From: Glycera tridactyla | Taxonomy: Eukaryota | Reading direction: 5' to 3' | Assembly: GCA_965644265.1 (NCBI GenBank) | Contig: OZ286475.1 | Location: 70,122,001 to 70,186,000, forward strand | DNA length: 64,000 nucleotides | Part shown: in pieces, positions 1 through 64,000 of the stretch | Numbering within the stretch: the first letter of the stretch is position 1 | How the letters are laid out: each line of letters begins with the position of its first letter | Made by a program: the position numbers and the translations under genes | Notes under the pieces: model-generated | What the model was told of the DNA's origin: nothing | Seen by the model: only the letters and a program-made list of their open reading frames with translations | The model's database searches: none

Positions 1-11334: not shown

Positions 11335-13020
11335 CTACTCGCTTCTTTTCAAATGTAGTATACACTTCAATGGATGTGTAAGAACTGTGCAGTATTTGAG
11401 ATTCTTCTCCACTTTTATACTTATTCTAATACTATCGATAAATGATCTTGTCAGCGGGTGATAGAGTGGGTTAGCAATATCCATTACATCTGATCTTTCA
11501 CCACAGTTAGAATAGTGAATTAGCTTCAATAGAGGTAAGAATCGATCTTTAACATAACTATCCTGTATCAGATCACATAGGAAAAGTAACAAGCTATTTT
11601 CATTCCCTTCTGTTGTTAAGGAGGTTCATCCGTATTACTGAAAACCATAACTTTGCCATCAAACTTCACAGACATGATCATGAAGGTATCCTGTGTTCAA
11701 TGGTACAAAGAATTTCAGGGGGTACGGTACTACTTTTTGAGTTATGCAATGCCCCCTGGTGGCCATTTTCACCATTTTCCCCAAAAAATATTACTGAAGA
11801 TATCTGAGAAAAAATCACTCAGATAAATGGTGGGTAAGTTCAAAATGGATTGGATGTTGAGGTAACATATTAAACAACAAAAATGTTAAATTTGAATGAA
11901 AATTTATCACAATCTCACATGATAATTTCATAAAATAAAAAATATTATTCACAAAATTGACACTGTTTTGATTAGTTCATTACCTGAGAGATGGGATTCA
12001 TCCATAATACCATGACTTTCTTTGCAGATTCATGAGCCTAAGTCTCACAGCAACACAAAAATACCGAATATGATAGGGGTTACGGTACTTTTTAATTGGT
12101 CAAATACCGTGATTCATCGAATACATGTGGCATTAGATTCCATGCCTATCATTATGAAAGACCTATAGCTGTGTACTACCTCTCTTTACACCAGAACCCC
12201 TACATATCTTAGAGAACTTTGAGCATCAATATGCTCATGAGAACACAGTCAAACAAGAGACCATCCTATATATCACTGAATGTGGTCTCACAAAACAGGT
12301 GGTCTCTCATTGGAGGTATATTATGAAGATGTATAACTGTGTGCTACCTCTCCTAACACCAGGACCTCTGAATAATTGAAAGACCTCTGAGCATCAATAT
12401 AATCATTAGAATACAGTCAGACCTGTTACAAGAGACCATCCTATATATCACCAGGAGGTGGTCCCACAGAACAGGTGGTCTCTCATCGAGTGTATATTAT
12501 GAGATATATATACTGTAGCAGTGTGCTATCAGACCATCCTATATATTTCACCAGAAGGTGGTCTTACAGAACAGGTGCTCCATCAGAGGCATATTTCATG
12601 GCAAACTTCTGTAAATGAGCAGCCTTCCAACTAGATACATATCTACCCGAGACATCAGTGATGCTCTAATCTGGGGACATGTTTGTTTACATAAGAGTGC
12701 ATCTGAGTGACTGCACGTGTGAAAGGGGTGGGAGTGAGGGGTAATAAATGCTGGCCTGACCTCAATGACCCCTCACTGACCCATCCAAACCGTTCTCAGC
12801 CTGCGCACTGAAGATGCGCAGTCACAAAAGGGATGAACCTTCTTAACATAGTTTGAATTAGACCACATCACCACCCTTTCCCCCTCAAGCTCATTCTTGT
12901 GGGTAAAACAATGGTAAATTCATAAGGTTTGTTATCGACACACCTATCTTGACAGTCATCAGATGAAATAAAGAAGAAGTATTCGTCCTGCTCCATTGCT
13001 AGTGTGAAAGTGAATCTCAT
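11335..13020 (-). pseudogene. Minor capsid (penton, PZ), interrupted by a MITE and one stop
   Basis: ATG at 13020: MRFTFTLAMEQDEYFFFISSDD...EFTIVLP...GW*CGLIQTML. Removing 11620-12842 plus one TTAA joins it in frame to TTEGNENSLLLFLCDLIQDSYV...LYHPL; ~152 codons. Confidence 0.85.
11620..12842. mobile_element. Non-autonomous DNA transposon with TTAA TSD (Kolobok-like)
   Basis: TTAA(11616-19)|GGAGGTTCATCC ... GGATGAACCTTC|TTAA(12843-46). 12-bp TIR with 1 mismatch, RR...YY termini. Excision restores the mCP frame. Confidence 0.8.
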
Positions 13021-13028
13021 ATTATTTT

Positions 13029-14132
13029 TCACAGTTTATATAATTTGAAAGCCTTAGATTCAATCCAACTATCGTAGCTACTAGACCATCCCTTCCATTT
13101 GACATAATATTCTATCTTCCCCCGAATTTTCCGTTGTTTAATAACCTTCTCTATATCATATGTAGTCTCTTCATTTATTTGAACTCTCTGCAACTCAGAT
13201 TGATAGAAAACACCACCAATTGGATTATTATCCCAATCTTTTAATTCATACTGCGGGATATACTGATTAACTTTTAGTTTTATAATTCTAAATAACTCTT
13301 GAGTCCACTGCTCATCATATGCTTTATCATATGGTTGTCTTATAATAGATATCCTCACTATATCCCCGGCTTTATACTTATGTTTGATATTCTTTTTAGG
13401 GAACGGCTTTCGTCTACTGAATGGATTATATAATTTCTCCCAAATTTCAAAATTATCTTCACTCGTTACTAGGGCTGGTGCTTTCCCAGTGCTAGTATGC
13501 CTAGTATTGTTATAACTTTCAACTATTTTATCCAAAACTTTAACCCAACTAGTTGTTTTATATTTTCTCATATACGCAATGAGTTTTGACTTAATGGTTT
13601 TTATCGCTCTTTCCGCAATATTTGCTTTTTTATCTGTCTGTGCAAAGAATTGTTGTATCCCATTGTCCTTGAGATAGTTTGAAACAAATTTATTTTTGAA
13701 CTCGGATCCTAAATCTGACCTGATTCTCTCCGGTCTCACACCGGATACTTCGAAAATACTGTTCAATGCTTCAACAACCTCCCGCCCTTTGGTCGAAGTC
13801 ATTGGGCGTGCATGAATATATTTACTGAATACATCTATAGAAATTAGAATGTACGAATAACCATTATTTTGCTTGCTGTATTTTCGCATGAATGCAGTGT
13901 CGATATCATATTGATAATTGTTATAGGGTACAATTACTCTTGGTCTTGGGAATTTTGTTCTCACCTCACGTTGCAGTGTATAATATTCCTGTCCCTCAAG
14001 ATACTTGTCAACCTTTGCCTTTCCATACTTTTCTTCTGTTGAAGGCTTATTTTCAATAATTTTCCTTGATGAGGAAAAACTAGCAGGTGTACGAGGTTGA
14101 GTAGAACTCAGTTCTAAGAAATCTTTACCCAT
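13029..14132 (-). CDS. INT: Retroviral-like DDE integrase with C-terminal chromodomain
   Basis: QYDID, IDVFSKY, IRSDLGSEF, NIAERAIKT; YDIEKVIKQR...YYVKWKGW...DSWI chromodomain; intact. Confidence 0.95.
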   Translation of the reverse strand: MGKDFLELSSTQPRTPASFSSSRKIIENKPSTEEKYGKAKVDKYLEGQEYYTLQREVRTKFPRPRVIVPYNNYQYDIDTAFMRKYSKQNNGYSYILISIDVFSKYIHARPMTSTKGREVVEALNSIFEVSGVRPERIRSDLGSEFKNKFVSNYLKDNGIQQFFAQTDKKANIAERAIKTIKSKLIAYMRKYKTTSWVKVLDKIVESYNNTRHTSTGKAPALVTSEDNFEIWEKLYNPFSRRKPFPKKNIKHKYKAGDIVRISIIRQPYDKAYDEQWTQELFRIIKLKVNQYIPQYELKDWDNNPIGGVFYQSELQRVQINEETTYDIEKVIKQRKIRGKIEYYVKWKGWSSSYDSWIESKAFKLYKL

Positions 14133-14762
14133 CTCAATGTTTTTTCCAGTGTGGGAAAAGTATGATTTTTCGATTGTTTTGATTCAGAATCTGGTGATGC
14201 TAGAGTCCGTTTTCGCTTATTTCTAGCAGGTTTTCCGGGAGGTGGTGGAGGGTGTAATGCTCCTGCACTTGTTTGCATACTCCCTACAGACCCGAGTTCA
14301 GCTTTGCCTGACTGACTTTCTATTTGCTCGAATTCATTCATTTCTGCATGAGTGAACTGTTGATTAGGATGTGTGGTACCATCTGCATGTTCATCGCTAG
14401 TTTCATCCTGTTTTATATTGTGTCTAGTGCTCGATTCCTGTTCTGACATAATGTTACTACCTCCCCCCTCATGCATTACAGGACTTTGGAGCATTCTCAT
14501 GAGAATGTCAGTGATATTAATGTCATTTACCTCTTGCTCTCTTATGTTGATTTTCCCTGATTCATCCCAAGCAAGAACAGTTTTCAATGTTTTTCAGAAT
14601 GTTTTTACCATTGTCTCTTAGTGAAACTGGTATCTTATCTAGAATATTCGCTAATTCATCCCCGGTCCCACTCCCTTTCAAGTTTATGCAAGCCTCAGTT
14701 TCTGATTCAGCATCTTTACTCTTTTTGAGATTTGTATATTCATCAAACGGGATTGCAATCAT
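14114..14762 (-). pseudogene. Conserved Polinton hypothetical protein, frameshifted near 14590
   Basis: ORF 14562-14762 (LDKIPVSLRDNGKNIL) continues in another frame as 14114-14587 (LAWDESGKINI...NITDIL), resembling a recurrent Polinton LP..Y/R..KA..L...WD..G motif. Confidence 0.6.
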
Positions 14763-15073
14763 ATTTTTGAAAGAATAATGTCTTTGAATTGAATAAGAGT
14801 AGTGTATACTGTTCTATAATGTTTCGCAATAAGATCTCCGCTACGCTTTCCTCTCGCCTCGATTATTTTCCTCAATACTCGATCTCGCCTCTTGAGGATT
14901 ACTACTTCTCCCTCAGTGATCGGTATCGTCTCATTCAGGATATTGTATATAATTTCGCGTATGCAATGTATTTGCTCTTTATCCAAGGTATCCAAGAGTG
15001 CATGCGCTTGCAATGGACTCGCAGATAAAAGTAGCTTGAGGAATGAAGCTACTTTATCCAATGTCTCACTCAT
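14759..15073 (-). CDS. Conserved Polinton helical protein downstream of the ATPase
   Basis: LKLLL...ALL...IHCIREIIYNIL...IPIT pattern and canonical gene position. Confidence 0.65.
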   Translation of the reverse strand: MSETLDKVASFLKLLLSASPLQAHALLDTLDKEQIHCIREIIYNILNETIPITEGEVVILKRRDRVLRKIIEARGKRSGDLIAKHYRTVYTTLIQFKDIILSKI

Positions 15074-15117
15074 CTATGGGTGCTTGATGTTCGAGCAAAA
15101 AATGTGAAATGGATACT

Positions 15118-15753
15118 CTACTTTGGCGCATAGACTATTGTATCCTGTCCTGGAAAAATGCTTGTACGCAATTGGTGGAGGCGATTTCGGCGGGGTGATC
15201 GATCAATACACAGATATCCAAAATCATTGGATATTGCATCCATGTATGATTCCATCATTTCCTTCCCCATCTTCATCTGCTTCCCTATTATTTCTATTTG
15301 CAATAGATCAGACGACTCAAAGATGATGAGGTAGTGGGCATTCATATTTATTGTCCTACTAGATGGACCTTTACAGAAGAAATTCTGATTCATATATATA
15401 ACTGTTATGTTTTGATGATGTGACCCTCTTGTGAATAATACTTCAACATTTCTGCTTCTGCAGATGGAATCCATAAGATCGTCCAGAAAAACGAGACAGT
15501 GGGTACTAGTATTTTTGAAAAGATCGATATCAGATTGAGAAGGCACTCCTTCATGAAAATCAATATTGAGTCCACTCTTTTCCATCTCGTGAGAGATTGG
15601 TTGATAAATACCATAACAGTATAGGATTTTCTCAGGAGGTTCGTCAGGAAACATAGTCTTCACGTTATCCAGCAGTCTTTTGATCCATGTTGTTTTCCCA
15701 GATTGTGTTGATCCTGTTAGCACAATTGTTGTTGGAGAGATGAAAGGATACAT
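15118..15753 (-). CDS. ATP: FtsK/A32-like genome packaging ATPase
   Basis: Walker A GSTQSGKT, Walker B LVFLDDL, FTRGSHH, YMNQN; intact. Confidence 0.95.
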   Translation of the reverse strand: MYPFISPTTIVLTGSTQSGKTTWIKRLLDNVKTMFPDEPPEKILYCYGIYQPISHEMEKSGLNIDFHEGVPSQSDIDLFKNTSTHCLVFLDDLMDSICRSRNVEVLFTRGSHHQNITVIYMNQNFFCKGPSSRTINMNAHYLIIFESSDLLQIEIIGKQMKMGKEMMESYMDAISNDFGYLCIDRSPRRNRLHQLRTSIFPGQDTIVYAPK

Positions 15754-15970
15754 TTCGACTGTTCAAGGAGATCGCGTCTTTTGATATTTCAATTGCCTGC
15801 AGCTTTGCAATAAGCATTGGATAGAGAACTTCGCCTATATCGATAACCCGCTTGCGGAAACGCATGCGATCTAGAACGATGGACACCCACCCTCCATTTC
15901 GTTCTTCCTCTTTCCCAGAAGGAATGTAGTGAATTTTTAACTCTTCTGAAAACGTTACATGCAGCATCAT
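15665..15970 (-). CDS. DP71L/ICP34.5/PPP1R15 (GADD34)-like PP1 adaptor
   Basis: HVTF (RVxF-type)...ERNGGW...IVLDRMRFRKRV...EVLYPML parallels ASFV DP71L HVxF...ERKGPW...VAVDRFRFQRRI...ELLSAVL, as recalled. Confidence 0.75.
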   Translation of the reverse strand: MMLHVTFSEELKIHYIPSGKEEERNGGWVSIVLDRMRFRKRVIDIGEVLYPMLIAKLQAIEISKDAISLNSRNVSFHLSNNNCANRINTIWENNMDQKTAG

Positions 15971-16112
15971 ATGCGCAGTAAAACACTAGACGTGAAAGTA
16001 GGGAAAACCTTTGCATTGATGGCCTGTTATATGCAAGACACAATCTCATCAACTTGAAAAAAGTGGATAGTGAAGTTACTCGATGACTGTGTGAGTGTGC
16101 ATCCATAATGAG

Positions 16113-16560
16113 TCAATTAACACACCGATTTAATACATTTGCCCATGCACCTCCTATTTTATCACTCCCAGGGAATGAATTTGAATCCTGCAGCGGGATA
16201 ACATGCTCATCCAACCCGCATGAGAGAATCTTGTCAAAACTATGTGCATAAACAATTTGCCTAGCTACCGCTGCTTTCAAAGCTATTTTTATCACAGGTT
16301 GTTGTAAATATAGCTCATGACATAGTTCATATAACACTTCATCAAGCTGGCAAAGCCATTTATATGAAGGCGAGATCTGCTCATCCATGCGTCTCAGCAA
16401 TCGTTCATGCGTAGTATCCATTATTTCCTCCAGTATTGTTTGAGATTCATTGTGAAAGTGTGCTTTATTACGCAATAATGCTTGGAACATGCATTGATAT
16501 TTGAAAGATTTGAATGTGAAATCCTGAATGAAAAAGGGTGAGAGGCAACTTTCATTAGTT
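16113..16560 (-). other. NADAR (YbiA-like) domain at the pPolB C-terminus, probably catalytically degenerate
   Basis: NFY...LSPFF...KY...Q...KA...EEI...W...EVL...Q.P.IK.AL...IV...D...CGLD...D.NSFPG.DKIG matches the spacing of the NADAR consensus. Confidence 0.7.
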
Positions 16561-19500
16561 ATGATATAAAAGTTATTAGCTGGTATTGGAGTTAGAAGTA
16601 GATCCAGAGGTTCTGTATTTATTCCATCATCTAATATCTTCCTCTTGCAGTAGAAGTATGTGAACACTTTTTTCTTTTGCTGATAAGTGAGAACTTTACT
16701 TCCCTGTGATCTAATACCATGGTTTATATTTTCAACACCTGTTTTAGAGTCAAGAACATGTTTGAATATTCTATAAGGGTTTGATAAGTTCCATTTATTC
16801 ACACCCTTGGAGCTGAATTTACATTTTGTTTCATTCTTCAGTAGATAGCATTCAGATGAAAGAGAAATCATTTCATCACCAACAGCTTCTTGCTTGAATA
16901 ACCCAGGTGTTCTACTGTCAAGCTTGGTATGCTTTTCACAACAAGTTCGCGGGAGCCAAATATCTGCTCCATCTGGTAGATAAGGATCATTTGAACAGTG
17001 GAGATTCAATGTAGAAATGAATTTTTCCTTCATTTCAGGTTTCACTGCCTCTTCCAAACTATTGTGGGCAAGAGCCATATAAGCACTATCAGTATCCATC
17101 TCTGTATATTGAAAGCAATTTCTCGGGATATATTTATCGATGAAATCATAGTGAAAAGCAAGCATGTGTAATTTTGCATATTGTAAAACAAAATATCCGA
17201 GCTGGATCGGTAATTGTTCTTTCACCACATCAAGACCCATTTGTAATTCATAAAGCTCGCTGCCTAATTCAGTCATGTGACGGAATGTGGGTTTGTTCAT
17301 ATGTAATAAAAGGTCACTCTCACTTTGAGTATATTTCACACTTTGAAACCGCGATCTCTGTAATAATAAAGATCCGTAGGAACTATTACCTATGAGTTTC
17401 ATAGATTCACTTATGATTGAAAGCTTAGGATCGTCATCACCTCTTCGTCTTGCAGCAGTTACATCCTCTTCAAATTGTTTGAAACATTTTGCTTTGGAAA
17501 ACTCTACTACTTGATATATTTTGCTAACTTCAAGCCCGTGATCTATGTACCATTTGAGTAGAGGGGTTGCGAGTAAAATTTTATTTGCTTTCATTCCTCC
17601 TACAAGTGATTTCCAGGGTTTCTTGCTTAAATCATGTTTTTCAGCATGATCTTGCATGTGCTCTCCGATACAGTCAAAGGGTATATCAACTGTGCAAAAC
17701 AGTTGGGACATTTCGTGGAAATAAGCTTGTGGTTCTAGTTCATGCTTGAAATGTGAGCCCCATTCTTTCGGTACTGCAATGTCAACTTCTACCATCCCAA
17801 ATATCTCTGAAAGTACGGCTTGCAGTATCTGTTGCTCAGATATGTAAGTCTTATTAGCTCTATAGAATGCAGGGAGCAAGTGATCTGAGTTTGTATCCAT
17901 ATCATCGAAGAGCAGGCGTTCGTTTTGAAAGTCGCATTCCCACTTTTCTATGACTGTGTATCCTGATTTTTCCAAGAATAATTTCCTCTGCTGTGTCCTC
18001 GCATATCTCACTTGATGTTGTTTTCTTTCTTTCTCTGTTTTAAGATGTACATTCATACTACAAATAGCTGGATCATGCCCATGCCAAAAACACCCATTAA
18101 ACTCATACACTGTTTGAGAAGCAGCATCAAATCCATCAACTAAATAGGGACCTATTCTGAATTCTTTCCCACTATTTAATTTATGTATGATGCTCCGTCC
18201 TTCATTCATAATTATATTCTCCAACCACATATACATTTTTATATATTTGATCGGGAGACGTGGTTCGAATCTCTCATGCCTGCTTTGTCTCACATAGATC
18301 CCTACCGGCATATCTCTTGCTAATGAATGAAGGTATAGTGCATTCGCATCATATCCCACAATCGACTTGCACAACTTTTCACCTCTTATCAATGTTTCAT
18401 CTTTTTTGTGATGTCTGGTAAATATTATACTAGGTCCACCAACTATGTTCCTCTTTATGGTGTGGAATAAGTCTTCATCATCTTTCCCTATCAAACTAAA
18501 CGCTATTCGTTTCTCTCTCGCACTATTGAAAAGTAAATGTCTCGCAATTCCTGGTACTGATATAGCATTTTTGAAAACATCTATGCCCATATCTTCATAG
18601 AAGTTACGCATTTTTATCACACCTGAAATGAATGGACCAACATCAAGGTTGTTATAATACCTCAAGAAATCATGCATAGTTTCCATTCCATACTCATCCC
18701 AGGTGTGTAGGAGTCTATTATAGTTCTTCTCTCCTGAAGGTGGAGGATCCCCCTTCCCATCCCAACTTAAAAATTCAGACTCTAGAGTATTCTGCTGCTT
18801 CAAACTCGAGTAGAATGAATCATATGATGGAAGTGCAGTTTCTTCTAATTTGGCTGCTGAGGTTAACCATTCATATGGGAAGAATGATTTCTGTTCAGCT
18901 ATGTCAAATGCTTTAAGAAATCTTGCATAAGAACATCCTGGGGCTAGGAAATGAGAAACATCTAGGAAAAGGAATTTAGGAACTGCAATAGATGCATATG
19001 AATTACCCTTTTTTATCACATGTATATTTGACTTGCTATCAGTAACTAGATGCTCAATCAATTTACTCTTGACTAAATTTGAATCATATCTTGCAGAGTT
19101 GAAACCAAGAACCGGAACTTGAGAGCAATATTTCTCGAAATCATGCTTCAACTGCATAAGTCTATTTAGGATCAAATTACACTTGTTCTTCTTATTTTTC
19201 TGCTTATCCACAGTGTTATATTTAGCTTTCTTCTCAGCTAAAGTAGCGCTCTTTCTCTGCTGATGTAACAGTCTCTGATGAAATGAAATATCCTCATCTT
19301 CTTCATCATCTAATTCAATGTCGTTTATAAAATAGGTATTCTCCTCATTTGCATAGTCATCAGCTCCATAAACAGACTCTTCGGTGCTAGCATTTGATGC
19401 AGCTGAGCATTCATTTAGTAGAAAATGTTTGTGGCGAGCTTTTATCACATTCACACATACTTCCTGCGTTTGTAGATTTGGTTAGGAGATAATGACTGAA

Positions 19501-21530
19501 TCTTCAGTTGGATTTGTATGTTGGAGTTCCTCACGGTTTTGAGTTGATTGTAGGGTTTTACCGAGAGTAGTAGTATCCCTGATTTGATCAGAATCTGAGC
19601 TACTGAATAATTCAGTATTAGCACATTCTTCATCCTTTTGTGATTCTGCAGCAATGTTCTCCCATTTTATAATCAATTGATCCAGATCTTGTATAGCAGT
19701 GTTCCATTTTTTAAAACTCAATTCATTTATCTTAAAGGCAATCAAGTGTAGATAGTGATAAAAATCTCTTATCAATGTATTAGGATTTGAATCAATGATA
19801 CATTGAGGCGCAGAGAAACCGTCGATATTACTCCCCACACTAACTGAAATCGGGATATGCTCACTATTCCATACAAGGTTTTCTGTTACTCTATCATTGC
19901 TCGGTTTCAGTATTGCTTCAAAATCATAAACAATGAACCAATCAAAAGTTCGATCCTCACTTGCTACATTGATCCCATACTCCTGTAGCCTATCAAATAT
20001 TGTCTGTGGAATGCAGTGGAACCCTCCCGGAAATTTTGTTTTGGTTGCAACACTACAATGTTTCAAATGTTTTTTCACTCGCTTCTTTCTAACAAAATGT
20101 CTATAACACATGGGGCAGGCAAATTTCTTTGCATAGTCATTGAATGAAGTTATGTAACTAGCATGACGTTCATACATGTTAACATTCATAGAGTCAGTAT
20201 ACATATGATTCGATTCAAAGATGGTAGAGACTGAACCATCGGATAGCAAAGAAAAAATTTTCACACCAATCTGAAAACATTTTTCGAAATCATTCACATG
20301 AGCTATTTGAATACCAGTGAACTTCTTTGAATTATCTGGTGGTTCATCATTACAATAGCTTCTCCATTGTTCGTATTAACTTAAAACCCCACTATTTTAA
20401 GGACTGATAGCATTCGGTTTTTTACTTCGCAATCTATGTAGAGCAAGACATCTAAATAAACATAGTGAGTCTTGATAAGGAACTTGTCTTGAATCACATT
20501 CAAGCGAGATTACATACTTGTTTGATTTTATATAATCGGGGAGACTACCAACACCAAGCGCAAAATCAGTTTTATAAACAATGATGTGTATATTGGTTAT
20601 TAGATGTGGTTTCCATTTTGAATTTGGACGTTGTGATCTGATGAATTCAAATATATCTAATTCTTGTAATCTATTCACAACTCTCATCAAGTCCTCACTT
20701 TTTGAAATCATGATAGGATAGGGAAACAGATTAGCATTGACATATGGGATGAAATACCTATAACTCTGTCTCCCATTCATCTGATCCTCCTCCTCCCCAT
20801 GTGCCGTAGTCCTGCTTTCTTCATCTTCAGTAATTTTTTTAAGTATTATCCCAAATGCAAAGTTAACCTTGAATGTTGAACTCTGCTGTGCATAGACATA
20901 GGATAACCTTCGTGTTAGCTCATCGTATCCATCTTCCAGATTGTTTGTAGGGAAATTATACACACTTGAAAATTTCTTCTCTCGTTGATGTCGTAAGATA
21001 TGTTTTTTATTCTTGTTATACACTTCCTGTAGCTCATTATCTACTATCCCATCTTCACTAATCCAGGGTGGTGATGTCCAAGGTTCTTCTTGTAGCGTTG
21101 ACCTCTTTTCACCTCCATGCATTGATTCTCTATGAGTATACAACATTGTAAGGTTCGGATGCATGCTCCCACAATCAAAGCATTTATACTTTGCTGCCGC
21201 ATCGGAAGAATGGAATGCTAGATGTTGTGTGAGTTCATCTGAGTTTATGAATGCTTCATTGCAAAGATGACATGTTGAATGGTTGCAATGGGATATATGA
21301 TTTGAGAGTCGCGCTGTAGAGGAAAAGATCTTGGAACACTTGGAACAATGTACTTTCATATCCTCCATCTCATCACAACAATGCATGCGTCTCATATGTC
21401 TCTTCAAGTTATACATTCGCGTAAAATCCGCATTGCAGATATCACAGCAGAAGCGATGAAATTTTATGATAGGGTTCCTAGAGATTGTGGGTTGGGGTGC
21501 GTCTGTTAGTCCTGAATTACTCAATAGCAT
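16113..21530 (-). pseudogene. POLB: Giant ZnF-vOTU/TP-protein-primed DNA polymerase B with VSR-like nuclease insert and C-terminal NADAR-like domain; three in-frame stops
   Basis: ORFs 20397-21530, 19482-20297 and 16113-19454 share one frame (1806 codons; TAA at 20399, 20378, 19484). ExoI YDFE, ExoII FNSARYD, ExoIII YNNLDV; Pol A YDANALY, B KLIGNSSYG, C MDTDS; insert VDG...EFNGCFWHG. Confidence 0.93.
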
Positions 21531-21784
21531 GCTTCTAGTCCTCGTAGTTCCTCTATCATAGCATTGCGAACATATGGGTGAGCTGAATGTTGGAGTAGTC
21601 TGTTGAAATTAGAATTCGCAATATGTTGTTGCGAGAGTAGCGCAAGTCTTGAATGTACAATATCATCAGAGAGTAGATCATTCTGCGTGGCCCAGATAGT
21701 TAGTTGAGTAATGTCATTAAAACTATCCACTATGCTCTTCATAATTAGTGATGTCTCCTCTTTCGTTATAGCCTCCATCTTCAT
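21521..21784 (-). CDS. Hypothetical protein
   Basis: 87-aa ORF overlapping its neighbours in the co-oriented run upstream of pPolB. Confidence 0.5.
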   Translation of the reverse strand: MKMEAITKEETSLIMKSIVDSFNDITQLTIWATQNDLLSDDIVHSRLALLSQQHIANSNFNRLLQHSAHPYVRNAMIEELRGLEACY

Positions 21785-22019
21785 CAGAAAAGAATGTTCC
21801 CTCGATTAGATGGTTTGCACATTTAACAATATCCAACGTTCCACAAAGTTCGATGAACAGGTTGATGGGGAGTGAAAAAGACTTCTTATTCTTATGATAA
21901 AATAACACTATCACTTGTCCATCTTTTCGTCGCACTTTCAAGCTTAAATCAGCAGATATAGAGATTCCATATTGCTGATTTTTAAATCTATCAATATCGT
22001 CTGCATGTGTCGTATCCAT
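21723..22019 (-). CDS. Hypothetical protein, possibly PC4-like fold
   Basis: Alternating beta pattern (LSLKVRRKDGQVIVLFY) followed by KKSFSLP...F.EL; TATA-like element near 22087. Confidence 0.45.
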   Translation of the reverse strand: MDTTHADDIDRFKNQQYGISISADLSLKVRRKDGQVIVLFYHKNKKSFSLPINLFIELCGTLDIVKCANHLIEGTFFSDEDGGYNERGDITNYEEHSG

Positions 22020-22173
22020 GTGAATCGAGAGTCCGAGATTAAAGTTTCAGGGTGTTGCGAAACGTGGGCGCAAAAATGTAGTCAGATATATAGCCCCATA
22101 TTTAGAGGCGTTCTTCCTTGAACACCGGAATTGCGCCACCTACAGTGACGCTTCAGAACCAGTTATTACAAAC

Positions 22174-24162
22174 ATGGAGGCTTGCTTGAGTGCGGAAAAT
22201 TGCACATGCGACTACAACGACCCAAGAGGACTGGTGATGTACTGCCATGAGCATTATCCGCTGCAGGGGAGAGAGCGAGAGATAGCAGCAGCCATCTATG
22301 TTGATGGAGATCTCGCCACACCTTCGGTTACGTCGAAATGTGAGTACTTAAGCCCCTATTGTTCGCTAACGATTGACGATTGGTACGGGTCCGATTGAAC
22401 CGAACAAAGGGAACAATGCATAGCTTGCCTCCTTCCAATCGATTGGAGCAGTATTCACAATAGAGGCACTGGGGCATGAAATTGTATTGTGTAGATGAGT
22501 GTGATTGACAGCAAGCATGTTGTAATTAGAAATAGTAGAGTTGCTCAATCTTAATAGATTGCGTACGCGCATGTGTGTGCATTTTTTGCNNNNNNNNNNN
22601 NNNNNNNNNNNNNNNNNNNNNNNNNNNNNNNNNNNNNNNNNNNNNNNNNNNNNNNNNNNNNNNNNNNNNNNNNNNNNNNNNNNNNNNNNNNNNNNNNNNN
22701 NNNNNNNNNNNNNNNNNTAATTGATGTTGAATTTTCTCTGTGACTATCATATTTTGGGAGTTAAGAGCTAGCAGCATCTGAAATTTTGAATGGATGTGAT
22801 TGATGTTTTTTTTTTAATCTGTTTCAGTTGAACTTCCGAATCTCCCGAATATTGGAGGAACATCTTCATCATCAGATTTATCGCGTAAAGTGGGTGAAGT
22901 GGGAGAGCTTACATCAGTCTCCTTGGCAGTAGCAGCAGATGGGTTGCTTCAAAACATCATGATCATCCTGATCCTTCTTTGTCTGCTGTTTGGAGTGTAC
23001 CGCATCTTTACTGCAAAAATCCCACAGAGAGGTGAGAATATATTAGGGATTATAACCTCTTTTTTGTTTGGAATCTAATATTGAAAAGGAAGATAATGCT
23101 AATTCAGTATGTAATAGATGTGCATATCTCTGAATAGTTTACCAATTCAATTTATTAAAAAATAAATTGTAACAAATTGTGGATATCCTCTCTAACCCAT
23201 TTTTATTATCTATCATGTGGATAAGATTTAGAGGGTTACATGACTATGTGATTGAGTATTCTCCTAACCTAATGCTTTTCTATGTGTCAAGCGCTGCGCT
23301 TTGCAAGAAAAAATGCATTGCTATCAGGCTTGGGTATTAGCTTCCGGCCAGCTATATAGTTAGATATGCCATCCTAGGTCTATTGTGTATAGGTTCAGAT
23401 TAGGTAGAGGTGTGTTTGAACTGTCAGCTACTTCCACTTGACATCCTTTCAGGTTCCCCTTCATCTTGTGTTCAGGGTTTGTGAGAGTGATTTCAGCAGG
23501 AGAGAAAATATCCAGCTTTCATTAACCAAGAATACATGGCATAAATAATCCTGTGGGTTGATACATGCTGTCAAACCTCAAACAAACAAACAAAAAATTA
23601 CATGACTATGGATGAATTTGCCTCTATCTATTCCAAAGGAATTGGAGATAAGGAATTGGAGATGTTCATCACCATTTTTGCTTACTGGAAAATGAATAGA
23701 ATGGGGAAAACCATTCTGAACTATAGCATATCACTATAAATAAAGAATAATTGTGTAATAAATGATATTAGCATAATAATCATCCTCTTTTGCCTTTTTT
23801 CTCATGTTTTAGTTTGGAGGATCTTCAAAATTATCACGAGAGGGTATGCAGCGAGTGATGACGGGTATTCTATCAAGCTGACAGGATTCGCCTCCCACAG
23901 AAACCTGGATGCGGAAGAAATTGGTGAGGATTCTGAAACAACCAAGCTCAAAACAAGGTTGGATAAACTACGAGGCTTCACATCAGAAGGTTTTGAAGCC
24001 AGCGTTTCCAGCACTGTAGATCCAGGACAAACTCATTCGCAGATTGGGTTTGATGACATTGAATTAAATGCTGCGGAACCTGCTAAGCATGAAGTTGTTG
24101 CTGAAATCCATCCCATTGCATCGAGGACAAGGAGTAGTGAGTCAAAAAAACATGGTGATTAG
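22174..24162 (+). CDS. Three-exon single-pass membrane protein (join 22174-22339, 22828-23031, 23813-24162; 239 aa)
   Basis: Donors GTGAGT (22340) and GTGAGA (23032); pyrimidine-rich acceptors tttcag (22827) and ttttag (23812). All junctions are phase 1 and the 720-nt spliced frame is open. TM segment IMIILILLCLLFGVY. Confidence 0.7.
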
Positions 24163-25539
24163 ATTTGATTATGAATTAAGATATATCTTCATCTAAGGAC
24201 TATGATATCATTATGAATGAGGGAGAATCATTGAATACAACTTAATCATTCTTAAAAAACAGAGAACATGGACATGTGCATGGAAATTTAGATAGATGAA
24301 ATTATATTCCAAAACAGTACATTCTTATCCTCAATTTTGAAATAATTTATCTTACTCAAACAAATCTTATTGTGATAAAAAAAAACAAAAAAACAATATA
24401 TTCTTCAGATATTTATTTCTTTTTTTTTTTTTATGTTAGAAATCAAGGTTCTAAATTCATCAGAATTGAATTGGAATTGAACTAGATATATTCTTGAAAC
24501 AGCAAGTTTCATAATTTTGTGATAACTCACCCTTCCCACCCAAACCGGTCTGGAGCAAAGTTTTGGATTGGGATTCAACTGAATATAAGTGAGCTTTTGT
24601 TCGGGATTTAGATAATTAGAAAACATTTTGAAACAGTTTTTTTTCTCAAAATTATGAGTTAACTCATGCAGTACATTCAAACCAAACCAAACTGAAGCAT
24701 ATTTTTCTTACATGAAAAAAAAAAATTCTTTAGATTTTGGTTTTTTTTATTTTGCTGGCGGGTTGAAGTTCTGCAGCTGCTAGAATTTTCAGATGATACA
24801 TTTTTTTACTTCCCATTAGATAAGGAGGGAGAAAAAAACAGTCTTTGATTCCCCTATTCCTTCTATTTTTTTGAAGTTGCGACATCCAACCTCAACTTAT
24901 TCAGCATAATGATAATATGAGTAATGATATATAATATTGTTGTAACTTATTATATAATTATTATTATCGTCAGAGTGCGGTTAGGAAAATGGAGAGCATA
25001 TTCCCCTGAGCGGAATATTACTTAATCTGTGATGTGATGTGATGAGATGTGAGCTTTATTCCCTGTCCATCCCAACTAGGTGAAACAAGGTTGATTCTCA
25101 TGCATTTATGCTGAATTTTGTTTTTAAATGATTCCTCACGCATTTGTATGTAAAAATGGTTGAGGTTTCAATCTCAAGTGAGCTTGTGCTGAACTTCAAG
25201 TATCTATAATGAGATGAATTCAGGAAATTTATCTCTAGCACTCAATTTCAGGGAGTAATTGAGATTTAGCAGTAGTTAACAAATCTCAACTTCCAAGATA
25301 CTAATTTATCAAGATTTTATCTTATCCATTCTGCTATAATATCCGATGTTGAAGTTGAAATGAAAACAAAATCTTATTGTTATGAATATAAGATCTAGGT
25401 ATAGATATTTTATAGCGGTATCTCATCACGGTGACGGGGATAATTTGTTTTGTTTTGTTTTTGCACATGTAGAAACATTATTTTTGATATTCTTATATTT
25501 GAGAGAAAGGATGTAAATAATTCTAGCAGTGTCTATTTA

Positions 25540-26000
25540 CCCTATATTTTTGATAAAAAATATATTTGTCATCTTTATATCATGATACCTTCATGTTTTG
25601 TTTTGGAGGGATGAAGGTATAGTGAAACCTGTTTTGGGAGACCGAGCTTTAATGAGAGACCACTCTTTATTGGCTCCTCTCTTTTTAACTTACTCAGATA
25701 TCTCTCCAATGAGAGTTCGCTTATCCTAATAATTTTATATTTGAGAGGAGGGGTGATACTGGTAGAGTCAATCTATCATATATTTTTGATAAAAATATAT
25801 TTGCTAGCATAATATTGTGATACCTTCATGTTTTGTTTGGAAACTGATCTGTGTGTTGAAGGTATAGTGAAACCTGTTTTTGGAGATTAGTTACTTGAGG
25901 AGACCTCTCTCTCTCTTTATCAACCCCTCTCTATTCAGCTTAGAGAAACATACTCTTGATGAGAGCCTACCTGTGTTGAGAGAGTGCACTCTCTCAAGAT
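25540..26000. repeat. Local direct duplication with Tc1/mariner-type MITE remnants inside the Polinton
   Basis: ~25545-25640 is similar to ~25780-25885, both ending in gaaggtatagtgaaacctgtttt, which resembles the CAGTGAAACCTG MITE terminus. Confidence 0.5.
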
Positions 26001-26185
26001 AGGCGGACTCTCACCCACAAATGCTTCAGCAGTTTAATGAGCGTGTCCTTACATAATCCTGTGGTTTGCAAGTTGGTTTTATGACAGGATGGATAGAGTG
26101 TTTGCAACTCAGTTGTGTAATAGACAGCTGCATCCTGTTGATTAAACACTGGGTTGAGTGAACACTATCTTCTATATGTATCTGT

Positions 26186-26195
26186 GAGTGTGTAT

Positions 26196-26254
<59 letters not shown>
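26186..26254. repeat. (GT)n microsatellite
   Basis: Directly visible GT run. Confidence 0.9.
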
Positions 26255-26257
<3 letters not shown>

Positions 26258-27042
26258 ATATGGATATATCTGGTCATATGCATGATATATCTTGTTTTTT
26301 GTTTTAGTGTAGACTGAATATGTATCACTTAAATGCGGGTTGAAGGTGATATTGTTTCTCAAGTAGGTTATTTGTTATTGAGTGAAAACCACTATCTCTT
26401 GATTCATTGATGTGTTCATGCATAACTTGTATCTGTCTAACCTTTTTTCAATTGCATGGGGATGAGTGAGCAAAGAGGATTTTAGTCTGGTGTTAGAATA
26501 CATGGAGGAGAGTTGGAGTTGGATTAGAAGTAGAGCACATATCCAGCTCACACTCAATAAGTCATCCATTCATTCATTTATTCAAAGCATGCACTCAGTT
26601 GATATCATCTTTTAATGTTATGTTTAATGTTATGAAGGTGGAAAACATTCTGCCCGAGATTGTATCTGATTTAAAGAAAATAAAGAATCATGTTGCTGTG
26701 AGCCGAATCTTTGTTTGAAGTTTCTTTTATTTAAACCTGGAATGTGGTCATGCTCTAGATTGAATCCTCAAAAGGTTATATAATGAAAGTCGGGAGCTAA
26801 TTTTCATGTTAAATCATGCGCATCTAGCTGGTAGGAAAGTCAGAGTTTTATTGGCTACTACACTGCACCTAGTTCCTGTTTCACTCATTCATGCAGAACT
26901 AATTGTTTAGTTTGAGAGAGGTTCGTCTCCCTCTTCTATACATCCCGGGATACGGGTGAAACTATCATCACTTTCTCATTGCTACTGAAGGATATTGGGT
27001 TGTTGTGTGTTCTGAACATTTTCAGTTTCTTTCACTCTAGAG

Positions 27043-27450
27043 ATGGATAGTGGAACATACTTCGAGTGCCACTCATGTGATCGAATAGTGAATAGCAATA
27101 CGCGAGTTCGACTATGGGCATGCACTCACTCCATCTGCAATTCTTGTACTTATCAGATTGTTGATAGTGCATTCAGCTGTGTAGTGGTTCAGTTTCCAGA
27201 ATGTCCATTTTGTAGTTCTCCCATCTGCCTTCCAATATCCAATGCTTTGGATATGAAAATTATAAGTTTCATATCTGATTTACACATTGGAATGAGGAAA
27301 GAAGCGGAAGGTGTGATAACATGTATGTACAGAACTTGCTATAATAGCCAGTGTTCACAAGTATATCTTGTTCAGTCTACATGCACTTGTGACGAAACTG
27401 TTGTGTTCACCTACAAATCCCCAACCCATGACTTCTTCAGAGTGCAGTGA
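27043..27450 (+). CDS. C3HC4 RING-finger protein (putative E3 ligase)
   Basis: C-HS-C...C-T-H-SI-C-NS-C...C-PF-C spacing, plus a second Cys cluster. Confidence 0.7.
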   Translation: MDSGTYFECHSCDRIVNSNTRVRLWACTHSICNSCTYQIVDSAFSCVVVQFPECPFCSSPICLPISNALDMKIISFISDLHIGMRKEAEGVITCMYRTCYNSQCSQVYLVQSTCTCDETVVFTYKSPTHDFFRVQ

Positions 27451-27803
27451 ATTTTGACAATCATCAAAGCAAAGATCCTACTGGGTCCCTTCGGGGACCC
27501 AACAATNNNNNNNNNNNNNNNNNNNNNNNNNNNNNNNNNNNNNNNNNNNNNNNNNNNNNNNNNNNNNNNNNNNNNNNNNNNNNNNNNNNNNNNNNNNNNN
27601 NNNNNNNNNNNNNNNNNNNNNNNNNNNNNNNNNNNNNNNNNNNCAGCACTGTGAATCATATATATATATATATATTTTTTCTTTTTTTTCTCTTTCATTC
27701 ATTCATTCACTCATGCATTAGTTCATTTATGCTTTATTTTCTTTTTTTTCTTGTTTATTGGGTGAAAAAAAGATACATAGGATAGGACATCATTTGTTTG
27801 AGT

Positions 27804-27921
27804 TGTTCTGAAAAGAACAGGAATGTGTGTTCTCAGAAGAACAGGGGTTTGTGTTCTGAAAAGAACATGGGTTTGTGTCCTAAAAAGAACAAGGGGGGGG
27901 GGGGTTGTTCTCAAAAGAACA
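27804..27921. repeat. Array of five TGTTCT-N4-AGAACA palindromes, 24-bp period
   Basis: Units start at 27804, 27828, 27852, 27876 (one mismatch) and 27906. Confidence 0.85.
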
Positions 27922-27930
27922 GGAGTTTGT

Positions 27931-28773
27931 TCAACAAACGCCGGCAAGTGTTGGTTGTAATGAACGCTCTGTAGTGGTAGCAGTTTCGGTGAGATCTCCA
28001 AATGGCAAGCATTCCGGATATGTGCGCTTCTGCTCAACTGTTCGGTGCAGGCTTCCGCAAGTACGTACCAAATCTATCGAAATAAAAACATTGAGTTCGT
28101 CTACAATCGTGCATAGATTCTCAAACTCGCGTATCCTGAAAGCAATACCAGGTACACCGGGAGCGATTTTCTTCTCGGACTTGGGAAAGAACCATTTTCG
28201 AGAGGCGATAGCGAAAACATTTTGCGTAACCTGAACCATATTTCTATCCCCGAGATGATTGAACAGTCGCACCTCTTCGTAGTTCTGTAGTTTTCGCACA
28301 GCTTCCCTAACACTGGGGAGGATTGTGATGAACTTCTTCCACTGCCCGAGAGTTAGCTGGATCCTCTTTCTTGACACTTCCTCCAAACGTGCGTTTTCCA
28401 GTGAGAAACGAACAAATGTGCCATCTGAGGAGATGTGCAAGATACGCTGATACCCTACGTCTGCTTCGAAGAATGAAACTCTTCTTCTCTTCAATGGTTG
28501 CTCCACTGGATGTTCGGATATCACCTCTGCAATCGGTTGAGTGGTTGGTGGTTGCTTTGCTATTGGTTGATCCATAATCGATAACTCCATCTTTGGTTGC
28601 TCGACTATCTCCAACTCTGGAAGACTGGCTTGTGAAGATTCATCTTCAATCGTTGTGACATCGATTGTTGAGATATCAATTTCACTGGCGACCTCTGGTG
28701 CTCGAATAGATGGATCAGAGAGCAAGTATGAATCATCTGATGAGGAAGGGTATCGGTTGTAGCTAGATGCCAT
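27931..28773 (-). CDS. PC4-like ssDNA-binding protein with acidic disordered N-terminus
   Basis: IQLTLGQWKKF and HLG...V.V......RKWF.......PG..GIAFRIREF..L repeats typical of PC4-like domains; degenerate C-terminal C..H....ECLP. Confidence 0.65.
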   Translation of the reverse strand: MASSYNRYPSSSDDSYLLSDPSIRAPEVASEIDISTIDVTTIEDESSQASLPELEIVEQPKMELSIMDQPIAKQPPTTQPIAEVISEHPVEQPLKRRRVSFFEADVGYQRILHISSDGTFVRFSLENARLEEVSRKRIQLTLGQWKKFITILPSVREAVRKLQNYEEVRLFNHLGDRNMVQVTQNVFAIASRKWFFPKSEKKIAPGVPGIAFRIREFENLCTIVDELNVFISIDLVRTCGSLHRTVEQKRTYPECLPFGDLTETATTTERSLQPTLAGVC

Positions 28774-28830
28774 CCTTAGGAATGGAGGGAGTGCAAGTCT
28801 CGTCTTGAAAATCGGAGAATCGATAGTGTG

Positions 28831-28858
28831 AAATGATGGTGAAAGCGGGGTTTATATA
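28831..28858 (-). promoter_or_regulatory. Putative TATA box plus CCATCATTT initiator-like motif
   Basis: Minus strand TATATAAA (28858-28851) then CCATCATTT (28839-28831); the same pair recurs at 29437-29402 upstream of the next gene. Confidence 0.4.
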
Positions 28859-29036
28859 TGCTTTCAAGATGTGCATAATTGTTGTGGAGCGAATGTGATT
28901 GGTTCATACTATTGTTCAATCATATTGCTCATATTTATCGGGTTGTGTGAATAGAAAATTCTAGGACAGGAAAGAGAGGTGTTAATATTCTAGTGATGAA
29001 CGTACCCCCGGATGCAGGCCCTTACACCTCCTGCAA

Positions 29037-29375
29037 TTAGCCAATGATGTCGTAATCCGACTGGACAATACTTGCTGATGAATCAGAGCTTGCTTGTGAT
29101 GATGCAATGCAGCTGTTACATGTAGGGCACCGTGAATAAGCACCTGGATACCGCACTTCCAAATCTTTGTGATGATGTGCTAATGCATACTGCTTTCTAC
29201 TCGAGAGATATGATAATTCACGAGTTCGAAAACGTTCAAGTTGACTTCGAATAATCGTCAACTCCATCTCCAGTTCCTGTATTTTCTCCTTTACACTTTC
29301 CATTATTCTGCAGGTAGCGAATGATCTTTTTAATGTCCGAATAGTGGAAGAGGAAATAGAGCAAAAAGCCATCAA
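29037..29375 (-). CDS. Coiled-coil hypothetical protein with HH...CPTC motif
   Basis: Heptad segment VKEKIQELEMELTIIRSQL; first gene inside the right TIR. Confidence 0.5.
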   Translation of the reverse strand: MMAFCSISSSTIRTLKRSFATCRIMESVKEKIQELEMELTIIRSQLERFRTRELSYLSSRKQYALAHHHKDLEVRYPGAYSRCPTCNSCIASSQASSDSSASIVQSDYDIIG

Positions 29376-29837
29376 ATGTTCTCTTCAACACTCGAGTAGA
29401 AAAATGATGGGAAGATGTGAATACCCTTCTTTATATAATTTCCATTGGACGCATGTGTGAACACCTGGCTGATTGCGGATGTTTAACAACTCATATGAAG
29501 TGTTAATGCATGTGATAATTTATCAATCTATGAAAGAATGGAAGCTGCTTTTGAAGATTGTTATTACCCTTAGATTTATGAATGAAGCATCACTGCTTTT
29601 GAATTAATTTGTATGGAGTTATGCCATCTACTATTCCCAAGTATGTTGAGGTAATAGACTTCAATAGTTTTCAGAATAATAACATTACAACTTTTACCCA
29701 TTTGAAGTGTAACAACTCTTTCAGAGTAAATCAATAAATATGTAAGAAGAGCATAAATTCAGAGGAAAGTGAGGTAAGCACTATAATTATCTATGATTCA
29801 TTGTAATATTCTATTATGATGATATAAGCACTATAAC

Positions 29838-29932
29838 CTATTGTGTTCTCGGGCGAGGTTTACAACCTTCACACCTTTTCTTTGTCTGCCGGAGCAAATC
29901 ATGTAGGATGCTCCTTACCCTCTTCCACTACT
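29838..29932 (-). repeat. Right terminal inverted repeat (95 bp)
   Basis: Exact reverse complement of 7656-7750. Confidence 0.97.
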
Positions 29933-29938
29933 ACAAGT
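29933..29938. repeat. Right target site duplication ACAAGT
   Basis: Matches 7650-7655. Confidence 0.97.
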
Positions 29939-30422
29939 AAATTGATTCCAAACGGTAGGGAAAAGTGACGGAACCAGCCGTAATGCAGTGCCTATAAATA
30001 CAATAAAAGAGACAGCGTCGTACTAGCCTCCTTGCACGGGAAGCATTGTTACGTCACAGTCAGTGGGTGATACTATGGTTACTGCCGATTCTTACATCAT
30101 CAAGCATCGCAAAGAACGCTGAGACGAAGACACGTATCTCCACAATACGTTATATAGGTCATCGATTCGGCACAGATTCTCTAACAATTCGATCAAAAAT
30201 GCATCTTTTATTGGTACTGATACATATTCGGTAATTTCGTTTGACTATGGAGAGTAATAAGTCAAGATATCATCAAATAAAATCGCCGATAATATCCATG
30301 AGATATTTCCAGAACCGTGGTATATTTGTCACAATATACCATGGGTCCGTATCTCACTGGTATAATGGACGATAGGATAGACGATAGGATACCGGCACTG
30401 GTGAGAACGTCGCAAAGGCATG

Positions 30423-30430
30423 AATGATGT

Positions 30431-30477
<47 letters not shown>

Positions 30478-30500
30478 ATGATGATGATGATGATGATGTT
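30423..30500. repeat. (GAT)n microsatellite
   Basis: Visible run; paralog near 48860-48950. Confidence 0.9.
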
Positions 30501-30840
30501 GTGTTTGTTGCCGTACTCCCCCGGAGTCCGTGGTGATTCAGCCTCGTGGAGTGCATGCATAGTATGGCTAGGGTGATAGATACATTCATGCTGAGTTTCT
30601 CATCTCCATTTCAACGGCGGATTTTTCGAGTTTGTTGTGATCTACGCCAGGATACGTTATTAGGTATTTTTTGATTGTACCAAAGCATTTCATCATCATA
30701 TATTGCTGCGTCTCATTTGATTTCGTTATACAGCTTTCAACACTTTTCATCCGACATTAGTTTACCCATAAATATTGTCTCGTAGCTTTGTGGATGTGAT
30801 GAACGAATCCAAGAGTCTTTCTGATAATCGATATGATATA

Positions 30841-31017
30841 GAGTGAAACCTGTCTTAAGTGAATAGTCACGGGACCAAATTTTTCTTTCACTTAAGACAG
30901 GATTTTGCTTAGCGCAGGACAATTATAGTGAGAAAAAAACAACCGGGCCGATTGTGGGGTATGTGCTTGAGACAGGATTTTGCCTCGCGCAGGTTTACTC
31001 TCGAGCAGGTTTCACTG
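30841..31017. mobile_element. Tc1/mariner-type MITE
   Basis: TA|(C/G)AGTGAAACCTG...CAGGTTTCACTG|TA; paralog at 49290-49467. Confidence 0.75.
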
Positions 31018-34000
31018 TATTCGAATTGGTAAGGCTCATCAAATGTGTCAAATGATGTGTGTAAAATCTATCATACAGCTCAAACGCTTGTACAGCAGCT
31101 ACCGATGTATTCAACCCCTGATTAATGGAGGGATGACTGTTAGAAAATTTACTTGATGACATTAAATCATGTATCATAATCACTGGTTTTGATGTGTTCA
31201 GAAATAGACCCGGTGAAGAGCTCCGTACCCGCCGACGACGCTTGGTGGTGTTGTCTAGCCGGCACAACACAATACCTCCTGGCGTTTTTATCGAGAACCA
31301 GGCTGGGTTTCACAGCCATCAGCCATTTCTTCTGACTAGACACTGCAGATATGGAGTAGCATTGATTCCCCAGTATTGCCTCTTGGTGACTCCTCATAAA
31401 GACACAGTATGGGCTCAAACTGGTCGTTGGTGGATGTTGAATCTGGCTATCTGGCCCTCTGCGCCTATTATTTGTGTGTGTCGTAGAATACAAACTAGCC
31501 CACCAGGGATACTGGTCGAGGGACAACAATTGATTCTAGTCTCTCCCTATTACTGGCTGGAAATGAATAGATGACAAGGAACCCCCTGCATCGAACATAC
31601 CCTTTTATTGATTACCTGAATGATCAACTGACTGATTGATTTACTGACTCATTGATTAGCAAGTTGATTTTATCAACTGAACAAGTAATTGTTATTTGCT
31701 TACCTGGCGGATTGATCAATCAAATGATCAATCGATTGGCTCATCGGTTGATATATTGATAGGTTATTTGGCTGATTGATTGATCAACTAACTGAATTGT
31801 TGTTCATCCGAAATAATCACAAAGACAGAGAGCTGCAACAGAAATGTGATTCATGTGCATGCCTATCTTAGCTCGTTAGAGATCCACTACCACCCTTTGG
31901 AGGGAGCACCAGATCAACGCCGGCATACTCATACAAGAACATAAAAGCAGATTTCTATTATGCATACATCGACCACAGGTTCACTGGAACGATAAATCTT
32001 TTGATTGATGGGTAAATTGTTATATTTTTCGGAGATATCTAATATCATCAAGGAGATCGGTGATCGGTGGATCTGCTGGTTGCTAGGAGACAGAGTAGTG
32101 TGGGTGGTATGATGTTGATGTTGTGAGGCTGATGGTGCAATAATCATGATGAGATGATGGTGGTGTGAATATAAAGTGATGTCATTTATGTGATGGTGAT
32201 GGGTCAATGATGATGATAATGATGATGGTGTGGATATGGAGTGATGTCACTAGAGTGATGGTGATGGGTAAAGAATTGGACAAAACCATTGTGGAAATTA
32301 CTGTTTCCATCTTTCTATCTCCCTGTACTCCTCCCACCCTTCTTGGCGACGACCAAACCACATTATCAATGGAGGCAGTACAGTTTATCAGGAGAAACTG
32401 GCAGTTATGACCGAAGACAGACATCATGAACTATGTTTATGCCTCCGCATGTTTGTGAGAGCCCATTTTCATCTCATAAATCAATGGAATTCTTCTTCTT
32501 TTTTGCTGGATATGTTCTATCCACTTACGGTTCAAAGGAGAGGGTGCATTCAACATTATGTGTGTGATATTGGTGATTTATTGGTGGTGTGAAGTCGAAT
32601 GTTTGATGATATGATAAGAGGATGATGGTTTGGATATAAATTGATTTCGATGATTTGATCGACGGTGATATGTTGTTGTTGTTGATGATNNNNNNNNNNN
32701 NNNNNNNNNNNNNNNNNNNNNNNNNNNNNNNNNNNNNNNNNNNNNNNNNNNNNNNNNNNNNNNNNNNNNNNNNNNNNNNNNNNNNNNNNNNNNNNNNNNN
32801 NNNNNNNNNNNNNNNNNNNNNNNNNNNNNNNNNNNNNNNNNNNNNNNNNNNNNNNNNNNNNNNNNNNNNNNNNNNNNNNNNNNNNNNNNNNNNNNNNNNN
32901 NNNNNNNNNNNNNNNNNNNNNNNNNNNNNNNNNNNNNNNNNNNNNNNNNNNNNNNNNNNNNNNNNNNNNNNNNNNNNNNNNNNNNNNNNNNNNNNNNNNN
33001 NNNNNNNNNNNNNNNNNNNNNNNNNNNNNNNNNNNNNNNNNNNNNNNNNNNNNNNNNNNNNNNNNNNNNNNNNNNGCTGATAATGATGATGGTGATGCTG
33101 CTGCTGCTGATGATGATGATGTTGCTGCTGCNNNNNNNNNNNNNNNNNNNNNNNNNNNNNNNNNNNNNNNNNNNNNNNNNNNNNNNNNNNNNNNNNNNNN
33201 NNNNNNNNNNNNNNNNNNNNNNNNNNNNNNNNNNNNNNNNNNNNNNNNNNNNNNNNNNNNNNNNNNNNNNNNNNNNNNNNNNNNNNNNNNNNNNNNNNNN
33301 NNNNNNNNNNNNNNNNNNNNNGAGGCTTCTGCTGCTGCTGCTGATGCGACAGGATGTGATGACGGTAATGATAATGGTGATGATACCATCGACAGGGATA
33401 ATCATCTCACCCTGGTGATTCAAGCTCGCATACAAAGTATGGCTAAGTTGATATATTCATGTTGTGTTCCTAATCTGTATTCCAACAGCGGATTCCTCAA
33501 ATTTGTTGTGATCGCGGTCAGGATAAGTTATGCTGTCATGGTTTCTTTGATCGTACCAAAGCATCTCTTCATCATTCTTTGTTGCGTCGTATCCTGGATG
33601 CCATCCTACCATCTGTACCTCCGCTGCCTGAATTTATAGGTTCGTCTTTGCCAGACTCATACAGCGGATCTCATATTAGGTGAGTTCTGCATCCAATAAC
33701 CACCTGTCCGAAGCAACCTCTTCAAATCCATCCAAATCTATCCAGCCAGCCTCTGAAACCACATCTGACTCCCATATTTTGTACGAATGGGAAATAAGCC
33801 ACGGTGTTTGATTGCAGGCTCTCGTTAATACGGAAGAAACGTGGAAGTTCGAATGACTCTGTATCAGGAACGAAAAGCCATATAATAGGATATCATGTCA
33901 TACATATATTCTGGGTCACGGTCAATCTCCACATACAGTCTTTGTGGCTCCAGATGGGAAATCACTTTCTTTTAATCCTGAAAAGAGTTGGTATACTAGA

Positions 34001-36299
34001 CACATCTCTGACTAGAACACAGGGCAGCGGTTTAGTGCATTGATAGTCACAAACGTCTCAAGGATTATCACCACATTGACCCACTACATTCACTTTCATA
34101 TTTGGATTTACTGCACAACACGCACCATTGAGTACAAGCATGATGTTAGCAGAATATATTATATGATGGTCTCACGTCGCTTATCCAGTGAAATGGCCTT
34201 TTCAGTCCTATTCAGTGACAGGCTAGATCAGGCTGGCCGCACATGCTAAATGAGGGAGTAGTAAGACATGTGAAGACGTATCACTTGAGACCCCACATTC
34301 TCACGCCCCTCTACTTGATTGCTCCAGACGCTCATGAACTTATATCGACACATCTCCAATCGAGGAAACAATACTGGACAGCTGCAGTGAAAGGGAATGA
34401 GCATGAATATGATCATGAATTAGACACCCATCATCATCTTGACATACAGACAAACAATCAAATAATTGAACCTGCTCTTCGGAAGTCACCTGCCCATACA
34501 GACTACTTGTTGATGCAATCGAGGGTGGTGTTCATAGGGGTTTGAGCGAGGGAGGGGGGCATAAGGCATTGATCATATGGCATTGGTGATGAAGGATGGC
34601 CATAAAGGTTGGAGTACATCGACACCGCCAACTTGAATTCGAAGATTGATGAAGATTCGACAGTGTCGGTACATGCATGGAGGCTATTGAAAAAAGCTTC
34701 ATAAATGTTCATCAGATGTCGATGAAACATAAGTCTCATTCCCATCTCATCCACGAATATGACAATACACATATAGATTGGCTCAATTTACAAATGGCTA
34801 AACACCCTGCCCCTCATCATCTTTAGAATGGAGTGTATGGTATTTCCATTGAATTTAGTGGAGAATACATCGGCATGAATATCACCTGGTGAAGATGGAG
34901 TGTTCCAGACATGTCCAAGTTGTGCTATGAAATGCACATATTGTTGTTGATAAGTAAAGATTGTGCGTGGCGCAAACGCGAAGCAGGTACGGTCAGAAAT
35001 TTTACCTTTGTCAGGCACTAGTATACTTTCACAGATATTTTGAGGCTCAGATGACCTAGCATCTCATCATATATTACATACGCAGATATATCAAAAGCAG
35101 CGAGAGACGCCATTCAGGTACCCCTCTTTCAGCTACCTAGTGGGGTTTAGAAGATGGAGGAATATAATAGAAAATGGTGAAGTATAGACAGAATTGAAGT
35201 TGAAAAAGCTTAGATTGATGTGACACACTCCATCACAGAGTTCATGCTTGACAAATGAGGGTGCTCTGTGAGCATGTGACCCTCTCTCTTGCAAGCTTGC
35301 CCTAATGGTGCCTGCTGACTCGCGAGTCACATAGGTCATCAGCAGCTGCCACATGATCTACGGTCAACTCTCTATATACACCTCGCCATATATTGAGAGG
35401 TCTCCAAATGTGATGAGCCATAACAGAGGAATTGCTTTCCTCTTGCTGACGGTTCAGTAGGCTCAGGGAGCGGTTGTCCTTTCATTCTTTCATCGTTTAT
35501 TCATCTCTTGGTTATCTAGTCCATAATCAATCTATCCATCTAAGCCAGTCCATCTTCTGTTTGTCCATCTGTTTGTCTATCTCTCAGCCTATTTATCTCA
35601 GGTACAATACCGGTTATATTCAGTTCATCAATGTCTTATAAGTAGCACCAACATAGAAAGAGTACACTTGTATATATTTGTCTTGCACAACGGTAGACAA
35701 AAGTCAGCATCAAGTATCACAGCGAGTAAGCGCTTTCATATTCAAGACAATCCTGAGACGATGTCTAGAATAATTAAATTCTTTATTCTCTCACCCCGTT
35801 TTCCATACTGCAGCATGAGTTCTGGCTTCTGGCATGATCAGCATCCGTCTCATTTTCACTGGATTGTCATGTTGCTGGAATATTGAGGCTTTCTCAAGGC
35901 ACGGTCAAAATGTAACTGTGATCCTCAATGTGCTTGCTTGACCATCTCTCTCTCTGTCTCTCTCCCTCTCCCTCTTTCTCTCTCTCTCATTCTACTCATC
36001 TGCCTGTCTGTCAGTCTGTATGTATGTTTGTCTGTCTGTCTGTTTGTCTGTCTGTCTTTCAGACTTTCGGGTTATCTATTGTCTGTCCACCTCATTATGT
36101 ACTTAATCATTCGTTTGAGCTACTCACAATTAATTCCCATACATGTGAGATCTAGTGTGCATCCACTGGGCCTGTGTGATCGTGCGCACACAGACACAAA
36201 AACATTTACACATAGACAAAGATAGACACAAAGAGAAACAAACTCACAGACATGCGTACCTACTCAAACACACACAAACACACACACACACATACACAC

Positions 36300-36336
<37 letters not shown>

Positions 36337-36340
<4 letters not shown>

Positions 36341-36478
36341 TAATAACATCAGCATATAACTATTGACAGAACACACGAACACACAGACAAATACATAATA
36401 ACATCAGCATATAACTATTGACAAAACACACGAACACACAGACTAATACATAATAACATCAGCGTATAACTATTGACG

Positions 36479-36551
<73 letters not shown>

Positions 36552-36590
36552 CACACAAATACATAATAACATCAGCATATAACTATTGAC
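36337..36590. repeat. Compound minisatellite: four 31-bp cores interleaved with (CA)n
   Basis: tacataataacatcagcRtataactattgac at 36337, 36392, 36447 and 36560. Confidence 0.9.
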
Positions 36591-39500
36591 AAAACTGACA
36601 TTGGAATTCAAAAGATGATCACAATCTCACTCCACAAACACTCAATGAAATACCTTTGACGATGCTCTTGAAGTGTCTGAAGTAGGTCTTGAAGGTCACC
36701 ATCGTTTGTTTAAAGAGGAATAAAACAGGATTGATAGCTGTCGTACCTCCTTGTACCGGGATATTGGCCTGTCATGAGTCTAGTAATTGCTGGGGTTATT
36801 GAATGCAATGTGGCTGAGATATGGACACCCATCAAAAGAGAAGAGGCAATTGTTGCGAGCAACATTCTTGATACACAATGCAGCGCTGGTTTGAATGGGG
36901 AAGAGTGAGTGATTCCAAGTGGACAGTATCGTTCACAATGGTGAGAAGGGCCCCTTCGGAGGGCTGACAAGAATGATCGCAGTTTCCTATTCAAGACTGG
37001 ACCTGCGTCATTACCCTGATCTGAATGATCTACACCTCTCAGTGAGGCGGGATCTCTGTGTGACAGTCACTGAGTGGAACCTCTTAACTCCATCACTCTA
37101 CTTTACTCATGTGTGAATGCTACTATTGGCAGTGATGTTGATTGTAGAGTGCTCAGCTCATGCACACAATTCTGCATTCACAGGGAGAAGAGAAATGCAC
37201 AAGCTTCAACAGGCCTGCCAAGGCATGTAATTGTGCTGACAGAGGAATTCGCTGGGCTTACAAGATTGCCACCCATTACAGTGTCATTCAGAAAATGATA
37301 TAGTATTATAGGTCGCCACAATGATAGATATTCAAGGATTGAGAGACACAAAAGGTCACATTTCTCCATGGATTAGATGGATGTTATGTTGTGATACATA
37401 TACATATACTGTATATGTTCCTGGTAATGGTGTTGTCCATATAACGAGAATCCATTATCGGGTGGTAGGGCTTAGTTGGCGAGACAATAGAATGACAAAG
37501 CTTAGGGTGGCGCCATGTGCCGCAAGGATGAGAAGATTATGATCCCACAGAATACGATATACTTATGTATATGAGCATGGTTACTGCCACAGGCCTTTTC
37601 AAATTGATCTATCGTAGGAATAGGAAGTGTTGCCAGCTACATTCTCGATACACAATGCAGCGCTTATATAAAGAGGGGGAGAGAGAGTGATTTCAAGTGG
37701 ATGGCATCGTTCACAAGGGTGAATGGGGCTACTTCAGGAGGGTGAGGAAAATGACCACGGTTCGCTTTTCAAGACCGGACCTGTGCCATTACACTGATCT
37801 GAATGATCTGCACCTCTCAAAGAAGATGGATCCCTGTGTGGCAGTCACTGAGTGAAACCTTCTTGCTTCATCACTTCACTTCACCGATGTGTGTACAGAT
37901 AGTTGGCTAAGTCCAGTGATGCTCAGTTCAGATTGCTCAACCAATGCAATTGATTCATCGTTCAAGGTCTAATACTCCCCAGGGGGATGAAAAAACTTGG
38001 ACGGACAGGCCTGCCAAGAAATGTGAATGTAAAGTTTGGTAGACTTGCTAAAGATATGAGAATGTGTGCCATCATACTTAAATGTCATTCCAATATTATG
38101 TGGTATTGGTGGTCACCACAAGGAAAGTTATTCAGAGAAATGAGAAATACCAGGCTATATTTTTCTATGGATCTCTTACATTGTGATACTTATGCACATA
38201 CCGATATGTTCTTGATCCTCATGATGTCCATATAAGGAGAATATTTTATCGTATTGTAGGGCTCAAAGGATAACACAAGTTGGCGAGACAATAGGATAAC
38301 AAAACTGAGGGCCGATCCCACGTGTCGCCAACTAGATGAGAAGCTCATTTACCAACAGAATACAATATATCTATGTATATAATCATGGTCATTGTCACAA
38401 GGCATTTTGAATTGATCTATTGTAGAGATAGGTGAGACAGTTTGGGCTGACTCGGATTTGACCATCACTTGTTTTTCCATTGCAAGATCAGGGATATAGG
38501 CAATATAAACATCATTGAATGGAATTTCACCCACTTCGGAGAGATTTGTTTGAACGATTCAATATGTTTTGTCTAGTCTACTAGCAGACATTGTCACGTG
38601 ACCATGGCTGTTAGTAGAATGGTCGAAACTCCATGAATCGTCTGAACAAGTCACTCCAAAGTAGGTTAAATTCCGTTCATCGTGAATAATCTGAGAATCA
38701 AGAACAGTCTCTCAGCAACTTCAGCGTTGTCACTTTCTGGTGCCTTCTGAAATGCATTGGATTTTGAATACAGTATGAGGGACCCTGCTTCTGGCAATTA
38801 ACGAGATGTGTATGAAGGAAATGGGACATACTCTCGAGTTTCTGACTCCTGGTTCACACTAGGATGAAAGTAGCTGAATTATATCCTTTATGGATGTCTT
38901 TTTAGAAAAGCTAACCCCTTCTCTGATGATCGACTCATGAATACACAGATAACCAGTAAAAGCACACAGTGCATTGCAAAGTGATGGCATCGAAAATGCC
39001 TGTATCTCAGCAAAGTGATAAAACCATGTTTCTCTCATGACCTGAGCCAATATGATGGAATCCCTGCTCCTTCTTGTGACATCACATCACTTCATCGCAT
39101 CACTCCTGCGGAACTGAAATAAACGTTGCTATGGCAAAGTTATCCTGTATACATGCTTCCCGTGCAGTTGTCAAGAAGATTGTCAGCATCGGCAGTAGAA
39201 ACACACGATCCTGGGTTTGCCTATGCATGCCCACACACACACTACACACACACACACACACATGCACGCTTGCAGTTTGGATCATCTTTTTTTCTCGGCA
39301 TGGCCGAGGCTGCAGCATTCCATTTCCAATAATCATTCACACACAGTTGTTAGAGAAAAGCATAAGTTCTGGCTCAGTGTGATCAGCTTGTTTTTCCCCA
39401 CTGGTGTCGCATTTAGTTAGGAAACACCGACCTTTCAAGAGGCTTTTGTAGCGTGGACAAGACAGACATTATCAACGATCCCAACGCAACAGTATCATTG

Positions 39501-42212
39501 ATTTTTGTGTATCATAATATCACCTTCAACAGGCGTTCCCTGGCAACAGATACATGCGTTGCTAAGCTCGAACCATGTCACTGGGGGCACAAGTTCATCT
39601 TCAGGAAAGCAAGCAACTCGATTCGTGGTGAATGAGTGAAAGTAATTGAAAAAAATTGAAAGGCTCTAAATGGAATGGAATGAGTCCATTACCCAACCTA
39701 GTTACCAAATATGGTCACTAAATGAAATATCAGTTGAGACTGAATAGGAAGTCGGCACCACCACCTTTGATTTCGTAGTCAGTACAAAGCAACTGTTCAG
39801 CTTTGTCGTCTTCACATAATCTGTTGTTGCATAGTTGTGTGATCTTCACATAATCTGTTGTGGCATAGTTTTGCAGTCTTCACATGATCTGTTGAGAGGT
39901 CCGGCTAACAGGGTGGTCTCATCCATCGAAAATATAGAGTGGCATTCTGTCGAATTATGGTCGAGAAATACAATTAAGTTTTGATTTGTTGGCGTGTTTA
40001 CCACGTTGTGAGATGATATTACATGGTTAATATATGAGTGGACACTGTCAGCTGCCAGCCTGCATGTCTCTCTCTTTTTCCCCCTACTTATATTATATTT
40101 CTACACAACACAACTCATGCTAGGTTGACTGCCTGGTTCTTTGTTTTTTTGACATCTCAAGCACCATTTGGGCTATGCCTGAACGCCTATGTGAGAGCAT
40201 TAGTTGGATTGCTGTTAAAATATGGTCCATTTTTTGTCATCCACACTGCAGTCCAAAACGAGAGGATAGATGTGACTATTGTGTGAGACCTATGCCACAC
40301 ATTAACTAGACGTTTTAGATGTCAAGATCTCTCCTTGAATGTCTAATCATAACGAGTCAAAACGTTTGTGATCAATAATATAACCGATTTATCAAGTTCC
40401 ATATATTGTCACAGTACATCATGCTTTTTTTCAAAATGCTACCTTTTGCATAAACCATGACTGGATATTGAAGATCATCAAGCAAAGACATCAATACCTT
40501 GCTGTCATAGGGTATCTTTATTTACCATGATTTTCTTGGCAACAAAATGACCCCCCAGAGAGAACAGAAGTACCACTCTCCTGATCAGACGAATCTACCT
40601 GTGCGCTCATGTGGACTGAGGTACAAAACGCAAACTAAAATCTGACAGCTCCGAATAGGGAACAGAACAAGATGGAACTCACAGACAGGCATTATTGACA
40701 TCTACAGGGAGTAAAAATGTGATCATGATGAAATGTATCTATCCATGTAACACCGGTGGATCCAATATGTCAATTTCAGTATTAATTGGGTGCTTGGTTG
40801 GTTTTGAATTAACGTCATATCACCGCCATATGTGCTCTATTACAATGGGTATTCATGGAATAATTTCAACACTTCTTCTCCTAGGTCCTCAGTGCAATAT
40901 CATGATGATCGTGAACACTCAAGATGGCGTCTTTGCTTCATAGTAATCAATGGATCGAATCACAGGGCCGCCACTTGGCTGGCTTTACTCATTCGGTGGG
41001 TGCAGACTTCATCAGAGAGTTTCATTCGATAATGCCGACAGATTCGTCCCATATGTGATTGAAGAGATACCTAATTCAATTTGGTATTGGGAATATGCAT
41101 TTGGCAAAATTCGAAAAATCTACAATGCCAATTGAACGCTTCGAGAAAAATCAGAATCAATATTGACACCAAATGATACAATCCTGCCTGAATACAGACA
41201 GGGCTGTTGCATGAGGTATCAATCATACATTTCATGTACAGTAAATACGTCTATCAAATAAACTTCGCAGATAACGAAGTGTATGCATTTTTGGCAATGT
41301 GGATAGCAAGAGGCTGAGCCAGTTGTTGGGGTAGAGCAGGATCTCACCCTGCTATTGATTGTGGTCAGTTTCATGCTATCATTGCAACACTGTCACATCC
41401 TATGTGCACAATGAACCATGTCAACGTTGGAGAAAAGATATCCATCTTTCTATTGAGCTCAGCTGATATATGGATATAGCAATATTGCATTGATTATATC
41501 TCCACCATTAATCATGCCAGATCCGTCCAGTGTGATTTCTATATCACTCAGACACTTCCTGGCAGCTGGGACTGAGCCATATTTGGCCTGAATACACAAT
41601 TTGCCAGCAGCTCCATGTATTTTTTTTCCTTTTTTTTCTTTTCTTTTCCTCCTTCTTCTTCTTCTTCTTCTTCTTCTTCTTCTTCTACTACTTCTACTTC
41701 TTCCTCTTGTTCTTCGCTCACCACCACCAGAATATTCCTATTGCTGAAAATGTACATAACAATAATGCTGATTCGCTCACTCTGCACCATATGATTTACC
41801 ATATCACATGTTTTCAATCTGTATTAACAATCAGCACTGAAATAGACACATTGCTTCACTGTTCTGTTGTTTCACTTCTGCTATACTACTACTGCTATAT
41901 CACTATTGCTACTACTACTGCTATTACTGCTACTATTACTACTTCTTTCATTATTATCATTATTTTTATTATTCTCATTATTATTGTCTTCATCATTACT
42001 AGTACTGCTATCACTACTACTCTCACCAACACCACTTCTACCATTGATTTCACTAACACTACTACTGATACTGCTGCTAAAACTACTTCTATGACGACGA
42101 TGGCGATGACGATGATGATTTCGATTGCACTACAAACTCTGCTTCAACTATTCCCAACACTACTACCGCTAACACTGCCCACTACCACCACCACCACTAC
42201 TACTACTACTTA

Positions 42213-42253
<41 letters not shown>

Positions 42254-42254
<1 letters not shown>

Positions 42255-44105
42255 ATGGCCGGTGTCCGTCAAGGAGACTCACTTAGCCCGCTACTATTTG
42301 CCATCTTTATTGATGATTTAGTCCCTTCAATCGATGAATGTAAGGCGGGGATATACTGATATACTGTGGTGGTAAACAGGTGTCACTATTACTATGCGAA
42401 GATGACATTGTGCTCTTGTCTGATTCCGCTGAACACGCACAGAAACAACTAGATGTATTATCAGCATAGTGTGTGAAATGGAAGATGAATATAAATGTGA
42501 AGAAATCGCAAGTAATACATGTCAGAAATCATCAGAGAGCATGATGTGAAACTGAACTATTTTGTTGTAATCAGCCACTGCTTTATGTCGCGGAGTACAA
42601 ATATCTTGGGATATTGATACATGAATTCATGTCATTTCAAACCACTGTGGAAACCCTAACTGCGGGCACTTCTAGATCTTTTGGCCGAATTGTGGCAATG
42701 TTTAAATCTATGAAAAAAATGGGCTATCAAACATATAGCACCCTTGATGAAACATATGTCATTTCGATTCTAAATTACGCCGCAGGAGTTTGGGGCTTCA
42801 AGGATTATAATGAACCTAGGGTGCTACAAAACAGGATAATCTGTTTCTGTCTGGGAGTACACAAATTCATGCCGGTTGCGTCCTCCCAGATAGAAATGGA
42901 TGGCTTGAGATTAAATCCAAACGTTGGATTGAAATGGCAAGATTTTTCAACAGACTTCGTAAAATGAGCGAGGACAGACTACCACGTATTATAGTCAAAT
43001 GGGAGTGTTCTCTTGGTCTCAATGGTTGGTCGTTTGAGCTCATCAGGGTGTTGAGTTATGCGAATTTATCACCTATCCTAGACCTAGAAGAACCAATAGA
43101 CCTAGATGTATTGGAGGCTAGTCTAACAGAGCTAAACTAAGATAGATTGTGGGTGGGAGTTGCTGAAAAATCCAAGCTAAGCACATTTTTGAAAATTCAC
43201 GACCGTACAACAGAAAAGGTAATAGTGTGCTCAAATCTGAATAGAGTAGACAGAAGTAATGTCATTAAACTCGAATCTGGCATACTCCCACTAGCAATAG
43301 AGACGGGAAGGTTCAAGGCTGTGCCCCTAGAACAACGAATATGCCCTTGCTGTAACTCGGGAGAGGTAGAAGATGAGTCGCACTTTCTTCCGAAATGAAA
43401 TGCCCTGGAACAGGAGAGAAAGCAACTTGTTGATATTTAAAAAGAAAGTGGGATTTCGAAATGGAATGACTTAGGTGACGTAAAAATAGCCCTCTCGAAG
43501 AAGTACATTGTGGATTTTGCAAGAGGTATAACTGCACTGCTTGAGGCTAGGACGCAGTGTGTGTTTCTTGAAACGAATTAGTTCGAAGCTTTAAGTGATG
43601 GATAGATCATACTTCTATGTATACAACAAAAATTAATTATATGCTCGTAATATTCAAATTAATTCAAGTCATTTATTTACCTATTTATGTTTAATCTACT
43701 CAACCGATGTAATGTCTTTGACTTATTCGAAGAACCTGTAACAACTAGCAAGTAACGTGTCAATATTGTAAATATGTTCATAAGTTATTCTTCAAATTGA
43801 ATCGACCATCGCTTTTATCATGTGAAATATTGGATTCATGCCGTTTCCCTAGAACTGATGTTTTGATAGTATATATATTCATGGAATAACCCAGTCATAA
43901 CTATGAGTCATTTCTATTATTACTGATGTGAATGTTAGAGCGAGAATATAACTGTTTTGTTTTTTAAATGTTACTAATAGCCCGTTTGCAGGGGGGGGAG
44001 GGGGGCAGACTATATATATTGATTTGTCATTTGTCGTATTGTAGTTTGTAAATGTCTTCGGTCACAGAAATAAATTTACTTATTACTCATTACTTATTAT
44101 TTATT
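42254..44105 (+). mobile_element. 5'-truncated, decayed APE-RT LINE (family alpha), copy B
   Basis: Starts right after (TAC)n at GVRQGDSL; RT and C-terminal motifs in ORFs 42614, 42934, 43147; AATAAA plus (TTACTYA)n tail. Confidence 0.9.
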
Positions 44106-44124
44106 ACTACTACCACTACTGCTG

Positions 44125-44159
<35 letters not shown>

Positions 44160-45629
44160 GATATTGATGTAGTAGTTGATCTTTTCTCAAAGTTTTCCTG
44201 TCCATTTGATGTTGAACTAGGGGGAGTGAAGAATAATTCGAGTTGAGCTGTGACCAATAGCCTCTATGTAGGGGCGGGGAAGTCCGACGAAACAGAAAGT
44301 ATATTTGTCGATGGTATATCCTTGAAACTGATGATGCTGTATACATATATATATATATATACATGTATATATATGTATTTTTGTTCCGTTATATCCTTTG
44401 TCACAAAAATGTAGCTACTCATTACTTATCACTTACTACTACTACTACTACTACTGCTACTACTACTACTACTACTTCTACTGATAAAATTACTGTTACT
44501 TCTATCACCTCTACTACAAACACTGTTTCTACTATCGCTTTTACTTAGGGTACTACTAACTTCTATTCATGTTACTGCTAGGACTACTTATACAACAATA
44601 GAGACTATGACGACGATGACGATTACGAAGGCGATGACGGTGAGGATAACGATGATGGCGACAATGACGTTTTGACGCTTATCCTTTTGTCATTGGATAC
44701 CCACCATTAGCTGTCTCTTTTGTCATTGGATACCCACCATTAGCTGTTTCCAATTATATGGAATGGACAGCTATATCACCATCCAATATACAAGGTATGG
44801 TGATCTGGTGAAGACGGAGTGGCTGCTTGAAAGCTTACACGCTTGTGAACCTGCGCTACCATCATTACCAAGATATTTAGTGCCCACTCGTGAGAGCCAA
44901 AGTCATCAGTACCCAGATAAAGCCACTCAGCTACACATCGCCATGAATATGGCTTTCCTTCTTCATGGTGGTGGCAACTTCAGAAAGCTTATTAGCTGGC
45001 CAACATGGCTGCCTGATTTTGGAGGGGTTTGTGATGAGCTCATNNNNNNNNNNNNNNNNNNNNNNNNNNNNNNNNNNNNNNNNNNNNNNNNNNNNNNNNN
45101 NNNNNNNNNNNNNNNNNNNNNNNNNNNNNNNNNNNNNNNNNNNNNNNNNNNNNNNNNNNNNNNNNNNNNNNNNNNNNNNNNNNNNNNNNNNNNNNNNNNN
45201 NNNNNNNNNNNNNNNNNNNNNNNNNNNNNNNNNNNNNNNNNNNNNNNNNNNNNNNNNNNNNNNNNNNNNNNNNNNNNNNNNNNNNNNNNNNNNNNNNNNN
45301 NNNNNNNNNNNNNNNNNNNNNNNNNNNNNNNNNNNNNTGTGAAGCTTTTGGACATGGTGGTTTCTGTACTTCATGAGAGAATCTTGCAGCATTCATAATT
45401 ATTACAATGGCTTAGTAATCGAATGATTGATTGAGTGATTGCATAATGTTCAACGTCTCTTCAATTCAGGCAGGATCACATGGAAAAAACGAATATAATG
45501 GTTGCCTAGACACTTTTTGAATAGCAGATAATATATTGTTCAATTCACCCCATGGGTAACATTTCAGAACACCATTGGCTGAACAGAGTAATACTGCTGT
45601 CCTTGAGCATCTCCATCTCTTTGCAAGTA

Positions 45630-45774
45630 CAGTCACACCTGCTCTAAAGACAACCTCTCTATAAAGCGCGACTGTGGTAGTATTTCCAACAGTGAATGAC
45701 TTCTCTCTGAAGACTACCTGCCTATAAAGACCACTGATGCAACCGAAGGCAGTCTTTATAGACAGGTTTGACTG
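45630..45774. mobile_element. Tc1/mariner-type MITE (paralog of 5103-5247)
   Basis: Same TIRs and TA TSD. Confidence 0.75.
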
Positions 45775-48143
45775 TATACTGTACTAACAGACGGTTGTGG
45801 CCATGAATCATTTTGAGGTGGGTCTCGAATTCCGGCAAGGAGAATACATATGTGAGGTTATTCTGTTATTCCTTGCTTGTGATACAAGTAATTCCATTTT
45901 GAGATACCAGTTGTAATGTTGAAATATAATGTACTGCTGAAGATTCGTTCTGCTAAGAGACGAACGTTCATATTTCTCTGAGATATGAATCATAGATACA
46001 TACGAACAATTTCATGACTTTAAAGGACCAATCACTCCAATCAGCCAGCATATACGATACTCACATTGCTTATATATTGAACCTTCCAGTGATTCTGGAT
46101 CACTATGAGCCTTGACATGATTATGCGTCCTGCGCTCTGATCTTCGACATGCTCTTTTTCCTTTGGAGATGCTGCCTGACACTCAAAACTGGTTTTTGAC
46201 AGGTGACTGTATTACAAACTTCCAGCTTGTCAGACATGTAGCATGTTGGGATCCCATCAGCAAAGGAGACAAGCCTTGGCTCTGTTTGAATTGATGAATC
46301 ACTTTCCAAATGTGAGCAGTACTGTTCCGACTGTCACCCACACTTGCTCTACCACATTCACCCACAGAAATAATATTTATCTGAATGACCAAGAGCTCAG
46401 ACCGCTCTGAAATGTAAGGTTAGCTCCTTTCTCTTTCCCCACCCAGGGGCAGGATAAGGAAAATTTCCGGGAGTTGAACATTTTGAAGCAGTAATAGTGA
46501 AGCTAGTTCCACTAACGAAGACAAAATGTAAATGGTGATGATATCAATTATGATGATGTTAACAATACTAAATAGGTATGAATGTGANNNNNNNNNNNNN
46601 NNNNNNNNNNNNNNNNNNNNNNNNNNNNNNNNNNNNNNNNNNNNNNNNNNNNNNNNNNNNNNNNNNNNNNNNNNNNNNNNNNNNNNNNNNNNNNNNNNNN
46701 NNNNNNNNNNNNNNNNNNNNNNNNNNNNNNNNNNNNNNNNNNNNNNNNNNNNNNNNNNNNNNNNNNNACTTGTAAACATTAGCGGAATGCCTGGACAACG
46801 ACGACCCACCATCAGGTCATCATGAAACACTGGCAGTTATGCCCCAAGACCGTCATCATAAACTATATTCATGCGTCTGTATGTTTGTGAGGACCCATCT
46901 TCACCTGCTCATCAATCTATGTAATTCATATTCCTTTGCCCGGAATGATCTGGTTACTTCCATTTCAAAGAGGATGGTGCATCCAATATTGTGTGATTAT
47001 CATTATTTGGACACTCGATTTGCTCACTGAATTATTACAAGTATGGAGATCATGATCAATTCTGCCTGATTGCATTATTAGAATCAAAAATACTGGAACC
47101 TCTCTGCAGTCTATCTCACATGACCAAATTACTCGCAACACTTAGCCAACTCAAATAATTCAGTACCTGCCGATTATAGGCAGAATTCAGTAATACGATG
47201 ACAGGTGAAGATGCCTTGATGAGGGAACCATCATAAACCTCTCAGTACATCCAACATCGTTTGTTGACGGACCTACAGTCATATATGTCATAATCGAGGG
47301 GCGATCATTTTCAGCAGGTTTTCACAGAAGATAGACTGATCTTGATTTATACCATGAACGATAACGCCAACAACCACCACCGCCTTCGTCACATTGACTA
47401 TCGCTCCCATCATTGACCTCGATACCGACAACTTCATAATCAAAAAAACTCCAGCATCCTCGAACACCAAGCACCACAGACACCAACACTAGCACAAACT
47501 CAAATAACATCACATCAGCACTGGCACTGGCTTCAATTACGCAAGGCACACTATCTATTCCGTTCCAGCATGAACACTTCAATCTCATTATAAATAGATA
47601 AGTATGCTTGCCCCCAGCTAATGGCAAACTGACTCTATTCTGTGTCGAGTGCATGACAAATGACAAGCTTCCATCATCCGCCCATTGACTGCTTCTTCTG
47701 ATATTTCTGTTGACCCTTCTCTCGAACATGCTAGGCCCACTTAACCGAAAAGCCTGCATGGTGGCTTCGTGCAAAGTGGTATCTACCAAGGCTCAAACCT
47801 CCACTAAAGTTGAGAGGTAATTGGATCAATCACAACCATTTTCTTGATGAGTTATTCAGTTCTGCATATCAGCAAGCCAGCAGTGGGATCCGTTTTCGAA
47901 TCAGGCCAAATCAACACCAGCAATTTGAATGTTCATAATCATGACTTTCTGAATTTGTTACAGGGTAACAAATGCAGGAGATGATATAACAAGAACGTAT
48001 GCTTATCGAATACAATTGCGATATACTACGAGGCGGGACTACCGTGGGACGTCACGAGGTATATTGTGATTGTATTCGATAAGCATACGTTCTTGTGTTT
48101 ATAGTATATATACCACAGATAAACAATTTAATGGCTCGATAAC

Positions 48144-48149
48144 ACAAGT
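48144..48149. other. Empty Polinton target site (single ACAAGT)
   Basis: gataac-ACAAGT-aaattgattcc joins the two Polinton flanks exactly. Confidence 0.95.
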
Positions 48150-48867
48150 AAATTGATTCCAAAAGGTAGGGAAAAGTGACGAAACCAGCCGTAATGCAGC
48201 GCCTATAAATACAATAAAAGAGACAGCGTCGTACTAGCCTCCTTGCACGGGAAGCATTGTTACGTCACAGTCAGTGGGTGATACTATGGTTACTGCCGAT
48301 TCTTACGTCATCAAGCATCGCAAAGAACGCTGAGACGAAGACACGTATCTCCACGATACGTTATATAGGTCATCGATTCGGCACAGATTCTCTCTAACAA
48401 TTCGATCAAAAATGCATCTTTTATTGGTACTGATACATATTTGGTAATTTCGTTTGACTATGGAGAGTAATAAGTCAAGATATCATCAAATAAAATCGCC
48501 GATAATATCCATGAGATATTTCCAGAACCGTGGTATATTTGTCACAATATACCATGGGTCCGTATCTCACCGATTTGGCGCTATCTGTGGTATGATAGAC
48601 GATAGGATAGACGATAGGATACCGGCACTGGTGAGAACGTCGCAAAGGCATGAATGACTTCACCTCATTANNNNNNNNNNNNNNNNNNNNNNNNNNNNNN
48701 NNNNNNNNNNNNNNNNNNNNNNNNNNNNNNNNNNNNNNNNNNNNNNNNNNNNNNNNNNNNNNNNNNNNNNNNNNNNNNNNNNNNNNNNNNNNNNNNNNNN
48801 NNNNNNNNNNNNNNNNNNNNNNNNNNNNNNNNNNNNNNNTCATCGGAGTCCGTGGTGATTATGATGG

Positions 48868-48905
<38 letters not shown>

Positions 48906-49289
48906 TTGATGATGATGTTGATGATGATGATGATGATGATGATGATGTTGTGTTTGTTGCCGTACTTCATCGGAGTCCGTGGTGATTCAGCCTCCTGGAG
49001 TACATGCATAGTATGGCTAGGGTGATAGATACATTCATGCTAAGTTTCTCATCTCCATTTCAACGGCGGATTTTTCGAGTTTGTTGTGATCTACGCCAGG
49101 ATACGTTATTAGGTATTTTTTGATTGTACCAAAGCATTTCATCATCATATATCGCTGTGTCTCATTTGATTCCGTTATACAGCTTTCAACACTTTGCATC
49201 TGACATTAGTTTACCCATAAATGTTGTCTCGTAGCTTTGTGGATATGATGAACGAATCCAAGAGTTTTTCTGATAATCGATATGATATA

Positions 49290-49467
49290 CAGTGAAACCT
49301 GTCTTAAGTGAATAGTCACGGGACCAAATTTTTCTTTCACTTAAGACAGGATTTTGCTTAGCGCAGGACAATTATAGTGAGAAAAAAAACAACCGGGCCG
49401 ATTGTGGGGTATGTGCTTGAGATAGGATTTTGCCTAGCGCAGGTTTACTCTCGAGCAGGTTTCACTA
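49290..49467. mobile_element. Tc1/mariner-type MITE (paralog of 30841-31017)
   Basis: TA|CAGTGAAACCTG...CAGGTTTCACT. Confidence 0.75.
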
Positions 49468-51302
49468 TATTCGAATTGGTAAGGCTCATCAAATGTGTCA
49501 AATGATGTGTGTAAAATCTATCATACAGCTCAAACGCTTGTACAGCAGCTACCGATGTATTCAACCCCTGATTAATCGAGGGATGACTGTTAGAAAATTT
49601 ACTTGATGACATTAAATCATGTATCATAATCACTGGTTTTGATGTGTTCAGAAATAGACACGGCGAAGAGCGCCGTACTCGCCGACGATGCTAGGTGGTG
49701 TTGTGTAGCCGGCACAACACAATACCTCCTGGCGTCGTCATCGAGAACCAGGTTGGGAGTCACAGCCATCAGCCATTCCTTCTGACTAGACACTGCAGAT
49801 ATGGAGTAGCATTGATTCCTCAGTATTGCCTCTTGGTGACTCCTCAAAAAGACACGGTATGGGCTTAAACTGGTCGTTGGTGGATGTTGAATCTTGCTAT
49901 CTGGCCCTCTGCACGTATTATTTGTGTGTGTCGTAGAATACAAACTAGCCCACCAGGGATACTGGCCGAGGGACAACAATTGATTTTAGTCTCTCCCTAT
50001 TACTGGCTGGAAATGAATAGATGACAAGGAACCCCCTGCATCGAACATACCCTTTTATTGATTACCTGAATGATCAACTGACTGATTGATTTACTGACTC
50101 ATTGATTAGCAAGTTGATTTTATCAACTGAACAAGTAATTGTCATTTGCTTACCTGGCCGATTGATCAATCGAATGATCAATCAATTGGCTCATCGGTTG
50201 ATACATTGATAGGTTATTTGGCTGATTGATTGATCAACTAACTGAATTGTTGTTCATCCGAAATAATCACAAAGACAGAGAGCTGCAACAGAAATGTGGA
50301 GGGAGCACCAGATCAACGCCGGCATACTCATACAAGAACATAAAAGCAGATTTCTATTATGCATACATCGACCACAGGTTCACTGGAACGATAAATCTTT
50401 TGATTGATGAGTAAATTGTTATATTTTTCGGAGATATCTAATATCATCAAGGAGATCGGTGATCGGTGGATCTGCTGGTTGCTAGGAGACAGAGTAGTGT
50501 GGATGGTATGATGTTGGTGTTGTGAGGCTGATGGTGCAATAATCATGATGAGATGATGGTGGTGTGAATATAAAGTGATGTCATTTATCTGATGGTGATG
50601 GGTCAATGATGATGATAATGATGATGGTGTGGATATGGAGTGATGTCACTAGAGTGATGGTGATGGGTAAAGAATTGGACAAGACCATTGTGGAAATTAC
50701 TGTTTCCATCTTTCTATCTCCCCGTACTCCTTCCACCCTTCTTGGCGACGACAAACCACATTATCAATGGAGGCAGTACAGTTTATCAGGAGAAACTGGC
50801 AGTTATGACCGAAGACAGACATCATGAACTATGTTTATGCCTCCGCATGTTTGTAAGAGCCCATTTTCATCTCATAAATTCTTCTTCTTTTTTGCTCGAT
50901 ATGTTCTATCCACTTACGGTTCAAAGGAGAGGGTGCATTCAACATGATGTGTGTGATATTGGTGATTTATTGGTGGTGTGGAGTCGAATGTTTGATGATA
51001 TGATGAGAGGATGATGGTTTGGATATAAATTGATACCGATGATTTGATCGACGGTGATAGGTTGTTGTTGTTGATGATNNNNNNNNNNNNNNNNNNNNNN
51101 NNNNNNNNNNNNNNNNNNNNNNNNNNNNNNNNNNNNNNNNNNNNNNNNNNNNNNNNNNNNNNNNNNNNNNNNNNNNNNNNNNNNNNNNNNNNNNNNNNNN
51201 NNNNNNNNNNNNNNNNNNNNNNNNNNNNNNGATAATGATGATGGTGATGCTGCTGCTGCTGATGATGATGTTGCTGCTGCTGCTGCTTATGATGATGGTG
51301 AC

Positions 51303-51360
<58 letters not shown>

Positions 51361-52703
51361 CCATCGACAGAGATAATCATATCACCTTGCAGCCATAAAT
51401 GGTGTTTGTTGCCGTGCTTATCGTAGTCCCTGGTGATTCAAGCTCGCATACATAGTATGACTAAGTTGATAGATTCATGCTGTGTTCCTAATCTGAATTC
51501 CAACAGCGGATTCCTCAAATTTGTTGTGATCTGGGTGAGGATACGTTATGCTGTTATCGTTTCTTTGATTGTACCAAAGCATCTCTTCATCATACATTGT
51601 TTTGTCTTATCTTGGATGCCATCCTACCATCTGTACCTCCGCTCCCTGATTACTGCATTTAACGGCCACCTGTCCAAAGCAACCTCCTCAAGTCCATCCA
51701 AATCTATCCAGCCAGCCCCTGAAACCACATCTGACTCCTATATCTTCTACGAATGGGAAATAAGCCACTGGTGCATTTGATAGCAGGCTCTCGTCAATAC
51801 TGGAGAAACGTTGAGATTCGAATGACTTTGTATCAGAAACGAAAACCCATATCAAAGGATATCATGACATATATATTTTCTGGGTCATGGTCAATCTCCA
51901 CATACAGTCTTTGCGGCTTCAGATGAGAAATCTCTCTCTTTTGATTCTGAAAAGAGTTTGTATACTAGACACATCTCTGACTAGAACACAGGGCAGTGGT
52001 TCAGTGCATTGATAGTCACAAACGTCTTGGAGACACCACCACATTGAACCACTACATTCACATTCATATTTGGATTTACTGCACAACAAGCACCATTGAA
52101 GTCAAGCATGATGTTAGTGGAGTAGATTATATGACGGTCTCACATCTCTCATACAGTGAAATGACCTATTCAGTCCCATTCAGTGACAGACTAGATCAGG
52201 CTGGCCGCACATGCTAAATGGTGGAGTAGTGAGACATGGGGAGGATGTGTTTCTCGACGCAAGACGAATCACTTGAGACCCCGCCTTCTCACGCCCCCTA
52301 CCTGATTGCCCCAGATGCTCACGAACTTATATCGGCATATTGATCGATCCATCGNNNNNNNNNNNNNNNNNNNNNNNNNNNNNNNNNNNNNNNNNNNNNN
52401 NNNNNNNNNNNNNNNNNNNNNNNNNNNNNNNNNNNNNNNNNNNNNNNNNNNNNNNNNNNNNNNNNNNNNNNNNNNNNNNNNNNNNNNNNNNNNNNNNNNN
52501 NNNNNNNNNNNNNNNNNNNNNNNNNNNNNNNNNNNNNNNNNNNNNNNNNNNNNNNNNNNNNNNNNNNNNNNNNNNNNNNNNNNNNNNNNNNNNNNNNNNN
52601 NNNNNNNNNNNNNNNNNNNNNNNNNNNNNNNNNNNNNNNNNNNNNNNNNNNNNNNNNNNNNNNNNNNNNNNNNNNNNNNNNNNNNNNNNNNNNNNNNNNN
52701 NNN

Positions 52704-55700
52704 TGTATAGTCTCGAGCCTGGTTCCATCGCAATATGGTAGCGGGGGTTCTGAAGGTCACTTATTTGTTCATAAAGTGATGGGAAGGATTTATAGCTGCC
52801 ATACCTCCATGTTCGAGGATATTGGCCTGTCATGGGTCCGGTAATTGCTGGGGTTTTCGAATGCAATGTGGCTGAAATATGGACGAGAATCAAAGAAGGA
52901 GAGGCAAAGTGTTGCCAGCTACAGGCTTGAGACACAATGCAGCTTTAGTTTGAATAGGAAATTGTGAGCAAATTAGGTGCAGTCACTTCGCTTCTCAGGT
53001 GGATGGCATCGTTCTCGAATGGGTGATCAAGATAAACAAGGTTCACAATTCAACACTGGACATGCACTATCACATGGATCTGTATGACCTGCACTTCTGA
53101 CTAAGGAGAGACCTTAGGTGTGGAGGTCTCTGAGTGGAAAATCTGTCTTCCACCACTCCACTTTACCCATGTGTGAATGGGTGGTTGGCTAAGGGCAGTA
53201 ATGGTGATTGTAACTTGCTTGACCCAAGCACTTGATCCAGGGTTTGTGGTCTTGTACTTCCCAAGGGGACGAGTAAGCTCAGGCAGGCCCGCTAAGATAT
53301 GTAATTGTAAAGTTGCTAAGCCTACCAGGATCTGTCCAATTACATTCATTTGTCATTTCAACATTATTTGGTATTGGTGGTCACCACGATGATAGTGATT
53401 TGGGAAACGAGAGACACCGGGCTATATTTATCAACTCATCTCTTGCATTGTGATATATGTACACATACTGATATGATCTTGGTCATCATGATGTCCATAT
53501 AACAAAAATTCATTATCGTGAAGTGGGGCTTAAAGGATCACAAAGTACGCGAGACAGTAGGATGACAAAGCTAAGCGGTGATCCCACGTGTCGCCAACAA
53601 GATGAGAAGGTTATGTTCCAACAGAACACAATACATTTATGTATAGGAACAAGGATATCATCATAGGCCATTTCAAATTGATCTATTGTAGAAATAGGTG
53701 AAACAGTTGGTCGACTCTGATTTGTCGATCACTTGTTTTATGCACTTGTTTCATCACTTATTGCATGCTCAGAGATGTGGGCAACATAAGCATCAATGAA
53801 TGGAATTTTACCTACTTTGGAGAGATTTGTTCAAACGATTCAATCGTTTTGACCAGTCTACTAGCGGACTTCGTCACGTGGCCATGGCTGCTAGTAGATT
53901 GGTTGAAATGTCATGATCCATCTCAGCAAGTCATTCCGGAGTAGGTCAAATTTTGTTCATTTTGAATGATCTAAGAATCAAGTCGCTTAGTAATTTGAGT
54001 GTTGTTACTTCCTATTGCTTTCTAAAGTGCAATGTCTGTCGAATACTGTATGAGGGACCCTGCTTCTTGCAATTGACGAGAGACGCACTAAGGAAATGAG
54101 AAATAACCTCGAGTTTCCAGCTCCTGTTCAAGACAACGATGTATGTCACTGAACCATATCCTGGCGGATGGGATCACCAGATGAAACATTAGTCAAGACT
54201 AAATGAATAGTCCGTATCCCCCCTTGGTTCCGAGTCAGTGTGAAGAGACCAATCTTTTTAGTCTACACATAATCTGCTGTGGCATAGTTTCGAGGTCCGG
54301 CTCACAGGGCAGTTTCATTCTTCGACAATATAGAGTGGCATTCTGTCAAATTATGGTAGAGAAATAAGTTTCGATTTGTTGGCGTGTTTACAACGTTGTG
54401 AGATGATATCATATGGATAATATATGAGTGGACACTGTCAGCTGCCAACCTGCATGTCTCTCTCTTTCTCCTCACCTACATCAAATCTTCATACATGGTA
54501 ACTCATGCCTAGTTGGTTGGTTGGTTCGTTTGACATCCCAAGCACCACGTGGGCTATATTGAGATACCCACACACGGTGGACCTGCTTATGCTGAAGTCG
54601 TCTTCTGAACATGATTGACCATATGACCAAAGTCAGGATGAGTAAGGAATCGTCTATTTATCCTCGCACTCAATGCATTTTCGTATGTACTTTTCTATCA
54701 GACACAGAGAGATTTATGTAGATTTGACTATTGTCTGAGACCCAGTTATTTCTTCAACACTTCATCACTCTTGTAACTGATGATGGACATACCTAATCTG
54801 CTTCATAAATTTCATTATCTGTTACATTTGAATGAACAGCATAGCATGATTCTCGGAATGTTCCTTGTTGGCATCATTGATGACTGGATCACAAGCTAAT
54901 TATCCCAAACAAACGTATATGCCACTGCATTTATGTGGACTGAGGTACAAATCACAGACAGGAATCCGACAGCTCCGAGAAGGGAACAGAATTAGATGGA
55001 ACTTACAGACAGGCATTATTGACATCTCCAGGGAGTAAAAATGTGAGCATGATGAAATGTTTCTATCTGTGTAACATCCATGTAGCATCCAATATATCAT
55101 TTTCATTATGAAAAATCTACAATAACGCTTCGGGTATAATCTGAATCAACATCAACACTTATCAAATAAGCTTCTCAGATGACGAAGTGTATGCCTTCTC
55201 ATGTATTGCAGATAGCAGAAGGCTGACCCATTTGTTGAGGTGAAGCATGCTCTCACCTTGCTACTATATGTGGCAAGTCTCTCGCTGTGATTGCAACATC
55301 CTCACGTCCTGAGTGCACAATCAACCATGTCAGTGTAGGTGAGAAGATATTCATCTTTCCATTGAGCTCGGCTGATATATGGATATAGCAATATGGCGCT
55401 GATTATATCTCCACCATTCATCCTGCCCAATCCGTCCAGTGTGATTTCTATATCACTCAGGCACTTCCTGGCAGCTGGGCCTGAGCCATATATGGCATTA
55501 ATTCACAATTTGCCGGCAGCTCCATGTACCTCTTCTTCCTTTTTTTCTTTTCTCCTTCTTCTCCTTCTTCTACTACTTCTACTTATTCTTCTTTCTCGTC
55601 TGATTCGCTCACTCTGTAACATATGATTCACCAGATCACCATGTTTTCAATCTATATTCTCAGTCAGCACTGAAATAGACATATTGTTCTACTGTCCTAT

Positions 55701-55734
55701 TGCTCCACTACTGCTAAATTACTTCTGTTACTAT

Positions 55735-55760
<26 letters not shown>
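52704..55760. repeat. Older paralogous block (copy C) of 36700-41900
   Basis: Roughly 75-80% similarity by eye, e.g. gatattggcctgtcatg, tgagggaccctgcttct, cacttcctggcagctggg are shared. Confidence 0.8.
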
Positions 55761-55769
<9 letters not shown>

Positions 55770-58700
55770 GTAGTAGAGGCGAGGAAAAGCTCGATAAGAG
55801 GATGGATACCGTCAAAAAAAAAAAAAGCGAAATCGGTCGAAAATGCTGCCAAAGACCTGAGAAAAGAATTTACATCCAAAATTCAGAAATCAGTGGACCC
55901 TATCAAGAAGGACCTACAAACCATAGGACAATATGTAACAAGGGAGGAGTCCAAAGTAGGAGAACTTGCTGTCAAAATGGATGTCCCATTTGAACCGGAC
56001 CGTAGTGTGATTGCATTTGGGCTCAAACAAATAGAGGGCGAATCCCTTGAGGTATGCGTTGACCGACAATTCAAGGACATATCGGAAGTCGAAGTGCATG
56101 TCAAACGCACAGAAAGAAAAGTGCCGAAAGATCAATCTAAAGTGGGACTTTTCCTAATTGAACTAAAAGACAATGATGAAAGAAAGGTAGTCCTCCAAGC
56201 AAAGAAATACTGTGCGGATCATGGAGAGTACAAAAATGTGTCTATTAAACAGTGTGAGCCCTACGCAATTCGTATGGCCAAGGCAATACCCGCGACATGA
56301 TAGAAGCACTGAACTTAGAGGATGTTTTCTATGTTGCTGGTCACGGCAGGCTACGTAGGAAAGCCACACGCGATCAAGAAGCGGGATTGCATATACATGA
56401 TGCCAGGCCAGACCGAGACGCCGAGCGGCCCCGAACAGGAACTGCCAATGGAGACATGAGCGATAATGAAGGACCGGACCGCATCGACGACCAAAACAAC
56501 GATGAGCACGGGCGTGGAGAGAGCGTAAGGAGTAGGGGCAGAGGCAGTGGCCCACAAAGCGGCCGAGGCGGCAGCCGAGGTGACGGCCAAGACGGTACGT
56601 CTGCTGGACAGAGGAAATCAAGTCGGGCCCGCGATGGTCAAAAGCAGTAGCATGCTGAAGAGCGCAATACGTATGAACAGCTCACAATGGGATCATGGAA
56701 TGTGAGTGGATGGTCTGGCGTGAAACAGAACTTCAAAAAGGCTGCCATACTTTCTCTCAGTACTAATGTGATCTTTCTCTCGGAAACATGGGCAAAAAAG
56801 GGTGGAATAATTGAAATGGATGGGTTCACAGTATTACAAAACAACAGAGATACTGTTAGCAAAAGAAGTGCAAGAGGTTCTGGCGGGATGGCAATGCTGG
56901 TCGCAAATGAACTGACACGAACACACTCAGTAGAAAGAATCGATGATGATATAGAGGGTGTTATTGCTATTAGATGCCGTCATTTTCTGTCGAATTTCAC
57001 CTTTGTATTGATTGGGATCTATTTGCCTCCAGAAAACAGTATATATGCCAAAGACATTGATGATACCCTTGCCATGGTAATTAGCCTCGCCTATGTATGT
57101 GCGGATGAAGACTTGATGTTAATATGTGGTGATATGAATGCTAGACTGGGACGAAAGAATGATTACATTGATGTGATTGATGAGGTTGAACAGAGAGCAA
57201 TGATTGATGATTGTCATAACGAACATGGACTCGCACTCATTAATTTCATGGTGCAAACGAAAACTTGTGTAGTAAATGGTAGGATTTCACAGGAATGTAA
57301 CGACTTCACCTCGATAAGCCATAAAGGCGCCGCAGTTGTAGACTACTTCATTGTACCCCACGATGTACTTCATACCCATATCAATAGTTTCAAAGTAGTC
57401 ACCAGTAGCCGTATCACGGAGACGGTTGGCGCGCATGATGCTGGGCGATTGTTGGGCCACAGCGCGCTATTACTGAGTATAAAGGTAAGAATGCCACCTA
57501 GCGGCCCCATCGAGAACTCTAGTTGTACTCGTCACCAACCAGAGGCAAGACCAAAAAAATCTTGAAATGAAACGTTACAGCCACAACCGTCCACTGAAAC
57601 TTCCTATATTAAACGAAGAACATGCCAACCCCCGTTGAAAATGCATAGAGGCCCACTACCAGTTGAGATTCCATCGAGCAAGACCATTTGTGAAGTCATA
57701 CCCAAAGAGATAAATGACATGCTTGACTATAAGGTGAACCAGGAAAAATTGGACAGTTTGTATGAGCTGTTGATCGAAAGTTACTGCATGGAACTGAAAG
57801 ATCACTGGAAAATAATCAAGAATACCCCGGCCAGTGGTAAAAGGTTGAAGCATAAACCCTCCCCCTATTGGAATCCTTCTCTTGATGAATTGTGGAAAGA
57901 AATGCATGCAAAAGAAAAAATGTACCTGAAAGAGAAGAAGGAGAGGAGAGTTACCCATGGAAGGAGGAGAGACTTTCTGGAAGCCCAAGGGGCATTCGAT
58001 AAAGCCTTAAAGAAAGCGAAAAGGAAACATAACCGTTCGCAGATTTTTAACCTGGAGAGAACCAATAATGAGAACCCAACTGAGTTCTGGAGAACCATTT
58101 GCTCCATGGGCCCCAGAAAGTCTGTCAAACCCCCATGGGAGGTGTATTCAAGTGATGGGTCTATCATAACCAAAAAAGCTGATGTATTAGAAAAATGGAA
58201 GTCAGACTTCCAAGGTTTGTTGACTCCTCCGGTATGCCGAGATCCTGAACAAATTGCCTTTGAAAGAAAAACTGTAAAAAACAATGCCGGAGAAGAAAAT
58301 CATATAGACGCTGAAAAGCTGGCAAATGATTCAATTAATCAGGATTTCACCATAGAAGAGGTTCAAAAAAATCGTGAATAAAGCAAAATCAGGCAAAGCA
58401 GCCGGATTGATAGCATACCGGCGGAAGCCCTTATAGAATGGGACCTCAATCACCATATTGACTCATCTTTTTAACGTATGTTTGCGAAGTAGAGTTGTAC
58501 CTACAATGTGGTCATATGGTATCATAAACCCCATTCCCAAAAGCAGTACTGCTAATACACGTATCCCACTGAATAATAGAGGAATCAGCCTGCTACCAGT
58601 GGTCAGCAAGCTGTACACTGCTTCCATTTCTGCACGTCTGTCAGAGGCCTTGGAGAAAAAGCATGATTTGTCCAATGAGCAGAATGGTTTCAGACCAAAG

Positions 58701-60772
58701 AGATCATGTCTAGACCACCTTTATACATTGACCAGCATCTGTAGAGTGAGACAGGAATTGAGACAAGAGACATTTTTGACGTTTATAGATTTCTCCAAGG
58801 CCTTTGATTACGTGTCACACGACCTCCTATTTTCAAAATTATTGAGGAAGAATCTTACCGGGGATGTCTACCACGCCATCAGAGCAATATATCAAAATCC
58901 CAAGAGCAGTGTACAGCTGGATGGCCACTTGTCGGGCTGGTTCCCGATTACATCGGGTGTAAGACAGGGAGATTCCCTAAGCCCACTGCTGTTTGCCACC
59001 TTCATTGATGACCTGGTGCCGATTATGAAAGACTGTGAAGCTGGGATTTTCATAGGTGGCCATCAGATTCCAATGTTACTATATGCCGATGATATAGTGC
59101 TTATGTCAGACTCAGCAAAAAATGCCCAGAAGCAGTTGGACATTATGACTAATTGGTGCAATCGGTGGAAGATGGCCATCAATGCAAAAAAGTCCCAAGT
59201 GGTACATATCAGAAACCATCAACGTCCTCTATGTACAATACCGTTATTCTGCTGTGAACAAAAACTTGAGTATGTCTCAAGCTATGAATACCTTGGCATC
59301 CTTGTGAATGAACATTTGTCATTCAAACCCACCGCCGATTCACTAGCTGCCGCAGCTTCAAGGTCATTCGGAGGATCATATCGATTTTCCAAAAAACTAC
59401 ACAATATGGGTGTCAATACATTCAATACTCTATACGACACCTATGTAGTTTCTATCTTAAACTACGCAGCCGGTGTGTGGGGCCACAAGGATTACAACTA
59501 TGCTAAGGTATTACAAAATCGCATTGCAAGGTTTTACTTAGGTGTGCATAAGTTTACCTCAGTGGCTAGTTGTATGATTGAGATGGACTGGTTGGACATT
59601 ATATTTTGAAGGTGGATTGAGATGGTAAGATTCTACAACAGGATTGTCAAGATGGAATCACACCGTCTACCTGTTTTAATCTTCAAATGGGAAAAATCCC
59701 TAAACCTAAACGGTTAGGTGGAAAAACTGAAACACATACTAAGCTATGCCAACATGGATGTAAACATTGATGATAACTGTATTATTGATTTGGATGTTTT
59801 ATCAGCCCGCCTTAAGACACTGAATCGTGACCGATTGTGGGTGGAAGTATCCTCAAAACCAAAGCTACGTACGTTCATAAAGATTCATGAAAGAACCCAG
59901 TTGAGAACGCTAGTGAATGCTAACCTATCAAGAACAGTCAGGAGCAACCTTGCTAAACTAAAATCAGGGGTTCTACCACTTGCGGTTAAAACCGGTCGGT
60001 TTAAAGCAATCCCTCTAGAAAATAGAATGTGTCTTTGTTGTGGTAGTGGAGAGATTGAAGATGAGGCTCACTTTCTTTTGTCATGCACTGCTTTGAAAGA
60101 GGAAAGAAAGGCTATGATACGAAACATTAGAAAGTTGGACTCCTCTTTGAGCCTTGAGAGTTTGAACGATGTGAAGTTAGCCCTTTCTGCTCCAGTCATC
60201 GAATGTTTCGGGGAAGGAATCACAGCCATGCTGGAACTCAGAAAAAAATGTGTTTTCAAGTGACTGCCCACACTACGATTCTAAGGGAGGGTATGTAATA
60301 CTAGAATAGATGGCATACTGAGTTCTCCCTCTTTTCCCCTATCAAATAACCACTGTAAATGTTCTCGATGTGGATAATGATTGTTTGGACCCACTGCTAA
60401 ATGTTATGATGTATTGTGCCCTATATTATATGAAATGTTATGATGTATTATGCTCTATATTAGATGAAATATGTAAGCATTGTACATAGTGTAAATATAA
60501 ATTTCCAATACTGGATCGTACATAACCCTTGAGTATTTAACCAAATGCGTTCAATCCCAATTTGTTATTAAACTGTTGTATTTATATGTCATTAGTTCTA
60601 CACGGTGTGAGGTAAATCACTAAATATCATTTTGTGACTAATAGCCCCTATATAGGGGCGGGAATATATGTATATGATTGCGATTGCGGAGCAATGATAT
60701 GTATTGTATGAGATGTAATTGTATACGTTCTGGTCACAAAAATAAAAATACTTTTCACTTTTCACTTTTCAC
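55770..60772 (+). mobile_element. Near full-length APE-RT LINE (family beta) with ORF1 and ORF2, disrupted
   Basis: ORF1 coiled-coil/RRM-like pieces 55802-56650; APE 56687-57565 (SWNVSG, SETW, GDMNAR, VVDY); RT 58458-59609 (QGDSLSP, YADD); C-terminal CCHC 59718-60263; AATAAA plus (CTTTTCA)3 tail. Confidence 0.93.
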
Positions 60773-61010
60773 TACTACTACTACTATTACTACTATTACT
60801 ACTATCATTATTATTATCATCCTCATGATTATCAGTATTACTAGTACTTCGATTATTACTACTATTACCAACACCACTCCACCATTGATTCTACGAACAC
60901 TACTACTGATACTGCTGCTCTAACTACTTCTACAGCGACGATGGTGACGACGATGATGACTTCGCTTGCACTACGAACCCTGCTTCAACTATGACCAACA
61001 CTACTACTAC

Positions 61011-63553
61011 GTAAGTAAGCTCTTTACCGCAATGCTAAGTAAAAGAATCTCTGGATACTACGAAAAATACAATCTGCTTGCAAACGAGCAGAACGGGTTT
61101 AGAGAAAAAAGGTCAACGCTCGATCATGTTTACACACTCCTAGAGATCTGCAGGGTAAGGAAAGGTATGAAATCAGATACATTTCTAGCATTTATTGACT
61201 ATGCCAAAGCCTTTGACTATGTAAGGTATGAGTACTTGTTTTATAAATTACAAAGGCTTGGCATAAATGGCAACGTTTATAACGTCATCAAAGCTTTATA
61301 CGAGAAACCCCAGAGCTGTGTACAATTGAATGGGCATCTCACGAGATGGTTCGATATCGTATCAGGGGTCAGACAAGGGGACTCATTAAGCCCCACCCTA
61401 TTTGCATCATTTATCAATGATTTAGCCGTTGAATTGAATCAATCTGAAACAGGTATTCAAGTCGGGGGAGAGAGAATCACGCTGTTGATGTACGCGGATG
61501 ATATTGTAATGTTAGCCCCAAACCCTGGCTGTACTCAAAAACAACTCAATATAATGACCTCTTGGTGCCGAAGATGGGGTATGAAAGTGAATGCTAAGAA
61601 AAGTCAAATCTTACATATCAGAAACTATCAAAAACCACGAAATAAGACCAAATTGTTTTGCTGTGAAGAAGAATTAATATACGTAGACAACTACAAATAC
61701 CTTGGATACCATGTCAATGAACATTTATCACATGAAAAAACCGTTTCTATACTCACTTCGGCAGCAGCGAGGTCATTTGGAGGTGTAATAAATATATTCA
61801 GATACCTCAAGAATATGGGGATCAATTCCTTTGAAACTCTGATAAACTCTAATATTTACACAATTGCAAATTATGCAGCTGGGGCCTGGGGCTTCCAAGA
61901 ATTTGAACAACCACAGGTATTGCAAAACCGCATTGCCAGATACTACCTTGGTACACATAGATTTACATCGGTGGAAGCAGTATTGTGTGAACTTGATTGG
62001 CTTGATATGAAGAACCTCAGATGGCTTGACATGATAAGATACATGAACAGGCTAATCAAAATGGATCAGCATCGACTCCCAGTGAAAGTCTGGAGATGGG
62101 AAAAATCATTGAATGTGGAATGCTGGGCCTCAGAAGTAGCACATATACTGTCATATCTAGGTATAGACACGGAACCATCCATTATAGACATACCATCATG
62201 CTGTGATATTATGAAAGCGAAACTGAGAAACAGAAGAGCACTAGTAAGGGATTCGAAACCAAAACTCCGCACGTACAACATTATAAGAGACCAAAACAAC
62301 ATTAGAGTAATGGTAGAAGAGAACATGAACAGACAAACCAGAAGCATACTTACTAAGTTCCTATGTGGAGTTCTACCTCTACATATCGAAACCGGGAGAT
62401 ACAAGGGACTAAAAGAAGATCAGAGGGTATGTCAAATATGCAATTCGGGTGAGATAGAAAATGAGATCCACTTTACACTATATTGTCAAGCTCTGGAAGA
62501 CATACGCAAACCCTTTCTCGATAATATCAGGGTCTCGGACTTTGGGACATTAGATGACCACAACAAATTGAAAACACTATTACATCCGGACAATATCAAA
62601 GAGTTTGCTATATGGCTAGAACATATGTATATGAACAGGAAAAAGATACTATATAAATAACATATCTGAGTATAATCCAGATGTCGGCATCAGAATAGGA
62701 TAATGCTTGCCATAGTTTACAAATTGAATGAATACAGAGCCCTTGCATTAGATCATTTATACCCACCTAGACTCACACAACAACATCCGGAAGGCAACAG
62801 CGCATTGTGAATGCCAGCCCCACAGCAAAGCGCTGAAGCCGTGTTCCAGCTTTGATACGAATCGATACTAGATTGTACATACTTATACTACGAAGAAAGC
62901 CTAACGTAGGAATAGTGTAATGCAAACGATTTGACACATACCATCATACGAGGTATCTGAGCATACAACTATGAAAGGGTATTGAGAACCCCGTGTGAAT
63001 AATATTGAATATATGTGTTTGCTAATGTGAATGTTGAATATATGTAGGCTAACAATATATTTATTCTAAATGTTAACCATTTATTACTGTTATCATCATT
63101 ATTAATGGAAACATTGTAAAGATTGACATGACGCTCTACAACCCAAAGGGATTTAATTTTTGAAATTTATAGTAAATAATATATGTTATCACTTATATAT
63201 TTATGTTATACCCGAATGAATCGGTATTGCAAGGATCGTATACAGAATATACACTAGGGAGATAAGACATTACCAAGGAATATCAATATTAATAACTCAA
63301 AGGATCCGTGATTAGTGGTATTAATGTGTTGTATTACAAGGTACTACTTACAGTCTAATAACCCCCCAGTGGGGTGGGAAATTATGATCAAGATATAGAT
63401 CAAGGTATGTTATTGGTTAATGAACAAAGTATTGAATATAAAAAAATGCATGCTATGAAAAGACCGGTATATTCACCTGATCGATGTTTATGTATACAAT
63501 GTAAAATTTCTAGACTGTATAATAAATTACGTCTTTACGTCTTTACGTCTTTA
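61011..63553 (+). mobile_element. 5'-truncated LINE (family gamma) with an open RT frame
   Basis: ORF to 62660 with EQNGFR, QGDSLSP, YADD, LHIETGRY, CQIC...ENEIHF; AATAAA plus (TTACGTCT)3 tail. Confidence 0.93.
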
Positions 63554-63569
63554 CTACTACTACCAATGC

Positions 63570-63608
<39 letters not shown>

Positions 63609-63620
63609 TTACTACTACTA

Positions 63621-64000
63621 GGATGCCTCATTGAAGAGATCAGGTTGGGTTTCCAACTTGAAGAGTATCTTTGCATATGCCTCAATGAAGGTTGATGTTG
63701 ATCATTTGGAAACTGTCGATTTGATGTATTACATGCAAGGTTGGTGAAGCTGAACCGGAATCAACTATGGCTAGAGGCGTCTTCTGAAAAAAAACTAAGG
63801 ACATATTTGAAGATTCATGACAATACTGTCACGAAAACCTTAGTCAACGTGGATATGAGGCGTCTAGATAGAAGCAACCTAGTGAAATTCAAGACGGGAG
63901 TTTTACCACTAGCCATGGAGACCGGAAGGTCCAAAGCTATACCAATTTCAGAGCGTATTTGCCAGTGTTGTGAAGATAAGGAGGTGGAAGATGAGGAACA
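63621..64000 (+). mobile_element. 5'-truncated LINE (family delta), runs off the window
   Basis: Begins after (TAC)n; translates to ...KLRTYLKIHD...LPLAMETGR...RICQCC...VEDEE. Confidence 0.85.

Follow-up and report, generated by a model that had tools for sequence, protein, structure and literature searches.

The window, by which we mean the whole stretch of 64,000 nucleotides that was analysed, is repeat-rich animal DNA with assembly gaps. It holds a Polinton/Maverick element of 22,277 bp (7656-29932) with the ends AGTAGT...ACTACT; an AGT-AGT end motif of Polintons is described in the available text of PMC8097293. The terminal inverted repeats (left, 7656-7870, forward strand; right, 29698-29932, reverse strand) are identical to each other over the outer 95 bp and continue with looser similarity to about 215 bp. 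They are bordered by a 6-bp target-site duplication, ACAAGT, at 7650-7655 (forward strand) and 29933-29938. The empty insertion site, with a single ACAAGT at 48144-48149 (forward strand), was found in a paralogous segmental duplicate, the flanks of which are identical to those of the Polinton at 726 of 746 and 487 of 495 positions. This duplication is arranged in tandem, 1-7655 plus 29933-37218 corresponding to 37219-52350 at about 94-98% identity; a third, older copy lies near 53500-55600, and the Polinton is present in the first copy only. Elsewhere in the window there are pieces of non-LTR retrotransposon endonuclease/reverse-transcriptase frames at 56651-60263 and 60960-62660 (forward strand), and further fragments of such retrotransposons at 42545-43140 and 2400-2657, all labelled by eye.

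Besides the AGTAGT-ended inverted repeats and the 6-bp target duplication, the Polinton features seen were reverse-strand genes for an rve integrase with a C-terminal chromodomain (13029-14183; Pfam rve E 2.5e-12, Chromo E 2.4e-7), an A32-like packaging ATPase of 211 aa (15118-15753; Pfam Pox_A32 E 1.3e-5) and an adenain-like protease (9233-9712; Pfam Peptidase_C5 E 0.0018, below the cut-off). The major capsid protein gene (9709-10998, reverse strand) is broken by an in-frame stop codon (10576-10578). It is 29% identical (E 1e-47) to an intact orthologue on L001 (JBEVXV010000193.1), a 6.9-kb contig with Polinton ATPase, integrase, capsid and protease genes that was one of 60 pattern matches. 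A poor model of this orthologue (pLDDT 38.6) found the capsids of PBCV-1 (E 1.8e-3) and Sputnik (E 4.3e-3) as its two best Foldseek matches, which weakly suggests that 9709-10998 is a double jelly-roll capsid gene. The region at 16113-21608 (reverse strand), which we take to be that of the protein-primed DNA polymerase B from motifs read by eye, is split into three separate frames: 20397-21608 with C2H2 fingers, 19482-20375, and 16113-19481, in which the polymerase motifs are accompanied by an embedded endonuclease and, at the C-terminus, by a NADAR domain. Synteny with L001 gave the same label, and no polymerase match was obtained for this region in Pfam, PHROGs or PDB. The endonuclease occupies about residues 349-418 of the polymerase, and an endonuclease embedded in this way is also reported, in the part of the source available, for the pPolB2 with a VSR endonuclease in mollusc Polintons (10.1101/2023.08.22.554363), a likeness that points tentatively to a host among marine invertebrates. 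The NADAR domain (16113-16560, reverse strand; residues 868-1004, Pfam E 1.7e-7) ends the polymerase, and the polymerase of L001 appears to stop without this part. A RING-like, cysteine-rich ORF is located at 27043-27450 within the element (forward strand; zf-RING_5 E 0.019) and is possibly an accessory gene for a ubiquitin ligase. The Polinton insertion is young but decayed, with the stop in the capsid gene and the polymerase in three pieces; the apparent breaks in these two genes may be assembly errors.

A small ORF (15665-15970, reverse strand; 101 aa from the first ATG) is situated between the polymerase and the ATPase, where the first-pass annotation had placed it, and all the residues which that annotation quoted were found here in one open frame. 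The ORF begins 143 bp past the polymerase stop, the C-terminal polymerase frame ending at 16113, and its codons 73-101 overlap codons 1-29 of the ATPase (which runs from 15753 to 15118) in another frame. Residues 73-101 had no reliable match to any family member and are probably a by-product of this overlap. The family core comprises residues 4-60 (about 15961-15791, reverse strand). The true start of the ORF is likely its second ATG, at 15967, because the Met1 of each of three relatives, P0004, P0006 and P0009, falls at that point in the alignment.

The ORF had been claimed to encode a DP71L/GADD34-like protein, and the matches in Pfam, in PDB and with an alignment profile agree in supporting this. 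Its sole Pfam match was PP1c_bdg (PF10488), at E 4.2e-4 and 20.5 bits against a gathering cut-off of 26.1, and it was the only one among 18 element proteins scanned to match that family. When the ORF alone was searched against PDB (177,635 sequences), the top four of the seven matches at E<=10 were DP71L, PPP1R15B (two) and PPP1R15A, the best being DP71L (9NB9 chain B) at E 0.0019. A profile of the ORF aligned with four relatives (alignment A1) matched DP71L at 7.5e-11, PPP1R15A at 1.3e-8 and PPP1R15B at 3e-8, with the next non-family match at 0.76; DP71L and PPP1R15A/B made up seven of the eight PDB matches of this profile at E<=1. PF10488 was matched by all five members of A1, with a best E of 7.1e-6. 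The profile search that had been proposed as a check was thus borne out in the family that it returned, and fell short in the Pfam score of the ORF itself. The top cluster of the ORF in the Atlas (0.96; 202 of 256 features) is mostly viral and carries PP1c_bdg on 16% of its members, and the single classified member of the third-ranked cluster is assigned to Preplasmiviricota; the Atlas recognition score of the ORF, 1773, is below the guide value of 2300. A word-indexed search with the ORF alone gave one candidate and no match, and there was no match for it in PHROGs. From these sequence comparisons we regard the ORF as a true member of the PPP1R15 (GADD34/CReP) family, of the DP71L/ICP34.5 type.

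Relatives of the ORF were collected from 1.84 billion representative sequences by phmmer, which returned five matches at E<=0.001. Four were kept as family members, and P0001, a repeat protein of 2,122 aa that matches residues 58-88 only, was dropped as spurious. Profile searches added P0006, P0007 and P0009; P0008 is an ATPase drawn in by the tail of P0002 and does not belong to the family. P0002, from a contig of 1.6 kb, is a predicted read-through of 239 aa. Its residues 4-90 match the ORF in the frame of the ORF (E 1e-11), and its residues 104-233 match the ATPase of the window at 44% identity, so that P0002 represents, as judged from these alignments, a diverged sister element that has this gene, read in the frame of the ORF, immediately ahead of its ATPase. 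The copy in P0002 is decayed too, having no basic residue and a C at the position of R595. In a tree of eight short cores, P0002 grouped with P0004, P0006 and P0009 (support 0.91) and the ORF had no supported place; the comparison does not separate a host donor from a large-virus donor. P0004, P0006 and P0009 (89-92 aa) carry the F-x-x-R-I...P actin/eIF2 helix twice in tandem, the second copy, at residues 61-77, being equalled in none of 2,000 shuffles for each, and it is possible that they are bivalent variants. This second copy is absent from the ORF and P0002 and was not seen in the DP71L/GADD34 alignments here; a candidate for it in the ORF was rejected, as 929 of 2,000 shuffles were as good.

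It could be argued that the resemblance to the family arose by chance, and that the overlapping frame 15789-16106 is the real gene or that there is none. The single-sequence E-values of the ORF in Pfam and PDB are modest, structure searches with its helix-only model were empty, and a codon-usage test over the 59 shared codons gave 0.5 for the ORF frame and 3.2 for the frame 15789-16106, a slight lean to the latter that does not discriminate between the two. However, the part of that frame outside the shared stretch is negative in the codon test, and the frame has no Pfam match, no PDB match below E 0.2 and no tblastn match among eight fetched proteins or in L001. A profile of seven relatives without the query gave it -1.0 bits. 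The same profile gave the ORF 61 bits, the best of 1,499 other six-frame peptides of the window 8.2, the best shuffle 12.3 (2,000 made, 1,898 scored) and the reversed ORF 2.5. The seven relatives had been found with the query and this control is partly dependent on it; the Pfam and PDB matches are independent. Conservation of the frame 15789-16106 in sister elements had been named beforehand as evidence against the family reading, and P0002 keeps the frame of 15665-15970 instead. Together, P0002 and the profile results largely refute a chance resemblance, to which we now give very little credence.

At the level of residues, we checked 16 family positions with published roles (available parts of PMC4394352, PMC10743859, PMC8500838 and PMC5346070). 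In the ORF, 11 are identical (V5, F7, H14, R24, W28, D34, R37, F38, R41, L49 and L53), three are conservative (I13, K40 and V42) and two are different, namely H4 (K555) and L33 (R587), at which DP71L also departs, with H and V. The candidate PP1-docking motif L-H-V-T-F (residues 3-7; 15950-15964, reverse strand) has its V5 and F7 aligned with V556/F558 (PPP1R15A), V641/F643 and V16/F18 (DP71L), and this V and F are invariant in all eight aligned sequences. The motif had been described as RVxF, of which the V and F stand and the basic residue does not: there is no K or R in the two places before the V, where six of the seven relatives have one. This lowers our confidence in the binding of PP1 by this copy, and does not lower our confidence in its descent. 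The linker from I13-H14 (the V564-H565 pair of PPP1R15A) to R24 (R578/R658) is at 15899-15934 (reverse strand); the hydrophobic pair V564-H565 and the arginine pocket of PP1 for R578/R658 are described in the accessible portions of PMC10743859 and PMC4394352. A helix follows from W28 to I60 (15791-15889, reverse strand), in which W28, D34, R37, F38, K40, R41 and V42 match W582, D588, R591, F592, R594, R595 and I596, and L49/L53 match L57/L61, the LSAVL leucines of DP71L. The downstream W...DR.RF..RI helix of the earlier claim is present, with W28, D34, R37, F38 and R41 kept and V42 conservative. In the model of the ORF, a helix is predicted with pLDDT 82-95 over residues 31-70 and the N-terminus is disordered, as expected. 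The coincidence of this confident helix with the actin/eIF2 helix of the family counts for the family reading. Foldseek with the helix-only model gave none of 24 BFVD rows at E<=0.001 and no PDB rows, a search that is uninformative for a disordered adaptor.

Among known members, the short form of DP71L (9NB9 chain B) resembles the ORF in its core-only architecture and in an H directly before the docking V. R24, W28, D-R-x-R-F-x-x-R and both LSAVL leucines are kept, and the C-terminal RARA/actin helix is lacking. The two differ in that DP71L has K two places before the V, where the ORF has L, and in that the linker of the ORF is three residues longer, its motif is at the very N-terminus and it has a 40-residue tail partly overlapping the ATPase. 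The carrier also differs, being a 22-kb integrating Polinton and not a large cytoplasmic DNA virus. PPP1R15A/GADD34 and PPP1R15B/CReP share their C-terminal core with residues 4-55 of the ORF, the common residues being V564-H565 (I13-H14 in the ORF), R578, W582, D588, R591, F592 and R595. Unlike them, the ORF has no ER-targeting N-terminus, PEST/eIF2-recruiting repeats, R612 or W616-R620 helix; R587 is replaced by L, and the length is about 100 aa compared to 674 and 713 aa. ICP34.5 of HSV-1, compared by its published description, shares the logic of an adaptor from PP1 to eIF2alpha (PMC10807198 and PMC5346070, in part), but the ORF lacks its N-terminal domain and Ala-Arg repeats. The family occurs in herpes-, asfar- and baculoviruses according to the available parts of PMC10807198 and PMC5704228, the latter mentioning the PPP1R15A homologues of baculoviruses.

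The contig L001, whose ATPase is 47% identical to that of the window, spans the element from the polymerase end to the protease and does not carry the gene (best 8.5 bits among 258 peptides). Its presence in a Sedimenticola MAG is probably due to binning contamination by host or viral DNA. A direct association of the gene with a Polinton was thus seen in two of the three elements examined and, because L001 is without it, the gene is a patchy Polinton accessory gene and not a core gene. What follows the polymerase in L001 is a small ORF (158-499, forward strand) that has a canonical RVxF-like motif close to its beginning and no W/DRxRF helix. It is overlapped across a homopolymer run by an ORF at 481-975 (forward strand), which looks PC4-like by eye and had no library match. 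A PC4-like protein is also encoded at 27931-28773 of the window (reverse strand; Pfam PC4 E 0.07, weak). The strict pattern [KR][KR]V[ST]F occurs in six frames exactly once in the window element and once in L001, adjoining the PC4-like domain in both and, in the window element, lying just before it; its chance expectation is not small and we treat it as a lead only. The product of 27931-28773 is possibly a second recruiter of PP1, or the motif is possibly a nuclear signal.

We consider it probable, by analogy with the known complexes, that in active elements of this lineage the ORF product serves as a PP1-actin-eIF2alpha adaptor which reverses translational shut-off. The N-terminal VxF would dock in the RVxF pocket of host PP1, and I13-H14 and R24 would extend the grip. 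The helix from W28 to I60 would use F38, R41 and V42 to hold G-actin and, on its opposite face, D34, R37 and K40 to hold phospho-eIF2alpha. With the helix stabilised by G-actin, phospho-Ser51 of eIF2alpha would reach the active site of PP1, as in the PPP1R15A and DP71L complexes, and removal of the phosphate would allow translation to resume. An active element could in this way still make its capsid and packaging (late) proteins when PERK-, GCN2- or PKR-like kinases fire. In molluscs, PERK of oyster has been tied to antiviral responses (PMC9680061, in part) and PKR-like genes have been described (PMC9334734, in part). What speaks against the proposed function is that both Polinton-linked copies, in the window and in P0002, are decayed. 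Whether the decayed copy of the window still makes a working protein is about evenly balanced in our judgement.

Two other explanations accept the ORF as a member of the family. Its product may aim PP1 at another target, such as innate-immune signalling, or may not use PP1 at all and act as a decoy. The docking motif without K or R beside an intact actin/eIF2 helix would fit such a role, and relatives are known to have further targets, since ICP34.5 also recruits PP1 to IKK-beta (PMC10807198, in part) and DP71L is reported to inhibit STING signalling (PMC11796124, in part). However, the V and F are invariant and the canonical motif is found in most relatives, and the residues that contact eIF2alpha (D588, R591 and R594, the last as K) are kept together with the DP71L leucines needed for eIF2alpha dephosphorylation; we find this role unlikely. 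The gene might instead be a passenger, a captured piece of host PPP1R15 or of a large-virus gene that brings no benefit to the element. Polintons are known as carriers of cargo genes (PMC11131425, in part), the distribution is patchy, with L001 lacking the gene, and both Polinton-linked copies depart from the family at key positions. Nevertheless, the ORF has its own start codon just before the motif, and it shares with its relatives a minimal layout of 70-100 aa. Furthermore, two elements have kept the gene at the same place although their ATPases share only 44% identity, and its key residues are still there when overall identity has fallen to about 30%; such retention is hard to account for without selection. 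A mere passenger seems to us quite unlikely, and a PP1-actin-eIF2alpha adaptor remains our preferred reading.

In our search of the literature, at the level of main texts, passages and abstracts, no report of a PPP1R15/GADD34-family gene in a Polinton was found. GADD, PP1 and eIF2 are absent from the main texts of PMC8502044, PMC11296320, PMC11131425, PMC8097293 and 10.64898/2026.10.13.758929, and the main text and map figure of PMC8502044 contain no gene of the PPP1R15 type. It is possible that a Polinton-derived member has already been annotated in a database, given the relative labelled Preplasmiviricota in the Atlas. The family and its mechanism are well known; the Polinton is a new carrier, for which we found nothing in print.

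The first-pass annotation had further taken the gene as a trait of an infectious virus rather than of a transposon. The finding is suggestive in this respect, but the gene is patchy and the copy is decayed. Host-control genes of animal Polintons and adintoviruses, including Bcl2, IAP, an Rb-binding oncoid and a gasdermin-like gene, are described in the available part of PMC8502044. By analogy, the ORF would likewise be a patchy accessory gene directed at host defence, although its target would be translation control. As Bcl2, IAP and oncoid genes were known in animal Polintons before, the present one adds to the virus reading and does not prove it.

The question whether the Polintons of animals are live viruses still stands, and a dedicated gene against translational shut-off is of a kind that herpes-, asfar- and baculoviruses are known to have. 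The gene offers a cheap and direct assay of the conflict between Polinton and host without virions, and it adds small integrating dsDNA elements to the carriers of the viral GADD34 family. Proteins of the minimal PPP1R15 type are being explored as inhibitors of the stress response (10.1101/2025.02.28.640897, in part), and natural variants, above all the relatives with a duplicated helix, would be informative for the mechanism. We also put forward, tentatively and with more doubt than confidence, that a lineage of animal Polintons has its own stress-response antagonist in a dedicated slot between polymerase and ATPase and that recruitment of host PP1 is a general strategy of these elements, in keeping with P0004, P0006 and P0009 as a sub-family with a duplicated helix and with a canonical KRVxF protein beside a PC4-like domain in both Polintons examined. 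If true, this would be evidence that Polintons, in a lytic phase in which particles are produced, are restricted by the eIF2alpha kinases of invertebrates, and Polintons would be a source of new minimal stress-response inhibitors.

Follow-up and report, generated by a model that had tools for sequence, protein, structure and literature searches.

The DNA polymerase of a Polinton in Glycera tridactyla is fused at its C terminus to a domain predicted, from modeling, to have the NADAR fold. In the 64,000-nucleotide stretch of DNA analyzed here (the window), the minus-strand polymerase frame crosses DGINTEPL, where such polymerases usually end, without a stop and adds 163 residues, about 155 of which make up the NADAR-fold part. 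The fusion is confirmed as real, and it recurs in divergent Polinton families of the same genome and in database proteins. Hardly any fused domain keeps both catalytic acids of the NADAR pocket, and the domain is nevertheless maintained by purifying selection between families. At a probability of roughly 0.55, our preferred reading is that a NADAR was captured once as an active remover of ADP-ribose and has become a rigid, non-catalytic extension of the polymerase in the window element.

The polymerase gene and the fold of its tail

Hallmarks of Polinton/Maverick elements that the window element has are a pPolB, a retrovirus-like integrase, an ATPase, a protease, terminal inverted repeats, and a 6-bp target duplication (Table 1). 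The two inverted repeats are identical at 193 of 215 aligned bases. Relatives of the polymerase match PF03175. In this copy the polymerase gene is broken into three pieces, the last of which carries the tail, and in an unbroken relative (L031) one frame of 1,897 codons holds the sequences of the upstream pieces.

Table 1. Positions of the Polinton, its genes, the fused domain, and other features in the window
Feature	Position	Strand	Remarks
Polinton	7656-29932		22.3 kb; bounded by inverted repeats and a 6-bp target duplication
Left terminal inverted repeat	7656-7869		6-bp target duplication just before it, 7650-7655
Maturation protease, adenovirus type	9233-9712	minus	Peptidase_C5, E 0.0018
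Gene in two pieces (ORFs) that we take, from its sequence and position, to be the likely major capsid protein gene	9709-10998	minus	Pfam scan gave zero capsid matches
Retrovirus-like integrase with C-terminal chromodomain	13029-14132	minus	rve, E 2.5e-12; Chromo, E 2.4e-7
Packaging ATPase (Pox_A32-like)	15118-15753	minus	Pfam, E 1.3e-5
Stop codon of the NADAR-bearing ORF	16113-16115	minus	
NADAR/YbiA-fold domain	16113-16583	minus	Residues ~859-1014; Pfam, structure match, residue mapping by sequence alignment
Pocket equivalents (8BAU residue = window residue)	E43=F891, K50=K898, G78=D925, R79=E926, W89=W934, R93=L938, E125=Y970, D130=D975, W133=L978, G134=S979	minus	
Polymerase ORF, last piece, with NADAR tail	16113-19157	minus	1,014 aa; polymerase motifs
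C-terminal motif of the polymerase, then a short junction of fixed length before NADAR	16584-16652	minus	
DGINTEPL, usual polymerase end	16605-16628	minus	
Putative VSR-like nuclease insert in polymerase	17913-18104	minus	Weak DUF559 match, E 0.1; assigned by comparison with the mollusc-type pPolB2 group (10.1101/2023.08.22.554363)
Upstream polymerase gene pieces	ORFs 19482-20204, 20397-21530	minus	C2H2 zinc fingers in 20397-21530
Accessory ORF inside Polinton	27043-27450	plus	Weak RING-finger match, E 0.018
Accessory ORF inside Polinton	27931-28773	minus	Weak PC4-like match, E 0.07
Right terminal inverted repeat	29699-29932		Identical 6-bp target duplication just after it, 29933-29938
Two broken non-LTR retrotransposons	55977-62660	plus	AP endonuclease and reverse transcriptase matches; unrelated to the fusion

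The isolated tail matched the Pfam NADAR profile PF08719 at 35.5 bits (E = 1.5e-8), above the curated cutoff of 35.1. All 12 members of the family alignment also matched it (best E = 9e-21), and other families reached up to 74.8 bits. A profile of the tail family matched the Phytophthora NADAR 8BAU with an E value of 6.5e-7. The AlphaFold2 model of the tail, built from the 12-sequence alignment (pLDDT 90.2), aligned with 8BAU over 156 residues (Z = 18.0, rmsd 2.3 A) and with E. coli YbiA 2B3W at Z = 14.7. Its match to the Geobacter NADAR, 8BAT, was weaker than that to 8BAU (Z = 7.7, rmsd 3.4, 127 residues aligned), and unrelated structures scored 3.9 or less. Foldseek concurred with the NADAR match (TM 0.73), and an ESM Atlas feature search with the tail ranked NADAR clusters first (score 0.92). 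Single-sequence searches of PDB sequences gave zero matches, and word-indexed protein searches with the window domain and with a fused protein whose pocket is intact (P0014) gave 92 and 217 candidates, respectively, of which zero were scored.

An earlier note on this DNA had read the polymerase frame past DGINTEPL into a NADAR-like segment. The 163 stop-free residues and the above-cutoff Pfam match agree with that reading, and the fold comparison upholds the NADAR assignment. The segment had been placed at 16113-16560; it exists, but the domain begins slightly upstream of that boundary, at about 16583. Family members whose polymerase gene is unbroken likewise finish with this domain rather than stopping before it. 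One contig from a separate public run (X3 record 18) covers the junction with 31 substitutions and zero gaps. Two runs assumed to be RNA yielded only low-depth, scattered short contigs. An assembly artifact or a lost stop codon is ruled out by the long-frame relatives, the junction-spanning contig, and the dN/dS values given below.

Distribution, junction, and origin of the fusion

A search of the 2.04-Gb host genome with the window domain gave 91 matches, 39 of them within stop-free frames of at least 1,700 residues, and a Pfam NADAR search gave 128 matches that included additional families. From 52 stretches of the genome we chose a single long-frame copy per family, 12 in total. Each of these divergent Polinton families has a polymerase that continues into a NADAR domain, whose identity to the window domain ranges from 17 to 98%. 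In eight stretches from among the most distant polymerase matches, the frame stops 4 to 5 residues past the thumb profile and there is no NADAR; the domain therefore occupies the exact position at which other families stop, and the NADAR-less families of the host genome end within the junction equivalent to 16584-16652. The Polintons of the genome fall into 12 or more families with NADAR and several without it. Many of these families have copies that are nearly identical and polymerase frames that are long and open, a sign of recent activity. In family D, one copy (L036:6235-7074) has a frame-shifted NADAR end, giving it an unrelated tail of 124 residues.

Among the best 150 matches of a profile search against 1.84 billion representatives, 31 were polymerase-NADAR fusions, and a second search yielded more. 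A polymerase C terminus was found in 166 of the 285 proteins of the pooled set and a NADAR-like tail in 106 of those 166 (13 from the host genome and 93 database proteins, one of them a near-duplicate), a set collected with NADAR-bearing queries whose counts do not give prevalence. Many of the fused proteins already bear PF08719 through automatic Pfam annotation, and the unfused named relatives of the polymerase come from bivalves. An IMG/VR scan found 7 loci (20 to 38% identity, on contigs of 53 to 152 kb), and a metagenome scan found 12, mostly matching the polymerase part only. We also considered whether Polintons carry stand-alone NADAR genes and rejected the idea, as seven of nine short-frame matches (L043 and L044 included, L045 apart, and not every one traced) adjoin polymerase pieces or fall at places where a polymerase is broken.

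Two database proteins vary the theme. P0176 is a fused polymerase with a 251-aa tail that, by eye, apparently comprises two tandem NADAR-like units. P0227 (1,576 aa, JGI), a related Polinton-type polymerase, has DUF4326 (PF14216, E = 1.9e-19) at residues 1489-1569, where NADAR sits in its relatives; it is a single sequence, and this tail may stem from a lost stop codon. DUF4326 has been tied to ADP-ribose processing (PMC9503650).

In 103 of the 106 fused proteins, intact forms included, 35 to 38 residues separate the YxKR motif of the polymerase from the beginning of the NADAR core, and a low-complexity tether is absent from the junction. Such a fixed length would favor a single fusion event and a domain set in fixed register over one that hangs on a flexible tether. 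Forcing all fused rows into one group was not rejected (p-AU 0.645, computed on 24 of the 53 fused rows and 24 of the 40 free ones), a result that does not by itself prove one clade. In the domain trees, most degenerate forms cluster weakly, and the intact pair P0013 and P0014 lies nearest the free NADARs, within a starred set that includes CCHC zinc-knuckle proteins. In the polymerase tree (159 C-terminal regions, with 7 short fragments omitted), P0014 falls among NADAR-less polymerases with unstarred support. Presence or absence of NADAR changes nine times on this tree, a count to be read against deep nodes that lack resolution and rows scored as having none that are possibly truncated proteins. 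Later re-capture of intact NADARs or repeated losses are both possible. From these data we infer a single capture, for which the NADARs of animal retroelement type form a plausible and likely donor pool; NADAR is carried, for example, by oyster Tx1 LINE ORF1 proteins (PMC12477816). The existence of two relatives that retain every catalytic residue suggests, at the level of sequence, that the fused NADAR was originally active.

Catalytic pocket and selection

According to the available text of PMC11543638, E43 and E125 of 8BAU contact the distal ribose, K50, R79, W89, R93, D130, and W133 contact the pyrophosphate, and the residues corresponding to E43, K50, and E125 are important for activity. 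Substitution of the equivalent acids abolishes or impairs characterized NADARs (PMC11543638; PMC12945103). When pocket residues were mapped by sequence alignment rather than by atom-level superposition, with a presumed two-residue offset in numbering, both catalytic acids of the window copy were found to be aromatic, and three of the six pyrophosphate contacts were kept (K50, W89, and D130), those at R79, R93, and W133 being replaced. By this mapping the window domain lacks the first catalytic glutamate (E43/E88) and the last-strand catalytic residue of an active hydrolase and has its phosphate-binding lysine (K50/K95); this residue, Lys898, is invariant in alignment A1. All 12 host-genome families lack both acids. 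Nor does the window domain qualify as a DarT1-associated (BC4488) NADAR antitoxin, a type marked by a DarT-like transferase gene next to it, Asp at the last strand, and a basic extension at the N terminus: zero transferases were found among the 17 element proteins scanned, the last-strand residue is Tyr, and the match to 8BAT is the weaker one.

Both acids are retained in 2 of the 106 fused domains. Among free NADAR domains, a control that the same search supplied and that includes about 11 likely fragments of fusions, the count is 90 of 155. The E43 equivalent is kept in 24 fused domains, and the E125 equivalent is an acid (Glu) in 2, His in 3, and aromatic or aliphatic in 91. The 67 long forms keep W89 in 62 cases, D130 in 48, and R/K93 in 38, rates about as in free NADARs. 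The two exceptions, P0013 and P0014, keep E43, K50, W89, R/K93, E125, D130, W133, and G134. Each reaches ~100 bits against the Pfam NADAR profile, and each is a singleton from a short contig (1.3 and 1.8 kb). The catalytic replacements that the earlier note had pointed out are thus true of the window copy, at F891 and Y970, and every fused relative but this pair has lost at least one of the two acids.

Other NADAR-like proteins turned up in the same searches. P0003, P0004, P0015, P0030, and P0073 are non-polymerase proteins with 3 to 7 tandem NADAR domains, several of them without catalytic residues. In the host genome, L092:5669-6727 encodes a single-frame protein of 352 aa whose NADAR-like domain (E = 8e-7) is degenerate but distinct from the fused ones; it is not joined to a polymerase and has no long ORF beside it, and L081 (G000:C34:51450000-51459999) is a canonical NADAR gene with introns (exon frames 2906-3283, 4322-4663, and 5268-5855), which by eye keeps the equivalents of E43, K50, G78, R79, W89, E125, D130, and W133.

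Selection was estimated by the Nei-Gojobori method with bootstrap for the two between-family pairs whose synonymous sites were unsaturated. The NADAR domain gave dN/dS values of 0.18 (0.11-0.28) and 0.23 (0.14-0.38), and the polymerase gave 0.10 and 0.08 over 346 codons in the same pairs, so that the domain evolves about twice as fast as the polymerase. These values show purifying selection on the domain at the family level. The window copy itself differs from its sister copy by 10 and 4 non-synonymous versus 1 and 1 synonymous changes, a mostly non-synonymous record that is expected of a dead insertion.

Short tails of 123 to 142 residues, lacking the helices that bear G78, R79, and W89, make up 39 of the 106, and W89 or R79 is retained in none of them. 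With the junction removed, 37 of the 39 match the long-form profile at E <0.003 and the other two at 0.008 to 0.01, and the model of a host-genome short form (pLDDT 80.8) retains the NADAR fold (Z = 13.3, rmsd 2.3 A, 122 residues aligned). Pairs of short forms in the three families measured in the host genome gave pN/pS of 0.33 to 0.49, with synonymous sites near saturation. Short forms occur at three places in the polymerase tree, one of them nested among host-genome long forms with starred support; four changes between short and long were counted, one of which is due to the mislabeled P0175. At least three lineages have therefore deleted the lid of the pocket yet retained the domain. Because these lid-less forms are still constrained, whatever role is selected in them needs no complete ADP-ribose pocket.

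Function and comparison with known systems

The survival of both acids in only 2 of 106 domains, set against purifying selection on the domain, is the basis for reading it as captured and then disarmed. Polinton polymerases carry out strand-displacement synthesis, which exposes single-stranded template. In the history we envisage, an active NADAR would have been fused directly behind the polymerase thumb in a clade of animal Polintons, and the ancestral domain could have cleared ADP-ribosylated bases from the single-stranded template during replication, by analogy with AdfN of phage. Almost all descendants would then have given up catalysis but kept the folded core, and the present role may be to brace the thumb or to offer a surface for protein contacts. 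We infer such a structural role by excluding the alternatives. Against it stands the frequency with which long forms keep W89, D130, and R/K93, about that of free enzymes, which could reflect continued nucleotide binding; short forms may differ in role from long ones. Polymerases that work without NADAR are common among the relatives, and five of them were sampled from other host-genome families; the polymerase fold thus does not depend on whatever structural role NADAR has.

Retained pocket residues bear on the possibility that the domain is a reader. Such a domain would not cut its ligand, be it ADP-ribosylated DNA, poly(ADP-ribose), or a nucleotide, but bind it and so place the polymerase at modified bases or help it past them. 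The window copy keeps the K50, W89, and D130 equivalents, at least four of the six pyrophosphate contacts persist in 40 of the 67 long forms, a binder is marked by just such a combination, one acid lost almost everywhere and the phosphate binders kept in part, and fusion to a replicative polymerase would suit a lesion-related role. The window family, however, keeps three of the six contacts, R79 is replaced by an acidic residue, both positions that would bind the ribose are aromatic, and the lid is gone from more than a third of the relatives. A host-genome search for a DNA-modifying transferase, with genes matched exon by exon, gave zero matches to PF22596 (Scabin-like) and PF02917, as did the controls. 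The ADP-ribose reader put forward in the earlier note thus agrees with the retained phosphate contacts but sits poorly with the aromatic ribose positions and the lid deletions, and we regard it as possible but improbable. As a plain nucleic-acid-binding module, which the same note had also proposed, the domain alone is doubtful, given its net charge of -4 (median 0 in long fused forms).

Were the domain instead a decoy or a docking module for a host protein, such as an ADP-ribosyltransferase or a restriction factor, and acting in conflict instead of in the mechanics of the polymerase, its faster evolution than the polymerase, its neutral to acidic surface, and its presence in some Polinton families and absence from others in the same host would fit. 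Pairwise dN/dS values well below 1 speak against this, and packing against the thumb explains the fixed junction length and the conserved core equally well; we think it unlikely. An enzyme of altered chemistry or substrate, for example one that cleans up small ADP-ribose derivatives, could draw on the tolerance of NADAR subfamilies for E (YbiA type), D (DarT1 type), or H (phage type) at the last strand (PMC11543638), on the His found there in three fused forms, and on the E43 equivalents that survive. Both window positions are non-polar aromatics, and the substitutions vary from family to family without convergence on a new catalytic set, which makes continued catalysis quite improbable. The window gene, interrupted upstream and diverged from its sister copy with no trace of selection, might suggest a remnant without function or a lost stop codon read through by chance; the fusion nonetheless occurs in 12 families down to about 20% domain identity, in 93 database proteins, and in 39 frames that are both long and open. 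A functionless remnant is refuted at the family level by the between-family dN/dS near 0.2, leaving this reading barely credible.

More boldly, the polymerases of animal Polintons may be armed with an eraser of ADP-ribosylated bases; at the replication fork, intact fusions would clean the template, and degenerate long forms would still sense the mark. We offer this tentatively and think it probably wrong; if true, it would reveal an unrecognized invertebrate defense by DNA ADP-ribosylation against DNA viruses and transposons. The earlier note had likewise proposed a host defense of this kind, which the host-genome search leaves unsupported, with zero pierisin-type matches, though the controls were equally empty. 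CARP-1 homologues occur in bivalves, cnidarians, and sponges, and endogenous G/C ADP-ribosylation in eukaryotes may exist undiscovered (PMC12945103). P0013 and P0014 are direct candidates for testing whether DNA bases are ADP-ribosylated against DNA replicons in animals.

The fusion is conserved, apparently undescribed, and built of known parts. As the earlier note had supposed, the literature searched holds no description of it; supplements, subscription journals, and Repbase reports lay outside that scope and could list it. The available text of PMC8502044, PMC11131425, 10.1101/2023.08.22.554363, and 10.64898/2026.10.13.758929 does not mention NADAR, nor does that of PMC9503650 mention Polintons. 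The fusion adds a widespread domain to the Polinton polymerase and offers a natural series at one fixed position, which starts with intact NADAR, passes through forms stripped of catalytic residues, and ends with lid-less miniatures. As NADAR pseudo-enzymes bound to a polymerase, the stripped forms would make up a first family.

The window element resembles Polintons whose pPolB has the TP-vOTU-Exo-Palm layout (PMC11161782) in its integrase, ATPase, protease, repeats, and 6-bp duplication, and its putative VSR-like polymerase insert would recall the VSR-bearing pPolB2 group (10.1101/2023.08.22.554363). The add-ons of the pPolB types set out in the available text of these two sources are N-terminal, inserted, or helicase, with no C-terminal NADAR among them. 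NADARs are likewise embedded in replication proteins of mobile elements in the replicase polyproteins of invertebrate RNA viruses (PMC9503650) and in retrotransposons, among them Ectocarpus Gypsy Pol and oyster Tx1 ORF1 (PMC12477816). Those carriers, however, are RNA-based replicons, Polintons are not listed in the available text of either source, and DNA-virus NADARs there typically stand alone. The predicted fold has its secondary-structure elements in the same order as 8BAU and YbiA 2B3W, and the window domain has the K50, W89, and D130 equivalents in common with the YbiA subfamily (PMC11543638). It differs from that subfamily in its 13 to 16% identity, in the replaced equivalents of E43, E125, G78, R79, R93, W133, and G134, and in being fused to a DNA polymerase. 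A precedent is AdfN (gp30.3) of T4, likewise a NADAR on a DNA virus-like element, which removes ADP-ribose from phage DNA and restores replication (PMC11825919), and so sets an example for an element clearing its own DNA. AdfN is a stand-alone, active enzyme that counters the toxin DarT1, whereas the Polinton domain is fused to its polymerase and mostly lacks the catalytic acids.
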